Assembly (NCBI GenBank): GCA_963742535.1 | Contig: CAVUMC010000002.1 | Span: 1,683,146-1,747,145 of the forward strand | DNA: 64,000 nt | Reading direction: 5' to 3' | From: an uncultured Solirubrobacterales bacterium | Lineage (GTDB): Bacteria > Actinomycetota > Thermoleophilia > Solirubrobacterales > 70-9 | Part shown: positions 1 through 64,000 of the stretch, piece after piece | How positions within the stretch are numbered: position 1 is the first letter of the stretch | Layout: each line of letters opens with the position of its first letter | Notes under the pieces: generated by a model | Told to the model about the DNA's origin: nothing | The model's database searches: none | Seen by the model: only the letters and a program-made list of their open reading frames with translations | Program-made: the position numbers and the translations under genes

Positions 1-36
1 AGCAGGTCGTCTTCCCACTCGTAGATCTCGCGGACC

Positions 37-1497
37 TTGCCTGAGGAATGGAGCTTGAGATCGGCGACTGGAGTCATGGCGCCGATGCTAGCGATGAGCG
101 CGGCGCGGTTGACCGGAGGCCCATCACACTGGCTGGCCAGCCAGTGTGCGATCCTTCCCGGCGTGAGCCTGCCGCCGGAACCGAAGCACTCGCCGCTGAT
201 GCAGACGCTGCGCTGGAGCTTCCGCCCGCTGCCCTTCATGCAGGAATGCCGCGAAAAGTACGGCGACAACTTCAGCGTCAAATTCCTCACCTTCGAGCGG
301 CCGATGGTGATGATCTCTGACCCGGACGCGATCAAAGCTCTCTACAGGGAGCGCTCGCACGGGCTGCCGCCGGGACGCGACATCATCCTCACCCCGATCG
401 TCGGTCCCCGCTCGCTGCTGGTCACCGAGGGCGCCGACCACCTCGCCCATCGCAAGCTGATGCTGCCGCCCTTCCACGGCAAGCGCATGCGTTCCTACCA
501 GCCGCTGGTCGAAGAGATCGTCGACCGCGAGATCGACTCTTGGCCGCTCGGCGAAGAGTTCCCGATCCACCCGCGTATGCAGACGATCACGCTCGAGGTG
601 ATCCTCAAGGTCGTCTTCGGCGTCGCCGACGGCCCCCGCTTCGAGCGCCTGCGCGAGGTGCTCACCCGGGTGCTGGAGGAGACCGCCTCGCCCACGGCCC
701 AGCTCACCGGGCTCGCCTCTCGTCGCTTCGGCGGCCGCGGTCCCTGGGCCAAGTTCGAAAAGCAGTTGAACCAGGCTGACGAGTTGCTCTACGCCGAGAT
801 CGCCGAGCATCGCGCCAGCGGCGCCTACGAGGAGCGCGACGACATCCTCTCGTTGATGATGCAGGCGCGCTTCGAGGACGGTTCGGAGATGAGCGACTCC
901 GACCTGCGCGACCAGTTGATGACCTTGCTGCTGGCCGGCCACGAGACCACCGCCACCGCGTTGGCCTGGACCTTCGACCTGCTGCTGCGTCACCGCCAGT
1001 CACTCGATCGCTTGCGCGAAGAGCTCGAGGCTGGGGAGGAGGACGACTACCTGCGGGCCGTGATCAGCGAGTCGCTGCGCCTGCGCCCTGTCGTGCCGCT
1101 CGCCGGCCGCCGCCTCAGCGTCGACCTCGAGACCGAGAACCTGCAGCTTCCCGCCGGCACCGACGTGACCCCGGCGATCTGGCTCACCCACACCCGCGCC
1201 GACGTCTATCCCGAGCCCTTCGCTTTCCGCCCCGAGCGCTTCCTCGAGGACGGCCCCGACACCTACGCCTGGATCCCCTTTGGCGGTGGTATCCGCCGCT
1301 GCATCGGCGCCGCCTTCGCCGAGTTCGAGCTGCGGATTGTGCTGCGCGAGGTGCTGACCCGCTGCGAGCTGCATAAGGCCAGCCCGATGCCGGAGAAGAT
1401 CGGCCGCCGCAATATCACCCTCTCGCCGCGCGCCGGCACCCCAGTCGTGCTTAACGCCCGTCACCCGGCGCGCGAGCGCGAGCTGGTCGCGGTTTAA
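37..1497 (+). CDS. cytochrome P450
   Basis: I-helix AGHETT, ExxR (ESLR) and the haem-thiolate loop FGGGIRRCIGAAFA near the C-terminus. The true start is probably one of the Met codons at 76/85/94 rather than 37. Confidence 0.9.
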   Translation: MPEEWSLRSATGVMAPMLAMSAARLTGGPSHWLASQCAILPGVSLPPEPKHSPLMQTLRWSFRPLPFMQECREKYGDNFSVKFLTFERPMVMISDPDAIKALYRERSHGLPPGRDIILTPIVGPRSLLVTEGADHLAHRKLMLPPFHGKRMRSYQPLVEEIVDREIDSWPLGEEFPIHPRMQTITLEVILKVVFGVADGPRFERLREVLTRVLEETASPTAQLTGLASRRFGGRGPWAKFEKQLNQADELLYAEIAEHRASGAYEERDDILSLMMQARFEDGSEMSDSDLRDQLMTLLLAGHETTATALAWTFDLLLRHRQSLDRLREELEAGEEDDYLRAVISESLRLRPVVPLAGRRLSVDLETENLQLPAGTDVTPAIWLTHTRADVYPEPFAFRPERFLEDGPDTYAWIPFGGGIRRCIGAAFAEFELRIVLREVLTRCELHKASPMPEKIGRRNITLSPRAGTPVVLNARHPARERELVAV

Positions 1498-1537
1498 CCC
1501 GGTTGGCGGCTCGGCTCGCCGCCCTTACGATTGAGGC

Positions 1538-2428
1538 ATGGCCAACGAGGGCGATCGCCCGGATCGGCTGACGCTTTGGCAGCGCTCGACCCTGCGCAAG
1601 ATGCGCAAAGCGTCTCGCAAGCGGGAGGGCGAGCCGCTCACTTCTGAGGACTGGGAGACCTATTACCGGCTGATGTCGGGCCGCTCCGGTCGTCTCTGGA
1701 TGGGCCTGCTCAGGTCGCTCCCGTCGAGCCCCCGCTGCGGAATCTGCGGCGCGCCCTTCGCCGGCCTCGGCAGCCGCCTGGTCAAGCCCCTCGGCTATCG
1801 CCCCTCGCGTAAGAACCCGACCTTCTGCGATACCTGCATCGAGGCTTCGCCGCCGGGTGGGATGACGACCGAGGTCGGCGTCCTCTTCGCTGACCTGCGC
1901 GGCTTCACCAGGCTCTCAGAGCAATCCGATCCCGAGACAGTGAGCGCCCTGCTGCGCCGCTTTTATGCCTCCGCGGAGCGAGTCCTCTTCCCGGAAGCGA
2001 TCATCGACAAGCTGATTGGCGACGAGGTGATGGCGCTCTACCTGCCGATGTTCGGCAAGCTCGGAGACCCGGCGGCGACGATGCTGAGGCAGTCGCGCGA
2101 GCTGCTTGCCCAAGTCGGCTACGGCAGCGAGGAGGGACCCTTCGTCGAGGTCGGGATCGGCCTTGATTACGGCGAGGCCTTTGTCGGGAACGTCGGCGAG
2201 CGCTCGCTCTACGACTTCACCGCGATCGGCGACGTCGTCAACGTCGCGTCTCGTCTGCAGGGTGAGGCAAAGGGCGGTGAGATCGTCGCCTCCGGGCGGC
2301 TGATCGAGCGGCTGACGATACCGGTGGGGAAACGGGTGGAGGTCAGCCTCAAGGGCAAGGCGGAGCCGGTGACCGCCTATCGCGTAGCGACTGACGCCCG
2401 AACTGCGGCTGCTTCAGCGCTCGGCTAG
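1538..2428 (+). CDS. class III adenylate/guanylate cyclase with N-terminal CxxC...CxxC zinc-ribbon-like segment
   Basis: The cyclase core has GVLFADLRGFT, IGDEVMALY, GIGLDYGEAFVGNVG and FTAIGDVVNVASRLQ. The upstream segment reads CGICG-x21-CDTC. Confidence 0.85.
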   Translation: MANEGDRPDRLTLWQRSTLRKMRKASRKREGEPLTSEDWETYYRLMSGRSGRLWMGLLRSLPSSPRCGICGAPFAGLGSRLVKPLGYRPSRKNPTFCDTCIEASPPGGMTTEVGVLFADLRGFTRLSEQSDPETVSALLRRFYASAERVLFPEAIIDKLIGDEVMALYLPMFGKLGDPAATMLRQSRELLAQVGYGSEEGPFVEVGIGLDYGEAFVGNVGERSLYDFTAIGDVVNVASRLQGEAKGGEIVASGRLIERLTIPVGKRVEVSLKGKAEPVTAYRVATDARTAAASALG

Positions 2429-2727
2429 CTCTTCGGTGCTTCGCGGGCGGCGGGGTGCTCCTGCGCCCAGCGCGCGATCGTGCTCGAGCCGGAGATCACT
2501 TCACCGTCGTCGAGGACGAGGATCGGCACCTCGTTGGTGCCACTCAGTTCCCGCACCTCGGTGCGATCCTCGTCGCGGCTGCCCCAGGTCCAGGGCATCA
2601 GCCGGTAGCCGCCCATCACCTTCAGCTCGTAGTTGTAGCCGGCCGCGTCAAGCGCCTTGCCCGCCTTTGCGCATGGATGAAGAGACGCCGGCCCGCTTGT
2701 CTTCTGTCCGCAGGTGTAGAGGAGCAC
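2425..2727 (-). CDS. glutaredoxin/GST-N-like thioredoxin-fold protein
   Basis: The C-terminal 100 aa of the 217-aa ORF read (V)LLYTCGQ..HPCAKAGKALDAAGYNYE..EVPILVLDDGEVISGSSTI. GTG at 2727 is the first plausible start that does not overlap the upstream amine oxidase gene. Confidence 0.7.
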   Translation of the reverse strand: MLLYTCGQKTSGPASLHPCAKAGKALDAAGYNYELKVMGGYRLMPWTWGSRDEDRTEVRELSGTNEVPILVLDDGEVISGSSTIARWAQEHPAAREAPKS

Positions 2728-2762
2728 GGCGGCAACCCTAGCGCCTGCGCGCTTACCTCGGT

Positions 2763-4208
2763 CTAGCTCGGCAACGCCGCCAGCACCTCGACGGCCGCTC
2801 GTTCGCCCGACTGGACGGCGCCGTCCATGTAGCCGTTCCAGACGGTGGCGGTCTCGGCGCCGGCCCAGTGAATCGGGCCGATCGGCTCGCGCAGGGCGCG
2901 GCCGTATTCGGTCCAGCCGCCGGTCGTCATCAGGCAGCCGTAGCAGCCGCGGGTCCACTCCTCCTCGGCCCAGACGCGCTCGATGAAGCGCTCGGGACGG
3001 GCGGCCTGCTCGCCGAAGAGGCGCGCGTGACCGGCGAGGATCGCCTCGCGCCGCTCCGCCGCGTCGCGGGCGCCCCATTGACGCGCGAGCCGCCCCTCTA
3101 GGAAGCCGAGCAGCACGCCGGGACTGCCATCGGGCGGCGAGTTGTCGAAGACGACGCGAGCCGGCCCGCCGTCGCTGGCCGCCTGTCCCGAGAGTCCCTG
3201 CTCGCGCCAGAAAGGCCGCTCATAGATCGCCATCGTCTTGATCACCGTGCCCTGCGGCATGCGCTGGGTCAGCTGGTCGCGCCGCGCCGGCAGCGGCGGG
3301 TCGTAGGCGATGCGGCCGGCGAGGGTGGGCGGAACCGCGACGATCACCCGGCGCGCGTTGACCACTAGTCCGCCGGGCTCACCTCCGAGGCCATCGGCGT
3401 GGAGAACGACCCCGTCCGCGCGATGATCGATTCGTCGCACCGGCGCCGCCAGGCGTACCTGGTTCGCTCCGAGTTGCTCCGCCATCAGCAGCGCGAGCCG
3501 CTGCGAGCCGCCGTGGAAACGGTCCTGCTGAGCGCCACCGTCGGTGCCGAGCAAGCTGTTGAAGCCGCTGCCGGAGTGGGTGTAGAAGAGGACGTGAAGG
3601 AGCGAAACGTCGCTCGGCTCGGCCGCCCAAACCGCCTCGGTCGCCAGCTCGAAGAGGCTGCGCGCCGCCGCGGTCTTGGTGTTGCGCCCAATCCAGGTGG
3701 CGAAGGTCTGGCCATCCCAGTCGACTGCTTTCGGCGCCAGCCACGGCTGCTCCAGGGGCACGCTGCGGGCCATCCGGTCGAGCCGGCCGCGCGCTTGTTC
3801 GAAGTCGGCGAGGGCGAGCGGCGAGATCGCCCGCGAGAGGTCGCGGACGAGGCCGACGCTGGCGGCGGTGATCGGTCCGGCGTAGGAGGTCAGCTTGCCG
3901 GCGATTTCGATCAGGTGGCGCCCCTCGTCGTGGGTAGGGAAAGTAGTGACGCCGAGCTCGTCGGCGAGCGCTGCAATCCGTTCCTGGGTCGGCCCAATCC
4001 ACTGGCCGCCGACCTCGACCACCTTGCCATCGCCGATCTCCTCATTGAGCAGTCGACCACCGACGCGGTCGCGTGCCTCGAGCACGATCGGCCGCTTGCC
4101 GGCGGCGGCGACTCGCCGGGCGGCGACGAGACCGGCAAGCCCCGCACCGACGATCGCGACGTCAGCTTCGACCGATTCGCCAGCAGCTCGTTGTCCGGAG
4201 CCCTCCAT
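2763..4208 (-). CDS. FAD-dependent (flavin) amine oxidase
   Basis: N-terminal dinucleotide fold DVAIVGAGLAGLVAARR..VLEARDRVGGR. Length and C-terminal GAETATVWNGYMDGAVQSG are typical of monoamine-oxidase-like flavoenzymes. Confidence 0.85.
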   Translation of the reverse strand: MEGSGQRAAGESVEADVAIVGAGLAGLVAARRVAAAGKRPIVLEARDRVGGRLLNEEIGDGKVVEVGGQWIGPTQERIAALADELGVTTFPTHDEGRHLIEIAGKLTSYAGPITAASVGLVRDLSRAISPLALADFEQARGRLDRMARSVPLEQPWLAPKAVDWDGQTFATWIGRNTKTAAARSLFELATEAVWAAEPSDVSLLHVLFYTHSGSGFNSLLGTDGGAQQDRFHGGSQRLALLMAEQLGANQVRLAAPVRRIDHRADGVVLHADGLGGEPGGLVVNARRVIVAVPPTLAGRIAYDPPLPARRDQLTQRMPQGTVIKTMAIYERPFWREQGLSGQAASDGGPARVVFDNSPPDGSPGVLLGFLEGRLARQWGARDAAERREAILAGHARLFGEQAARPERFIERVWAEEEWTRGCYGCLMTTGGWTEYGRALREPIGPIHWAGAETATVWNGYMDGAVQSGERAAVEVLAALPS

Positions 4209-4272
4209 CGGAACGAGACTAGCTCTGCCGCCAAAATGAGCCCGCGGAATCAGGTGCTACGATCGTCGCACT

Positions 4273-4530
4273 ATCGTAGAAGTAGCGACAAGAGACCTGC
4301 GAAACAAAACCGCCGACCTGCTCAAGCGCGTCGAGGCAGGGGAGAGCATGGTGATCACCGTGCGCGGAAAGCCGGTCGCCGATCTAGTACCTCACAAGAG
4401 CGAGCCTCGCTGGCTCACACCCTCGGACGTTCTTGCGATTCGCGAGGTAGCTGATCGCGATCCCACGTTTGGGCCCGATCTGCGTCGGCTGCGCGAAGAA
4501 ACGACTGAAGACTTGGGTCCGATCTGGTGA
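4273..4530 (+). CDS. Phd/YefM-type antitoxin (partner of VapC)
   Basis: In-frame translation upstream of the tracked 60-aa ORF gives ..VEVATRDLRNKTADLLKRVEAGESMVITVRGKPVADLVP, the canonical antitoxin N-terminus. No ATG/GTG/TTG exists upstream in frame (frame opens at 4240), so the 4273 ATC start is a guess. The stop overlaps the vapC GTG. Confidence 0.75.
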   Translation: MVEVATRDLRNKTADLLKRVEAGESMVITVRGKPVADLVPHKSEPRWLTPSDVLAIREVADRDPTFGPDLRRLREETTEDLGPIW

Positions 4531-4937
4531 CCTCCGAGCGTCCCGCGGTCGGCCTGATCGACACATCCGTTCTGGTCGCTGCCGAGAAGGGACGCCGATT
4601 GCGAGAGGAGGCGCTTCCGGAGCGTTCCGCTGTTTCGATCGTCACCGTTGCCGAGCTACGCGCCGGTGTGTTGGCGGCGCCAGATATCGAAAGCCGGGAT
4701 CGACGTATGACGACCCTCGAAGGGGTCGCAGGGGTGACGATCTTTCCGGTCGAAGCAAGGACTGCCCGCGCCTGGGCGGCGATGCGTGCATATCTCGTGG
4801 CAGCCGAGCGGCGAGTCGGTGCGAATGATCTATGGATAGCCGCGACGGCCGCAGCGCATGGAATGCCGATCATCACTCAAGACTGCGACTTCGATGCCCT
4901 CTCTGGCGTTGAAGGCCTGACCGTGATCCCGGTCTAG
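4527..4937 (+). CDS. vapC: PIN-domain ribonuclease toxin VapC
   Basis: GLIDTSVLV (first acidic residue), ANDLWIAATAAAHGMPIITQDCDF. The GTG start overlaps the antitoxin stop (GTGA). Confidence 0.9.
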   Translation: MTSERPAVGLIDTSVLVAAEKGRRLREEALPERSAVSIVTVAELRAGVLAAPDIESRDRRMTTLEGVAGVTIFPVEARTARAWAAMRAYLVAAERRVGANDLWIAATAAAHGMPIITQDCDFDALSGVEGLTVIPV

Positions 4938-4953
4938 CCGGGACTCGCCGCTC

Positions 4954-6240
4954 TCAGCCGCGCAGCGCTTCCAGCCGCTCGAAGATCTCGGGCAGGTGGG
5001 TGAGGTAGGCGCCGTAGTCGAAGACGGCATCGAGGTCGAGCTGCGGGGCCGCCTCGCCCAGCAGGTCGCGGAACTCGGTGCCGGTGTCCCAGGCGCGCTG
5101 GGCGTTCTCCTGGACGATCCGGTAGGCCTCGTCGCGGGTGAGGCCGGACTCGACCAGGGCGGTGAGGGCGCGCTGGCTGAAGAGGGCCCCGTGGGTGATG
5201 TTCAAGTTCTCGCGCATGCGGTCCTCGCGCACGACCATTCCACCGGCGACCTTGGTCGCCAGGTCCTGCATGTAGTCGAGGCCGATCGTCGCGTCGGGGA
5301 GGATCACTCGCTCGGCTCCGGAGTGGGAGATGTCGCGCTCGTGCCAGAGGGCGACGTTCTCCAGGCCTGCCTGGGCGTAGCCACGCAGGACCCGGGCCAG
5401 GCCGGTGATTCGCTCGGTGCGGATCGGGTTGCGCTTGTGCGGCATCGCCGAGGAGCCCTTCTGCTGCCCCGAGGCGAAGGGCTCTTCGACCTCGCGCACC
5501 TCCGTCTTCTGCAGGTTGCGCACCTCGGTGGCGAAGCGCTCCAGGCCGGCGCCGGCGACGGCAATCGCTGAGGTGAGCACCGCGTGGCGATCGCGGGGGA
5601 TGACCTGTGTCGCCACGTCCTCACGCTGCAGTCCCAGCCGCTCCATCACCCGCGCCTCGACCGCAGGCGGTACCGAGGCGTAGGTGCCGACCGCGCCGGA
5701 GAGCTTGCCGAAGGCGAGCTGCGCGAAGGCGTCTTCGAGCCGCACCAGGTTGCGGTCGGCCTCGAAGGCGAAGCCGGCGAGGCGCAGGCCGAAGGTCGTC
5801 GGCTCGGCGTGGACGCCGTGGGTGCGGCCGACGCAGAGCGTGTCGCGGTGCGCCAGGGCCTGCTCGACCAGGGCGTCGCGGTAAGCACGAGCGCTCGCCA
5901 GCACTACCGCGCCGGCCTCGCGCAGCTGCAGCGCCAGGGCCGTGTCGAGCACGTCGGAGGAGGTCAGCCCGTAGTGAATCCAGCGGCCGTGCTCCCCAAC
6001 CGAGGCGGCGACAACGTCGACGAAGGCGGCAACGTCGTGGTCGGTCACCTTCTCGCGCTCGTTGACTGCCTCGACCGTGAATGCCGCGTTGGCCCTCGCT
6101 GCCTCCGCTGCCTCGCGCGGCACGGCACCCTCCTCAGCCCAGGCCTCCGTCGCCGCCAGCTCGACCTCGAGCCAGCACTCGAACTTGCGCTGCGGCGCCC
6201 AGACGGCGCCGATCTCGGGACGTGTGTACCTGGGGATCAC
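4954..6240 (-). CDS. purB: adenylosuccinate lyase
   Basis: 428 aa with the fumarate-lyase signature GSSAMPHKRNP and a typical PurB N-terminus MIPRYTRPEI. Confidence 0.95.
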   Translation of the reverse strand: MIPRYTRPEIGAVWAPQRKFECWLEVELAATEAWAEEGAVPREAAEAARANAAFTVEAVNEREKVTDHDVAAFVDVVAASVGEHGRWIHYGLTSSDVLDTALALQLREAGAVVLASARAYRDALVEQALAHRDTLCVGRTHGVHAEPTTFGLRLAGFAFEADRNLVRLEDAFAQLAFGKLSGAVGTYASVPPAVEARVMERLGLQREDVATQVIPRDRHAVLTSAIAVAGAGLERFATEVRNLQKTEVREVEEPFASGQQKGSSAMPHKRNPIRTERITGLARVLRGYAQAGLENVALWHERDISHSGAERVILPDATIGLDYMQDLATKVAGGMVVREDRMRENLNITHGALFSQRALTALVESGLTRDEAYRIVQENAQRAWDTGTEFRDLLGEAAPQLDLDAVFDYGAYLTHLPEIFERLEALRG

Positions 6241-6749
6241 GCGTTGATGATGCGCGCCGCGAGGATGCCGGCGTTTTTCGCCCCGTCGATCGCGACGCAG
6301 GCAACCGGGATCCCGGGCGGCATCTGCACGGCGGAGAGCAGCGCGTCGAGGCCGCCCAGGCTTTTGCCCAGGATCGGCACGCCGACCACCGGCAGGTCAC
6401 TGTGCGCGGCGGCGACGCCGGGCAGTGCCGCCGACATGCCGGCGCCGGCGATGATCACCTTCAGCCCACGCATGCGGGCGTTGGTGCAGTACTCGCGCAC
6501 CAGCTCGGGATCGCGGTGGGCGCTCATAACTCGCACCTCGTAACGGATGTCAGCTTCCTGCAGTGCCTTGCCGGCCGGCTGCATCTTCGGCTTGTCGTTT
6601 TTCGAGCCCATGATGATCCCGACCAGCGGCTCGTCGACGTCGATTTCCTCGAAGGCCTCCTCGACTGCCGGCATTGCCAGCGCCTCGCCGACCTGCGGCT
6701 CATTCCCTTCGCCTCCGGTGGGCTGGGGCTCCTCTGAAATCTCGCTCAT
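6237..6749 (-). CDS. purE: N5-carboxyaminoimidazole ribonucleotide mutase
   Basis: GIIMGSKNDKPKM..VRVMSAHRDPE..VIIAGAGMSAALPGVAAAHSDLPVVGVPI. I chose Met at 6749 so the gene does not run into purD. The 4-nt overlap with purB suggests coupling. Confidence 0.9.
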   Translation of the reverse strand: MSEISEEPQPTGGEGNEPQVGEALAMPAVEEAFEEIDVDEPLVGIIMGSKNDKPKMQPAGKALQEADIRYEVRVMSAHRDPELVREYCTNARMRGLKVIIAGAGMSAALPGVAAAHSDLPVVGVPILGKSLGGLDALLSAVQMPPGIPVACVAIDGAKNAGILAARIINA

Positions 6750-6771
6750 CTGATCCTCTCGTGTGACTGGT

Positions 6772-8046
6772 CTAAGTGGTGACGCGCTCAACCGCGCGGG
6801 CGGCGATGTCGGACCGCATCTGCATTCCCTCGAACTTGATCCGGCCCGCGGCATCGTACGCACGATCGCGCGCCTCGGCCGGCGTCGCCCCGAGGGCAGT
6901 GATGTTCAGTACCCGCCCGCCGGCAGTGACGATCTCGCCCTCGCTCTCGGCGGTGCCGGCGTGGGTGATCTCCGCCAGCTCGGCAGCGGCTGCGAGGCCG
7001 GTGATCGCGTCTCCCTTCGAGGAGGAGGCCGGGTAGCCGGCGGAGGCCAGGACCAGCGTCACCGCCCAGTCCCCGGCGAACTCAGCCTCCGCGCCCGCCA
7101 GTCCACCCGGCTCGCGAGCGGCGAGGCAAAGGTCAATCAGATCGGAGCGCAGGCGCGGCAGCACCGCCTGCGTCTCGGGATCGCCGAAACGCGTGTTGAA
7201 CTCGAGCACCTTGGGACCGTCGGCGGTGATCATCAGGCCGGCGTAAAGGACGCCGTGGAAGGGCCGGCCGCGGCGGGCCATTGCGGCGACGATCGGCCGG
7301 TGCACGGCGTCGACGATCTCCTCGACCTCCTCCGGGCCGAAGCCGGGCACGGGCGAGTAGCTGCCCATGCCGCCCGTGTTCGGCCCCTCGTCGCCATCGA
7401 AGATCCGCTTGTAGTCCTGCGCCGGCGCCAGCGGCACCACGTTCTCGCCGTCGCACAGCGCCAACAGCGAGAGCTCCTCGCCCTCGAGGAACTCCTCCAG
7501 CACCACGGTCGTGTCGCCGAAGCGCTGCTCGGTGAAGAAGACGTCGATCGCTTCGCGCGCCTCGCCTTCAGAGGAGCAGATGATTACCCCCTTGCCTGCT
7601 GCCAGACCGTCGGCCTTGAGCACGAGTGGGTAGGTCGCCTTGGCGAGCTCGGCGAGCGCCTGCTCGCGGTCATGCAGCAGCAGGTGCGCGGCGGTCGGCA
7701 CGCCCGCCTCGCTCATCAGCTCCTTGGCGAACGCCTTCGACCCCTCCAGCTCGGCCGCTGCCGCGCTCGGCCCGAAGGCCGGCACCCCGGCATCCGCCAG
7801 CGCGTCGACGACGCCGGCGACCAGCGCCGCCTCGGGACCGACCACGACCAGGTCGACGCTGCGCTCGGTCGCCGTCGCGACGATCGCCTCGACGTCGTCG
7901 GCTGCGATCTCCGGCAGGCACTCGGCGTCCGCGGCGATCCCGGCATTTCCCGGCGCACAGAGCAGCTCCGGCGCGTGGGCAGAGCGCGCCAGCGCACGCA
8001 GAATCGCGTGCTCGCGCCCGCCCCCTCCGACGACGAGGATCTTCAA
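6772..8046 (-). CDS. purD: phosphoribosylamine-glycine ligase
   Basis: LKILVVGGGGREHAI N-terminus and ATP-grasp body. The TTG start at 8046 lies directly after the stop of the upstream GYD gene. Confidence 0.9.
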   Translation of the reverse strand: MKILVVGGGGREHAILRALARSAHAPELLCAPGNAGIAADAECLPEIAADDVEAIVATATERSVDLVVVGPEAALVAGVVDALADAGVPAFGPSAAAAELEGSKAFAKELMSEAGVPTAAHLLLHDREQALAELAKATYPLVLKADGLAAGKGVIICSSEGEAREAIDVFFTEQRFGDTTVVLEEFLEGEELSLLALCDGENVVPLAPAQDYKRIFDGDEGPNTGGMGSYSPVPGFGPEEVEEIVDAVHRPIVAAMARRGRPFHGVLYAGLMITADGPKVLEFNTRFGDPETQAVLPRLRSDLIDLCLAAREPGGLAGAEAEFAGDWAVTLVLASAGYPASSSKGDAITGLAAAAELAEITHAGTAESEGEIVTAGGRVLNITALGATPAEARDRAYDAAGRIKFEGMQMRSDIAARAVERVTT

Positions 8047-8047
8047 C

Positions 8048-8329
8048 TTAGAGCGAGCCGGACAGCTCGTCAGCCGACATCGCGGCAAGGGTCTGGCTGG
8101 TCATCGTGCCCCGCGAGCCGAGCTCCACCGAGACCTTCGCCATCGTCTTCTCGTCGGGGGCCTCGACCACGGTGACGAAGTCGTACTGGCCGAGCGTCGC
8201 GTACTGGGCCACGACCTTGGCGCCGATCTGCTCGACCTCTTTGTTCACCTCGGCGACCCGGCCGGGGTTGTTCTTCAGCGTCCGCACGCCCTCGGCGGTC
8301 AGGTTGGTCAGCATCACGTAAGTAGGCAT
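8048..8329 (-). CDS. GYD-domain protein
   Basis: 93 aa, MPTYVMLTNLTAEGVRTLKNNP...LGQYDFVTVVEAPD, which is the GYD family pattern. Confidence 0.8.
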   Translation of the reverse strand: MPTYVMLTNLTAEGVRTLKNNPGRVAEVNKEVEQIGAKVVAQYATLGQYDFVTVVEAPDEKTMAKVSVELGSRGTMTSQTLAAMSADELSGSL

Positions 8330-8374
8330 CGCGTCTCCTCTCGGACTGGGGATTCCGAGCCTACAACTACCCGC

Positions 8375-9973
8375 TCAGCCGTCGTAGCCGGCGTGCACGT
8401 GATCGCAGTGGTCGGAGCGGGCGAAGGCCGGTCCGGGACCGTCGAGGTCGAAGCAATAGATCAGCTCGGTCGGGTGCAGTGGGCCCTGTAGGTAGGCGAG
8501 GGTGCGGCCGAGTTCGGCGCAGGGGGCGTTGACTGCGGTGTCGGTGCAGGAGACGCCGTCGACGGCGGCGATGTCCATTGCCCGCCCGTAGTAGTGGTTG
8601 GAGAGGTTGCCTTCGGTGGTCAGTTCCGAGTGATCGGAGCGCAGGGCTGAGAGCGTGATCGTGTGCTGCTGGGTGATCGCACCGATCAGGGCGACGATGC
8701 GTGGGTCGAGCAGGCCGCCGGTGATGTCGTGCAGCTCGAGTTCGTTGGAGAGGGTGAGGTTGTTCCAGTTGATCGGCGCGCCAACCGTGTTCGGCAGCGC
8801 CAGCTGCCAGTCGACCGGCGTCACCGCGCACTTGCCTTCCAGCGCTTCGGCATCGGCGAGCACGGCTTGTACGTACCACTGGGCCTGGTTGTGGGTGAAG
8901 ATGCCGGCGCGCAGGCTCCCGCGCGACCAGATCAGGCGGGCAAGGGTCGCCGCCGAGTCGGCTGGGTCGCCGCGGTGGATGTGGCCGTCTTCGTCACCGT
9001 CGACCGCGTAGGCCTTCCACTCGCTTGGTTCGAGGCCGAGCGGACCGCGCTCGCGCATCTGGGTGTTGCTCATGCCGCGGCCGAAGTTCGACTCCAGGTG
9101 CGCCACGGAGGCGAGGGCCCAGACGCCGCGCTGCCCGAGTTCGTAGCGGCTGGCCGCGTCCTCGAAGGCTTCCATGTACTCGGCCGGGATCTTCTCGCGC
9201 CAGGCCGGGGTCGGCTCGCAGGCGAATTCCTGCAGCTGTGGCGTCAGCGCGAAGCCGCCGCTCACCCCGGCGCCCAGCGCGCCATAACAAGAGGCGTTGG
9301 CGAGCACCTCGGCGACGTACCAATCGGCGTGGTTGTAGGCGAAGATCGCACCGTAGGTGTCGACCGGCATGCCGGCGGCCTGGAGGTAGCGGGCCGCGGC
9401 GAAGATCGCGTCTTCGGGGTTGTAGGGATCGCGGACGCCGTCGCCGTTGGCATCGACTCCGTACATGTCCCAGGTCGAGGGCATGAACTGCATCCAGCCC
9501 ACCGCCCCCGCGGAGGACGGCCCCATGTTGCTGCCGAAGGCGCTCTCGATGCCGTTGATCGAGGCGAGGATCGAAGGGCCCTGCGGACCGAGGCCGTAGG
9601 TCGTGGCAGCGCGGTTGTAGATCGGGATCAGGACCGGCGGCACGCCCTGGGCGGCGCAGCTCGAGGTTGGGATCGAGGGCACTTCGAAGAGTTCGCCGGG
9701 GGATGGCGCGGGAACCGCACCGCCGTCGGGCTCGGCTTCCGCCGTCGGTTCGACTTCCGGGGTTTCGATCGGCGTCGCACCAGCGTCGGTACCGCCGCTC
9801 GGCGTCGGTGTTGCGGGGACACTTGGCGGCGCTTCGGGCGCGGCCAGGGTTTCGTTTTGTTCGAGTGCCGGCGCGATCGTTTCGGTGGCCGGCACTTCGG
9901 CGGCGTGCGCGTTGGCAGCGGTCAGCGCCGCGCCTACCGCCGCGGCGGCGATGGTGTTGCGGAGGCGACCCAT
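8375..9973 (-). CDS. secreted multidomain peptidoglycan hydrolase (two lytic-transglycosylase-like modules plus a LAS-type Zn peptidase)
   Basis: Signal peptide and a Pro/Ala/Glu linker. Two modules carry a catalytic-Glu motif: INGIESAFG..GWMQFMPSTW..DANGDG and VAHLESNFG..AVDGDEDG. The C-terminus has SNHYYGRAMD (H-x6-D) and DHVH (HxH). The Met at 9973 overlaps the stop of the upstream gene. Confidence 0.8.
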   Translation of the reverse strand: MGRLRNTIAAAAVGAALTAANAHAAEVPATETIAPALEQNETLAAPEAPPSVPATPTPSGGTDAGATPIETPEVEPTAEAEPDGGAVPAPSPGELFEVPSIPTSSCAAQGVPPVLIPIYNRAATTYGLGPQGPSILASINGIESAFGSNMGPSSAGAVGWMQFMPSTWDMYGVDANGDGVRDPYNPEDAIFAAARYLQAAGMPVDTYGAIFAYNHADWYVAEVLANASCYGALGAGVSGGFALTPQLQEFACEPTPAWREKIPAEYMEAFEDAASRYELGQRGVWALASVAHLESNFGRGMSNTQMRERGPLGLEPSEWKAYAVDGDEDGHIHRGDPADSAATLARLIWSRGSLRAGIFTHNQAQWYVQAVLADAEALEGKCAVTPVDWQLALPNTVGAPINWNNLTLSNELELHDITGGLLDPRIVALIGAITQQHTITLSALRSDHSELTTEGNLSNHYYGRAMDIAAVDGVSCTDTAVNAPCAELGRTLAYLQGPLHPTELIYCFDLDGPGPAFARSDHCDHVHAGYDG

Positions 9974-10896
9974 CAGCCGAGCGCGTCCGTTACTTGCCAC
10001 TTGTTGGTCTTTTCATTGCGCTGCACGTCGAGTCGCAGCTCGCTGGTGACGCCGACCCGCAGCAGCGAGACGCTCAGCGTGTAGGTGTCACCGTGATGGG
10101 GGCCGGGCACGATGTTGAGGACCTTCGCCTTCGGCACCGGGGTGCCTGCCGGCTGGCGCGGCGGCCGCTGCAGCAGCGCGTGGGTCAGCTGCGGCGTCGC
10201 CGTTTCGTTGAAGACGCTGCGGACGTCGTTGCTCTTGCGGCCGATCTCATAGAGGACGAAGGCGCCGGCGAACTGATGGGCGACCTTGATCGCCGCTGGC
10301 CCGGCTGTCTTCTCCCCAGCGGCCGCCGCGGCAGCAGGGCCGCTCGACTGGGCTGAGCGCGCCACTTCGGAAGTCGAACCGGCGGTGGAGGTCGAGCCTC
10401 CGGGGCCACCTGGGGCAGGGGATTCAGCGGAGCTCTTGGCGACCCCGCTGTCGGCCTCGGCGGCAAAATCGGGTTTCGCCCCGTGCAGGATCGGGGCGGC
10501 TGGCGCCTCGCCAGCTTCGGTTGTCGCAGGTGCAGCCGGCTCCGGAGTGGGCGTCGGCGCCGCGCGCACGACGGTTCCGCCGCTGTTGCCTCCACCGCCA
10601 TCGCCTGAGGCCAGGACCAGGCCGGCGACGCCAGCTCCGGCGGCAAGGAGCACCAGGACCACGATGCCTGCGAATCGCACCGAAGCGCTCCAACCGTCGG
10701 TTCGCTTCTCCAGCGGCCAGACGAAGCTGCGCTCGATCGCCCAGGCGATCCGCTCGAAGGGCCACTTGACGATCTCGGCGAAGCGCCGCAGGACGTCGGC
10801 GCCGCCCCAGACCACGCGCTCCTCTACCGCGAAAGCGGCATCGGCGAGAGAAGAGCGGATTGGAGCCGGGGTATCGATGCGACGTCGTCCAAACAT
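9973..10896 (-). CDS. single-pass membrane protein with Pro/Ala/Gly-rich extracytoplasmic linker (unknown function)
   Basis: One TM segment (FAGIVVLVLLAAGAGVAGLVLA), a low-complexity linker and a roughly 110-aa C-terminal globular part. Coupled to the hydrolase gene downstream. Confidence 0.6.
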   Translation of the reverse strand: MFGRRRIDTPAPIRSSLADAAFAVEERVVWGGADVLRRFAEIVKWPFERIAWAIERSFVWPLEKRTDGWSASVRFAGIVVLVLLAAGAGVAGLVLASGDGGGGNSGGTVVRAAPTPTPEPAAPATTEAGEAPAAPILHGAKPDFAAEADSGVAKSSAESPAPGGPGGSTSTAGSTSEVARSAQSSGPAAAAAAGEKTAGPAAIKVAHQFAGAFVLYEIGRKSNDVRSVFNETATPQLTHALLQRPPRQPAGTPVPKAKVLNIVPGPHHGDTYTLSVSLLRVGVTSELRLDVQRNEKTNKWQVTDALG

Positions 10897-10964
10897 TCGG
10901 TAAAACGGGATTGTGAGCTTATTTCGGATTCTCCCGCCCGTCCCTTAACACCAAATAATGGGTT

Positions 10965-13518
<2,554 letters not shown>

Positions 13519-13532
<14 letters not shown>

Positions 13533-13833
13533 TGCTCCCTCCTTCCAGCTCCCTCAGTCTGCGTTCCAGTTCCAGCACCCGCTCCACCCCGGCCAGGTTC
13601 AGGCCTTCGGCGGTCATCTGCTGGATCCGCCGCAGCCGTTCGACGTCACGCTGCGAATAGAGGCGGGTGTTTTTCGGCGAGCGCTTTGGCTGGATCAGCC
13701 CGCGCGTCTCGTACATCCGCAGCGTCTGCGGGTGCATGTGGGCGAGTTCGGCTGCAACCGAGATCATGTAGACGCCCTGCTCGGAGTCGACCGAGATTTC
13801 GATCCGTTCGCGTCGGATTTCGCCGCCGGTCAT
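13519..13833 (-). CDS. hspR: MerR-family heat-shock repressor HspR
   Basis: [46 protein letters not shown]. Located between dnaJ and clpB and overlapping both. Confidence 0.9.
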
Positions 13834-14951
13834 CGCGCCGCTCTCTTCAACAGGTCGGCTCGGGGGTCATCGCCGTTGAAGGCCTCGGCGAGCTTCTCGG
13901 CGGCCTCCTCCTGCTCGGGGGTCAGCTTCTCTGGCATCGCGATCTCAAGCCGGTAGCGGATGTCGCCTTTGCCACGGCCCTTGGCCTTCGGCGCACCCTC
14001 GCCTTTAAGCCGCTGAATTGAGCCGTGCTTGGTCCCTACGCCAACCTTGATCTTCTTCGTTCCCTCCAGGGTCGGCACCTCGATCGTCGCCCCACGCAGC
14101 GCCTCGGCAACCGTGATCGGCACCGTCACCTCGAGGTTGCCGCCGTCGAGCCGTTTGAAGACCGGAGAGGCAGCCACGCGGGTGACGACGAAAAGGTCAC
14201 CGGGAGGGCCTCCGCGCTGGCCGGCCTCGCCCTTGCCGGCGAGGCGGATCCGCGCCCCGTTCTTGACCCCGGCCGGGATGTTGACCTTGTAGCGCTTGGT
14301 CTGCTGGGTCAGGCCCGAGCCACCGCAGGTGGGGCAGGGGTCCTCGATGATCTGGCCCTGGCCGCCGCACTGCGGGCAGGGTTGGCTGATCGAGAAGAAG
14401 CCCTGACTCTGAGCGTCGATGCCGCGGCCTTCGCAGCGCGGGCAGGTGATCGGGCTGGTGCCGGGTTTGGCGCCGCTGCCGTGACAGGTCGGGCAGCGTT
14501 CGGCCTTTGGCACCGTGACCTGGACCTGGGCGCCGTTGACCGCCTGGTCGAAGCTGAGGCTGACCTCGGTTTCAAGATCGCGCCCGCGCACCTGCTGTGG
14601 CTGCGCCCGGCCGCCGCCCCCGCCGCGGCCGAAGAGGTTGGAGAAGATGTCGCTGACGTCAAAGCTGCCGGCTGCGGCGCCACCGGGGCCAAACGGCCCG
14701 CCCCCACCGGGGCTTCCGGTACCGCCGAAGCCGCCGAACATGCCGCCGCCGGAGTCGTACTCCTTGCGCTTCTCGGGATCCGAGAGGACGTCGTAGGCGC
14801 CTTGGACCTCCTTGAACTTCTCCTCTGCCTGGGCGTCATCGGGGTTGCGGTCAGGGTGGTATTTGCGCACCAGCTTGCGGTGCGCTTTCTTGATCTCCTC
14901 CTCGGAGGCACCCTTGGCTACGCCAAGAACCTTGTAGAGATCCTCAGCCAC
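13830..14951 (-). CDS. dnaJ: chaperone DnaJ
   Basis: J-domain with HPD, a G/F-rich region and four CxxCxGxG repeats. Confidence 0.97.
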
Positions 14952-14954
14952 GCC

Positions 14955-15478
14955 CTACTCGCTCACCACCACGCGCGCCGGCCGGATCAGCTGCTCGCCG
15001 AGCCGGTAACCCTTCTGCATCACCTCGACCACGGTGCCGGACTCGACGCCCTCCGCTGGGATGGCCGAAAGAGCCTCGTGCACCATCGGATCGAACTTCT
15101 CCCCCTTGGGGTCCACGGCCTCGACCCCACCGCGGGTGAGGGTGTCGCGCAGGCTCCTGAAAACGAGCAGCACGCCGTGGGCCAGCCCGTCCTCCGAGTC
15201 TCCCTCGGGGTCCAGGCCGGCCGCCTGGATTGCCCGCTCGAGGTCGTCCAGAACCGGCACTACCTCGCGGATCACCTCGGCTTTGCCCCGGGCGCCGGCG
15301 GCCTGGACCTCCGCAGCCATCCGCTTGCGGAAGTTCTCGAAGTCGGCCTTGGTCCGCTTGGCGAGGTCGAGGTACGCGTCTCGCTCGCGCTGCGTGTCGG
15401 CGAGCAGGGCGTCCAGGTCCTCTTCGACCTGGACCTCCGCCTGCTCCTCGACCGGGGCCTCCGGTGCTTTCTCCTCGC

Positions 15479-15482
<4 letters not shown>
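14955..15482 (-). CDS. grpE: nucleotide exchange factor GrpE
   Basis: Position between dnaK and dnaJ. The motif DFENFRKR and the C-terminal beta domain are typical of GrpE. Confidence 0.93.
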
Positions 15483-17383
<1,901 letters not shown>

Positions 17384-17433
17384 TACGTGTACCTCCAGCT
17401 CTAGTTAGTTCTGCCTTAAGAAATCTAAGTGCC

Positions 17434-17462
17434 AGTATGGCAGATTATATTTAGCTTGCCAA
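17434..17462 (-). promoter_or_regulatory. candidate dnaK-operon promoter
   Basis: On the minus strand the sequence reads TTGGCA-N17-CATACT. A perfect TATAAT (17444-17449) sits inside the spacer as an alternative -10. The inverted repeat TGCCA-N3-TGGCA (17430-17442) overlaps the first -10. This is pattern matching only. Confidence 0.3.
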
Positions 17463-17579
17463 CCCTCGGGCGTATAGTGGTTTCGCGGGTGGGTCAGGCC
17501 GGGCAGCTAGAGAAAGCGCCCGGGGGAGGCGCCTCGACGTATCAATCCGCCATCGAGCGGGCTACCCAGAGGAGCCGAT

Positions 17580-18788
17580 GTGAATCACTTTCCGAATCTG
17601 CCGAGCCGAGGGAGATGGGTGACTCTGCTTGCCCTTGTTGCCGCCCTTGCCTTCGCCTTGATGCCGGCGGCTGCTGGAGCGCACTCCAGCAAGGGCCACG
17701 GCGCCCACCACGGCAAGTCCCACCATCACTACGGGCATGGCCACGGCCATCACGGTCACGGTCACGGACATGGGAAGCGCGACCTGACGGTCATGACCCA
17801 GAATCTCTATCTGGGATCCAGCCTCGGCCAGGCGCTCGAAGCGACGACCCCGGAAGCGTTCGTCGAAGGTGTCGCACGGATCTACGCGACCGTCCAGTAC
17901 ACGAACTTCCCTCAACGCGCGGAAGCGATCGCCGCTGAGATCGAGGAAAAGGACCCGGACCTGGTCGGCCTGCAAGAGGTTTCGAAGTGGACCACGGGAG
18001 GCGTCAATCCACCCGCCGGCTATGACTTCCTCGCGATCCTCGAAAGCGATCTCGCGGCCCGGGGGCTGGACTACTCGGTGGCATCGATCGCGCACAACGC
18101 GAAAATCGGACCGGCGCCACTCGCCCTGGCCGGACAGGGCTGCGTCCAGCCAGGTCCGACGATCACCTGCTCGGTGGAACTCGAAGATCGCGACGTAATC
18201 CTCGTCAACGACGACACGCCGGGACTGACCTGGAGCAATCCACAAAGCGGTCGCTACGCCACTCAGCAGTCGATCGAATCGCCAGTCGGCCCGCTCTCAT
18301 TTGACCGTGGCTGGGCCAGCATCGACGCGAGGCTGAAGGGCCAGCCATTCCGCTTCGTCGACACTCACCTCGAAACCGAGGAATCGCCCCTGGTGCAACA
18401 GGCGCAGGCGGATGAATTCCTCGCCGGTCCCGGCAAAGGCGGGACGATCATTGCCACCGGCGATTTCAATTCCGCCGCTGACGGCTCCACGACCACCTCC
18501 TACGCGCAGCTCACCGCGCCCGGCAAGTTCCGCGATAGCTGGAACGAGAAACTGCTCGGCCCCGGACTCTCCTGCTGCCAGGAGTCCAACACCTCGCCGC
18601 TCGCGCCGGGGGCGCTGAACAACCCGGTCTCGACGTTCCGCACCCGGATCGACCTGATCCTCTCCCGCGGCGCGGCCCGCGCGACAGGGGACGCCGAACT
18701 GATCGGGGACACGCCATTCCAGGCCACGCCCCCGTTCTGGCCATCTGACCACGCCGGCGTAGTCAGCGAGCTCCGGCTCGGCGGCTAA
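17580..18788 (+). CDS. secreted endonuclease/exonuclease/phosphatase (EEP) family protein with His/Gly-rich N-terminal tract
   Basis: Signal peptide ..PAAAGA|HSS, then HSSKGHGAHHGKSHHHYGHGHGHHGHGHGHGK. The EEP body has LTVMTQNLY, VGLQEV and C-terminal SDHAGVVSEL. GTG start with a GAGGAG RBS. Confidence 0.8.
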   Translation: MNHFPNLPSRGRWVTLLALVAALAFALMPAAAGAHSSKGHGAHHGKSHHHYGHGHGHHGHGHGHGKRDLTVMTQNLYLGSSLGQALEATTPEAFVEGVARIYATVQYTNFPQRAEAIAAEIEEKDPDLVGLQEVSKWTTGGVNPPAGYDFLAILESDLAARGLDYSVASIAHNAKIGPAPLALAGQGCVQPGPTITCSVELEDRDVILVNDDTPGLTWSNPQSGRYATQQSIESPVGPLSFDRGWASIDARLKGQPFRFVDTHLETEESPLVQQAQADEFLAGPGKGGTIIATGDFNSAADGSTTTSYAQLTAPGKFRDSWNEKLLGPGLSCCQESNTSPLAPGALNNPVSTFRTRIDLILSRGAARATGDAELIGDTPFQATPPFWPSDHAGVVSELRLGG

Positions 18789-18803
18789 GCAAACCTCAAA
18801 AGG

Positions 18804-18839
18804 ACCATCTCGGTGGGGCTTCGGCCCCGCCGAGATGGT
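18804..18839. terminator. bidirectional stem-loop between convergent genes
   Basis: ACCATCTCGGTGGGGC-TTCG-GCCCCGCCGAGATGGT is a 16-bp stem with one G-T pair and a tetraloop. It lies between the stops at 18788 (+) and 18847 (-). Confidence 0.75.
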
Positions 18840-18846
18840 TTAGCCG

Positions 18847-19254
18847 CTAACCCTCGCCGGCGGTGCGGGCGACGAATTCGGAAACTTCTTTGGCCTGCTG
18901 CTTATTGAGGATGCCGCCGGGCATGCGTCCCGGGGTGGTGCTGCTGTCGACGCCGTTTTCGACCGCGTTGAGCACGCGCCCTTCTACCTGCGCCACTTCT
19001 TTGCCTTTTGCCGGGCCCGAAGGAGACAGCAGTTCGTCGAGGTCGGGCGCGTAGTTGCCGTCGGTGCCGGCGGCGTAGAGCGTGTGGCAGGTGCCGCAGT
19101 TGGTCTGGAAGAGGCTCTGGCCGCTCTTCAGGTCAGCGGGCACCTTCTGATCACCGCGGGCGGCGTCACCGTCAGAGCGGAAGGCGAGCCAGGGGATCAG
19201 GACCGCGAGGACCACGACCACCAAGCCAAAAGAGATGAAGGTTTTGCGACTCAT
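18847..19254 (-). CDS. membrane-anchored class I c-type cytochrome
   Basis: Haem-binding CGTCH and the N-terminal TM anchor FISFGLVVVVLAVLIPWLAF. The Met at 19254 overlaps the nth stop (ATGA). Confidence 0.8.
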   Translation of the reverse strand: MSRKTFISFGLVVVVLAVLIPWLAFRSDGDAARGDQKVPADLKSGQSLFQTNCGTCHTLYAAGTDGNYAPDLDELLSPSGPAKGKEVAQVEGRVLNAVENGVDSSTTPGRMPGGILNKQQAKEVSEFVARTAGEG

Positions 19255-19919
19255 TTGCGCCCGGCACGGTACCAGGGACACATTCGGCGCAGCTCGCACT
19301 CGCCGCAGCGCGGTTTCGGGCGGCAGACCTCGCGCCCGTGCCGGATCACGTTCATGTGCAGCTCGAAGGCGTCGGCGGGATCGACTGTGGCCATCATCTC
19401 GTCGTGGGCGCGTTCGAATGAGGCTTTCTCGGGGAAGAAGCCGAGCCGCCCTCCGACCCGGTGGATGTGGACGTCAACGGGGATCTCCGGGATCCCCCAG
19501 GTGAACATCAAGACGCAGGCCGCGGTTTTGCGCCCGACGCCGGGCAGCGAGTCGAGGTAGGCCATCGATTCAGCCGGCGGCGCCGTCTCGGTCCAGTCGA
19601 GATCCGGCTGCTCACCGAGCTGCTCGAGGATCGCCTGGATTCGCGGTGCCTTCTGCTTGCCCAGACCGCCGGGCCGGATCGCCTCCTCGACCTCGCTCAC
19701 CGGCGCGTCGCGCACTTCCTCCCAGAGCGGAAAGCGCTCGCGCAGGGCGGCGAAGGCGCGGTCGCGGTTGCGGTCGTTGGTGTGCTGGGAGAGCACCGTC
19801 TTGACCAGCTCGGCGATCGGATGGCCGTGCGGTTTATTGACCGGCTGACCGTAGATCTCGCGCAGCCGGTCGCGTATCGCCCTCACGCGGCGCTTCGTCG
19901 GTCGCTTCCACTCCTTCAT
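19251..19919 (-). CDS. nth: endonuclease III
   Basis: Helix-hairpin-helix LPGVGRKTAACVL and a C-terminal four-Cys Fe-S cluster loop C..C..C..C. Confidence 0.9.
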   Translation of the reverse strand: MKEWKRPTKRRVRAIRDRLREIYGQPVNKPHGHPIAELVKTVLSQHTNDRNRDRAFAALRERFPLWEEVRDAPVSEVEEAIRPGGLGKQKAPRIQAILEQLGEQPDLDWTETAPPAESMAYLDSLPGVGRKTAACVLMFTWGIPEIPVDVHIHRVGGRLGFFPEKASFERAHDEMMATVDPADAFELHMNVIRHGREVCRPKPRCGECELRRMCPWYRAGRK

Positions 19920-19972
19920 TCCAGGCGCACCCTAGTAAGGCTTGCCCCGCTGGCCCGGCGTATGGTTGGCGC

Positions 19973-20794
19973 GTGTCGGCCACGATCGAAGAGGGGGAGC
20001 TGCGGGTCGACGGGGTGCGTGCCTTCTACCGCCGCGTCCCCGGCGAGGGAACGCCGACCGTCTACTGCCACGGCAACCCGACCCACGGCGAGGACTGGCT
20101 GCCCTTCCTCGAACGCGGCGACGGTCCGGCGATCGCGATCGACATGCCCGGCTGGGGTCGCTCCGACCGTCCTGATCCGGCGCACTTCGACTACTCGATG
20201 TACGGGCTCTCCGAATTCCTCGAACGTTGTCTCGAAGAGCTGGGAGTCGAACGGCGGAAGCTGGTGGTGCACGACTGGGGCTGCCTGGCGCTGATCGGAG
20301 CGCAGAGACGCCCGGAGTTGGTCGAGAAGCTCGCGGTGATGAACGCGGTGCCGCTGCTGCCGGGATTTCGCTGGCATTGGGTAGCCCAGATATGGCGTCG
20401 ACGCGGCTTGGGCGAGCTCGCCAACGCGACCACCACCAGGGCGTCGATGGGGTTGATCATGCGCCAGCTCTCGGGGGACCGCCGGCCGATGCCGCCGCAG
20501 TTCATCGAGATGATCTGGCGCTATCTGGATCACGGCACCAACGAGGCCACGCTCGCGCTCTACCGCCACGCCGATCCCGACCGCCTTGCCCTTGCCGGCA
20601 AGGACCTCAACCGCATTGCTTGTCCCGCCCTGGTCCTCTGGGGCGCCAACGACACCTTCCTCAGGCCACGCTTTGCCGAGGCCTATGCGGCGGCCTTGCC
20701 CGATGCCGAGCTGGAGCTCGTCGCCGCCGCTAGTCACTGGCCCTGGATCGACGACGCGCGGGTGATTGACCGGATTTTGCGTTTCCTCTCTTAA
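19973..20794 (+). CDS. alpha/beta hydrolase, haloalkane-dehalogenase-like
   Basis: HGNPT oxyanion region, the nucleophile elbow VVHDWG, and SHWPWIDD near the C-terminus. Confidence 0.8.
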   Translation: MSATIEEGELRVDGVRAFYRRVPGEGTPTVYCHGNPTHGEDWLPFLERGDGPAIAIDMPGWGRSDRPDPAHFDYSMYGLSEFLERCLEELGVERRKLVVHDWGCLALIGAQRRPELVEKLAVMNAVPLLPGFRWHWVAQIWRRRGLGELANATTTRASMGLIMRQLSGDRRPMPPQFIEMIWRYLDHGTNEATLALYRHADPDRLALAGKDLNRIACPALVLWGANDTFLRPRFAEAYAAALPDAELELVAAASHWPWIDDARVIDRILRFLS

Positions 20795-20842
20795 AACGCT
20801 CAATTCGTCACCGTTAACGGGCGGATTACAATTGTCTGTCCC

Positions 20843-21625
20843 GTGTCCCGTGCCCTCGCCCGCATCGGAAACAAGCTGCCCCAGGGGTGGGGCGATGCCG
20901 GGCGCCAGCTGGGCATCCTCGTTTTGGTCGATGTCGCCTACGAGCTCGTTCGAGGCATCGCCGATGGCCAGCGCTCCGAGGCAATCGCCAATGGCCAGCA
21001 GGTGATCGACTTCGAGCGCTCAATGCACGCGCTTTTCGAGCCTGACCTGCAGTCGTTCTTCCTCTCGGCGCATTGGGTGATCGACCTCGCCAACCAGCTC
21101 TACCTCAACGCACAGTTCTCGATCGCGCTGGGCTTCCTGATCTGGCTCTACGTCTTTCGCAACGACTCCTACTACTTCGTGCGCAATATGTTCGTGGTCT
21201 CGATGGGCTTTGCCCTGATCGGCTACACGCTCTTCCCGACCGCGCCTCCGCGGATGTTCCCCGAACACGGCTTCGTCGACACGATCACCGACTTCTCCAA
21301 CGTCAATCACGACTCCTCGCTGGCCAAAGTCTTCATCAACCCCTACGCCGCGGTGCCGAGCATGCACTGTGCCTTCGCCGCAATGATCGGCATCACCGGC
21401 GCCCGCGTCTGCCGCCACTGGTGGTCTAAGGCGTGGTGGGCGTTCTGGCCGCTGCTGATCGCCTGGGTCGTGGTCATCACCGGCAACCACTATTGGGTCG
21501 ACGTCGCCCTGGGCTGGATGGTCGCTGCCGCCTCGGCGTTCGTCGCCCAGCGGCTGCTCGCCCGCGCTCGGCCCGACGCCTGGTCCTGGGGTCGCCCGGC
21601 GCAGCCGCGAGAGGTCGAGGCCTAG
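20843..21625 (+). CDS. polytopic PAP2-superfamily protein (AUR1/inositol-phosphotransferase-like PAP2 subfamily)
   Basis: Six predicted TM segments. The C-terminal motifs PSMHCAFA and GNHYWVDVALG correspond to PAP2 C2/C3-type motifs. Confidence 0.7.
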   Translation: MSRALARIGNKLPQGWGDAGRQLGILVLVDVAYELVRGIADGQRSEAIANGQQVIDFERSMHALFEPDLQSFFLSAHWVIDLANQLYLNAQFSIALGFLIWLYVFRNDSYYFVRNMFVVSMGFALIGYTLFPTAPPRMFPEHGFVDTITDFSNVNHDSSLAKVFINPYAAVPSMHCAFAAMIGITGARVCRHWWSKAWWAFWPLLIAWVVVITGNHYWVDVALGWMVAAASAFVAQRLLARARPDAWSWGRPAQPREVEA

Positions 21626-21667
21626 TGCCCTTTCCTTCGCGCTGCACCGCCAGGTAGCCTCAAGCTG

Positions 21668-22333
21668 ATGGATTCGACCGCGCCGCCGAAGGCGCCTGAG
21701 GGCCGTCGCAATGGCCGCCAGGCCCGTAACGGGCAGGAGCTGCGCGCTTACGCTCGCGATCGGCTGATCGAGTCGCGGCTGACGCCGAACGCGATCTCGA
21801 TCGCGGGCCTGATCGGCAACCTGATCGCCGCCGTCCTGGTCACGCAGCACCTCTTCTTCCTCGCCGGGGTCGCTTTCGTGCTCGGCTCGGTGATGGACAC
21901 CCTCGACGGGCGCTACTCGCGCATGTCGGGCAAGGGCACGCTCTTCGGCGCTTTCCTCGACTCGACCCTGGACCGGATCGAGGAGGGGATCGTGCTTGCC
22001 GCCGTTGCCGGTTATTTCGCAGCCAACGGCCAGGACTTCGCCGCCGCGATGTGCGTGGTCGCCGTGCTCGGCTCGCTGATGGTCTCCTACACGCGGGCCC
22101 GGGCCGAGGCGCTGGGCGTCGAGTGCAAGGTTGGCTTGGCGACGCGCCCCGTGCGGGTAGTCATACTCTCCATCGGCTTGATCTTCGCCAAGGGCGCTGG
22201 GATTGGCGATTTCGAGCTGCTGGCGCCGGCGGTCTACGTGATCGCGGCGCTGAGCATCATCACCACGATCCAGCGCGTGTGGCACGTCCGAAACCAGCTT
22301 TCAAACGAGACGACGACGTCGCCTGACCTGTAA
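21668..22333 (+). CDS. CDP-alcohol phosphatidyltransferase (phosphatidylinositol-phosphate synthase-like)
   Basis: The signature DTLDGRYSRMSGKGTLFGAFLDSTLDRIEEG matches D-x2-DG-x2-AR..G-x3-D-x3-D. Overall it resembles mycobacterial PgsA1, and it sits next to ino1. Confidence 0.85.
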   Translation: MDSTAPPKAPEGRRNGRQARNGQELRAYARDRLIESRLTPNAISIAGLIGNLIAAVLVTQHLFFLAGVAFVLGSVMDTLDGRYSRMSGKGTLFGAFLDSTLDRIEEGIVLAAVAGYFAANGQDFAAAMCVVAVLGSLMVSYTRARAEALGVECKVGLATRPVRVVILSIGLIFAKGAGIGDFELLAPAVYVIAALSIITTIQRVWHVRNQLSNETTTSPDL

Positions 22334-22394
22334 CCAGTTCCGGGCCGGGGTGTCCCTTGCCATCTAGCCCGATCGAGGAAGGACTTCGAATTAC

Positions 22395-23579
22395 ATGAGC
22401 GATAGCAACGGAGCAAATGGCAGCAACGGCACCGGCCGCACGGACGAGAAGGTCCGCGTAGCGATCGTCGGCACCGGCAACTGCGCCAACAGCTTCATCC
22501 AGGGCGTCCAGTACTACAAGGACGCCGATCCCAGCGAGGAAGTGCCCGGCCTGATGCACGTCGACCTGGGCGGTTACCACGTCGGTGACGTCGAGTTCGT
22601 CGCCGCCTTCGACATCGACTCCGAGAAGGTCGGCAAGGACCTCTCCGAGGCGATCTGGTCCGGCCAGAACGACACGATCAAATTCGCCGAGGTGCCGAAC
22701 CTGGGCGTCAAGGTCGAGCGGGGCATGACTTTGGACGGCCTCGGCAAGTACCTGAAGGAGAAGATCACCAAGGCGCCGGGGGAAACCGCTGACGTCGTCG
22801 GCATCCTCAAGGAGACCAAGGCGGATGTGCTGGTCTGTTACCTGCCGGTCGGTTCCGAGGACGCGACCAAGTGGTACGTCGAGCAGGCGCTCAAGGCCGG
22901 CGTTGGTTTCGTCAACTGCCTGCCCGTCTTCATCGCCCGCGAGGACTACTGGGACAAGCGCTTCAAAGAGGCCGGCCTGCCGATCATCGGCGACGACATC
23001 AAGTCCCAGGTCGGGGCGACGATCGTCCACCGCCAGCTCGCCCGCCTCTTCCACGACCGCGGCGTGCGCGTCGAGCGCACCTCGCAGCTCAACGTCGGCG
23101 GCAACATGGACTTCTACAACATGCTCGAGCGCGAGCGGCTGGACTCGAAGAAGATCTCCAAGACCAACGCCGTAACCTCGATCATGGGCCACGAGCTGCC
23201 CGCTGAGGATGTCCACGTCGGCCCCTCCGACTACGTCGCCTGGCTGACCGACCGCAAGTGGGCGCACATCCGGCTCGAGGGCAAAGCCTTCGGCGATGTG
23301 CCGCTCAACGTCGAGCTCAAGCTCGAGGTCTGGGACTCGCCCAATTCGGCCGGCGTCGTGATCGACGCAGTACGGCTGATCAAGCTGGCCCTCAACAACG
23401 GCATCGCCGGCCAGCTCGACGGTCCCTCCAGCTACCTGATGAAGTCGCCGCACAGCCAGCGGCCCGATGACGAAGCGCGCGAACAGACCGAGGAATTCAT
23501 CTCGGCCAACAAGCGCGGTTCCTCTTCGGCTGCTGGAGCTACCACGGCGCCCGACGCGGCAGCAAAGGCCGAGGCCTGA
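22395..23579 (+). CDS. ino1: myo-inositol-1-phosphate (inositol-3-phosphate) synthase
   Basis: As far as I recall the M. tuberculosis Ino1 sequence, this is near-collinear with it: [71 protein letters not shown]. Confidence 0.95.
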
Positions 23580-23582
23580 GAT

Positions 23583-23607
23583 AAGAGGCCGCCCCCGGCG
23601 GCCTCTT
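23583..23607 (+). terminator. perfect 11-bp GC-rich stem-loop after ino1, abutting the next start codon
   Basis: AAGAGGCCGCC-CCC-GGCGGCCTCTT lies 4 nt after the ino1 TGA. The 3' arm ends directly at ATG 23608. There is no U-tract beyond the CTCTT inside the stem. Confidence 0.55.
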
Positions 23608-24900
23608 ATGCTGCACCCAGTGGCGGTGGAGGAGCACCTCGCGATAGTCCAGGTCACGCCGTACCGGCGTGGCAGCGCGAACCCGATCAACGAGTACATC
23701 GAGCGGATCTCGGTCGAGCTGGTGCGCCGTGGCCACCAGGTGCAGATCGCCGGCATCGGCGACCAGGTCAAAAAGCTGCTGCGCGAGACCAAAGCGGACA
23801 TCGTCCACGTCCACGAGCCGTTTGCGCCGCGCGTTTCCTCAACCGCGCTGCGCCACTCCTCGGCGCTCAACGTCGCCACCTTCCACGCGCCGCAGGAGCG
23901 GGTGCTCTCGACCCAGGTAGCGCGGCCGCTGGTCGAGATCTTCTTCGGCCGCCTCGACGCCCGCACGGTGGCGACAGCGGAGACCGGGAAGCTGCTGGAG
24001 CGCTACTTCCCCGCTTCCTACGAGCTTGTTCCGCCTGCCGGCGGCGATCGCGACTGGGCCGCAGTCGCGGCCGAGTTCGAGGCGATCTACCGCCGCCTTG
24101 CGGCGCGTCGACACGATCCGGCCGGCAACCCCGAGGTACGACGGCGGATCGCCAAACGGCCGCTGATCGAGGTCGACCTGCACATGCACACTGACCACTC
24201 GACGGACTGCGCGACGCCGGTCGAGGTGCTGCTGGAGACCGCCCGTGATCGCGGCCTCGGCGCGATCGCGATCACCGACCACAATGAGGTCTCCGGCGCG
24301 CTGGAGGCGCGACGCATCGCCGAGGGGATGGACGACCTCAAGGTGATCGTCGCCGAGGAGGTGAAGACGGCCGAGCAGGGCGAGGTGATCGGCCTCTTCC
24401 TCGAGGAGAAGATCCCCAAGGGGCTGTCGATGGCGGAAACGATTGCCGCGATCCGCGCGCAGGGCGGGCTCGTCTACGTGCCACATCCCTTCGATCGCTT
24501 CCACTCGGTGCCCGACTATGAGCACCTGCTCGACATCGTTGAGGAGATCGACGTGCTCGAGGTCTTCAACCCCCGCGTCGCGGTGACGGCCTTCAACGAG
24601 GAGGCCGAGCGCTTTGCCAACAAGTACCGGATTGTGCCGGGGGCGGGCTCCGACAGCCACGTCGCCCAGGGACTGGGCAGCGTGCGGGTGCGGATCCATG
24701 ACTTCGACGGGCCGGAGGAGTTCCTCGAGGCGATGCGGGACGCTGACATCACCCGCAAGCACAAGAACCTGGTCTACGTGCAGGCGCTGAAGTTGTTGCA
24801 GACGACCGGGCGACCGAAGGCGCCCAAACGCAGCGTCCCGGACGCCAAGCCGGTGCGCGGTGGTCGTCCGCGCAAACGTCGTTCGGCGAGCAAGAGCTGA
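23608..24900 (+). CDS. fusion protein: GT4-type glycosyltransferase N-terminal half plus PHP-domain phosphoesterase
   Basis: Residues 1-190 resemble the acceptor-binding Rossmann half of GT-B/GT4 enzymes (LAIVQVTPY..ELVRRGHQV..DIVHVHEP..ATFH..ELVPPAG). Residues from about 190 onward are a PHP domain (VDLHMHTDHSTD..AITDHN..VYVPHP..GSDSH). I chose Met 23608, not the 23467 ORF start that overlaps ino1. Confidence 0.75.
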   Translation: MLHPVAVEEHLAIVQVTPYRRGSANPINEYIERISVELVRRGHQVQIAGIGDQVKKLLRETKADIVHVHEPFAPRVSSTALRHSSALNVATFHAPQERVLSTQVARPLVEIFFGRLDARTVATAETGKLLERYFPASYELVPPAGGDRDWAAVAAEFEAIYRRLAARRHDPAGNPEVRRRIAKRPLIEVDLHMHTDHSTDCATPVEVLLETARDRGLGAIAITDHNEVSGALEARRIAEGMDDLKVIVAEEVKTAEQGEVIGLFLEEKIPKGLSMAETIAAIRAQGGLVYVPHPFDRFHSVPDYEHLLDIVEEIDVLEVFNPRVAVTAFNEEAERFANKYRIVPGAGSDSHVAQGLGSVRVRIHDFDGPEEFLEAMRDADITRKHKNLVYVQALKLLQTTGRPKAPKRSVPDAKPVRGGRPRKRRSASKS

Positions 24901-25565
24901 TGCAGGAGGGGCAGGCGAGAGGAGCCGAGCCGGGCCCGTCAAAGAAAGCGCCGAGCGCCATGCCGGCAACCGATGACGAGATCAAGGAGAAGTACCTCGA
25001 GCGCGCGATCCGCGAGCTCAACCAGCTGAGCCACGAGCTACAGGCCTGTCCGCATTGCCCGCGCGGAAAGCTGATGCCGGTGCTCGGCTCCGGCCACCCC
25101 CAGGCCGACGTCTTCATGCTCAAGCACGCCCCCGCCTCGGCGGAGATCGAAGAGGGCGTCGCCTTCTACGGCCGCGCGGGCAATGCGCTGATGAAGAGCT
25201 TCAAGCGGCTCGGCATCGACCCGATCGTCGTCTACGGCACGCTCTGCGTGAAGTGCCCGATCCCCGAGCCCGACCTCGCCGCCCCCGAGTGCATGCACCG
25301 CGTGGTCGAAGAGATCGCGATCGTGCAGCCGAAGATCGTCGTCGTCATGGGCGAGCCCGCTCTGCGCGTCCTCAACAACCTCCAGGTCCCGCTCTCCCGC
25401 CCGATCGAGCCGCGCCCAGGCGAGGTCCAAGCCTTCACCCCCACCGTCGACGCCCTCTACACCCCCGACATCGACGACTCACTCGATGAAGAAGACGCCA
25501 AGTCGCGTTTTTGGCGGAGCTTCAAGGTTCTCGGCCAGTGGTACGAGGATCTGCCTCCCTACTGA
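24900..25565 (+). CDS. uracil-DNA glycosylase superfamily protein (family 4/5-like)
   Basis: CPHCPRG..GSGHPQADVFMLKHAP..FYGRAGNALMK fits the family 4/5 motif pattern. The start ATG overlaps the upstream TGA; an alternative Met is at 24960. Confidence 0.7.
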   Translation: MQEGQARGAEPGPSKKAPSAMPATDDEIKEKYLERAIRELNQLSHELQACPHCPRGKLMPVLGSGHPQADVFMLKHAPASAEIEEGVAFYGRAGNALMKSFKRLGIDPIVVYGTLCVKCPIPEPDLAAPECMHRVVEEIAIVQPKIVVVMGEPALRVLNNLQVPLSRPIEPRPGEVQAFTPTVDALYTPDIDDSLDEEDAKSRFWRSFKVLGQWYEDLPPY

Positions 25566-25571
25566 GCAGTT

Positions 25572-25685
25572 CCGGTAGGCCCGGTAGGGGTTTCGCTTAA
25601 CTTTTTCGGTGGAGACGCGCTTGCTGGCGCCGCGAGGTGGGCGCCGAAAAAGTACAAGACGCTTCACCCCTACCGGGCCTACCGG
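25572..25685. repeat. 114-bp palindromic element with perfect 20-bp terminal inverted repeats
   Basis: CCGGTAGGCCCGGTAGGGGT (25572-25591) is the exact reverse complement of 25666-25685. An inner repeat is CTTTTTCGG (25601-25609) / CCGAAAAAG (25644-25652). The element lies between convergent genes. Confidence 0.85.
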
Positions 25686-25781
25686 GTCGGCTCTCTAGGA
25701 CGCCGCTGACTCGACCACGGCGCAGCCCGCCGGCTCCGCCTTCGTCGCTAGCTGAGGTGGGACGGGAATCGTGTCTAGCTG

Positions 25782-26573
25782 TTATTGAGGGGCGGCGGCT
25801 GTGGCAACGGCGGTCATCGGCTCGACTTTGGCGCTGGCTAGGCCGCGGACGACGATGGTGTCGAGGGGCTCGTAGGCGTCGAGCTGGGACTGGGCGGCGG
25901 CTGAGTCGGAGGCCGCTACGCCGACGGTGCCCTCGGGCTCGTCGAGGCGGGCGAAGTGGTTGCGGTAGCCGTCGTGGAGGTCGCGGTAGAAGGACTCCTC
26001 CTTGGCGAGGCGCTCGGCGGCGTCGGGGCCGACGGCGGTGCGGACGTAGCCGAAGACGGGTGGGGTCTCGCGGCCGGCCTCTTGGGCTCCCGCCTCGACC
26101 TTCTCGCGGGCGCCGGCGGCGAACTCAGGGGTCATCCAGTTGAAGAAGACGCCGTCGAACTCGGCGCCGGCCAGTGCACACATCTTCGGGCCCATCGCGG
26201 CGAGGACGAGGCGAACGCTGGGCAGCTTCTCGCGCAGCTCGGGCAATGACTCACGCATTCGAGTCAGGGGCTTCTTGGAGAAGCCGGCGCCGATGCCGAG
26301 CCAGAGTCGGGACGGATCGAGGCCGAGCCGCTCGATGTCGGCGGCGATCGTCTCCGGCGGCGTGCGGTCGAGGGCGATCACGGCGACGCCTAGGTCGACG
26401 CCGGGCGCCGCGGCGCCGAACTCCGCCAGCGTCTCGAGGCCTTTGGCGCCGGGGTGGTCGTTGGACCACATCGAGCCGTAGCCCAGCTCCGCGCAGCGCT
26501 CGGCCAGCGGTCGCGCCACCTCGGGATCTAGCCCGGCGGCAACTCCAAAGCCCCTGCTCTTGCCGACGCTCAC
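25782..26573 (-). CDS. luciferase-like (LLM class, probably F420-dependent) oxidoreductase
   Basis: 263 aa TIM-barrel-like sequence with ELGYGSMWSNDHP and a general LLM-family look. The cofactor assignment is an inference. Confidence 0.65.
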   Translation of the reverse strand: MSVGKSRGFGVAAGLDPEVARPLAERCAELGYGSMWSNDHPGAKGLETLAEFGAAAPGVDLGVAVIALDRTPPETIAADIERLGLDPSRLWLGIGAGFSKKPLTRMRESLPELREKLPSVRLVLAAMGPKMCALAGAEFDGVFFNWMTPEFAAGAREKVEAGAQEAGRETPPVFGYVRTAVGPDAAERLAKEESFYRDLHDGYRNHFARLDEPEGTVGVAASDSAAAQSQLDAYEPLDTIVVRGLASAKVEPMTAVATAAAPQ

Positions 26574-26670
26574 CCGCGAGAGCCTAGTCCTTGGCCTTTG
26601 TTTGAAAGATGTGACTCTTTCTCAATCCCAGATCAACCACAGACAACAAGTTTCAGCCTAGCCTGGCATC

Positions 26671-26991
26671 ATGGAGGCAATGGCACGGGAATGGACCGAC
26701 GATCGGCTCGATCTGCTGAGCGAAAGAGTCGACCTCGGCTTCAAAAATGTCGACCAACGCTTCGCCAGCGTCGACAAACGCTTCGACGAAGTGGAGAGGC
26801 GTTTCGAGCAAGTCGACAAGCGCTTCGGGGAAATGAATGAGAAGTTCGACAAGGTCGACACGGACATTCGTGAGTTGAGAGGCGAAATCTGGTCCATGCG
26901 GCGCTTGATGACGCAAGGTGTGATGGGTATCTGCGGGGTGATGGTCACCGGCTTCGTCGCCGTCTTCGCCGCGATCGTCACTCAGCTCTAG
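26671..26991 (+). CDS. tail-anchored coiled-coil protein with VDxRF 11-residue repeats
   Basis: VDLGFKNVDQRFASVDKRFDEVERRFEQVDKRFGEMNEKFDKVD is followed by one C-terminal TM segment. The DNA shows repeated GTCGACAA(A/G)CGCTTCG units. Confidence 0.7.
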   Translation: MEAMAREWTDDRLDLLSERVDLGFKNVDQRFASVDKRFDEVERRFEQVDKRFGEMNEKFDKVDTDIRELRGEIWSMRRLMTQGVMGICGVMVTGFVAVFAAIVTQL

Positions 26992-26998
26992 GGCTGGA

Positions 26999-28342
26999 TC
27001 ACTTCTCGAGCAGCGCCACGCACTCGATGTGCGGGGTCTGGGGGAACATGTCGACCGGCTTGACACGGCGGAGCGTGTAGCCGGCCTCGACCATCTGGGC
27101 AGCGTTGGGCGCCAGGGTGGTTGGGTTGCAGGAGACGTAGACGATTTTCTTCGCCTCGCACTCGAGCACGCGGCGGACGATCTTCTGCGAGAGGCCGGCG
27201 CGGGGTGGGTCGACGATGACGACGTCGGGCTTGCCGGCTTTCTCGATCAGCGGTCGCACGCCGGTGCGGGCGCTGCCGGCCATGAAGTGGGCGTTCTCGA
27301 TCTTGTTGCGTTCGGCGTTGCGCTCGGCGTTGGCGATTGCCTCGGGGACGATCTCGAGGCCCCAGACCTCACCCGCCCGTTTCGCCATCGTCAGCCCGAT
27401 CGTGCCGATTCCGCAGTAGAGGTCGAAGACGCGCTCGCTGCCGCTGAGGCCGGCGAACTCGGCGGCGATCGCGTAGAGGCGCTCGGCCATCTCGGTGTTG
27501 GTCTGGAAGAAGGCGCCGTGGGACATCTCCAGCTTCAGGTCGAAGAGCTCCTCGCGCAGGCGTTCCTCGCCGAGCGCGCCGGTCGGTCCGTCGGTCCCTC
27601 CCGAGTCGCCCTCGATCACTGTGTGGAGGTCGACCGGCGGCTGCGGAAAGCGCGCGGGGGTGGTGACGAGCCTGGTCTGGATCTGACCGGTGCGCCAGCC
27701 CTCGCGCACGACGAGGTTGCGCAGCACTCCTTCGCGGGCGCGGCGGTCGTAAGCGGGAATCGATTCGGCTCGTGCCCAATCGCGAACCGCGTTGCGGGCA
27801 GCGTTGCCGCGTTCGGAGGCAAGGTGGCAGTCGTCGACGTCGACGATCAGGTCCCAGCGACCGCGGGCGTGGAAGCCGAGCAGCGCCTCGCCGTCGCTAT
27901 CTCCGAAGGAGTACTCGAGCTTGTTGCGGTAGCGCCACTGCTCGAGCGCCGGCTCGATCTCCTCCAGCTCGAAGTCACCGAGCTCGCCGATTCGCCGCAA
28001 TGCCCCGTCGACCTGGGCGCTCTTCTCGGCCAGTTGCCGCTCGTAGGACAGGCCCTGCCAGGGAGCGCCGGGACAGGGCTCGCCGCCGTGCACGCAGACA
28101 TCGGCGACGCGTTCGGGGCCGGGATGCAGCAGCTCAACCGTGCGCGCCTCGGCGAAGCGGCGCTTTGCTTTGGTGATCTCCGCGCGGACCCGGTCGCCCG
28201 GCAGGGCGCCGGCGACGAAGACGACCAGCCCGTCCACCCGTGCGACCCCGCGCCCGCCGAAGGCGAGCGAGTCAATCTCGACCTCGAGCTGCTCGCCCCG
28301 GTGACGACGGGCCGCCGGTGCCTCGCCGGTGGCCCCCTCCAC
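26999..28342 (-). CDS. TRAM-domain RNA (uracil-5-)-methyltransferase, RlmD/TrmA family
   Basis: N-terminal TRAM-like OB fold, the SAM motif DLYCGIGTIGL and the catalytic VSCNPTTLA. Confidence 0.85.
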   Translation of the reverse strand: MEGATGEAPAARRHRGEQLEVEIDSLAFGGRGVARVDGLVVFVAGALPGDRVRAEITKAKRRFAEARTVELLHPGPERVADVCVHGGEPCPGAPWQGLSYERQLAEKSAQVDGALRRIGELGDFELEEIEPALEQWRYRNKLEYSFGDSDGEALLGFHARGRWDLIVDVDDCHLASERGNAARNAVRDWARAESIPAYDRRAREGVLRNLVVREGWRTGQIQTRLVTTPARFPQPPVDLHTVIEGDSGGTDGPTGALGEERLREELFDLKLEMSHGAFFQTNTEMAERLYAIAAEFAGLSGSERVFDLYCGIGTIGLTMAKRAGEVWGLEIVPEAIANAERNAERNKIENAHFMAGSARTGVRPLIEKAGKPDVVIVDPPRAGLSQKIVRRVLECEAKKIVYVSCNPTTLAPNAAQMVEAGYTLRRVKPVDMFPQTPHIECVALLEK

Positions 28343-28819
28343 CTAGCCCAGTTTCTTTCGGGCGCGCCGGGCGGCTTGCGTCGCTTGTTTGCGCACCGTG
28401 CGCACCGGCTCAGTTCGGCCGCCGACCTCGCGCCGCGCCTGGCTGACCAGCCGTTCCAGTTCCTTCAGCAGCGAGTCGGTCTGGCGGCGTCCCTTTTTGA
28501 CCAGTTCGGAAAGCATTTTCTCGGCGTCGCTGCGAGTCATGCGGCCCCGTTTGACCGCGTCGTCGACGACCTCCTGCAGGCGGTCGCGACTCAGGGTGAC
28601 GCTGCGCTCGAGGCTGTCGCGGAACTGCTCGACGCTCTTGTCGAGGCCAGTCGCCGCCGCCCCTTTGCTTGCCGCTTTTTTGGCCTTTGCTTTTTTGGCA
28701 GCGGGTTTTTTCGCTTTTGCGGCTTTTTTTGATGCGGGTTTGGCGGCCGGTTTTTTGGCACGCGTACCGGCTTTGGCTTTTTTCGCCGCTTTGCCGGCGG
28801 TCTCTTTTTTCGCGGCCAT
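28343..28819 (-). CDS. Lys/Ala-rich (histone H1-like) N-terminus fused to a phasin-like helical domain
   Basis: About 55 residues of AKKA/KKPAAK repeats, then a helical region DKSVEQFRDSLERSV..RLQEVVDDAVKRGRMTRSDAEKMLSELVKKGR. As I recall it, this resembles the COG3937/phasin-like family. Confidence 0.6.
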   Translation of the reverse strand: MAAKKETAGKAAKKAKAGTRAKKPAAKPASKKAAKAKKPAAKKAKAKKAASKGAAATGLDKSVEQFRDSLERSVTLSRDRLQEVVDDAVKRGRMTRSDAEKMLSELVKKGRRQTDSLLKELERLVSQARREVGGRTEPVRTVRKQATQAARRARKKLG

Positions 28820-28894
28820 TCCGTTTCGCCTCCTGGTCGTTTGGGCGGTCTTCCCGCCTGACTATCGCATCCTGCTGGGTCTTAGGGCTAGGGA

Positions 28895-29725
28895 CTACCC
28901 GTTTTGAAACGTGCCTTCGACCGGGGCATGGTCGGAGAGACGCAGGCGGAGGTTGTCATGGGGACGCTCTCGCCGCTCACCGGGCCACGGGGACGGTGCA
29001 GTGATGACGTCCAGTCCGCGCGTGAGCAGGTGGTCGATCGCTCGTGGGGCGGTCGCGCCGGCGAGGCCGAACTCGGACTCGAGGCGCTCGAAAGCGACGG
29101 CGTCCTCGGCTGGTCGCAGGTTGAGGTCGCCGCCGAAGAGCAGCGGCGCGCCGGCGGCCCACTCGACCGCGGCCGCGGCGGCGTGCAGCACGTCCTCGGC
29201 CGCGAGCCGCGGCTGGTCATTGGTCGCGTGCAGGTTGGCGATGCAGATTTGCACGCCCCCGCTGGTCGCGACGCGGGTAAACGCCATCGCTCGCCGCTCC
29301 GGGCGACCGCTGTGGATCGTCAGCTCGCGTCGCTCGACGATCTCGCCGAACGATCCTCCAGGACGGACCAGGGTCAGGTTCGAGCCGCCCTCGCCGGAGG
29401 CAATCAGGTCGGGGTTGTGGCGGGCGATCCAGGTCCGCAGCGGTGCGAGCGAGTTGCGCGAAGTGAGCGTGCGGTGGGCCCCCGCGCCGCACATTGCCGC
29501 CAGCGGCTCGGCGTAGCGGGGCGGGCACTCCTGCAGCATCGCCACGTCCCACTCGGCCTCGGCGAGGATCGCCGCGAACTCCTCCACCAGCTCGCGATTG
29601 ACCTGCGCGTGCGTCTCGTTTCGCTCCTCGATTCGCAACAGTCGCGAGCGCCAGGTGAAGAGCGCCGGGTCGGGCGGGAAGTCGCGACCGTGGAAGAGGT
29701 TCCAGCTGACGGCCGTGAACTCCAC
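28895..29725 (-). CDS. endonuclease/exonuclease/phosphatase (EEP) family protein (cytoplasmic)
   Basis: Only the C-terminal 277 codons of the 616-aa ORF look real: VSWNLFHG, MLQECP, IANLHAT, FGGDLN, LSDHAPV. GTG at 29725 is the first start not overlapping argF. Confidence 0.8.
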   Translation of the reverse strand: MEFTAVSWNLFHGRDFPPDPALFTWRSRLLRIEERNETHAQVNRELVEEFAAILAEAEWDVAMLQECPPRYAEPLAAMCGAGAHRTLTSRNSLAPLRTWIARHNPDLIASGEGGSNLTLVRPGGSFGEIVERRELTIHSGRPERRAMAFTRVATSGGVQICIANLHATNDQPRLAAEDVLHAAAAAVEWAAGAPLLFGGDLNLRPAEDAVAFERLESEFGLAGATAPRAIDHLLTRGLDVITAPSPWPGERRERPHDNLRLRLSDHAPVEGTFQNG

Positions 29726-29743
29726 CGCCGTAGTATCCGCTGC

Positions 29744-30628
29744 TTGAAGGTCGATTTCCTCACAGGCGAAGAGCTCGGCGCCTTCCAGCTCGGCAAGTTG
29801 CTCGACCGGGCCGCTGAGTTGAAGGCCGGTCGTGCCGAGCGCCTCGGCGCCGAGTCGCTGGCCGGCCGCAGCATCGCGCTCGTCTTCGAAAAGCCCTCGA
29901 CCCGGACGCGGATCTCCTTCGACGTCGGCGTTGCCGAGCTGGGCGCCCACCCACTCGTGCTGCGCGGCGACGAACTGCAGCTCTCGCGCGGCGAGTCGAT
30001 CGGTGACACGGCACGGGTGATCTCCCGCTACGTCGACGCGATCGTGATCCGTTCCGGCTCGCACGAGACGGTTGCCGAGCTCGCCGCCACCGCGGACGTG
30101 CCGGTCGTCAACGCGCTGACGCCGCTCCACCATCCCTGTCAGGCACTGGCCGACTTGCTCACCCTGCGCGAGCGCCGTGGTGATCTCAACGGACAGCGCC
30201 TCGCCTACGTCGGCGACGGCAACAACATGGCCCGTTCGCTGACGATCCTCGGGGAGCTGGCCGGGGTCGAGGTCGTCGTCGCGGCACCGTCGGGCTACCA
30301 GCTCGAGGAGGGCCACGGGGCGAAGCTCACCGCCGATCCGCGCGATGCGGCCGCTGGAGCCGATGCGCTCTACACCGACGTCTGGGTCAGCATGGGCGAT
30401 GAGGATGAGGCAGCGCAACGGCGTGCCGATCTCGCCCCCTTCCAGATCGACGCCGACCTGCTCTCCGCCGCCAAGGACGACGCGATCGTCTTGCATTGCC
30501 TGCCGGCGCACCCCGGTGAGGAGATCGCCGCCGAGGTGCTTTACGGTGAGCGCTCCGCCGTCTGGGATCAGGCCGAGAACCGCCTGCACGCCCAGAAGGC
30601 GCTGCTGGAGATGTTGCTCGCAGGCTGA
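29744..30628 (+). CDS. argF: ornithine carbamoyltransferase
   Basis: STRTR, HPCQALAD and HCLPA motifs. With the TTG start at 29744 the N-terminus LKVDFLTGEEL aligns with the usual M.RHFL..DL start of OTCases. Confidence 0.93.
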   Translation: MKVDFLTGEELGAFQLGKLLDRAAELKAGRAERLGAESLAGRSIALVFEKPSTRTRISFDVGVAELGAHPLVLRGDELQLSRGESIGDTARVISRYVDAIVIRSGSHETVAELAATADVPVVNALTPLHHPCQALADLLTLRERRGDLNGQRLAYVGDGNNMARSLTILGELAGVEVVVAAPSGYQLEEGHGAKLTADPRDAAAGADALYTDVWVSMGDEDEAAQRRADLAPFQIDADLLSAAKDDAIVLHCLPAHPGEEIAAEVLYGERSAVWDQAENRLHAQKALLEMLLAG

Positions 30629-30629
30629 G

Positions 30630-31421
30630 ATGTACCCAGAGCTGCACATCGGCCCGCTCACCCTGCAGACCTTTGGGCTGATGTTCGCCCTGGCCTTCCT
30701 TGCTGCTGGGGCATTGATCGGCAAGCGCCTGATCGAGCTCGGCAAGCCGGTCGACTGGGCTTATGAGATGGGCTTCGCGGCGCTGGTCGGTGGCGTCGTC
30801 GGTTCGCGCGTCTACTTCCTCGTGCAGAACTACGACAGCGTCAAGGACGACCTGCTCGGCAACCTCTTCTCCGGCTCCGGTCTGGTCTGGTACGGCGGCG
30901 CGATCGGCGGCGCCCTCGCCGTCCTGCTCTGGGCTTGGTACCGCGATTTCCTCGGCTTCACCCTGCTTGACCTCGCCGCTCCGGCCCTTGCCCTCGGCTA
31001 CGCGATCGGCCGCTGCGGTTGCCAGCTCTCCGGCGACGGCGACTACGGCAAGGCGTGGGATGGACCGTGGGCGATGTCCTACCCCAACGGCACCGTGCCG
31101 ACGGATCACACCGTTCATCCGACGCCGATCTACGAGACGCTGGCGATGGGACTGGGCGCTTGGATTCTCTGGCAGATGCGCGATCGCTTCCGCGCCGGCG
31201 TCCTCTTCGCGATCTACCTGATCTACGCGGGGGCCGAGCGCTTTCTGGTCGAGTTTCTGCGCCGCAACAGCGAGGCGGCCCTCGGCCTGACCACGGCGCA
31301 GCTGGAGAGCTTGGGGATGATGGCCGCGGGGACGATCTGGATCGTCGTCGTTCGGCGCCGACACGGTAGCCTTGCGACCGTGACTTCCACCGATCAGACC
31401 AGACCCGTAGCGGGGTTGTAA
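30630..31421 (+). CDS. lgt: prolipoprotein diacylglyceryl transferase
   Basis: Polytopic, FGLMFALAFL.., WYGGAIGGALA, GRCGCQLSGD, IYE and a C-terminal basic tail. The ATG lies 1 nt after the argF stop. Confidence 0.8.
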   Translation: MYPELHIGPLTLQTFGLMFALAFLAAGALIGKRLIELGKPVDWAYEMGFAALVGGVVGSRVYFLVQNYDSVKDDLLGNLFSGSGLVWYGGAIGGALAVLLWAWYRDFLGFTLLDLAAPALALGYAIGRCGCQLSGDGDYGKAWDGPWAMSYPNGTVPTDHTVHPTPIYETLAMGLGAWILWQMRDRFRAGVLFAIYLIYAGAERFLVEFLRRNSEAALGLTTAQLESLGMMAAGTIWIVVVRRRHGSLATVTSTDQTRPVAGL

Positions 31422-31423
31422 GC

Positions 31424-32275
31424 GTGGAAGCCCAGAGGGAGGACGCGCCGCAGGCGGCGAGCGCCGCTGAGATCGTCAGGCAGGCGACCGAATCGATCGC
31501 CGCCGCCGGCTGCGAGACGCCGGAAGCGGACGCGAAGCGTTTACTGGCCAAGGCGCTGTCGATAAGCGTCGAGGCGTTGGAGCTCGACGGGACGACGAAA
31601 ATCACCCCAGAGGTGCTGGCGGAGGTCGAGGGCTACGTCGCGCGCCGGAGCGAGCGCGAGCCGCTCGAGTACATCCTCGGCAACTGTTCCTTCCGCGAAA
31701 TCGAGTTCGCCGTCGATGAGCGGGTGCTGATCCCGCGCCGCGAGACCGAGCTGCTCGTCGCCGTCGCCGTCGATCTGCCCGAGGGCGCCCGCGTGCACGA
31801 GGTCGGCACCGGCTCCGGGGCGATCTCACTTGCGCTGCTCAGCGAGAGGCCCGATCTGCGAGTCACTGCTTCCGATCTTTCGCCCGAGGCGGCCGAGCAG
31901 GCGCGCGAGAACGCGGCCCGGCTCGGCATCCCACTTGAGGTGACCGTCGGTGCGGGCATTCCCGACCACGTCGAGGAAGTGGATCTGCTGATCGCCAACC
32001 TTCCCTACATCACCAGCACCTCGATCGATCAGCGCTCGCCCGAGATTCGCCGCGAGCCGACGGTCGCCGTGCAAGGTGACCCCAAGGTCGGCGATGCCGG
32101 TGTGGACGGGCTCGACATCATCCGCGGCCTGATCGAGGAAACACCGAGCGGTTGGCGGTTGGCGTTGGAGCACGACACCCATCACGGCCCGACAATGCGG
32201 GCGCTGCTGCGAGAGGCGGAGACGCACACCGACTACCGCGGCGACGAGCGGGTCACGGTCGGCCTAGCGCCATGA
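31424..32275 (+). CDS. prmC: release-factor glutamine N5-methyltransferase
   Basis: EPLEYILG, the SAM motif VHEVGTGSGAISL, and IANLPY, a variant of the NPPY motif. Confidence 0.8.
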   Translation: MEAQREDAPQAASAAEIVRQATESIAAAGCETPEADAKRLLAKALSISVEALELDGTTKITPEVLAEVEGYVARRSEREPLEYILGNCSFREIEFAVDERVLIPRRETELLVAVAVDLPEGARVHEVGTGSGAISLALLSERPDLRVTASDLSPEAAEQARENAARLGIPLEVTVGAGIPDHVEEVDLLIANLPYITSTSIDQRSPEIRREPTVAVQGDPKVGDAGVDGLDIIRGLIEETPSGWRLALEHDTHHGPTMRALLREAETHTDYRGDERVTVGLAP

Positions 32276-33783
32276 ACGACGAGGCGTCTCCGAAGGCTGA
32301 GCCTTCGGAGGGCTCTCCAGAGCAGGTACGCCGAGAAAAGCTCGAGCGACTGCAGTCGGAAGGGATTGATCCCTTCCCTCACGACGGCTTTCCGGACCGC
32401 GACAAGATCGCCGCGATCCGTGCGGCGCATGACCCCGAGCAGCTCGAGGAGGGACAGCAGGCAGGGGTCAGCTACCGGATTGCCGGGCGAGTGGTCGGCC
32501 GTCGCGGCCACGGCAAGACGATCTTTCTCGACATCCGCGACCTGACCGGCTCGATCCAGGCCTACGCTCGGGTCGACGCGATTGGCGAGGAGGCCTTTGG
32601 CCGAATCGATGCCCTCGACATCGGCGACGTTGTTGGGATTGAAGGAGATCTCTACGTGACCAAGCGCGGACAGCTGGCGCTGGCGGTACGCGAGTGCGCG
32701 ATGCTGGGCAAGGCGCTGCGCGATCCGCCCGATCTCTTCCACGGCATCTCCGATCCCGAGGTCCGTTACCGCCAGCGCGAGCTCGATCTGATGGCCAACG
32801 AGCGCTCGCGCGAGATTTTCGCGCTGCGGGCGAAAGTGGTCGCGGCAATCCGCAATTACCTAAATGAGCGCGACTTCGTCGAGCTCGAAACGCCGATCCT
32901 GCAGACCCTCGCCGGTGGTGCCGCGGCGCGCCCGTTCACCACCCACCACCACGCGCTCAACCGCGAACTCTTCCTGCGCACCGCGACCGAGCTCTACTTG
33001 AAGCGGGCGATCGTCGGCGGCTTCGAGAACGTCTACGAGTTGAGTCGGTTCTTCCGCAACGAGGGGATCTCGCCCAAGCACAACCCCGAGTTCACGATGC
33101 TCGAGTGGTTCCTCAGCTGCGCCGGCTACGAGGGCGTGATGACCTTCGCCGAGGAGATGATCTCGACCGTGGTCGAGCAGGTGCTGGGGACGACCGTGGT
33201 CGAGCGTGGCGACAACAAGATCGACTTCAAGGCCCCGTGGAAGCGGATCACCCTCCAGGACGCGATCCGCGAGGAGACCGGTGTCGACATCCTCACCGCC
33301 AGCCGCGAGGAACTGGTCGAGCTTTTAGGAGAAGAGGTCGAGCCCGACACCGACTGGGCCTGGATCGTCGACGGGATCCAGGGCAAGCTGATCGAGCCGA
33401 AGCTGATCCAGCCAACCTTCCTCGTCGACCTGCCGCGCGAACTCTGGCCGACTGTGAAGCCGGTGCCCTCACACCCTGACCTACTGGGCGAGGCGTTCGA
33501 CGGGGTCGTCGACGGAATGGAGATCATCGGCGGCGGCACCGACACCAACGACGCCGACATGCAGCGCGAGAACTTCGTCCGCCAGCGTCAGCGCCGCCAC
33601 CCGGAGAGTGACGAGGCGCCCTATCCGAGCGATGACGAGTTTGTGCGGGCGCTCGAATACGGCTCGTTGCCCGCGGGCGGTTCGGGCATCGGCATCGACC
33701 GCCTAACGATGATCCTGGCGGACGCCGACAACTTGCGCGACGTGATTCTTTTTCCCTCGATGCGCCCGGCCACGGCCGACTAG
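32272..33783 (+). CDS. lysS: lysine-tRNA ligase (class II)
   Basis: OB anticodon-binding domain and class II motifs (FRNEGISPKHNPEFTMLE, GGSGIGIDRL). The Met at 32272 overlaps the prmC stop (ATGA). Confidence 0.95.
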   Translation: MNDEASPKAEPSEGSPEQVRREKLERLQSEGIDPFPHDGFPDRDKIAAIRAAHDPEQLEEGQQAGVSYRIAGRVVGRRGHGKTIFLDIRDLTGSIQAYARVDAIGEEAFGRIDALDIGDVVGIEGDLYVTKRGQLALAVRECAMLGKALRDPPDLFHGISDPEVRYRQRELDLMANERSREIFALRAKVVAAIRNYLNERDFVELETPILQTLAGGAAARPFTTHHHALNRELFLRTATELYLKRAIVGGFENVYELSRFFRNEGISPKHNPEFTMLEWFLSCAGYEGVMTFAEEMISTVVEQVLGTTVVERGDNKIDFKAPWKRITLQDAIREETGVDILTASREELVELLGEEVEPDTDWAWIVDGIQGKLIEPKLIQPTFLVDLPRELWPTVKPVPSHPDLLGEAFDGVVDGMEIIGGGTDTNDADMQRENFVRQRQRRHPESDEAPYPSDDEFVRALEYGSLPAGGSGIGIDRLTMILADADNLRDVILFPSMRPATAD

Positions 33784-34535
33784 AACGCCGAGTGCAAAAG
33801 GCCGCCGTCGATCGGGATGACGGTTCCTGTGATGTAGCTGGCCTTATCCGAGCAGAGGAAGGCGACCAGGTCGCCGTACTCCTCGGGGAGGCCGAGTCGT
33901 CCAGCCGGCACTTCCTGCTTGGCGGCCTCTTCGGCTCCCTCGAGCGAGCCGTTGGCATCGGCTAGGCGTTCAGTGCCGAAGCGGCCGGTGGCGACGGTGT
34001 TGACCGTGATCCCGTCGGCAGCGATCTCGCGCGAGAGTGTCTTGAGGAAGCCGATCGCGGCCATCCGGTGCGAGTTGGAGAGGTTGAGGCCGGGGATCGG
34101 CTCGCGGGTGGAGCTGGAGCCGACGTTGACGATCCGGCCCCAGCCGCGCTCGCGCATCCCGGGCACGACGGCACCGGCGAGCACGCGGGGAGCCAGGACA
34201 AGCGAGCGGTAGGCGCTCTCCCACTCGTCGAGCTCGTGATCCAGGGAGCCGCCGAACAGTGGACCGCCGGTGTTGAGGACGAGGATCTCGATCGGGCCGA
34301 GTGCGGTCTCCACCTCGCCGGGAAGGGCCTCGAGTCGATCGAGGTCGGAAGCGTCAGCCGCGAACGGCGCCGCGCCCGCACCGATTTCCTCCCGCGCTTC
34401 CTCCAGTTTCTCCGCCGAGCGGCTGGCGATCGCGACCTTGGCGCCCTCGTTCGCCAGTGCCGCCGCGATCGCCCGCCCGATCCCGCGACTGGCCCCCATC
34501 ACCAGTGCGACCCGGTTCTCGAGGCCGAGGTTCAC
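33780..34535 (-). CDS. SDR-family oxidoreductase
   Basis: VMGASRGIGRAIA cofactor motif and classical SDR length. Confidence 0.85.
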   Translation of the reverse strand: MNLGLENRVALVMGASRGIGRAIAAALANEGAKVAIASRSAEKLEEAREEIGAGAAPFAADASDLDRLEALPGEVETALGPIEILVLNTGGPLFGGSLDHELDEWESAYRSLVLAPRVLAGAVVPGMRERGWGRIVNVGSSSTREPIPGLNLSNSHRMAAIGFLKTLSREIAADGITVNTVATGRFGTERLADANGSLEGAEEAAKQEVPAGRLGLPEEYGDLVAFLCSDKASYITGTVIPIDGGLLHSAF

Positions 34536-35452
34536 GGAGCCAGCTCGAGGCCGGTTTCGCGCTCAGAGACCTGCCAGAGCTTCTTGATCGCACTGTTCAT
34601 ACCGAGCCGGCGCAGCACCGGCTTGCGCACCGGCGGTCCAGCATTGACCCAGAGCGGCCCGTAGAACTCGCCGCTCTTGGCGCTCGGGTCGGTGGCTGCG
34701 CGCAGTTGTGAGAGCGCGCCTTGGGCGGGGGCCATGCCGATGCTGCGAGCAAGCATGAGGAAGAAGCGCTGAGAGAGGCCGCCGTCGGTCTCCTCGACGC
34801 TGACCGCCTGCAGCTCGGTGTTGGAGAGACCGGGGTGGGCGAGGAGGCTGGCGCTGCTGCTGCCAGCCTGGCGCAGCATCTGGTCCAGGCCGAGGGCGAA
34901 GTGGAAGTTGGCGAGCTTGGCCTGACCGTAGGCCCGCCAGGGCCTGTAGCGACCATCTAGGTGGGGGTTCGCGAGGTCGACCGCGCGGCCCATGTGGTGG
35001 GCGGTGCTCGTCACCGTGACCACACGTGAGGCCGGTGCGCTCAGCAGTGCCGGCAGCAGGCGCGCCGTGAGGGCGTAGTGGCCGAGGTGATCGACGCCGA
35101 ACTGCATCTCGAAGCCGTCGACCGTGCGCCGCTCCGGAATGCCCATCACGCCGGCGTTGTTGACGAGAAGGTCGATCGTCTCGTGTTCGCCGAGGATGCG
35201 CTCGGCTGCTTTCTGCACCGAGTCGAGCGAGCCGAGGTCGAGCTCGACCAGGGTCAGGCGCGCCTCGGGGACGCCGGCGCGGATCTCTTCGATCGCCTCG
35301 GCAGCGCGCTGTTGGTTGCGGGCAGCCATGACGACGTCAGCACCGGCCGCCGCCAGCGCTCGCGCCGTCTCCAGGCCGAGGCCGCCGTTGGCGCCAGTGA
35401 CCACCGCGGTACGACCGCTCTGGTTCGGGATGTCGGCGCGTCCCCAGCTCAT
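34532..35452 (-). CDS. SDR-family oxidoreductase (retinol-dehydrogenase-like)
   Basis: VTGANGGLGLETA, NNAG and YGQAKLAN (YxxxK). Confidence 0.85.
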   Translation of the reverse strand: MSWGRADIPNQSGRTAVVTGANGGLGLETARALAAAGADVVMAARNQQRAAEAIEEIRAGVPEARLTLVELDLGSLDSVQKAAERILGEHETIDLLVNNAGVMGIPERRTVDGFEMQFGVDHLGHYALTARLLPALLSAPASRVVTVTSTAHHMGRAVDLANPHLDGRYRPWRAYGQAKLANFHFALGLDQMLRQAGSSSASLLAHPGLSNTELQAVSVEETDGGLSQRFFLMLARSIGMAPAQGALSQLRAATDPSAKSGEFYGPLWVNAGPPVRKPVLRRLGMNSAIKKLWQVSERETGLELAP

Positions 35453-35477
35453 CCATTGCTCTCTTTTGTGCAGCGTC

Positions 35478-35810
35478 TCATTGCGCTTGCGGCTGATTGA
35501 CCCGGGTGTCGATCGCGCAGAGGTAGGCGAAGAGGCCGGTGGCGATGATTGCTCCCAGCCAGTGCTGGCCGAAAATCACCGCGAGCAGGGCGACGAGGCC
35601 GGCGATGACGGCGCGGACCAAAGTTGCCGGCGGGTCGAGGCCGACGATCCTCGCCGTCAGCCAGGCGCAGCCGATCCACGACAGCGGCCCGACCAGCCAG
35701 CCCCAGCTGACGAAGAAGCCGTGCGCAAAGATCAGCGCAAGCAGGATCGAGAGCAGCGCCACCGCTACCAGCTGCACCACCGCGACCCGCCAGAAGACTT
35801 CGAATCTCAC
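35478..35810 (-). CDS. small polytopic membrane protein, unknown function
   Basis: 110 aa with three or four hydrophobic helices. No recognisable motif. Confidence 0.5.
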   Translation of the reverse strand: MRFEVFWRVAVVQLVAVALLSILLALIFAHGFFVSWGWLVGPLSWIGCAWLTARIVGLDPPATLVRAVIAGLVALLAVIFGQHWLGAIIATGLFAYLCAIDTRVNQPQAQ

Positions 35811-35886
35811 GGCGGGGATTCTTCCACTCGGTCCACCGCGCCACCGATCCGCTCCGTGTGTTCCATAATCAGACCCGATGCGCCCT

Positions 35887-35959
35887 GGGCGGTTAGCTCA
35901 GTTGGGAGAGCACCTGCCTTACAAGCAGGGGGTCACTGGTTCGAGCCCAGTACCGCCCA
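35887..35959 (+). tRNA. tRNA-Val (anticodon TAC)
   Basis: The manual cloverleaf has acceptor GGGCGGT/ACCGCCC, D arm GCTC-AGTTGGGA-GAGC, anticodon arm CCTGC-CTTACAA-GCAGG and T arm ACTGG-TTCGAGC-CCAGT, with discriminator A. CCA is not encoded. Confidence 0.95.
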
Positions 35960-36062
35960 TTGACAAAGGCTTTGACGAAATCGGCGCCGGGTCGAACTTA
36001 ACATCGATTCGTGACACGGTTGTTGTTATCTTGGACGTAGGGAAAACTGGAGGGGGAGGTTT

Positions 36063-36863
36063 ATGAAGAAGAGGATCGCCGTCGTAACGCTGCTCGTGCT
36101 GCTGGTCGCTGCCGCGACGGCTAGCGCGTTCAAAGTCCACCTTGTGATCGGCAATCTGGTGCTCGATGCCGAAGGCGACTTCGCGCCGAAGGCCCTGCCG
36201 AAGTTCAAAAACGCGCCGATCGTCACGCACGGTGGCGGCTCGCTTTCAACTCAGACTGGCGAACTTCCTCCGATCCTCGACAAATTCGTGCTCGAATTCG
36301 ACAAACACGGTGCGCTTGACACCACCGGCCTGCCGGTCTGCACCAAAGGCAAACTCGTCGCCACCGATGTGCCCGCCGCGCGCAAAGCCTGCGGGGGAGC
36401 GATCGTCGGCACCGGCACCGGCACCGCCGTCGTTGCCTTCCCCGAACAGAGACCGATCAAAGTCAGCTCGCCAATCACCCTCTTCAACGGCCCGAAGAAG
36501 GGAGCGGACGACACGATCATCGCCCACGCCCATCTCGACTACCCGGGCCCGACCACCTTCATCGTTCCGATCGTGATCGAAAAAATTCACAAAGGCACGC
36601 TCGGCTATCGCGTCAACGTGAAAATCCCGAAGATCGCCGGCGGCTACGGCCACCCGATCTCCGGCGAGGCCAAAGTCGGCGAGAAATGGACCTTCAAGGG
36701 CAAGCAGCACAGCTATATCAACGCCCGTTGCGAAACCGGCCACTTCCTCGTCCATGGCGAATTCACCTTCAAAGGTGGGCCGGAAGAAACCCAGGGTCAG
36801 GCTGAAGCCAAGAACAGCGTGTTCAAGGCCAACTTCATCCTGCCCTGCAAGGTGCGCGGCTAG
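36063..36863 (+). CDS. secreted protein of unknown function, paralogue A
   Basis: Signal peptide MKKRIAVVTLLVLLVAAATASA. Collinear with the next gene through blocks GELPPILD, FEFDKHG, ATDVPAAR, VAFPEQ, SSPIT.FNGPK, TTFIVP.VIEKIHKG, KIPKIAGGYGHP and HSY.NARCE. A strong GGAGGGGGAGG RBS precedes it. Confidence 0.75.
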   Translation: MKKRIAVVTLLVLLVAAATASAFKVHLVIGNLVLDAEGDFAPKALPKFKNAPIVTHGGGSLSTQTGELPPILDKFVLEFDKHGALDTTGLPVCTKGKLVATDVPAARKACGGAIVGTGTGTAVVAFPEQRPIKVSSPITLFNGPKKGADDTIIAHAHLDYPGPTTFIVPIVIEKIHKGTLGYRVNVKIPKIAGGYGHPISGEAKVGEKWTFKGKQHSYINARCETGHFLVHGEFTFKGGPEETQGQAEAKNSVFKANFILPCKVRG

Positions 36864-36877
36864 GTCGGTAGCCGACG

Positions 36878-37681
36878 ATGCGTAGACGATCCAAGCGGAG
36901 CAGGCTCGCCCTCTTCGGCCTGCTCAGCTTGGTCGTCTTGGTCTTCGCGGCGACCGCCGGCGCTGTGCGCAGCATCGAAAAGGTCCACCTCGAGATCGGT
37001 GACCTGGTGATCGACGGGCGCGGGGGCTTCAAACCCGAACGGCTGCCCATCCACCACGACGCGCCGATCAAGATCTACGGTGGCGGCAAGGTCTCGACTC
37101 ACTCCGGCGAACTGCCTCCGATCCTCGACACGATCGAATTTGAATTCGACAAACACGGCCATGTCGACACGGCCGGGATCGAAGTCTGCACCGCGGGCAA
37201 ACTGCAGGCCACCGACGTTCCAGCCGCCCGCCACGCCTGTCCCAATGCGATCGTCGGCAAGGGCTTCGGCAAGGCGATGGTCGCCTTTCCCGAACAGGCC
37301 CCGTTCCCCGTCTCCTCGCCGATCACCGCCTTCAACGGACCGAAGGTGCGCGGCTTCGATTCGATCCTCTTCCACGCCTACACGACGGTGCCGGTGGCGA
37401 CCACCTTCATCGTCCCCGTGGTGATCGAAAAAATTCACAAGGGCATCTACGGCTACCGGGTCAAAGCGAAGATTCCGAAGATCGCCGGCGGCTACGGCCA
37501 CCCGGTCGAAGGGAGCCTGACGGTCGACCGCAAAACCAAGGTCAAGGGCAAGATGCACAGCTACGTCAATGCCCGCTGCGAACTCGGCCGCTTGCAGGCG
37601 CGGGGCAAATTCGTCTTCAAAGACGGGACCCGCCTGGCCGGAACCTTCTTGCGCCCCTGCAAGAAAATCCCTGGGACTTAA
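36878..37681 (+). CDS. secreted protein of unknown function, paralogue B
   Basis: Same length (267 vs 266 aa) and the same conserved blocks and Cys positions as 36063-36863. It starts 14 nt after that gene. Confidence 0.75.
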   Translation: MRRRSKRSRLALFGLLSLVVLVFAATAGAVRSIEKVHLEIGDLVIDGRGGFKPERLPIHHDAPIKIYGGGKVSTHSGELPPILDTIEFEFDKHGHVDTAGIEVCTAGKLQATDVPAARHACPNAIVGKGFGKAMVAFPEQAPFPVSSPITAFNGPKVRGFDSILFHAYTTVPVATTFIVPVVIEKIHKGIYGYRVKAKIPKIAGGYGHPVEGSLTVDRKTKVKGKMHSYVNARCELGRLQARGKFVFKDGTRLAGTFLRPCKKIPGT

Positions 37682-37962
37682 CGCCTGCGCAGTCGCCGCC
37701 AGAGCGAGGGCGGCCGAGGCTGCGTCCGGCGCCACTCTTCCTCGCTCGGTAGCCGTCCCGCCCGGCGCGCCTCGAGTACGCACTCGGTGTGGGCGTGGCG
37801 ACGACGGCTCTTGTCGCCCTCGGGCGCGATCAGTACATGCTCGCTGAGCGCCGGTAGGTGGTTGCCGCAGAGCGGGCAGCGGTAGGTGGCCGGCTTCAGG
37901 TTCTGCGCCGGCCGCATCGACCACCAGCGAACCGGCTCGCGGTTGGCCGCTTGCGCAGCCAT
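37678..37962 (-). CDS. small Cys/His zinc-ribbon-like protein
   Basis: YRCPLCGNHLP...HAHTEC and an Arg-rich tail. I chose the Met at 37962 so it does not overlap the upstream gene. Confidence 0.5.
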   Translation of the reverse strand: MAAQAANREPVRWWSMRPAQNLKPATYRCPLCGNHLPALSEHVLIAPEGDKSRRRHAHTECVLEARRAGRLPSEEEWRRTQPRPPSLWRRLRRR

Positions 37963-37966
37963 TGCT

Positions 37967-38857
37967 TCAGGCGCCGGCGTGGAGCTGCGGCGTCCGCGTG
38001 CCCCCGCGCTGGCGCTCGGTCTTGCTGACCACATCGAAGAAGACGTCGTTGCGGCCGCGGCGCATTTTGCGCGGGAAGAAGTGGCGTGCCCGGCGGTGCC
38101 CGGCGGTCATCGCGCGGAAGCTGGCCTCGTGGGCGGGGCTCCAGCGGATGCCGAAGATCTCCCGCACGCGCGGCGGCAGCGTGCCCTTGATGATGTGGTT
38201 CTGGACGGCGATGTTGCCTTTCGCCGCCCGCGGCACTGGCTGCTCGAAGGCGACTAGCGGCGCCATCTCCAATCCGTGCGCGGTCGCCTGCAGGTCGGGG
38301 GAGGTGAGCCGTTCGTCCCACCAGGCTTTGAACTCGCGATAGGAAGCGGGGATCTCGCTCGGCGGCAGGCCGAAGAGCTCGCCGAAGCGGACGTAGTCCT
38401 GCCAGAGGTCCTCGCGCTCGCTTTCGCTCAGCGGTCGCACCATCGTCTCGTACATCGCCCGGCCGGAGTCGGCGATCACGGCCAGGGTCCAAAGCATCAG
38501 CTCGGGATCGAAGGCGGAGTAGGCGGTGCCGGTGGGGTGCACCCCGGCTGGCTCGGAGAGCGTGCCCTTGACCCGTTCGTGCAGTCGGTGGACGGCGGCC
38601 AGTGCCTTGTCGGCTTCCGCGCGACTGCCGAGCAGGATCGTCTCCTGGATCTTGGCGGTGCGGGCGAGACGGCGAAAGGGAAAGTCGGCCGCGCGGGTGC
38701 TCTGCATCGTGCCGGTGTAGGTGAGCGGCTCGAGCGCGCCAATCAGCAGCGCCCGCTGCCCGTAGAGCAGGCCGACCGAACGCTCGCCGTGCACCATGCG
38801 GGCGACCGAACGCCCCGGGGGGAAGTAGTGAGAATCCGCTTCGCTTCGGTACGCCAT
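37967..38857 (-). CDS. oxygenase MpaB-family (DUF2236) protein
   Basis: ERSVGLLYGQRALLIGALEP, HRLHERVKG, FDPELMLWTLAV and WQDYVRFGELFG match the DUF2236 pattern as I recall it. Start at Met 38857. Confidence 0.7.
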   Translation of the reverse strand: MAYRSEADSHYFPPGRSVARMVHGERSVGLLYGQRALLIGALEPLTYTGTMQSTRAADFPFRRLARTAKIQETILLGSRAEADKALAAVHRLHERVKGTLSEPAGVHPTGTAYSAFDPELMLWTLAVIADSGRAMYETMVRPLSESEREDLWQDYVRFGELFGLPPSEIPASYREFKAWWDERLTSPDLQATAHGLEMAPLVAFEQPVPRAAKGNIAVQNHIIKGTLPPRVREIFGIRWSPAHEASFRAMTAGHRRARHFFPRKMRRGRNDVFFDVVSKTERQRGGTRTPQLHAGA

Positions 38858-38871
38858 CGCTGCCGGAAATG

Positions 38872-40464
38872 CTACTTCGGCTCGCCGGCCTCCGGGGAAA
38901 GCGCCGCCACGGCGCGCTCCAACATGCCCGACCGCGAGGGAGTGTGCAGTTCGTGCGCGGCGAAGATCTCGTCGAGGTCCTCGCGGGTCAGGGTCTCGCG
39001 CTCGAGCGCATTGACGGCGAGATTGTCGAGGCACTCGCGATTGGCGGCGAGCAGTGAGCGGGCGCGCCGGTGGGCTTCGCGCGCCAGTGTCATCGCGGCG
39101 CGGTCGACGTCGCGGCGGGTTGCGTCGGAGACGGCATAATCCCCGGTCGGCAGCGCGATCGGTGGGGCTCCGTCGGCATCGATTGCCACCCCCATGCCGA
39201 ATTCCGCAGCCATCTGTTTGCAGACGGCGTGCACCCGGGCGAGGTCGTCGACTGCGCCCGAGTAGGAGTTGTCGAACACCTCTTCCTCGGCGGCGCGCCC
39301 GCCGAGCAGGGTGACGACCTCGTCGAGCAGCTCGTCGCGTGACTTGAGGTAGGTGTCCTCCTCGGGCGAGTGGGCGACGAAGCCGAGGGCCGGGCCGCGC
39401 GGGACGATGCTGAGGATCTCCGGCGGGTCGAGGCCGAGCAGGTGGCGGCAGAGCGCGTGGCCGGCCTCGTGGTAGGCAACGATGCGGCGCTCCTTCTGGT
39501 TGAGGCGCCGCGCCTGCTGTGAGCCGACCGACTGGCGCAGCAGCGACTCGTCGAGGTCCTCGCGCGTCATCGCTTTGCGTTCCGCCCGCCCGGCGATGAT
39601 CGCCCCCTCGTTGAGCGCGTTGGCGAGCTGGGCCCCGGTCATCCCGGTCGTCTTGCGCGCCACGTCGGCCAGGTCGAGGCCGGGGTCGAGCGGCTTGCCC
39701 TTGGCGTGCGAGCGCAGGATCGCCTCGCGGCCATTGCGATCAGGCGGTGAGACCAGCACCTGACGGTCAAAGCGACCCGGCCGCAGCAGGGCCTTATCGA
39801 GCTTGTCGACGTGGTTGGAAGCGGCGATGACGATCACGGTGCCGGGATCGCGCTCGAATCCATCGAGCTCGACCAGCAGCTGATTGAGCGCCTGCTCGCG
39901 CTCACTAGAGCCACCATCGCCGCCTCCACCACTGCGCGCTCCACCGACGGCATCGAGCTCGTCGATGAAGATCACGGCGCGCCCGGACTTGCGCGCCTCT
40001 TTAAACAGCCGCCTGATGCGGGCGGCACCCCTCCCGACAAACATCTCTACGAAGCTCGAACCCGAAGCAGCGAAGAAGTCGACGCCGGCCTGCGCGGCGA
40101 CGGCGCGCGCCAGCATCGTCTTGCCGGTCCCCGGTGGACCGAAGAGCAGCACTCCGCGCGGTGGCTTGGCGCCGAGCGCCGAGAAGCGTTTCGGATCCCG
40201 CAGCCACTCGGCGACGTCCATCAGCTCGTCCTTGGCCGCGTCGACGCCCTGGACCTCGTCCCACAGCACCGGCGCCGTCTTGCTCGCCTTCACCGTCTCC
40301 GGCTTGGTCGTGCCCATCGTCGATCGCATTAGGCGGAAGAAGACGAAGAGCAGCAGCGCCATAAAAACGACCCCGAAGACCGGGTACCAGTCGAAGGCGA
40401 ATTGCTGAATTTCGGTAGCCATTCTTAGTACTAACGAGGCAGTGTGGGCGTAAAGCGCGCGCAC
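38872..40464 (-). CDS. FtsH-like AAA+ zinc metalloprotease with a single N-terminal TM segment
   Basis: Walker A GPPGTGKT, Walker B IFIDELD, SRH ..LLRPGRFDR and the M41 zinc site HEAGHAL. There is only one hydrophobic segment and no periplasmic domain before the AAA module. An alternative start is at 40422. Confidence 0.85.
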   Translation of the reverse strand: MRALYAHTASLVLRMATEIQQFAFDWYPVFGVVFMALLLFVFFRLMRSTMGTTKPETVKASKTAPVLWDEVQGVDAAKDELMDVAEWLRDPKRFSALGAKPPRGVLLFGPPGTGKTMLARAVAAQAGVDFFAASGSSFVEMFVGRGAARIRRLFKEARKSGRAVIFIDELDAVGGARSGGGGDGGSSEREQALNQLLVELDGFERDPGTVIVIAASNHVDKLDKALLRPGRFDRQVLVSPPDRNGREAILRSHAKGKPLDPGLDLADVARKTTGMTGAQLANALNEGAIIAGRAERKAMTREDLDESLLRQSVGSQQARRLNQKERRIVAYHEAGHALCRHLLGLDPPEILSIVPRGPALGFVAHSPEEDTYLKSRDELLDEVVTLLGGRAAEEEVFDNSYSGAVDDLARVHAVCKQMAAEFGMGVAIDADGAPPIALPTGDYAVSDATRRDVDRAAMTLAREAHRRARSLLAANRECLDNLAVNALERETLTREDLDEIFAAHELHTPSRSGMLERAVAALSPEAGEPK

Positions 40465-40520
40465 TCCAATCGCATATGCGTCCAGCTCGCGGCTGAGGGC
40501 TAAAGGTCGCGCGCGGGGCG

Positions 40521-41228
40521 CTAGAGATCGCGGGGAGCGACGACGCCGCTCTGCAGGGCTTTCTCAACCAGGGCAAGACGCTTGCGGTTCTGCGGCAGGT
40601 CTTCCAGTTCGAGCTTCTCGAAGAGAGCCCGCATGTGGGTCTTGACCGCGTCGACGCTGAGATGGAGCTCGTCGGCGATCGCTTGGTTGGTTGGTGGGGT
40701 GGCAAAGTTCGAGCCGTCCTTGAAGGGGCGGCAGAGGGCGAGGAGGACGCGCCGCTGTCCCGGCGAGATCGTCGCTGCGGCTGACACCTCGCTGGCGACC
40801 ACGGTCGCTTCCGGCGCTGACTCCCCGGGGCGGCGAAAGAGCACGGTTGTTTGGCCGAAGCGCAGGGTGTCGCCGTCGCGGAGGCGGCGGCGACCGTGCA
40901 CGCGCTCGGTGTTGACGAAGGAGCCGTTGCGCGAGAGGCCGTCGTCGAGCAGCGTGCACTCGCCGCCGACGACCTCGACCTGGGCGTGCAGGGCGGAGAC
41001 CTCCTCGTCCCAGTCAAGGCGCAACCCAGCCGCCTCGCCGCGGCCGATCCAGAGCTCGGTTACTCCCGCCGCGATCGCCAGGATCCGCTGCTCTCCTGCC
41101 CCGTCGCGGAGAACGAGGAAGGGGCACCCGCCGCGTTCGGCCTCGATCTGCTGCTTCAGCTCAGCGGCACTGGTCTGGCGGGGCGCGCTCACGGCGCTGA
41201 TCCTACGGCGAGGGGTGAGCGAGTCCAT
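40521..41228 (-). CDS. FHA-domain protein with C-terminal LuxR/GerE-type HTH
   Basis: FHA core WIGRGEAAGLRLDWDEEVSALHAQV..DDGLSRNGSFVN..LRDGDTLRFG. C-terminal HTH NQAIADELHLSVDAVKTHMRALFEKL. Start at Met 41228. Confidence 0.75.
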   Translation of the reverse strand: MDSLTPRRRISAVSAPRQTSAAELKQQIEAERGGCPFLVLRDGAGEQRILAIAAGVTELWIGRGEAAGLRLDWDEEVSALHAQVEVVGGECTLLDDGLSRNGSFVNTERVHGRRRLRDGDTLRFGQTTVLFRRPGESAPEATVVASEVSAAATISPGQRRVLLALCRPFKDGSNFATPPTNQAIADELHLSVDAVKTHMRALFEKLELEDLPQNRKRLALVEKALQSGVVAPRDL

Positions 41229-41316
41229 CCCTAGGGGCCCTGGGAGGGGCGGCCGATGCGGGCGAAGCTGGGACCACGGAGCAGTCAACCCGCCAAATCG
41301 ACTCAAGGAGACTCAA

Positions 41317-41946
41317 ATGACTCGCAATCGCAACGCCCAGAAGATCGCCCGCCGCTTCGTCCTCCTGGCCGCCATCGCCAGCCTCGCGCTGGCCGTCGCC
41401 CCCACGGTCGGACAGGCCAAGGCCCCGGTCAAGTTCGGCGCCATGCTCAACTCGAAGGTGCAGCCCTCCAACTCGCTGCCTGGGCTCAGCTGCAGCGGCC
41501 CTGAAGCCCCGCTCACCACCTGCACGATGGTCCTTAACGACGCCTACGGCCGTCCCAACGGTGGCGAGATCGCGCCGAAGACCGGCACGATCAAGAAGCT
41601 CCGCCTGATCGCCGGCGGCCCCGGCAGCTTCCGCTTGATGGCGGTGAAGAAGATCAACGGCACCGACTCGATCGCCAAGCGCTACGGACAGCGGATCGAA
41701 TATCGCGGCCAAATGGAATCGGCCGAAGAAGAAGGCGACTACAACGTCGAGTCCTTCCCGGTCGATATGAAGATCAAGAAGGGTGAGCAGCTCGCCATCC
41801 GCGGCAGCATCACCTCGATGATCCGCTGCTCCTCGGGCGGCCCCAACACCCTGATCTACAACCCGCCCCTCTTCCTCGGCGGCTACTTCACCCCCGCCAG
41901 CGACACCGACGGCTGCTGGCTGCTGATGGAAGCGCTGATCAAGTAG
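41317..41946 (+). CDS. secreted protein, unknown function
   Basis: AAGGAG RBS 6 nt upstream and the signal peptide ..LALAVAPTVGQAKA. The rest of the 454-aa tracked ORF is antisense to the FHA gene. Confidence 0.65.
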   Translation: MTRNRNAQKIARRFVLLAAIASLALAVAPTVGQAKAPVKFGAMLNSKVQPSNSLPGLSCSGPEAPLTTCTMVLNDAYGRPNGGEIAPKTGTIKKLRLIAGGPGSFRLMAVKKINGTDSIAKRYGQRIEYRGQMESAEEEGDYNVESFPVDMKIKKGEQLAIRGSITSMIRCSSGGPNTLIYNPPLFLGGYFTPASDTDGCWLLMEALIK

Positions 41947-42688
41947 ATCGCACGACCTGTGATCCGCCGACGATGGCCTCAGTGCCATCGTCGGCGAACA
42001 CGATCCAGGCCTTGTTGCCGCCGTCGTAGTCCGGCGCCCAGAGCTTCAGCGTCGCCGGGCGATCCCAGACGGTGACTTCCTCGGCGCCGGTCTCCTCCTC
42101 ACCGCGCCAGATCCGCACGAAGGGGTTGTCCTGGCGCTCCTCGCCGATCGTCGTCGGCTCGCGGTGGCCGGGATGGACGACGGTCTCCGGGTGCAGCTCC
42201 ATCAGCCGCATCACCGAGGCCTTGAGGTCGGCGAAGCCGCTGGCGCCGGGCGCCATCGTGCCGCCGACCGTGCCCTTGAAGAGGACGTCGGCGGTGAAGA
42301 CGTCACTGCCGTTGACCAGCAGGGCGACGTGGCCGGCGGCGTGGCCCGGGGTCGAGATCGCTTCGATATCGAGGCCGCCGGTGCTGAGCGTCTCGCCGTC
42401 GCCGATCGTCTGCGCGATCTCATCGGCGATTTCGGCAGCGGCCTCGGCGTGGGCCACCATCGGCACGCCGCCGAGCTTCTCCTGCGCCGCGGCGAGGCCG
42501 GCGACGTGATCCGCGTGGGGGTGGGTGATGAGGATGTGAGTGATCTCGATCCCGTCCCTCTCGGCTCGCTCGAGCAGCGGCTCGAGCTCATCGTTGCCGT
42601 CGATCAGCACGCCCTTCCCGCCGGCTTCATCGGCGACGAGATAGGCGTTGGACAGCCACTGCGGGTTCTCGGTCCTCTCGACGATCAA
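41939..42688 (-). CDS. MBL-fold metallo-hydrolase (glyoxalase II-like)
   Basis: HPHADHVAG (HxHxDH) and downstream His/Asp ligands. Confidence 0.85.
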   Translation of the reverse strand: MIVERTENPQWLSNAYLVADEAGGKGVLIDGNDELEPLLERAERDGIEITHILITHPHADHVAGLAAAQEKLGGVPMVAHAEAAAEIADEIAQTIGDGETLSTGGLDIEAISTPGHAAGHVALLVNGSDVFTADVLFKGTVGGTMAPGASGFADLKASVMRLMELHPETVVHPGHREPTTIGEERQDNPFVRIWRGEEETGAEEVTVWDRPATLKLWAPDYDGGNKAWIVFADDGTEAIVGGSQVVRST

Positions 42689-42769
42689 GCGTCTCTCCTT
42701 AAGTTGGGCGAACGGGTAGCCGGGTCGGCGTCTGTCGAACTCTCCCAGACGCCACCCGTGGGGAGGAGC

Positions 42770-43534
42770 TCAGCCCGCGACCGGGGCCGTGCTACCCCGC
42801 ATCAGCACTGTCGCGACCAGCCCCGGGTCGTCCCAGGTTGGCGTGTGGCCGACGCCGGGCAGGGTGAGGAAGCGGGCGTTGGCCGGGCGACGCTCGGGCC
42901 GGGGTGGACCGACCAGGCGGTCGAGCTCGCCCCAGGCGAGGATCACCGGGATGTCGGGGTAGTCGGTCGGGTCGAAGACGTGGGTGCGCATCGCCCGGTT
43001 GGCGCCGTCGTAGCCGTTGGCGTCGATCCAGCCGAGCACCAGGCGACGCCCCGCGTCGGCGGGGATGCGACCGGGGTGGGCGGCGAAGGTGGCGAGGGCT
43101 CGCTCACGCAGCCGCCGGTTGTGCAGCGCCACCGAGACGAGCGGCCGCAGCCGCCGCGCCCAGACACGGGTGTTGGTCCGCCGCTCGCCGATCGGCGCCC
43201 GCCAGAGGCCGGCCGGGGAGATCGCCGTCACTGAGGCCGCCCAGCCGGCCCGTCCCATCTCCAGCGCGACCCAGCCGCCGAGCGAGTTGCCGGCCACGTG
43301 GGGCCGCTCGATCCCCAGCGCAAGGCAGTGCTCGTGCACGGCCGCGGCCAGGTTGGCAGCGCTCGGCTCGACCTGGGCGGCGAGCGGCGGCGTCGCGCCG
43401 AAGCCCGGCAGGTCGATCGCGATCGGCTCGCGATCGGCCTCGAGCAGCTTGATGACCGGGCTCCAGATCTCCTTCGAGCCGCCGAGGCCATGGAGCAGCA
43501 GCAGCGGCTCGCGCCGCTCCGCGCTCACCGCCAT
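42770..43534 (-). CDS. alpha/beta hydrolase
   Basis: HGLGGS oxyanion region, the nucleophile elbow GNSLGG and a C-terminal GH. It overlaps the upstream CFA-like gene by 10 nt. Confidence 0.8.
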   Translation of the reverse strand: MAVSAERREPLLLLHGLGGSKEIWSPVIKLLEADREPIAIDLPGFGATPPLAAQVEPSAANLAAAVHEHCLALGIERPHVAGNSLGGWVALEMGRAGWAASVTAISPAGLWRAPIGERRTNTRVWARRLRPLVSVALHNRRLRERALATFAAHPGRIPADAGRRLVLGWIDANGYDGANRAMRTHVFDPTDYPDIPVILAWGELDRLVGPPRPERRPANARFLTLPGVGHTPTWDDPGLVATVLMRGSTAPVAG

Positions 43535-44718
43535 CCCGGCTTCGCCAGTAGCACCTGCACGTCGCCGATGCGGCGCTCGCGAAACCCCGCCTCGGAAGAG
43601 CAGAGGTAGAACTCCCAGAGGCGGCGGAAGCGCTCGTCGTAGCCGCGCTCACGCAGTTGCTCCCAGGCGGCGTGAAAGCGTCGGCGCCAGCCGGCAAGAG
43701 TGGGGGGATAGTGGGCGGTGATGTCCGCCATCCATACCTCACGCATGTCGGTGACGCGGGCGATGCAGTCGGAGATTAGGCCCCGCGAGGGCAGGCAGCC
43801 GCCGGGGAAGACGTGGGTGTTGGCGAAGCTGCGGGCGCCCTTCTCGCTCTCATAGAGGCGGTCGTCGATCGTGATCGCTTGCAGCAGCATCAGCCCCTCG
43901 GGCGTGAGCAGCTCGCTGCAGCGGCGGAAGTACTCGTCAAAGTGCTGCCAGCCGACCGCCTCGATCATCTCCACCGAGACCAGCCGGTCGAAGTTGCCGC
44001 GCAGGTCGCGGTAGTCCTCCAGCAGCACCGTGACCCGGTCAGCCAGGCCGGCCGCCGCGATCCGCTCCGTCGCGAGCGCGTGCTGGGCGGGAGAGATGGT
44101 GGTGGTCGTCACCCGGCAGTCGTACCGGCTGGCGGCGTGGATCGCCAGCCCGCCCCAGCCGCTGCCGATCTCGAGGAGATGGGTGTCGGGACCGAGTCGC
44201 AGCTCACGGCAGATACGGTCCAGCTTCGCCAGCTGCGCCAGCTCGAGGCTGGTGTCCGGGTGGGGGAAGTAGGCGCAGGAATAGAGCATGCGCTCGTCGA
44301 GGAAAGAGCCGAAGAGCTCGTTGCCGAGGTCGTAATGGGCGGCGATGTGCCGCCGCGCCTTCGCCCGGGTGTTGTCGGGAACGAGGTGGCCGAGGCGATG
44401 GGCCCAGCCACGCGGCATGGCGACGATGCTGCTCAGGGCGCTGGGGTCGCGCAGCTGGCGGGCGGCGATACGGAACAGTGCGACCAGGTCGTCGGTCTCC
44501 CAGAGGCCGTCAACGTAGGCCTCACCGAGGCCGGTGCTGCCGCGCAGGACACTGCGCCAAGCGGCTGGATCGTGGACCGCGACCGAAGCGCGCAGCTCGG
44601 CGCCAGCGGGTCCGAAGCTGCGCTCGCGTCCCGCCTCGCGCAGGTCGATCCGACCGCCGCGCAGGCGAGAGAGAGATGCGGAGACGGCGGTGCGGGCAAG
44701 CCGGTCCCCTACGGCGAT
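43525..44718 (-). CDS. cyclopropane-fatty-acyl-phospholipid-synthase-like SAM methyltransferase (start undefined)
   Basis: GLGEAYVDGLWETDDL (compare E. coli Cfa GLGESYMDGWWECD), HYDLGNELF, YSCAYF and the SAM motif LLEIGSGWGGLA. There is no in-frame ATG/GTG/TTG between 44958 and 44419. The 44718 end (an ATC codon) is a placeholder; see the frameshift finding. Confidence 0.75.
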   Translation of the reverse strand: MAVGDRLARTAVSASLSRLRGGRIDLREAGRERSFGPAGAELRASVAVHDPAAWRSVLRGSTGLGEAYVDGLWETDDLVALFRIAARQLRDPSALSSIVAMPRGWAHRLGHLVPDNTRAKARRHIAAHYDLGNELFGSFLDERMLYSCAYFPHPDTSLELAQLAKLDRICRELRLGPDTHLLEIGSGWGGLAIHAASRYDCRVTTTTISPAQHALATERIAAAGLADRVTVLLEDYRDLRGNFDRLVSVEMIEAVGWQHFDEYFRRCSELLTPEGLMLLQAITIDDRLYESEKGARSFANTHVFPGGCLPSRGLISDCIARVTDMREVWMADITAHYPPTLAGWRRRFHAAWEQLRERGYDERFRRLWEFYLCSSEAGFRERRIGDVQVLLAKPGWR

Positions 44719-45485
44719 AGGAAGCCCTTTGGGCGCTTCCCCTCTGGGTGAGGGAAGTAGCGGGCGCCGCGCAGCTTGAGCCTCAGCGACTGGGCGTAGA
44801 TCTTCGCTACCACCTGCAGCGACATCGCTGGATATTGCAGCAGCATCCGGGTCAAAAGTGAACGGCTGAGCTCCCGCCGCCGCAGCGAGAGCGTCGCGTC
44901 GAATTGCTTGCCGCTGTCCACCGTGTGGGACGCGATGTGGACGGAGAGGCGGGTCCCCGGTTCCCCCGCGCGGAAGGAGTAGGTCTGGTCCATTCCCATC
45001 AGTGGTGAGACGTGCAGCTCCTTGTCTAGGTCGCCGCTGAGGACGGGACCGCGCCGCTCGCCACGAGCGAGCACGTAGGGGTGACGTTCGCCCCAAGGAA
45101 TGTTTTTGACGTCGGCCACGACCGCCTCCACTCGTTCGTCCGCCGCGTCGAAGCAGTAGTAGAAGCTGACCGGGTTGAAGGCGTGGCCGAGGTAGCGCAA
45201 GTTGGCGAGCAGGCGCACTGGCCCGCCCGGCCGCCGCCCGGTCACTTGCTCGACCTCGTCGCGAGCGCACTCGGCGAGCGGGCGCGAGCGGTCGCCCATG
45301 AAGTCGGCGCGGCGGAAGCGCGCCGGCGCCGCCCGCCGGGCTGACCAGAGCGGGAAGGGATCGAGCGTCCCCGGCAGCTCTTCCAGGTCGAGGTACATGA
45401 GGAAGAGTCGGTAGCGGAAGCTGTGCTCGACCGGCTCGAAGCGCCGGTGCCGCACCCACCCCTCGTAGACGGCGGAGATGCTCAC
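44709..45485 (-). CDS. DUF1365-family protein
   Basis: YEGWVRHRRFEPVEHSFRYRLFLMYLDLEEL is the characteristic N-terminus. It sits between the FAD oxidoreductase and the CFA-like gene, as in many genomes. Confidence 0.85.
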   Translation of the reverse strand: MSISAVYEGWVRHRRFEPVEHSFRYRLFLMYLDLEELPGTLDPFPLWSARRAAPARFRRADFMGDRSRPLAECARDEVEQVTGRRPGGPVRLLANLRYLGHAFNPVSFYYCFDAADERVEAVVADVKNIPWGERHPYVLARGERRGPVLSGDLDKELHVSPLMGMDQTYSFRAGEPGTRLSVHIASHTVDSGKQFDATLSLRRRELSRSLLTRMLLQYPAMSLQVVAKIYAQSLRLKLRGARYFPHPEGKRPKGFLSP

Positions 45486-46798
45486 GCTGCCACCCCCGTT
45501 CCTTGCTGAGTTCGCCCTTTTGGCTCCGTATGCCCCCCAAAGGACGAAGTCAGTGAGTGGGCATTAGGCGCGAACCGCTCGCAGGCGCGCATCGCGCTCA
45601 GCACGCCGTCCTCGTGGAAACCCCAACCCCAGTAGGCCCCGCAGTAGTGGGTGCGGCGCACGGCGCTGATCTCGGCGTGCTGGCCTTGGGCGCGGACGCC
45701 CTCGGCGGTGTAGACGGGGTGCTCATAGGTGAAGCGGCGCAGGATCTTCGCCGGATCGATTTCCTCCTCGCGGTTGAGCGTGACGAGGAACTCGCGATCG
45801 GCGCGCAGCCGCTGCAAGTTGTTCATCCAGTAGGTGACGGTGCTGCGGCCCGTCGGCGGCTCGCTCAGGTGGAAGTTCCAGCTCGACCAGGCGGTGCGGC
45901 GGCGGGGGAGCAGGGAGGCATCGGTGTGGAGGACGGTCTCGTTGCGCTGAAAGGGGATCGCGCCGAGGATTTCGCGCTCGGCCTCGCTCGGGTCGGCCAG
46001 CATCGCCAGCGCTTGGTCGGAGTGGGCCGCGATCACGACCTCGTCGAAGTCCTCGCTCTCGCAGCCGTCGGCCTCGATCCGCACACTGTCGTCGAGGCGC
46101 TCGATCCGACGCACCGGCGCTCCCAGGCGGACGCAGTCGCGCCAGGGAGCTGAGATCGCCTCGACGTAGCTGGCCGAGCCGCCGCTCACGGTCCGCCAGC
46201 GCGGGCGATCGCGCAGGCTGAACATGCCGTGGTTGTCGAAGAACTCAGCCATGAAGCTGGCCGGGAAGCTCCACATCTGCTCGGGGTCGGCCGACCAGAC
46301 CGCCGAAGCTTGGGGCACGATCAGGCGCTCGATGAAGTGACGGGAGAAGCCGCGCTCCTCCAGCCAGTGCCCCAGCGAGGGGGCGGTGCCGTTCATTCCG
46401 ATCAGGGTGCGGGCCTCGCGGTTGAAGCGGCGCCAGTCGCGCAGCATGCCGAGGAAGGTGGGGCTGAGCAGGTGACTCGGGCGCGAGAAGAGTCCCAATG
46501 GTGTGCCCGAGAACTCGAACTCGCCGCGCCCGTCGGAGACCGAGAAGCTCATGTGCGAGGGCTGGCTGGCGACGCCGAGCTCGCCCAGCAGCCGTTCGAA
46601 GTTGGGGTAGTTGCGGTCGTTGAAGACGATGAAGCCGGTGTCGATGCGATGGCTGCGGCCCTCGCTCTCGACCGTGACCGTGTTCGAGTGCCCGCCGAGG
46701 CGGCTCGCCGCCTCGAAGACGACCAGCTCATGCTCGTGGTGCAGCAAGTGGGCAGCGACCAGCCCCGAGATGCCGGTCCCGACGATCGCAATCTTCAT
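45482..46798 (-). CDS. NAD(P)/FAD-dependent oxidoreductase (amine-oxidase/desaturase-like)
   Basis: MKIAIVGTGISGLVAAHLL..VFEA..LGGH dinucleotide fold. First gene of the 46798-42770 operon. Confidence 0.85.
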   Translation of the reverse strand: MKIAIVGTGISGLVAAHLLHHEHELVVFEAASRLGGHSNTVTVESEGRSHRIDTGFIVFNDRNYPNFERLLGELGVASQPSHMSFSVSDGRGEFEFSGTPLGLFSRPSHLLSPTFLGMLRDWRRFNREARTLIGMNGTAPSLGHWLEERGFSRHFIERLIVPQASAVWSADPEQMWSFPASFMAEFFDNHGMFSLRDRPRWRTVSGGSASYVEAISAPWRDCVRLGAPVRRIERLDDSVRIEADGCESEDFDEVVIAAHSDQALAMLADPSEAEREILGAIPFQRNETVLHTDASLLPRRRTAWSSWNFHLSEPPTGRSTVTYWMNNLQRLRADREFLVTLNREEEIDPAKILRRFTYEHPVYTAEGVRAQGQHAEISAVRRTHYCGAYWGWGFHEDGVLSAMRACERFAPNAHSLTSSFGGHTEPKGRTQQGTGVAA

Positions 46799-47088
46799 TG
46801 ACCATCCACTACGAGAGTGGTGCCCGATTGGATGAATCCCCCAAACTCGCCTCGCTCAGGGGTCTCCAACGGTATGCGCGATTTCGGTACGCCAATGGTA
46901 TGGCGGTTTCTTTGCCCGCGGCCGGATGGCCGCTAACGTGTTCCCAGTTGACGTGAAGAAGTTCTCTGTGGCGCCAGGGTTTCCGCCCAGTCTCTTCGCG
47001 GTCACCTCTTTTCTGCAATGGCGCTCATCGCGTACATGTCAGCCCCTGCGGCCATCCACGCCTACGAGATTAGGTCGGGTCCCGCTCC

Positions 47089-48183
47089 GTGAGCGGGCGC
47101 CCGGCGGGGGCGCTTGCGGGCATAGCCATGACCTTGCTTCTCCTGGCGGTTCCGGGAGGAGCCGTCGCCAATCGTCCCGACCCGGGCGTTCCGCTCGAGG
47201 TGCCGCGTGCGGCGGTACCGATGCACGACGTCGTGTTGGGCGAGCCCGGTGCTGCGGCGGCGCGGATATCGGCATCCGCGTCGTCGCAGCGCTACTCGAT
47301 CGATGACGGCAGCGGGGCGACGATCGCCGTCTCGGTCACCGCCGCCTGCGCGGCGGAGTGCGACGTCACCGATCCGCAGCGAGTTGCCGACTTCATCGGC
47401 ACGTTGATCCACGGTCGCGAGGTCGATTTGGTCTCGATCCAGCTCGACACCAAATACGAGCTCGGCTTCGATTGCGGCTTCGGCGCCGAGGCCTGTTACT
47501 TCAGCGGCGAAAACAAAATCGTTATCGGGGGCTACGAGGAAGCTGACGAAGACGGGGCGAGCTTCGATTTCGTGCTCGCCCATGAGTACGGGCACCACGT
47601 TGCCCAGCACCGCGAAATGCCACCCCCGTTCGGCAGCGCGATCGACTGGGGGCCAGAGCACTGGGCTTCCGTCGAGGGGGTCTGCCAGGGGGAGCGGCAT
47701 CACCGCTTCTATCCCGGGGATGAGGGGACCCACTACTTCGAGGACCCGGGCGAGGCTTTTGCCGAGGCCTTTGCTCATTACCGCTTCCGCGACGCGTCAC
47801 CAACCTGGCGCTACAGCCCGGCGCTGCGGCCCAACGAGGCTGCCTTCCGGGCGATTCGCGAAGACACCCTTTCGCCCTGGCAGGGGCGGACGAGCTTCAC
47901 GCTCTCCGGGCGCGTTCCGGCCAGGGGGGAGGGCGCAGCCGTCGAGTCCCTGCGTACGCCACTCGACGGATTGGTCAGCCTGCGCCCAAGCAGCCTGCGC
48001 AGGCACGGCTACGAACTGGCCCTTCGTAGCCGTGCCGGCAGGCTCCTTCGCCGCTCCCGCGACGCCATTGACCAAGGTGACAGCCTCAACTACACCGTTT
48101 GCGGCGCCCATCGCCTCCGCCTCGTCATCACCTCGACCCACCGCCATCCGGGCCCCTTCCACCTCCAAATCCAGCGACCCTGA
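47089..48183 (+). CDS. secreted HExxH protein (putative MA-clan metallopeptidase)
   Basis: Signal-like N-terminus ..MTLLLLAVPGGAVA, then VLAHEYGHHV (HExxH) with a downstream GEAFAEAFA Glu candidate. Confidence 0.55.
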   Translation: MSGRPAGALAGIAMTLLLLAVPGGAVANRPDPGVPLEVPRAAVPMHDVVLGEPGAAAARISASASSQRYSIDDGSGATIAVSVTAACAAECDVTDPQRVADFIGTLIHGREVDLVSIQLDTKYELGFDCGFGAEACYFSGENKIVIGGYEEADEDGASFDFVLAHEYGHHVAQHREMPPPFGSAIDWGPEHWASVEGVCQGERHHRFYPGDEGTHYFEDPGEAFAEAFAHYRFRDASPTWRYSPALRPNEAAFRAIREDTLSPWQGRTSFTLSGRVPARGEGAAVESLRTPLDGLVSLRPSSLRRHGYELALRSRAGRLLRRSRDAIDQGDSLNYTVCGAHRLRLVITSTHRHPGPFHLQIQRP

Positions 48184-48238
48184 GATAATGCCTCTCAGGC
48201 GCTAGTCTGCCCGTCCGGCCCACAACGCCGGACCTTCC

Positions 48239-48312
48239 GGGGGCGTAGCTCAGCTGGTTAGAGCGCTGGCCTGTCACGCCAGAGGTCGCGGGTTCGAGTC
48301 CCGTCGCTCCCG
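48239..48312 (+). tRNA. tRNA-Asp (anticodon GTC)
   Basis: The manual cloverleaf has acceptor GGGGGCG/CGCTCCC (one G-T pair), D arm GCTC-AGCTGGTTA-GAGC, anticodon arm CTGGC-CTGTCAC-GCCAG and T arm GCGGG-TTCGAGT-CCCGT, with discriminator G. Confidence 0.93.
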
Positions 48313-48360
48313 TCTTCGTCGATCCGCAAGGGCTCATTTGCCGCTATACCTGTTAGCCGG

Positions 48361-49245
48361 ATGGCATCCCTATCAGGCCTCCATCAACGGGCGTTGTCCT
48401 GGTTCAGCCGCCACGCACAGGTAGACCTTCCCTGGGATGCATTGGAGCTTGAGGAGGGGCAAAGGCTTGCTACTGCCGCGAAGGGTATTTATAAGCCGGC
48501 CGGAAGCGACTACGCCCTGAGTGTTTCGCAGCGGATTGGATCCACCTACGACGATGACCTCGTCGAGCTCACTGAAGGTTGGGTGGGGCCGGCGAGATAT
48601 CACCAGGAAGGTCCCACCACCGTCGACGCCCCGTTTCCCTCGTATCCGAATGACGGTCTCATTCAATGCATGAAAGACGGTGTGCCGGTGGGGGTCTTGG
48701 TCCAAGTATCGAAGGCCCCCTCGATCTACACAGTGATCGGTCTGGCTCGGGTGACCGGCTGGGAAGAAGGAAGTTTCTTGCTGGTGCCAACCGACGACGA
48801 TTCCCTACCGGGGAGAGAGCAGCCAGGGAAAACGCCGTGGCATCCGCCTGACCAAAAAGAGCGTGAGCGGGTGAGAGCGAGCGTTGTGCGTCGACGTGGG
48901 CAGGCGGCTTTCCGACGTAAGGTCCTTGCGGCCTACGGGGGTCGCTGCGCAGTGACGGGTACCAACGCACCGCCTGCGCTCGATGCGGCCCACATCTTTC
49001 CGTACAGCGGTCCTGCGTCGGATCACATCGAGAACGGTCTCCTTCTTCGCTCTGACATCCACGCGCTCTTCGATCTCGGTTTGTTTGCAGTCGACTCCGC
49101 ATCGATGCGTTGTTTGCTCGATTCCTCCCTGGCGAAAACCTCCTACGCGGACCTTGAGGGCCGAAAGCTTCGCCTCCCAACCAATAGCGCTAAATGGCCA
49201 TCCCCGCTGGCGCTTGACGGCCATCGCCTTTGGGCGCGGCTCTAG
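48361..49245 (+). CDS. HNH endonuclease (HNH_2 type) with N-terminal SRA/YDG-like domain; putative modification-dependent (type IV) restriction enzyme
   Basis: C-terminus RCAVTG..LDAAHIFPY..ENGLLLRSDIHALFD is the HNH_2 pattern. The N-terminus GIYKPAGSDYALSVSQRIGSTYDDD...YHQEG resembles SRA/YDG-type readers of modified bases. Visibly lower G+C than the flanks. Confidence 0.7.
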   Translation: MASLSGLHQRALSWFSRHAQVDLPWDALELEEGQRLATAAKGIYKPAGSDYALSVSQRIGSTYDDDLVELTEGWVGPARYHQEGPTTVDAPFPSYPNDGLIQCMKDGVPVGVLVQVSKAPSIYTVIGLARVTGWEEGSFLLVPTDDDSLPGREQPGKTPWHPPDQKERERVRASVVRRRGQAAFRRKVLAAYGGRCAVTGTNAPPALDAAHIFPYSGPASDHIENGLLLRSDIHALFDLGLFAVDSASMRCLLDSSLAKTSYADLEGRKLRLPTNSAKWPSPLALDGHRLWARL

Positions 49246-49284
49246 TCGCGAGTGGGGTGTCGAAAGGGCGAGAGCCCGCTTTTG

Positions 49285-49890
49285 TCACTCCGCCCGGCGG
49301 TAGCGGATGTGCGTTGCGAGCGGCGAGTGGAGCACCTCGACCGGCTCGAACTCGAAGGACTCGACTCCGTCGAATATCCGCTCGCCGGACCCGAGCAGGA
49401 CTGGGGCCACGTCGAGCGTGAGTTCGTCGATCACTCCGGCGGCGAGCGCCTGACGGACGGTCGAGGCGCCGCCGGCGATGTCGATGCCGTCCTCGCCTGC
49501 CGTCTCACGCGCCTGCGCGTAGGCGGCCTCGAAGCCCTCGGTGACGAAGTGGAAGCTCGTGCCGCCCTCCATCTCGATCGGCTCGCGGGCGTGGTGGGTG
49601 AGCACGAAGACCGGTGCGTGGTAGGGCGGCTCGGGCCCCCACCATCCATCCCAGTCCTCATCCCACTCGCCGCGGATCGGCCCGAACATGTTGCGGCCCA
49701 TGACGTAGGCCCCGCGCGGTCGCATCAGCCAGCCTTCTGCCCTCGCGTCGGCGTCGTTCGCGCGCTCGTCGCCGAGGTGCCAGGTATGGACCTCCCTGCC
49801 GCGCTTCCCAAGCGGATTTTCGCGGCCCTGATCTGGTCCGGCGACGAAACCGTCGAGCGAGATCGACATATGGCAGGTGGTGTCCGGCAT
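49285..49890 (-). CDS. dihydrofolate-reductase-like (RibD C-terminal domain) protein
   Basis: MSISLDGFVAGPD.., VMGRNMF, GGASTVRQAL.AGVIDEL. Confidence 0.8.
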   Translation of the reverse strand: MPDTTCHMSISLDGFVAGPDQGRENPLGKRGREVHTWHLGDERANDADARAEGWLMRPRGAYVMGRNMFGPIRGEWDEDWDGWWGPEPPYHAPVFVLTHHAREPIEMEGGTSFHFVTEGFEAAYAQARETAGEDGIDIAGGASTVRQALAAGVIDELTLDVAPVLLGSGERIFDGVESFEFEPVEVLHSPLATHIRYRRAE

Positions 49891-49919
49891 CGGGCGCTCC
49901 CAAGACTTGCTTAGTCGGC

Positions 49920-51209
49920 GTGGGTTATCAAGTGCGGATGGGATCCCAGAGACGACACTTGATTTGCCTTGCCGTTGTGACCTGCCTGACCGGGGCTCTT
50001 CTTGCTTCCGCGACTGATGTCAGCGCTGAGCGGGGGGGCAGGCTGGTGCGGGTCAAGGCGCAGATCGGGTCCGAAGAGCGAGCCGTCGCCTACGGCCGTT
50101 CGCGGATGTTGCTGATTCCGCGCGAAGGGCCTGGGATCACCCGAATCAATTTGAACGGGTCAGTTGATCGGTCTTTCGGGGAGGGAGGTACGGCGTCGAT
50201 TGCAAGTGAAGACGCCGTGGTCGCGCCTGACGGCAAGATCCTCGTCGCCACCACCAGCTGTCCGCGCTGCGGAGTTGGGAAGAAAAGCGAGGCGCGGGTC
50301 ACGCGGCTGCTCGCCAACGGGAAGCGCGATCCCTCATTCGGTGTCGCGGGCAGCGTCGACGTCCCCTTTGGTCGGCGCTACGACTATGGACAGGCGGTGG
50401 CGCTGGCGGCAAACGGAGACATCTTGCTCGGCGGCATCCGGGTGAACTACGAGGTGGACCGGGGAGAAAGCAGTTTCACCCTCGCGGTTGCGCGCCTGCG
50501 GCCGGACGGCTCGCTCGACCGCTCGTTCGGCCGAGGCGGCGTGAGCATTCTTCAGGGGGGCGCCGAAATCGGGGTCCTCGACATCGCTCCGACTCCCTCG
50601 GGCGGCGTTGTGATCGAGGGAGGCAACGAAATCGAAACCTTCCTCTGGAAGCTGCGCCGCGACGGCCTGACCGATCGCAGCTTTGGCAAGTCTGGGGTGG
50701 TCGACCCCCGGGCCGGACGCAAGGTCAACGGCGTGCTTGAAGAACTTTCCTACGTTCCCGGCATCGTCGTCTTGCCGAGTGGCAGGCTGCTTTTGGGCGC
50801 GACCGGCTTTCTTTACAAGGGCCGCGGAGGACGATTCCGGGTGGCCGCGACTCGGCTGCGCCGCGACGGCCGACCGGATAGCTCCTACGGTGACCACGGC
50901 TTGGCAGTGGTCACCAAGGGTCCCCGCTGGACCACTGCGAATGGGCTGACGCTGCTCCCCGGCGGCGTCCTCGCCGTCGCCGCCACGTTCCAGAGCGTCA
51001 AGGAATGGAGCGACTTCGGCGTGATCGCCTTCGGCCCCGACGGTCACCCCGAGCGCCGTTTCGGAGCGGGCGGCCGCTGCCGTGCAGGGCTCGGCAAAGG
51101 GAGATACGAAGCCCTTGCTGTCACGGATATCGGCGGCCGTGCGGCAGTCATCGGCGACGGCGGTGCCGAATCGCGGTTGCTCAGTTGCTGGAGGCGGCGC
51201 CGGAGCTAA
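49920..51209 (+). CDS. secreted delta-60-repeat (beta-propeller-like) protein
   Basis: Signal peptide, then at least six repeats about 55-60 aa apart of the form (D/N)G..D.SFG..G (for example DGSLDRSFGRGGV, DGLTDRSFGKSGV, DGRPDSSYGDHGL, DGHPERRFGAGGR). Confidence 0.7.
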   Translation: MGYQVRMGSQRRHLICLAVVTCLTGALLASATDVSAERGGRLVRVKAQIGSEERAVAYGRSRMLLIPREGPGITRINLNGSVDRSFGEGGTASIASEDAVVAPDGKILVATTSCPRCGVGKKSEARVTRLLANGKRDPSFGVAGSVDVPFGRRYDYGQAVALAANGDILLGGIRVNYEVDRGESSFTLAVARLRPDGSLDRSFGRGGVSILQGGAEIGVLDIAPTPSGGVVIEGGNEIETFLWKLRRDGLTDRSFGKSGVVDPRAGRKVNGVLEELSYVPGIVVLPSGRLLLGATGFLYKGRGGRFRVAATRLRRDGRPDSSYGDHGLAVVTKGPRWTTANGLTLLPGGVLAVAATFQSVKEWSDFGVIAFGPDGHPERRFGAGGRCRAGLGKGRYEALAVTDIGGRAAVIGDGGAESRLLSCWRRRRS

Positions 51210-51239
51210 CCCGCGGCGAGACTGCCCGCATCGTGTGAC

Positions 51240-51812
51240 TCAGGTCCGCAGGCCATCGAGGGCGACGCCGAGGATGCGGTCGATTTGGTCGGGGTCGGCG
51301 GTGCGGATGCCGGCGATCCCACTGACCATCTTGGTCACGTCGGCGATGTCGGCATCGGGGCGGACGACGCCGGCTTCTTGGGCTCGCTTGAGGAGGGGCT
51401 CGCCGGCGGCGAAGATGGCGCCTCCGCAGGCAGTGAAGACCTTGGCATCGCGGTCGATGTAGGCGAGCAAGTCCTCGGCCAGGGCGCGCTTGGTGGCGGC
51501 GAAGCCGACGAACTCGTGCAGCCAGCCGCTCAGCGCCTCCCACGGGGGCTGGTCGAGGTAGTCCTCGGCGGCGCGGCAGATGCCTTCGACTCCCTCCAGG
51601 TAGACGGCTTCAAGCAAGTCCTGGCGGGTGGGGAAGTGGCGGTAGAGCGTGCCGATGCCGACGTCGGCGCGGCGCGCCACGTCCTCGAGGGTGGCTGAGG
51701 TGCCCTCCTCGGCGAACGCCTCGCGGGCAGCCTTGACCAACTTGTCGTAATTGCGTCGCGCGTCGGCCCGCTTCGGCCGGGGCGCAAGGGTTGTGACGTC
51801 GGATGCGCTCAT
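51240..51812 (-). CDS. TetR-family transcriptional regulator
   Basis: HTH TLEDVARRADVGIGTLYRHFPTRQDL. Divergent from the MFS gene. Confidence 0.9.
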   Translation of the reverse strand: MSASDVTTLAPRPKRADARRNYDKLVKAAREAFAEEGTSATLEDVARRADVGIGTLYRHFPTRQDLLEAVYLEGVEGICRAAEDYLDQPPWEALSGWLHEFVGFAATKRALAEDLLAYIDRDAKVFTACGGAIFAAGEPLLKRAQEAGVVRPDADIADVTKMVSGIAGIRTADPDQIDRILGVALDGLRT

Positions 51813-51840
51813 GGCTCTTCCTAAATTTCACACATTCGGG

Positions 51841-51918
51841 TTGACAAAACGGAGGCACCCTCCGTATAGTGCTCAAACGAAGCGGAGGCACTCTCCGAAT
51901 TACCCGGAGGCAGCCTCC
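51841..51918 (+). promoter_or_regulatory. MFS-gene promoter with three palindromic TetR-type operator candidates
   Basis: TTGACA (51841-46), N18, TATAGT (51865-70). The operators are ACGGAGG-CAC-CCTCCGT (51849-65, between -35 and -10), CGGAGG-CAC-TCTCCG (51883-97) and CGGAGG-CAG-CCTCC (51905-18). Confidence 0.65.
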
Positions 51919-51958
51919 ATTTTATCACCGCTCCTCCCAGCCCGAAAGGGGTCAATCG

Positions 51959-53359
51959 ATGACGCCCAAGCGCGCCGCCAATTTTGTTCTCGGAATCATC
52001 CTCGCCACCTACCTGATGATCATCCTCGACGTCTCCGTGGTGATCACCGCCCTACCCAACGTTCGCGCAGACCTCGGTTTCTCCGACGCGGCGCTTTCCT
52101 GGGTCCAGAACGCTTACGCGCTCACCTTCGGCGGGCTGCTCCTGCTCGGCGCCCGCGCCGGCGATCTGCTCGGCCGCCGCCGGGTCTTCGTCGCCGGCAT
52201 CGCCCTCTTCACCGCCGCCTCGATGCTCGGCGGGCTCGCCCAGTCACCGACCTGGCTGCTCGGCGCCCGCGCGCTGCAGGGAGTCGGCGCCGCGATCGCG
52301 GCGCCCTCCACTCTCGCTCTACTCACCGTCAGCTTTCCGGAGGGTCGCGAGCGCACCCGTGCCGTCGCCTATTACAGCGCCGTCGCTGGTGCCGGTGGCA
52401 GCGTCGGCCTCGTCCTCGGCGGCATGCTGACGACCTGGGCCTCGTGGCGCTGGGGCCTCTTCATCAACGTTCCGATCGGCCTGGCGCTGATCTGGCTGGC
52501 ACCTCGCCACCTGCCGGAGACCGAGCCTCAGGAGGGCCGCTTCGACTTCGCCGGTGCCGCCACCTCGACTCTAGGTATGACCGCGCTTGTCTTCGGCCTC
52601 GTCCGTGCCGCCGATGTCAGCTGGGGCGACCCGCTGGCGCTTGTCTCCTTCGTCGCAGCCGCGGTACTGCTCTCCCTATTCGTCGCCAACGAGCGGCATG
52701 CCGAGCATCCGATCACCCCGTTGCACCTCTTCTCCAGCCGCATCCGTTCTGGCGCCTACGGTGCCCGCATGCTGGCGGTGGGGGCAATGTTCGGCATGTT
52801 CTTCTTCCTCACCCAGTTCATGCAGGGCGCCGAGGGCTACAGCGCGCTCACCGCGGGCCTCGCCTTCCTACCGATGACGCTCTCGCTGTTCGCGACGGTG
52901 CAGGCGATCCCCCGGATCTCCTCTGAGATCGGTGATTCGCGCCTCTTGGCCGGCGGGCTGCTGCTGGCACTGATCGGCATGACCTGGCTCAGCCGGATCT
53001 CGGTCGGCGCCGACTACTTCACCCAGATGGCGCTGCCGATGGTGCTGCTTGGGATCGGCATGGGCGCGGTCTTCACACCGTTGACCACGGCCGGGATCTC
53101 GGGCGTCGCCGACGAGGACGCCGGCGCCGCCTCCGGCCTGGTCAACACCGCCCACCAGCTCGGCGGGACGCTGGGGATCGGGATCCTGATCTCCGTCTTC
53201 ACTGCGGCCGGCAACGGCGGAGTGAGCCAGCTGGCCGAAGGCGTGCCCGCGGCACTGACCGCCTCGGCGGTGCTGATCGCCCTGGCGCTGGTCGTGGTGG
53301 TGACGGTGATGCGGCCGCAGGAGGAGCCGGCCGTGGCGCTTCAGTCGCGCGGCGCGTAG
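51959..53359 (+). CDS. MFS transporter, DHA2 (EmrB/QacA, 14-TMS) type
   Basis: Start at Met 51959. About 14 hydrophobic segments, with motifs LGRRRVF and the PNV..DLGF region typical of drug:H+ antiporters. Confidence 0.88.
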   Translation: MTPKRAANFVLGIILATYLMIILDVSVVITALPNVRADLGFSDAALSWVQNAYALTFGGLLLLGARAGDLLGRRRVFVAGIALFTAASMLGGLAQSPTWLLGARALQGVGAAIAAPSTLALLTVSFPEGRERTRAVAYYSAVAGAGGSVGLVLGGMLTTWASWRWGLFINVPIGLALIWLAPRHLPETEPQEGRFDFAGAATSTLGMTALVFGLVRAADVSWGDPLALVSFVAAAVLLSLFVANERHAEHPITPLHLFSSRIRSGAYGARMLAVGAMFGMFFFLTQFMQGAEGYSALTAGLAFLPMTLSLFATVQAIPRISSEIGDSRLLAGGLLLALIGMTWLSRISVGADYFTQMALPMVLLGIGMGAVFTPLTTAGISGVADEDAGAASGLVNTAHQLGGTLGIGILISVFTAAGNGGVSQLAEGVPAALTASAVLIALALVVVVTVMRPQEEPAVALQSRGA

Positions 53360-53718
53360 CGGTTGTGGAGCATCAGGGTGTTGCCGTCGGGGTCGTTGAA
53401 GATCGCCATGTGACAGACGCCGCTGTCGATCGTGTCGGCGAGGAAGGAGACGCCCTTGGCCTCGAGCTCGCCGCGGGTGGCTTCGACGTCCTCGACGTGG
53501 AAGGCGGTGGGATGGGTGTTGGGCTCGAACTCGCGGCCGATGGCGGCGGCGTCGACCACCTGCAGGGTGAGGTTGCCGGTCTCGAACTCGCCGCCGGGGA
53601 TTTTGCCGTAGTCGGCTGAGTGCTCCAGGCCGAGGGTCTGGCCGTAGAACTCGACGGCGGCGGGATAGTCAGTGACGAGGACGGTGGCGAAGTCGACGCC
53701 GGTGATGGCGATGCTCAT
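53341..53718 (-). CDS. VOC/glyoxalase-family protein
   Basis: 125 aa with paired beta-alpha-beta-beta-beta modules, FHVEDVEATRGEL.AKGV and MAIFNDPDGN. Confidence 0.75.
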   Translation of the reverse strand: MSIAITGVDFATVLVTDYPAAVEFYGQTLGLEHSADYGKIPGGEFETGNLTLQVVDAAAIGREFEPNTHPTAFHVEDVEATRGELEAKGVSFLADTIDSGVCHMAIFNDPDGNTLMLHNRYAPRD

Positions 53719-53792
53719 GCTCTCCTCCTGGCTTGATCGCGGGCTGTGCTTGGGAGCCTAGTGGGCTCCCCCGGAGAAGACGGCAGCTCCGG

Positions 53793-54728
53793 CTAGGCGC
53801 GATAGCCGGGGAAGAAGCCGTTTGCGTCCTTGCCCGCGGTGAGGCTTCGGTAAGTGGCGGAATCGCAGACCAGCTCCGAGGTGTGCAGGGCCTGCTCGGT
53901 ATTGGCGAATCCCCGCTTAAAGGCTTCCAGCCGATCGCCTTTGGACTTCCCCCCACCAAGGTTCAGAGGCAGGTCCGTGCTTCTGCTGATCTTGATCAAC
54001 AGAGAGACGATGTTCTTCATTGGGGAGTCCTGCAGGTATGCGTCGGCTGTGCCACTCAGGTAGTAGTGGAGAAAGCCATCGCTGCGCACGACGACGGAGC
54101 CGGCGGCTATCGCTTCATTTGGTGCGTACGCAATCGCCAGCCAGGCGAGCGGCGATTTCAGGATGGTGTCGAAGTACCAAGGCTCGTAGCGATAGCGATC
54201 CTTGGCTTCGTTTCGGCGCATGGTCTCGAGATAGAGAGTGTGAAACGCCCCGCGCTGCCTTGGCGAGGATTCGGGGCCGTGAGCGATCTTGACCTTGTAT
54301 CCCCGTTCGGCATTGCGGCTGATCTGCCGCCGGTCCGAAGGCCGGAGCTTCAGTGGCTTCGAGAGGTCTGCGATCTGCACGGTGTTTCGCTCGGTGGTTC
54401 CGGTCAGAGGAGGAGGGCCCAGTGTGTGTCGAAGGAACGCGGTGACCAGGCCGGTCTCGCTGAAGTCGATCGCGGCGTGGTCAAAAGGTGGTCCCGAGCC
54501 CACGGTCGATCCGGGAAAGCCATAGGGGGATATGGCGTCTCGCTGGGGACCCTCGTCGATCGGGTTGACGATAATCGGAAACCACGCCTCCGCGACAGCC
54601 GATTCGAGGTGCAGCGTGTGGGTAACGCCCTCGGCGTCGTAGAAAGGGCGCGATCGAAAGAACTCGTCTGTTTCCGCTGCTCGTCCTGAGTCGTCGAGCA
54701 GCTGGGCCCTGCTTGGCTCACCCTTCAA
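53793..54728 (-). CDS. FemAB-like / GNAT (Acetyltransf_6-type) acyl- or aminoacyl-transferase
   Basis: LRPSDRRQISRNAERGYKV, F..LY.ETMRRN, YYLSGT and a C-terminal LGGG...L.AFKRGFA match the FemAB-like pattern as I recall it. Lower G+C than the backbone. Confidence 0.6.
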   Translation of the reverse strand: MKGEPSRAQLLDDSGRAAETDEFFRSRPFYDAEGVTHTLHLESAVAEAWFPIIVNPIDEGPQRDAISPYGFPGSTVGSGPPFDHAAIDFSETGLVTAFLRHTLGPPPLTGTTERNTVQIADLSKPLKLRPSDRRQISRNAERGYKVKIAHGPESSPRQRGAFHTLYLETMRRNEAKDRYRYEPWYFDTILKSPLAWLAIAYAPNEAIAAGSVVVRSDGFLHYYLSGTADAYLQDSPMKNIVSLLIKISRSTDLPLNLGGGKSKGDRLEAFKRGFANTEQALHTSELVCDSATYRSLTAGKDANGFFPGYRA

Positions 54729-54859
54729 GGGCGCTCCCGTCCAGGTAATCCCGCTCCCGTCATCCTCCCATCCTATGCAATACGGAAAACTAACTTCGAG
54801 TATTTATGATCAAGCATTTTCAACCGTAAAAAAGAGTTGCTTAGCGGCGTTAGAGTGCT

Positions 54860-56416
54860 GTGAAACCTCAAATGATGCGCTCGCCCAGTGCCCCCAGCCA
54901 CCCTCAAAGAGGGGGGATGAGAATGGACAGAGACGACGCCTCGTCGCGCTTTGCCATGCTCGAAGCGACGCTCTTGAGGAACAAGTCCGAGTCCGGCAGC
55001 TGGCCACATTGGCTGGACGTGGAGGATGCGTCGACGTCGCTGGTTGGAACCGCCCATGGCCTCGCGATGCTGCGGATGCGCGGCTATGAGTTTCACGAAC
55101 CGGACGTTCAAAAACCGCTGCTCTACTTGGCACGTCAAGTTCGGGTCCACACGAGGCGCGACCAGCGCGGAGAGTACTCCCGCTATCCGGCTTACGCGCT
55201 CTGGGGACTGATGAGATATCCCGGTGCCCTCGCTGAGAAAGAGATATTCGAGGGAGCTAAGTTCTCCGCCAACTGGCTGATCAGGAAAGCGCGCCCTTCG
55301 GGTGGGTGGTCGGTCAAGGGACATTCGGACGAGGAGCGCCTGCTCTCTCTGCCGGCGACGATGCCGGCGGTGCTCGGTCTGGATCGATTCGCGCCCTACG
55401 CCCGTGGCGACCTTGGGCGCAAGTGCATCCAGTGCTCACGCGACGCCCGCGCGGCGATCGCCGCCGCCGCTGTCGGAAGCGGCGAGTGGCGATTCTGGCG
55501 GCAGCTGCCGGGTGGGGAAGCCTGCCCTGGGGCGACCAGCCTTGCGGTCCTGACCTTGGCGGGAGGAACCAAGGAGGAGCGGGATCTCGCCGGGCTGGGA
55601 ATCAACTACCTTCTTGCGAACCCCGACGACTGGACTACGCAGGTCCATGACGATCAGCAGCTCAAGCAGCTGATCTGGCGCATCATGACCTTCAGCGTCG
55701 GGCTTCGTGCTGTGCTTCATCCATGCGCCCGTCAGAAGGTGAATGACGATGTTGTGCGTGCGGTCGTCGCGCACATGGACTCCCTTTGGTCAGAGGAGGG
55801 CGAGGGGTGGGCCTTCGTCCAGGGGGGCATCCCGACGACCACCGGAAGCTACGCTGTCGCCGCGGCGGTAAGGGCTCTCAAGAACGCCTCAGAGTTCGAC
55901 CCGTTTGCTCAGTACCTGGGGAAAAAACGCTTTCGGCCCACCGCTGCCAGGAAGGTCAAAGGGTCACGAAATGGTGGAATGGGAGCACAGAAGTCTCGCC
56001 GGATCGACGTATGGGAGGCAGAGCGGAAGATCACGATCAAGGTTGAGAATCCTCCCGGCCAGGAGTTCAGCGCAAAATGGGACGCTCGTGCAAAGTCACA
56101 ATGGGCGACCCTCATGGCCCTGCTCAAACGCCAGGTGCACGCGCAGGAAGTTCGGCGCCAGAAGGCCGCAAAAGAGAATGACAGACAAAGTGACGCCACA
56201 CTTTCGGTGGCCGCGCTGATGGAGTATTCCCAGGGAAAGGCCGCCAACGCAAAGTCGGTTGAAAGAACGATCAAACGCATAAACGCAAAGGTGGCAGAGA
56301 CTGCCTGGGAAGCCAAACTTCACTTCCAGTACCTGATCGAGCCGATGGCGGTGGGTGACTCAGAGGTCGACATGGAGTATGGAATGGAAGAGACCGAGGT
56401 CGTGTTTCACTCTTAG
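54860..56416 (+). CDS. prenyltransferase/squalene-cyclase-like alpha/alpha-toroid repeat protein with uncharacterised basic C-terminal domain
   Basis: Four GxW-type repeat cores (SGSWPHW, PSGGWSV, SGEWRFW, GEGWAFV) are each followed by a small-residue helix (TAHGLAMLRM, PAVLGLDR, TSLAVLTLAG, SYAVAAAVRAL). The C-terminal roughly 180 aa are Lys/Arg/Glu-rich with no motif I recognise. The likely real start is ATG 54917 or 54923, just after GAGGGGGG. Confidence 0.6.
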   Translation: MKPQMMRSPSAPSHPQRGGMRMDRDDASSRFAMLEATLLRNKSESGSWPHWLDVEDASTSLVGTAHGLAMLRMRGYEFHEPDVQKPLLYLARQVRVHTRRDQRGEYSRYPAYALWGLMRYPGALAEKEIFEGAKFSANWLIRKARPSGGWSVKGHSDEERLLSLPATMPAVLGLDRFAPYARGDLGRKCIQCSRDARAAIAAAAVGSGEWRFWRQLPGGEACPGATSLAVLTLAGGTKEERDLAGLGINYLLANPDDWTTQVHDDQQLKQLIWRIMTFSVGLRAVLHPCARQKVNDDVVRAVVAHMDSLWSEEGEGWAFVQGGIPTTTGSYAVAAAVRALKNASEFDPFAQYLGKKRFRPTAARKVKGSRNGGMGAQKSRRIDVWEAERKITIKVENPPGQEFSAKWDARAKSQWATLMALLKRQVHAQEVRRQKAAKENDRQSDATLSVAALMEYSQGKAANAKSVERTIKRINAKVAETAWEAKLHFQYLIEPMAVGDSEVDMEYGMEETEVVFHS

Positions 56417-56436
56417 CGCATCTCTGGTCGGCCCAC

Positions 56437-56527
56437 GGGACAGATCCTCCATCCATTTCGGGACAGGTGAAGGGTTGCGGTGGGACAGTTGATGCCGCGC
56501 GCGGACAGGTGAGAAAAAGACAGGTGA
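56437..56527 (+). repeat. array of five direct repeats, consensus GGGACAG(G)TGA
   Basis: The copies are GGGACAGATCC (56437), GGGACAGGTGA (56460), GGGACAGTTGA (56482), CGGACAGGTGA (56502) and AAGACAGGTGA (56517), at spacings of 23, 22, 20 and 15 nt. They lie in the non-coding spacer after the toroid-protein gene. Confidence 0.8.
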
Positions 56528-56588
56528 CCACCAGTGACGGCTTGCTGCCTGTGGTACTGATTGCCTATCGCCTGAAAAGTTGAATACA

Positions 56589-56617
56589 CGCCGGCCGTCG
56601 TGAGGCGACGACCGGCG
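56589..56617 (+). other. GC-rich stem-loop flanked by GTTGAAT direct repeats
   Basis: CGCCGGCCGTCG-TGAGG-CGACGACCGGCG is a 12-bp stem with one mismatch. GTTGAAT occurs at 56579-85 and 56620-26. No U-tract follows. Confidence 0.5.
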
Positions 56618-56654
56618 CCGTTGAATCCAAGAAGCTCTCTGAAGGGAGGCTCCC

Positions 56655-56834
56655 GTGAACGGATCCAACCGGCCAAAAGCCTACGCGATGCGGTGGAAGG
56701 TCACCCATGGCATCGCCGTCGGCATGGCCGCTGAGCAGTCGAAGAAAGCGCCCGTGCGCCACGAGGCGGAGCGCGATATAGCCGCGCAGCACAACAAGTC
56801 CTGCTTGCGCTCCCTGGGTGGAGGTGGTCGCTGA
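56655..56834 (+). CDS. candidate 59-aa leader ORF of the downstream operon
   Basis: GTG at 56655 is preceded by GAAGGGAGG. The frame opens only at 56643. Third codon positions are mostly G/C, as in real genes here. The TGA shares its final A with the ATG of the next gene (TGATG). It is below the ORF-track length cut-off. Confidence 0.45.
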   Translation: MNGSNRPKAYAMRWKVTHGIAVGMAAEQSKKAPVRHEAERDIAAQHNKSCLRSLGGGGR

Positions 56835-57997
56835 TGCGTCGCGTCTTCGACTGGATCCGCGATGCATTCGGCGGGGCGCGGCTGACCCGACCCCCGATCC
56901 CTGGCCCCAATGACCTTCACAGCTACATGCACAAGCTGTCGGCTGTTGCGAGCGGGGCGGGGGAAAAGCTGGTCAAGCTGCAGCTCGCGACAGGCGCACA
57001 GCAGGTTGCCGAGGGGACCTTCGATGCGCGCTCGCAGAGGCGCACGCGCTCCCCGCGCAAGCGCCTGGCGCGACTCGCCAAGCGAATCGCGCCCTATGGA
57101 CCGGGACTGTCGGTCCCCGACGGATTCACCGTGTTCGACCCGCTTGTCTCGCGGGTGTTGTTCTATCTGTTGACCTTCGGCCTCGCCGTAGGAATCCTGG
57201 AGACGGTCGGAACCTACTCGAGCCTCGTTGTCTTCGACGGGACGCTTGGACAGTTTCGAATCCTCCTCTCGGTCGCCTCAGGGGTGATCCTGGCTCTCTG
57301 CGGTCATGCCTGCGGTCACAGCTTCTTCACCGCGGTCAAGGCCGAAGGGCTGGTCAAGCGGCTGCTCTTTGGGCTCGCCTCGGCCTTGGTCGCCGTCGCG
57401 ATCATCGCTGTCTCGTGGACGGGGCTGGATCGCTCCGCCAATGAGGAATCGCGGGCCCTGGGCAAGCAGGCGGCCGTCCTGATCGCCGAAGGCGGTCGCC
57501 TCGAAAGCGTGGCAAAGGGGCTCGAAGGGCCGCAGCTCCAATTCGACAAGGCGGAAAAACCGACGAAAGCGAGTCTCAAGCGAGCCGCGCAGCTGCGCCG
57601 AGACGCGGCCCAGCTGCGCGGTAAGGCGGCACGCGCGGAAGCCAAGAGCGGCTCGGTTCGCTCGCTGAATTTCCTGGCGGGCATTCAGTGCCTGGGACTT
57701 GCAGTGGGCATCGTCGGTGGCTGGCTCTTCGCTGAGGCAGCGCCTCTGCGGGAGGGACGGCTTCGCGGGCGGGCCGCGGCCCTACGGGCGCGAATCGAAT
57801 CGATCGTGCTCGACGAGCGTGGCGCCGCCGGAGAGGCATACGGGCATTGGCTGGCGATGATGGCTACCGAGGGTGTTGATCTCGTCGAGTACGGCTTGCC
57901 GAAATTCGACGTGGCCCGCCACATCGTGCCTGAGCTTCAGTTGACCGTCAGCAATGGCGACGGGCACACCGTCGTCACTTCGGGAGGTGGACAATGA
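56834..57997 (+). CDS. membrane protein with central coiled coil, unknown function
   Basis: 387 aa. The layout is a soluble N-terminus of about 95 aa, three TM segments, a charged Ala/Arg/Lys helix of about 90 aa, a fourth TM segment and a C-terminal domain of about 100 aa. Confidence 0.65.
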   Translation: MRRVFDWIRDAFGGARLTRPPIPGPNDLHSYMHKLSAVASGAGEKLVKLQLATGAQQVAEGTFDARSQRRTRSPRKRLARLAKRIAPYGPGLSVPDGFTVFDPLVSRVLFYLLTFGLAVGILETVGTYSSLVVFDGTLGQFRILLSVASGVILALCGHACGHSFFTAVKAEGLVKRLLFGLASALVAVAIIAVSWTGLDRSANEESRALGKQAAVLIAEGGRLESVAKGLEGPQLQFDKAEKPTKASLKRAAQLRRDAAQLRGKAARAEAKSGSVRSLNFLAGIQCLGLAVGIVGGWLFAEAAPLREGRLRGRAAALRARIESIVLDERGAAGEAYGHWLAMMATEGVDLVEYGLPKFDVARHIVPELQLTVSNGDGHTVVTSGGGQ

Positions 57998-58710
57998 ATC
58001 GGAAAAACACTGTTCGCATACTCGCCATTGTCTTGCTCGTCGTGACCCTGGGCGCGGTCGTTATCGGGTGCGCTGGAATGAGCACTGACCACACAGTTGC
58101 GTGTGAGGTGGTCGACAGCTCGAAGTCGACCCGTTACGTGCAACCACACTATGAGGAAATACTCGAAGGGGATGCCGGGGAAGTCGCGGATGAGGGCGGT
58201 CTCCTGGTCGCGCTCGTGATCACCGGCGACCCGCGGGTGGAGTCGATCCCGGAGGAAGCCGATTTCGCCGATCTCACCGGTGTTGAAAAGGAAGGCCAGC
58301 GGAGCTCCGCGATTCGCCTGTTGCTTGACGAAGTCGATTCGGAGATGCGCGCATCTGCCCTGGGTGGGGAGAACCCAAGCTCAGGCTCGGGGATCATCGG
58401 GGGGATTGACCTGCTCGGGGACCGCGGCGATTGCGATTCGATCACTGCGCTTTCGGACGGCCTTGAGACGGCCGCGTTTCACGCCGGCAACGAAGGAGTC
58501 GTCTCCGTTGGGGGAAGAGAGCGAATCGTGCAGCGGCTGCAGGCGAATGGGCTAGTGCCGGACCTGAATGGGATCGACCTTGCCTTTCCTCTCGGTGGGG
58601 TGTTGCCCCAGGGCACGGATATGTCCCCAGCAAACCTCGTCGGGGTGAGGGAATTCTGGTCCCTGTATGCCGAAACCGCAGGTACGACGCTCATCTGGCG
58701 AGTCGAATGA
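57994..58710 (+). CDS. lipoprotein with vWA-like (MIDAS DxSxS) domain
   Basis: Lipobox VVIGC after a hydrophobic signal. VACEVVDSSKS fits DxSxS after a beta-strand; later GSGIIGGIDLLG and ITALSDGLET resemble vWA blocks. ATGA overlap with the upstream gene, and a GGGAGGTGG RBS. Confidence 0.55.
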   Translation: MNRKNTVRILAIVLLVVTLGAVVIGCAGMSTDHTVACEVVDSSKSTRYVQPHYEEILEGDAGEVADEGGLLVALVITGDPRVESIPEEADFADLTGVEKEGQRSSAIRLLLDEVDSEMRASALGGENPSSGSGIIGGIDLLGDRGDCDSITALSDGLETAAFHAGNEGVVSVGGRERIVQRLQANGLVPDLNGIDLAFPLGGVLPQGTDMSPANLVGVREFWSLYAETAGTTLIWRVE

Positions 58711-59489
58711 AGCCGCGGGCTTGGGGCACCTCTGTAGCAGTGGCGAGAACTCTGCGGGGCTTTCGTATCTGGGACCCCACTTCACTGCGTCGCGCGTCGC
58801 TACGCCTGCTCGCCCTGGCGCTGTTGGTCGCTCCGATCGCAATGCTTTTGACCACGCTGCCGGGGCCCTCGACACCCCCGGTGGACCCGCCGTCTGCAGG
58901 CCTGGCGGGTCCAGGCCCGGCTCATTTGAATCTTCATCGCCCGACGTTTCCCAACGGCTCGCTGGGCGTCCCCGGGATTCCCAAGCCAAGCATCGACATC
59001 GGCACCCAAAGCTCAGGCCAAGCTCGCCCTGGGGGCGAAGAGCCCTCAGAGCCCACAGACGATGGGCCAAGCCCTCCTCAGGTCGTGCCCGAACGTCTTC
59101 ACGAGCACGTCTATGACTTCGATGTTCGCACCAGCGTGCCTTGGCTGCTGCTCGTGCTTGCCGCGCTCGCGGTTTTCTACTGGCGAATGTCGATGACCCG
59201 CCTGCGAGCCCTTCTCGCGGCCTTTGGCTCGACGGTCGCGCTCTGGCTCGGGATCGACGTCGTCTATGCCGGCCAATTCCCAGAGGTGTTTCACTCTCGC
59301 GAATCGTTCTTCGACGATGGCGTCAGGCACATAGTCACGCAGTTCGATCACCGCCATCCGGTCATCGTCCATACACCGCTCGTCGTTCTCGGCCTCGGCT
59401 TGTTCGGCTGGTCTCTGCTCACTCTCTGGCGCCTGCGTCGTGTCAGCCGAGAGAGCCGGGCCGCGCATGCTCTTGCAACTCGAATATGA
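58707..59489 (+). CDS. membrane protein with Pro-rich extracytoplasmic segment, unknown function
   Basis: ATGA overlap with the upstream gene. One TM segment, a Pro/Gly-rich stretch of about 90 aa, then three TM segments. Confidence 0.55.
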   Translation: MKPRAWGTSVAVARTLRGFRIWDPTSLRRASLRLLALALLVAPIAMLLTTLPGPSTPPVDPPSAGLAGPGPAHLNLHRPTFPNGSLGVPGIPKPSIDIGTQSSGQARPGGEEPSEPTDDGPSPPQVVPERLHEHVYDFDVRTSVPWLLLVLAALAVFYWRMSMTRLRALLAAFGSTVALWLGIDVVYAGQFPEVFHSRESFFDDGVRHIVTQFDHRHPVIVHTPLVVLGLGLFGWSLLTLWRLRRVSRESRAAHALATRI

Positions 59490-59495
59490 GAGGAG

Positions 59496-59681
59496 GTGAG
59501 AAATTTGTCTGGCAGATCTCGAGAAAAGTCGCGCGCCGGCCATCAAGCCCGTGACGACATGTTTGGCCCGAAGATCGGCGGAAAGCGCCCTCAGGCAAAG
59601 CGCAGTCCCTTCAGCAACGAGGACCGGCAGCGCGGGGCGGCATTGACCAAGAAGGTGTTGAAGAGAGTAAAGAAGAACTAG
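59496..59681 (+). CDS. 61-aa highly basic small protein
   Basis: GTG start preceded by GAGAGGAGG, 6 nt after the upstream stop. About 35 % Arg+Lys and no hydrophobic segment. Confidence 0.45.
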   Translation: MRNLSGRSREKSRAGHQARDDMFGPKIGGKRPQAKRSPFSNEDRQRGAALTKKVLKRVKKN

Positions 59682-59738
59682 CCGGACCCTCCATCCGCGG
59701 GCTCGTTTGCTTGTCGGGTGACGGCAGGGCTGTAGGGC

Positions 59739-60668
59739 GTGCCAGCGAATGGGAATGAGTTGAAAGAGCACCTCCTCAATGACGGCGACCGCGCTGCGCT
59801 TCAGGCGCTTGTTCCACTCGCCGGCGCGCTCGGCGTCGGCACGACCTTTGCCCTCTTCTTCGGTGGCCCGCGCAAGTCGGGGACGGCGGTCTTCGAACTG
59901 TTCGCGATCGTCGCGGTGCTGACGGCCGCCGGGACAACGGCGTTCTTCGCGATCTCGCTGCTGCACCAAAACGAAGCGATCACGAGCCACGACCTGACCC
60001 AGACGGCAACCCCGCTTGTGGTCGCCGCGTTCCTGCTGGTCTTCGTCAGCGTGTTCGCCAGGTTGCCCGGATCGGGCCTGAGGCTCTTCGCGTTGGTGCC
60101 GCTGGCGCTTTCCGGTGTCGCGATCGCAGCCTTACTCGCCAGCTCCAGCTGGTCGGCGGAACCCGAAAATGCCAGCCTCGCGGCCCTGATCATTCTCGGC
60201 GTGGGGGCTGTGCTCTGGGCGTTGACCTGGGCATTCGAACGCCTCGACATCGGCTGGGATCGCCGCTGGGAACACAAACGGCTGACTCGCCTCTATGCAG
60301 CCGGCTACCTCCCCGATGAGAAGGACTTGGAGGTTGCCCTGCCGCGACGAGATGAGGACGGGAGCGATTCGGCGGTCGCCTGCTGGGCCCGCAAGGGAAG
60401 GTCCTACATGGACATCTCAAGTTTTCTGCACCTGCGGCGCCAGGCGACCGCGCGGTGGCGCGCATTCGCGACCGGAGAGGCGCAACCACCGGTCGGTTCG
60501 ACGATTCTCGTTCACGTCAAGGTCGGCTATCGGATCCCAATGGGTCGCGACCACGCCGTCGTCCGTGTCTCGGTCCTCGAGCCCGCCGCCGGCGGGGAGG
60601 CCCGCGAGCACGAAGTGCGCTCGAACGACGACGGCCTCTTCGACGTCACCGAGCTCGGCGTAGTCTGA
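59739..60668 (+). CDS. polytopic membrane protein with roughly 140-aa cytoplasmic C-terminal domain, unknown function
   Basis: GTG start, five hydrophobic segments, then a soluble WDRRWEHKRL... domain. Confidence 0.55.
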   Translation: MPANGNELKEHLLNDGDRAALQALVPLAGALGVGTTFALFFGGPRKSGTAVFELFAIVAVLTAAGTTAFFAISLLHQNEAITSHDLTQTATPLVVAAFLLVFVSVFARLPGSGLRLFALVPLALSGVAIAALLASSSWSAEPENASLAALIILGVGAVLWALTWAFERLDIGWDRRWEHKRLTRLYAAGYLPDEKDLEVALPRRDEDGSDSAVACWARKGRSYMDISSFLHLRRQATARWRAFATGEAQPPVGSTILVHVKVGYRIPMGRDHAVVRVSVLEPAAGGEAREHEVRSNDDGLFDVTELGVV

Positions 60669-60672
60669 GCGG

Positions 60673-61098
60673 GTGGTTCTGGGAACCGACACCAAGGTCG
60701 TACTGCTGCTGTCAGCGCTGATGTTCCTCTGGGCGCTGCTGCTGGGGGTGATGAAGTTCCGACAGATGGATGCCTCCGAGGAGGGGCTGGCCCATCCGTA
60801 CACCGACATCGCCCACCGAGCCGCTCTGCTCTACAGCTTTGCCCTGCTCCTGGTGGCAACCTTCGTCGAGCTGAGCGGTTGGGGCGTGGCGGTCAACCTG
60901 ATCGCCGCGGGCGCGCTGGCCTTCTACTTCTACGCCGCGGTGCTCGGCTACATGGTGCACGGCTGGAAGCGGGACACCGACAACCAGTTCCGGCGCCCCG
61001 GGCGCGGGCTCGAGGCCTTCATGGCCACCCTGATCGTCGCCGAGATCGGCGGTTGGCTGGTCCTGATCGCCGGCTTCCTCGACGCGCAGATCTTCTAG
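60673..61098 (+). CDS. four-TM small membrane protein, unknown function
   Basis: 141 aa. The GTG lies 4 nt after the upstream stop, and the gene ends in a 4-nt convergent overlap with the acyltransferase gene. Confidence 0.55.
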   Translation: MVLGTDTKVVLLLSALMFLWALLLGVMKFRQMDASEEGLAHPYTDIAHRAALLYSFALLLVATFVELSGWGVAVNLIAAGALAFYFYAAVLGYMVHGWKRDTDNQFRRPGRGLEAFMATLIVAEIGGWLVLIAGFLDAQIF

Positions 61099-63050
61099 CT
61101 CGGCGGCGGTGGGTCGCCGGAGACGACGCAGTCCTTGGCGTCGGTCATCTTCGTCGTCGGTTCGGTGTTGGGGAAAGCTTCCAGCAGCGCGTCGGCGATC
61201 AGGCGGCCGCGGGCGGCGTAGCCTTCGGAGGTGAAGTGGATCCCGTCGGGGATGTACCACTGGTCTTTGACGTCTGCCGCCCAGTTGTAGATGCGCATGC
61301 TGGGATAGCGGTCGCAGGCGGCGAGCAGCGCTTCGTTCCAGCTCTTCATGTTGGCCTCGGCGTAGGGGCCGTTCGGCACCAGCGATTTGACGTTGACCCA
61401 CATCACCGGTTCATCGCCGATCGTCGACATCATGCTGTCGATCCGGTCGTCGTAGGTGAACTTCGAGCCGACGGCGACGTCGGCCGCCTCGTTGGTTCCC
61501 ATTGCGATCACCCAGCAGCCTTTGAAGCCTTCGTTCTTCCACGCTTCCGCCACTTCCTGGGCATTTGGTTCGCCTTCGAAGTTCTCGTAGATGGAGCGCG
61601 CTCCCGCCACCTCGAGGTGCGCGGTGGTGGCGCCGACCCGGGCGTACTGGGCGGCGATCAGCTCATCGCGCGGCAAATATTCTTCGGAGACGAGGCCCTC
61701 GGAGGTCGAGTCGCCGATGTGGACGACCGCTTCGCAGGAGGTCGCCAGCGGCTTGCGCTTCGCGTTCTTCACCGTGACCGTCTTCGCCACCTGTTCGGAG
61801 CCGATCGCCGGCGTGCTGGAGACACCAACGCCGGCCAGTCCCGCGATCGCGGCGATGACGACGATCGCCGCCGCCGCGATCCCGATCCAACCCTCGCGCG
61901 GCACCTGCTCGCGGCGCCAGCGCCCCGCTTTCCACCGCGCCCAGAGCCGGCCGAGGGCGCCATGGCGGATCGGGTTCTCGACGTAGCGCCAGGAGAGCTC
62001 GGCCACCGCCATGATCGCCGCCACCTGCAGGATCGCCCGCAGCAGGTTGGGCCCGTGCACGCGCTGCGGTGAGGTGAGCACGATGATCGGCAGCGTCCAG
62101 AGGTAGATCCCGTAAGAGCGTTCGCCGATCCACTGCATCGGCTTGCAGCCGACGATCGGCCCCAGGCGCGAGGCAGGGTGAGCGAAAGACGCGACCGCGA
62201 GCGCTGTTCCCAGCGCCAGCACGGCGAAGCCGCCGCGGTAGATGAAGGGCGAGAACTCGTTCGAGCGCCAGAACATCAGGCCGATCACGATCAGGCCGAG
62301 CAGCCCGGCAGCGTCGATCACCCGCCGTGCCTGCGGCGTCACCCCGCCGCTGAGGTTGCGGCTGGGCCAGACCATCGCCAGCGCCGCGCCGACCAGCAGC
62401 TCGAGCGCTCGCGTGTCGGTGCCGTAGTAGACGCGTGAGGGATCGAGCGAGGGGTGGTAGAGGATCGCCATCAGGATCCCTGAGCAGAGCGCCGCGACGA
62501 GGGCGACGGCGGCGAGGCGCGGGCGCGGCCCTGACTTGCGCCGCGCTTCCGGCACGAAGTGCAGCGCCGCCATCAGCAGGAAGGGCCAGACGATGTAGAA
62601 CTGCTCCTCCACCGAGAGCGACCAGAGGTGGTTGAGCGGCGAGGGCGGCGCGAAGCGGGCGAAGTAGGAGACGTCGTGGAGGATCAGCCACCAGTTGTTG
62701 AAGTAGCCGACGGCGCTGAGCTCGGCCATGCGGAAGTCACTTGGCTGGTGCGGGCCGATCACGGTCACCCAGGCCATCACCACGATCAGCATCAGGAAGA
62801 GGGCGGGCAGCAGGCGCCGGGCCCGGGCCAGCCAGAAGGACTTCAGCTTGATCCCGCCGCGGTTGACCTGGTTGAGCAGGATGTCGGTGATCAGGTAGCC
62901 GCTGAGCGTGAAGAAGACGCCGACGCCGAGCAGGCCCCCTTCGGCCCAGCCGAATTTGAGGTGGTAGACGACGACGCCGAGCACCGCGATCGCGCGCAGG
63001 CCGTCGAGGCCCGGCATGTAGCGCTGGCCGCGCCCTACTGGTTCAGGCAT
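61095..63050 (-). CDS. OafA-type membrane O-acyltransferase (acyltransferase_3) fused to SGNH domain
   Basis: The N-terminus GLDGLRAIAVLGVVVYH plus about 10 TM segments is typical of acyltransferase family 3. The C-terminal SGNH domain has VVHIGDSTSEG, GTNE and DGIHF. Confidence 0.88.
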   Translation of the reverse strand: MPEPVGRGQRYMPGLDGLRAIAVLGVVVYHLKFGWAEGGLLGVGVFFTLSGYLITDILLNQVNRGGIKLKSFWLARARRLLPALFLMLIVVMAWVTVIGPHQPSDFRMAELSAVGYFNNWWLILHDVSYFARFAPPSPLNHLWSLSVEEQFYIVWPFLLMAALHFVPEARRKSGPRPRLAAVALVAALCSGILMAILYHPSLDPSRVYYGTDTRALELLVGAALAMVWPSRNLSGGVTPQARRVIDAAGLLGLIVIGLMFWRSNEFSPFIYRGGFAVLALGTALAVASFAHPASRLGPIVGCKPMQWIGERSYGIYLWTLPIIVLTSPQRVHGPNLLRAILQVAAIMAVAELSWRYVENPIRHGALGRLWARWKAGRWRREQVPREGWIGIAAAAIVVIAAIAGLAGVGVSSTPAIGSEQVAKTVTVKNAKRKPLATSCEAVVHIGDSTSEGLVSEEYLPRDELIAAQYARVGATTAHLEVAGARSIYENFEGEPNAQEVAEAWKNEGFKGCWVIAMGTNEAADVAVGSKFTYDDRIDSMMSTIGDEPVMWVNVKSLVPNGPYAEANMKSWNEALLAACDRYPSMRIYNWAADVKDQWYIPDGIHFTSEGYAARGRLIADALLEAFPNTEPTTKMTDAKDCVVSGDPPPPS

Positions 63051-63774
63051 CGCCGGCCAGGGAGAGCGGGAAGAGCGACATCGCCGCGCCCAGCAGCGAG
63101 TCGAGGATCTGGGCCTCGCGGCGCGCCAGCTTGTGCGCCGGCGGCAGTTCAGGGCCGGATTCGAGCGCCGGTCCCCGCTGCGCCGCGGCGGCGATGCCCA
63201 GGCAGCGCTTGATGCCCTGGGCGATCAACCGCGCCCGCAGGTCGGCGCCGGCGGGAATCGGGTGCAGGTCGTCGGACTGCATCAGCTCTGGGTGCGTTTC
63301 CTCTGCCCTGGCCCAGTCGGGCACCTGGGTCCCGGGCCGGGAGGCGGCGAAAGCCCTCACCACCCTGTTCTTGCCGGTGTTGTCGATTCCGTTGACGGTA
63401 AAGCCGTGGATGGTCGGCACCACCATGCAGCGGTCGCCGACCGTAGCCGCGACCTTTTCCAGGTTTTCGGCGAGGATCGCTGGATAGGCGGGGTTGTCGT
63501 TGGTGCCGGCGTCGAAGACGATCACCGATTGCGAGGGGTCGTAGCTTTCCTCGAAGAGGTCGTAGACCTGGAAGCTGTTGGAGCCGCCCACCGCGTTGAC
63601 GGTCAGCGGCACACCCGGCAGATACTTCTTCAGGTAGGGCGAGGTCAGTTCCTCGAGGCTGTCGCCGACGACGAGAACGCCGCCACTGCCTGAGCTCGCA
63701 CTCGCGGACGAAGCGGGGAGGGCGAGGGCAACAAGCATCGCCACCAGAACCGCGAGCTTGCGCGCACTCGGCAT
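63043..63774 (-). CDS. secreted SGNH/GDSL hydrolase
   Basis: Start at Met 63774 with the signal peptide ..ALALPASSASA. Block I VVGDSL, block III DAGTND and block V DDLHP. Confidence 0.8.
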   Translation of the reverse strand: MPSARKLAVLVAMLVALALPASSASASSGSGGVLVVGDSLEELTSPYLKKYLPGVPLTVNAVGGSNSFQVYDLFEESYDPSQSVIVFDAGTNDNPAYPAILAENLEKVAATVGDRCMVVPTIHGFTVNGIDNTGKNRVVRAFAASRPGTQVPDWARAEETHPELMQSDDLHPIPAGADLRARLIAQGIKRCLGIAAAAQRGPALESGPELPPAHKLARREAQILDSLLGAAMSLFPLSLAGDA

Positions 63775-63798
63775 CTGGCGAATTTCTACACTACGCAG

Positions 63799-64000
63799 AT
63801 GCGGCTCAGGGCGGTGGCGACAATCGGCATCGTGCTGGGCCTGGGCCTGCTTCTTGGCTCCTGTGGAGGCGATGACAGTACGGCCGCGGGCGGCTCGGCG
63901 AGCAACGGCTCGACGGCGAGTGCTCCCGTCACAACGAAAAGCGCCGGGGCGATCGCCAGGTCCCGTCGCTCCTGTCGTCACGAGCTCGCCCCCTTCGTCG
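63799..64000 (+). CDS. lipoprotein, 5' fragment (runs off the window)
   Basis: ATG at 63799 gives MRLRAVATIGIVLGLGLLLGSCGG, a signal peptide with a lipobox, followed by a Ser/Gly/Ala linker. It is not in the ORF track because no stop is reached. Confidence 0.5.
   Translation, partial: MRLRAVATIGIVLGLGLLLGSCGGDDSTAAGGSASNGSTASAPVTTKSAGAIARSRRSCRHELAPFV

Follow-up and report, generated by a model that had tools for sequence, protein, structure and literature searches.

A rare, mobile cassette of cell-envelope proteins on a horizontally acquired island of a Solirubrobacterales genome

The window analysed in this work (64,000 nucleotides of a contig from an uncultured Solirubrobacterales bacterium, a soil actinobacterium) contains a horizontally acquired island with one copy of a rare, conserved and mobile cassette of cell-envelope proteins, which has so far been uncharacterised. 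The cassette comprises six genes: the genes of a FemAB-family transferase and of a toroid protein, and, behind a spacer with boxes and a hairpin, the operon cc-vwa-pro-58-aa basic protein (Table 1). A related genome carries the same cassette within a 14-kb integrative element at tRNA-Val.

Table 1. Features of the island (positions in the window)
Feature	Position	Strand	Remarks
Horizontally acquired island	53750..59725	.	~5.98 kb, in the short divergent VOC-mem1 spacer
Left 8-bp direct repeat GACGGCAG	53779..53786	+	possible target-site duplication or microhomology
FemAB-family / Acetyltransf_6 (double-GNAT) transferase	53793..54728	-	divergent from toroid gene, soluble
Divergent FemAB-like/toroid spacer	54729..54922	.	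presumed bidirectional promoter region; AT-rich, ~52% GC
Cytoplasmic (alpha/alpha)6-toroid protein	54923..56416	+	proposed one-component regulator; 29 homologs, AF2, Foldseek
Four GGACAGNT boxes and degenerate AGACAGGT (56518-56525)	56438..56525	+	candidate operator
Hairpin/palindrome, 13-bp stem (CGCCGGCCGTCG-TGAGG-CGACGACCGGCG core)	56588..56618	+	cc operon leader, conserved
59-aa ORF	56655..56834	+	doubtful gene; ends on cc start codon
cc, 4-TM coiled-coil protein	56834..57997	+	~80-aa helical hairpin between TM3 and TM4
vwa, vWA-like lipoprotein	57994..58710	+	lipobox, MIDAS motif, remote profile match
pro, Pro-rich 4-TM protein	58707..59489	+	N-terminal anchor, linker, C-terminal 3-TM domain
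58-aa highly basic protein (18 K+R)	59505..59681	+	conserved Shine-Dalgarno GAGAGGAGGTGAG precedes ORF
Right 8-bp direct repeat GACGGCAG	59720..59727	+	pairs with left copy flanking the insertion

Extent and composition of the island

The island is flanked by the start of the VOC gene (53718) and that of the membrane gene mem1 (59739). Colinearity with the closest relative (L005) broke at 53749/53750 and restarted at 59725/59726 (blastn), 40 bp taking the place of the island; for L005/L006 the blastn alignments ended at 53749/53756 and restarted at 59726/59781. Comparison of related genomes, which the earlier note had recommended, showed the block to be an indel: it was missing from each of the 28 related Solirubrobacterales genomes whose sequence covers the VOC/mem1 site. 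The gap between mem2 and the VOC gene was 44-133 bp in 26 of the 28, and ~1 kb (mem1) in two. Some of these island-free relatives were close ones, with an OafA protein 90-95% identical and flanking DNA 88-93% identical. A metagenome run yielded a 7,076-bp contig that spans the end of the VOC gene through mem1, which fits strain-level variability at the island site. Other inserts at this hotspot encode an ECF sigma factor, an S24-like protein and SpoIID. A recognised defence island was not found in the neighbourhood.

The earlier note had described a lower-GC block, compositionally distinct from its flanks and reaching 61,098. The distinctness was borne out. The GC content of 53,750-59,725 (62.4%) is the window minimum (67.4% in the rest of the window), and its tetranucleotide deviation is the window maximum (z = 4.1). 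GC3 was 0.70-0.77 in all six island genes, under the backbone minimum of 0.787 (34 genes; Mann-Whitney p = 2.6e-7 for 6 vs 34). The spacers at 54729-54916 (52.7% GC) and 56417-56654 (60.1% GC) are long and relatively AT-rich, as had been stated. The right edge had to be corrected: because colinearity with L005 resumes at 59725/59726, the foreign block is ~1.4 kb shorter than first claimed and ends at ~59,725. Beyond it, mem1 (59739-60668) has a GC3 of 0.81 and is found in ~10 relatives without the block, and mem2 (60673-61098), with a GC3 of 0.91, shows 84-94% identity in relatives; on these grounds both are backbone genes. The co-directional ORFs and their junctions (-1, -4, -4, +6, +57 and +4 nt) had been read correctly, but the supposed eight-gene operon is a chimera of island and backbone genes.

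We found an 8-bp direct repeat around the insertion, where none had been noticed before, and the empty sites of L005/L006 have one GATCGGC at the matching position. An 8-mer common to both sides occurred in ~15% of shuffles; the repeat alone is not significant and as an insertion trace it is only suggestive.

Recurrence and mobility of the cassette

The whole cassette was also present at three other independent places, on four contigs (L085, L086 and L087/L088), with 41-54% identity and with the order FemAB, toroid, cc, vwa, pro preserved. The core cc-vwa-pro recurred in L001, L002-4 and L093. Variant cassettes, in which the toroid gene is paired with a vwa-family gene, were found in L089 and L090. 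The link between the toroid gene and cc-vwa-pro is not obligatory, because each occurs without the other: the toroid gene without the membrane genes in L091 and L092, and cc-vwa-pro without the toroid gene in L001 and L002. The distribution of the cassette is rare and patchy, and in other hosts its GC content is 1-7 points under that of the flanks. Searches of Pfam (curated cut-off), NCBIfam, PADLOC, PHROGs, Rfam, PLSDB and IMG/VR did not recognise the cassette, in agreement with the earlier statement that the gene set matches no characterised system.

In L085 the cassette is enclosed by two copies of tRNA-Val(TAC) at a distance of 13,962 bp from each other. It is directly upstream of the element's genes for a P-loop NTPase with TM and Walker A/B motifs, Replic_Relax (E = 6e-27), a Xis-like protein and a Tyr integrase. 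The window copy stands alone, and mobility genes are absent from the island. The earlier view that mobility is not evident therefore holds within the window but not for the tRNA-Val-bounded copy.

The FemAB-like and toroid proteins

The FemAB-like gene had been taken for the left bracket of the block; it proved to be a conserved cassette member, with orthologs (43-48% identity) in the equivalent position in L085-L088. The family guess itself was right. The window protein scored 20.8 bits with Pfam PF13480 (Acetyltransf_6), under the cut-off of 22; all four cassette orthologs matched this family (best E = 1.1e-8), and one also matched FemAB. A TM segment was not found in the protein. In other loci, too, envelope-modifying enzymes are encoded upstream of the toroid gene: the four full-cassette loci have a FemAB-like enzyme there, L091 has a PlsC-type acyltransferase and L089 has GT4 glycosyltransferases.

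For the toroid gene a start at 54923 (497 aa), rather than at 54860, is most likely, in agreement with the alignment of 29 homologs and with an independent gene call. Several of the 29 homologs match PF13243. The AF2 model (pLDDT 88.8, pTM 0.88) upheld the predicted alpha/alpha-toroid: Foldseek matched its (alpha/alpha)6 barrel to GH76, squalene-hopene cyclase and drimenyl-PP synthase (E = 1e-4 to 1e-3, TM(target) 0.64). The barrel comprises residues ~1-330, and is followed by a C-terminal beta3-alpha-beta-alpha-alpha-beta3 domain (~357-497), whose topology in the model is winged-helix-like. HTH matches of this domain were sub-threshold only, and a profile match of the toroid protein to a Trans_reg_C protein was not found. 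Nor was a TM segment found in it.

Spacers and candidate regulatory elements

No sigma-70 consensus was found in the divergent spacer. The spacer between the toroid gene and cc contains GGACAGNT boxes at 56438, 56461, 56483 and 56503 (spacing 23, 22 and 20 nt); four of the eight matches in the whole window thus fall inside 73 bp. In L085, L086 and L087, too, the toroid-to-cc spacer contains a cluster of GGACAG/CTGTCC boxes, which are missing from the toroid-less L001 and L002.

The hairpin was kept in the four-locus alignment, with 94% of cells paired and compensatory changes in two pairs (four sequences only). It occurs once per full-cassette locus and only where the toroid gene adjoins cc, is absent from toroid-less and variant cassettes, and was unmatched in Rfam; a single, less strict match was seen within the toroid gene of L086. 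The evidence on boxes and hairpin comes from four independent loci only.

The 59-aa ORF, which the earlier note had listed among the genes, is doubtful. An upstream ORF ending at or next to the cc start was present in five of nine inspected loci (window, L001, L086, L087/L088 and L093), but its protein sequence is not conserved among them; it may be a non-conserved upstream ORF or leader.

The membrane operon

The TM segments of cc extend over residues ~104-126, 138-161, 177-195 and 278-305, and contain the conserved intramembrane residues E123, G-H158-x-x-G-H162 and Q285. Orthologs were found in L001, L002, L085-L088, L093 and L095; a word-indexed search returned three clusters only. The AF2 model of cc, all-helical and of low confidence (pLDDT 54.6), is unreliable, so that a role as channel or transducer rests on the conserved residues only.

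The vWA-like lipoprotein of the earlier note gained support. It has a lipobox (Cys26), a MIDAS-type motif (D41-x-S43-x-S45-T46), a G-S132-G motif, S154-D155-G and the conserved Cys37/Cys147. An exhaustive HMMER search collected 152 representative clusters of the family. VWA_2 was matched weakly by 11 of 130 family members, with Pfam scores under the cut-off, and the family profile matched the BatA-type vWA of PDB 4jdu with E = 3e-4 and both motifs aligned. The vWA assignment is thus a remote one, made from profiles and motifs. Some vwa-domain relatives are fused to OmpA peptidoglycan-binding domains, and others carry cytoplasmic TIR domains, linked via a TM helix. These fusions place the vwa domain outside the membrane and, by analogy, suggest that it may be an outward-facing sensor.

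The pro protein is Pro-rich and membrane-bound, as had been predicted: its linker of 83 aa contains 23% Pro, and its 3-TM domain has conserved His/acidic loops (HEHxY, FPE, DGV-HIV, HxHP). The small basic ORF is real, though it probably starts at 59505 and encodes 58 and not 61 aa. The ORF and its Shine-Dalgarno sequence were kept in four loci. The protein is 78% identical to that of L086 (41-54% for the neighbouring genes), and the differences between the two ORFs look mostly synonymous in an alignment judged by eye.

Proposed role and alternative explanations

We tentatively propose, as a possible function, that the cassette is a mobile, toroid-regulated accessory module, which remodels or monitors the cell surface and probably protects its carrier. 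In the mechanism that we infer, the toroid protein would be a ligand-sensing one-component regulator in the cytoplasm. Its barrel would bind a small envelope-derived ligand, for example a glycan or polyprenyl-type precursor, and its winged-helix-like tail is predicted to bind the phased GGACAG boxes just 3′ of its own gene, a binding that would control the downstream operon with its hairpin leader. The products cc, vwa and pro would form a three-protein membrane complex. To this complex cc may contribute the polar intramembrane E / H-x3-H / Q track; the lipid-anchored, extracytoplasmic vwa may grip, by its MIDAS metal, an acidic residue of a partner loop, a wall component or a foreign surface; and the stalk and His/acidic loops of pro would point outward. 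The divergent FemAB-family enzyme would modify a precursor of peptidoglycan or of lipid. Phage, lytic enzymes and incoming DNA are examples of the external agents from which the carrier would probably be shielded.

That the block consists of native, lineage-specific core membrane genes is scarcely tenable. Membrane proteins do bias codon positions 1 and 2, and the reduced GC content of the cassette copies elsewhere could be read in the same way. The deficit, however, is at third codon positions and is common to the soluble FemAB-like and toroid genes, and the indel test refuted a non-foreign origin, since the block is missing even from relatives with 90-95% identical OafA. A dedicated anti-phage system of the abortive-infection type is unlikely, though it has several points in its favour. 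The vwa lipoprotein would detect phage attachment or envelope breach from the outside, cc, with its conserved polar intramembrane residues, would depolarise or permeabilise the membrane, and the toroid and FemAB proteins would be accessory. In two members of the extended vwa family (P0103, TIR_2 E = 1.7e-32, and P0131) a TIR domain is followed by a TM helix and a vwa-like domain, the TIR domain of P0103 matches PADLOC TIR models of defence systems, and the cassette is patchily distributed mobile-element cargo in variable sites. Against this, none of the cassette proteins matched PADLOC or PHROGs, TIR was present in only two of the best 150 vwa family matches, and known defence genes were absent next to the cassette in the inspected neighbourhoods, a MNT/HepT toxin-antitoxin pair being 4 kb off, outside the L085 element. 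A distant member (L097) is in a different context, beside an AAA ATPase that matches PADLOC candidate models via its ATPase core only.

The arrangement in L085, whose element encodes no other membrane proteins and has the cassette directly upstream of the NTPase, Replic_Relax, Xis-like and integrase genes, could also suggest that the cassette serves the transfer, mating or spread of an AICE-like integrative element, by analogy with Spd or entry-exclusion proteins; the copy in the window would then be a remnant stranded after loss of int, rep and tra. We regard this as improbable. In the window each ORF of the cassette is intact, whereas the element-borne copy is the one with a disrupted cc frame; transfer genes were not found in the flanks read of L086, L087/L088, L001, L002 and L093, nor homologs in PLSDB plasmids; and the 30-57% identity that cc-vwa-pro keeps across these five contexts argues for selection independent of transfer genes. 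Little likelihood attaches, too, to a metal/ion homeostasis or resistance module, in which the MIDAS lipoprotein, together with His-rich loops on the outside, would capture a divalent metal for the 4-TM protein with its H-x3-H/E motif to move or sense. Such a module leaves the FemAB-like and toroid genes unexplained, similarity to known transporter or metal-resistance families was not found, and a metal-responsive regulator (ArsR, MerR or CsoR type) is not conserved in the cassette. In its favour are the MIDAS motif of vwa, the G-H-x-x-G-H and E motifs that cc carries within its TM helices, the HEH and HxHP motifs that pro has in its outer loops, and the weak VIT1/DUF4337 matches of the cc analogue in L090.

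Boundaries and origin of the island

The DNA between positions 53,750 and 59,725 (both approximate) is a horizontally acquired genomic island of about 6 kb. Its GC content is 62.4%, whereas that of the rest of the window is 67.4%, and it is the lowest-GC 6-kb stretch of the window. The tetranucleotide deviation is also the largest in the window (z = 4.1). GC3 of the six island genes falls between 0.70 and 0.77, compared with 0.79-0.94 (mean 0.86) for 34 clear backbone genes (Mann-Whitney p = 2.6e-7). The window has about 67% GC overall, and conserved genes in it share 75-95% identity with their counterparts in uncultured Solirubrobacterales MAGs. Two spacers described in an earlier note as long and AT-rich have GC contents of 52.7% and 60.1%; both are long and comparatively AT-rich.

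To collect relatives, the gene of the OafA-type acyltransferase was used as probe, which yielded 80 related loci with 10-kb flanks. None of the 80 encodes the FemAB-like, toroid, cc, vwa, pro or small basic protein (tblastn). The site, defined as mem2 to VOC, is spanned by 28 relatives, and the block proved to be an indel, being absent from all 28. The gap between mem2 and VOC is 44-133 bp in 26 of the spanning loci; in the remaining two (L005 and L006) the membrane protein gene mem1 is located in between. The closest relative, L005 (88-93% DNA identity), is colinear with window positions 51,246-53,749 and 59,726-63,999; between these stretches it has 40 bp, against 5,976 bp in the window. Because colinearity breaks at these points, the island was assigned to the short spacer separating the divergent starts of VOC and mem1. 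A 7,076-bp contig assembled from a metagenome run, with one end inside VOC and the other at the end of mem1, fits strain variation over exactly this stretch.

The compositional anomaly claimed in the earlier note is thus real and foreign in GC, GC3 and tetranucleotide usage, but the block proposed there (53,719-61,098) is foreign only up to 59,725 and was overextended by mem1 and mem2. These two genes lie outside the anomaly and are backbone genes, which is why a single native eight-gene operon was rejected as a reading of the block. Among the relatives mem1 is variable: it is 63-81% identical, it can be found on either side of VOC, and in some loci only C-terminal fragments are present. In the window, L005 and L006 it separates mem2 from VOC, and six other relatives (among L005-L009, L060, L075 and L077) have it beyond VOC; several further relatives contain remnants, which are C-terminal fragments of 30-40 aa. 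The insertion cut the original upstream region of mem1 to about 13 bp (window 59682-59738), therefore mem1-mem2 may now be transcribed by read-through of the island operon or from a promoter at the island's right end.

Features of the island, its right flank and other loci of the window
Feature	Position	Strand	Characteristics
tRNA-Val(TAC)	35886-35960		Precedes the window's lowest-GC kilobase (60.7%)
Secreted-looking paralog 1	36063-36863		No Pfam match
Secreted-looking paralog 2	36878-37681		No Pfam match; 56% identical to paralog 1
tRNA-Asp	48238-48314		
Variable segment at tRNA-Asp	48238-51237		About 2.9 kb, from the exact 3' end of the tRNA
DUF5122 beta-propeller gene	49920-51209		Within the variable segment
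FemAB-like gene	53793-54728	minus	Soluble; Acetyltransf_6 (PF13480) signal
toroid gene	54923-56416		No TM segment; (alpha/alpha)6 barrel plus C-terminal domain
Four GGACAGNT boxes	56438, 56461, 56483, 56503		Directly 3' of the toroid stop codon; degenerate fifth box after
Hairpin	56588-56618		13-bp stem, about 65 nt beyond the boxes
cc gene	56834-57997		Four TM segments; helical hairpin of about 80 residues between TM3 and TM4
vwa gene	57994-58710		Lipoprotein; MIDAS-type motifs
pro gene	58707-59489		N-terminal anchor; 83-residue linker (23% proline); three further TM segments
Small basic ORF	59505-59681		58 aa; Shine-Dalgarno sequence kept in four loci
mem1	59739-60668		GC3 0.81
mem2	60673-61098		GC3 0.91
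OafA-type acyltransferase gene	61095-63050		Probe for related loci

Proteins encoded by the cassette

Searches of Pfam, NCBIfam, PADLOC and PHROGs with all proteins of the block returned only a weak Acetyltransf_6 match. A fold or family could be assigned to four cassette proteins, and the protein types guessed in the earlier note were good. The ORF listing also reproduced the ORF junctions reported there.

The FemAB-like protein of the window scores 20.8 bits against PF13480, for which the Pfam cut-off is 22. Acetyltransf_6 was matched by all four orthologs at E up to 0.1, the best having E = 1.1e-8, and one ortholog weakly matched the FemAB model (E = 0.007).

An AlphaFold2 (AF2) model of the toroid protein, built from 29 sequences, had a pLDDT of 88.8 and a pTM of 0.88. 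In the predicted structure residues ~1-330 form an (alpha/alpha)6 barrel. Foldseek matched the barrel to GH76 mannanases, squalene-hopene cyclase and drimenyl-diphosphate synthase, with E-values in the 1e-4 to 1e-3 range and a low identity of 9-21%; MstE and FTase beta were matched as well. Several homologs weakly matched PF13243, and the toroid profile reached no better than E ~0.02 among PDB sequences, to SQHop_cyclase_C proteins. The overall fold is common to class II terpene cyclases, prenyltransferase-like proteins and GH76 enzymes, but the toroid protein differs from these in lacking a conserved catalytic motif and in carrying an extra, winged-helix-like C-terminal domain: in the alignment of 29 sequences, no DxDD motif or Cys/His zinc triad is formed by columns that are invariant or nearly so. 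Such a protein resembles a module for ligand binding rather than an enzyme. The last 140 residues were modeled by AF2 as beta3-alpha-beta-alpha-alpha-beta3, a winged-helix-like topology. This tail had scattered, sub-threshold HTH matches in Pfam (E of 0.005 or weaker), no PDB match and no hhalign match to a Trans_reg_C protein. An OmpR-type assignment of the tail was not confirmed by the Pfam, PDB and hhalign comparisons.

In cc the conserved intramembrane residues are E123, G-H158-x-x-G-H162 and Q285; its AF2 model, built from three sequences, was unreliable (pLDDT 54.6). The pro protein has conserved His/acidic loops in its C-terminal TM region, which are predicted by the positive-inside rule to face outward.

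The hydrophobic segment of vwa comprises residues 9-27 and contains the lipobox VIGC with the invariant Cys26; two further cysteines are conserved. The motifs D41-x-S43-x-S45(-T46), G-S132-G and S154-D155-G are invariant in six orthologs. An exhaustive HMMER search extended the family to 152 clusters at 50% identity, with proteins of 230-270 aa, ~60% of which have a lipobox and ~60% DxSxS. The window protein has no Pfam match; VWA_2 was touched by 11 of 130 family members below the cut-off, with E down to 8.5e-5. The best PDB profile matches are BatA/BatB-type vWA proteins of the Bacteroides aerotolerance operon (4jdu, 4rck), and both motifs were aligned in the match to 4jdu (BatA type), although similarity is marginal at E = 3e-4. 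The likeness consists of the aligned DxSxS and G(S/T)...(S/T)DG motifs and of a membrane-tethered domain. In contrast to Bat operons, the cassette has no MoxR ATPase, DUF58 or TPR partner (MoxR AAA+ ATPase and DUF58 genes are absent from the window island and from L085-L088), and vwa is anchored by a lipobox, whereas Bat proteins are anchored by TM helices.

Four proteins of the extended family end in an OmpA peptidoglycan-binding domain, and two others consist of a cytoplasmic, N-terminal TIR domain, one TM helix and the vwa-like domain (TIR or OmpA fusions: P0103, P0131, P0145, P0159, P0181 and P0185). These fusions indicate that the vwa-like domain is outside the membrane, near the wall, and can be wired to an immune-type effector. 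A distant family member, P0065, is encoded in L097 (2449-8762) downstream of a radical-SAM-like gene, an AAA_5/AAA_2 ATPase gene and the gene of a 515-aa protein, a context unlike the cassette; the ATPase has weak matches to PADLOC candidate systems.

The small basic protein is 78% identical between the window and L086 (12265-12447), with nucleotide differences that look mostly synonymous. This value stands against 41-54% for its cassette neighbours; in comparisons with L085 and L088 it is the least conserved. In five of nine loci inspected, an upstream ORF ends at or next to the start codon of cc. The 59-aa ORF of the window is not conserved in sequence and the toroid protein has no LanC-type zinc ligands, thus a conserved gene or a RiPP precursor was rejected.

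Putative regulatory DNA between toroid and cc

The GGACAGNT boxes are spaced by 23, 22 and 20 nt, which is about two helical turns, and the array accounts for four of only eight matches in 64 kb. GGACAG/CTGTCC boxes are clustered in the same spacer of L085, L086 and L087; the toroid-less loci L001 and L002 have none upstream of cc. With a strict pattern the hairpin occurs once per full cassette and in none of the toroid-less or variant cassettes; a looser match lies inside the toroid gene of L086. In an alignment of four sequences 94% of the cells are paired and two pairs are changed on both sides, covariation support which is modest because of the four sequences. Rfam had no match within 53.0-61.5 kb, hairpin included. 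Scanning for sigma-70 promoters gave no match, and terminator-like sites were no more frequent than expected by chance.

Recurrence and mobility of the cassette

Word-indexed searches found relatives in three clusters for cc, four for vwa and 29 for toroid. The complete gene order (FemAB-like on the minus strand, toroid, spacer, cc, vwa, pro, small basic ORF) is repeated in L085, L086 and L087/L088 at 41-54% identity. The cc-vwa-pro core occurs alone in L001, L002-4, L093 and L095, whereas toroid stands without the membrane genes of the cassette in L091 and L092. L089 and L090 have variant cassettes, in which toroid and a vwa-family lipoprotein are combined with a different coiled-coil membrane protein. 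The GC content of cassette copies in the remaining hosts with toroid is 1-7 points under that of the flanks; in two of three toroid-less cores it is above. A metagenome scan with a narrower vwa alignment detected three loci only. Toroid and vwa had no match in PLSDB plasmids (tblastn), nor in IMG/VR viral contigs, which were scanned for both. In L086 the cassette, a GFO_IDH_MocA oxidoreductase gene and a Peptidase_S13 gene are bracketed by two 604-aa Glutaminase plus cNMP-binding genes (4717-6531 and 15419-17233), which suggests that the site has undergone duplication or recombination.

Two full tRNA-Val(TAC) genes, which are 87% identical and lie 13,962 bp from each other, flank the cassette in L085. 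The same segment encodes a tyrosine integrase adjoining the second tRNA, an Xis-like protein, two XRE regulators, a protein matching Replic_Relax at E = 6e-27, and an 872-aa protein in which N-terminal TM helices are combined with Walker A/B motifs. PDB sequence searches with this 872-aa NTPase and with the FemAB-like profile gave no match. The tRNA-Val locus of the element is syntenic with the window's own tRNA-Val at 35,886. The cc ortholog of the element (8859-9865) is split over two reading frames, by a frameshift or by an assembly error of the long-read MAG.

The L085 segment represents a type of small integrative element familiar from actinomycetes. It shares with AICE-type elements at tRNA genes the tRNA-Val duplication, the tyrosine integrase, the Xis-like and Replic_Relax proteins, the membrane P-loop NTPase and the size of 14 kb. 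The window copy differs in having no integrase, rep or tra gene and no end tRNAs, and in lying in an intergenic spacer with a repeat of 8 bp at most; nor does the cassette correspond to any AICE module described so far (Spd, Pra, Kor, NUDIX). The region 53.7-59.7 kb of the window contains no integrase, excisionase, replication or transfer genes, and proteins of the L085 element matched there at the cassette genes only (tblastn).

At the insertion site there is no tRNA, and also no integrase or transposase, the latter two as had been noted earlier. The accompanying statement that no direct repeat flanks the block needs qualification: the 8-bp sequence GACGGCAG occurs at both island junctions, and the empty sites have one similar copy. 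The repeat is suggestive only, because ~15% of shuffles yield such a repeat. Apart from it, the search of the island ends for terminal inverted repeats and long direct repeats gave chance-level matches only. The window island has the cargo without mobility genes, and the same cassette also travels on an integrative element. Mobility, which had been called not evident, is demonstrable by comparison with L085.

Possible role of the cassette

The cassette matches no described system. For all cassette proteins PADLOC-DB v2 had no match at E up to 0.1, PADLOC found none in the unexplained neighbours of the cassette either, and no description of it turned up in the literature searched. We read the finding as island cargo encoding an envelope module, and infer that the whole cassette serves as an accessory surface-remodelling or surface-guarding module. 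In such a module the toroid protein would be a ligand-sensing regulator acting via the GGACAG boxes. The cc, vwa and pro proteins may form an envelope complex, in which the MIDAS site would bind a partner or a surface ligand, and the FemAB-like enzyme would act on a precursor of the wall or of a lipid. Envelope-modifying enzymes recur among the products of the genes immediately upstream of toroid homologs (FemAB-like, PlsC-type acyltransferase, GT4 glycosyltransferases).

Two likenesses concern single components. FemABX-family transferases serve as mobile immunity factors, e.g. the lysostaphin immunity factor Lif/Epr. The cassette also pairs a FemAB-family enzyme with envelope-acting functions on mobile DNA, but it encodes no lytic enzyme partner, and the window protein scores just below the Pfam cut-off. 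CglB of Myxococcus gliding motility is a vWA-domain outer-membrane lipoprotein adhesin (PMC9946355). By analogy only, vwa may be compared with this lipoprotein, in which an integrin-type vWA domain is an outward ligand-binding unit coupled to a membrane machine. Unlike the diderm host of CglB, the host here is a monoderm-type actinobacterium, and the cassette has no Glt/Agl partners.

Kiwa (KwaAB) is a membrane-anchored anti-phage system. Zorya (ZorAB) is another (PMC11890865). The cassette could also be an envelope-embedded surface-sensing complex on variable DNA, a likeness in concept only; it differs in that PADLOC gave no sequence match, this copy lacks an OmpA domain, and neither a MotAB-like stator nor a gene for a cytoplasmic nuclease or effector is present. 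That it is a dedicated anti-phage system, which would be the most interesting special case, we regard as improbable. The insertion site is variable in relatives, its other inserts being an ECF sigma factor, an S24-like protein and SpoIID; as these are not defence genes, a classical defence island was rejected. A further proposal, to which we assign a low probability, is that the cassette represents a previously undescribed mobile 'outside-in' immunity/exclusion system of Actinomycetota, in which vwa would sense a surface event, cc would execute the response and the toroid-winged-helix protein would set expression, the same sensor domain being TM-wired to a TIR effector in other bacteria.

The presence of the cassette in the L085 element could point to transfer machinery. 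This role is less likely, because intact cassettes persist without transfer genes and the sole copy inside an element has a disrupted cc frame. A metal-handling role has a low probability.

If the cassette is a working unit, it defines protein families outside all curated libraries: the MIDAS-motif lipoprotein, the toroid-plus-winged-helix protein and two membrane-protein families. These would be tied to mobile DNA in Solirubrobacterales, an order of soil bacteria that is large and uncultured. The TIR-TM-vwa and vwa-OmpA fusions offer a testable lead, namely that the vwa domain may be an outward sensor in bacterial conflict or envelope systems, in which outward-facing sensing is a poorly understood class. 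Were it a plain accessory envelope operon, the island would still be a clean case of cargo traceable to an integrative element in a related genome.

Further sites in the window and its relatives

The segment that begins at tRNA-Asp is absent or replaced in relatives. Besides the DUF5122 protein it encodes two ORFs without Pfam match, its GC3 is lowish, and it is probably another insertion at a tRNA. The two secreted-looking paralogs are arranged in tandem in the low-GC stretch beyond tRNA-Val. Between OafA and mem2 there is a second variable slot, where 0-4 kb of extra DNA is found (L077 11936-15970; L013, L017, L034, L037, L039), including genes of an ECF sigma factor and an S24-like protein and unknown ORFs. 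In L043 and L035 this slot is occupied by a gene of 373-399 aa, and the L043 copy has a SpoIID domain.
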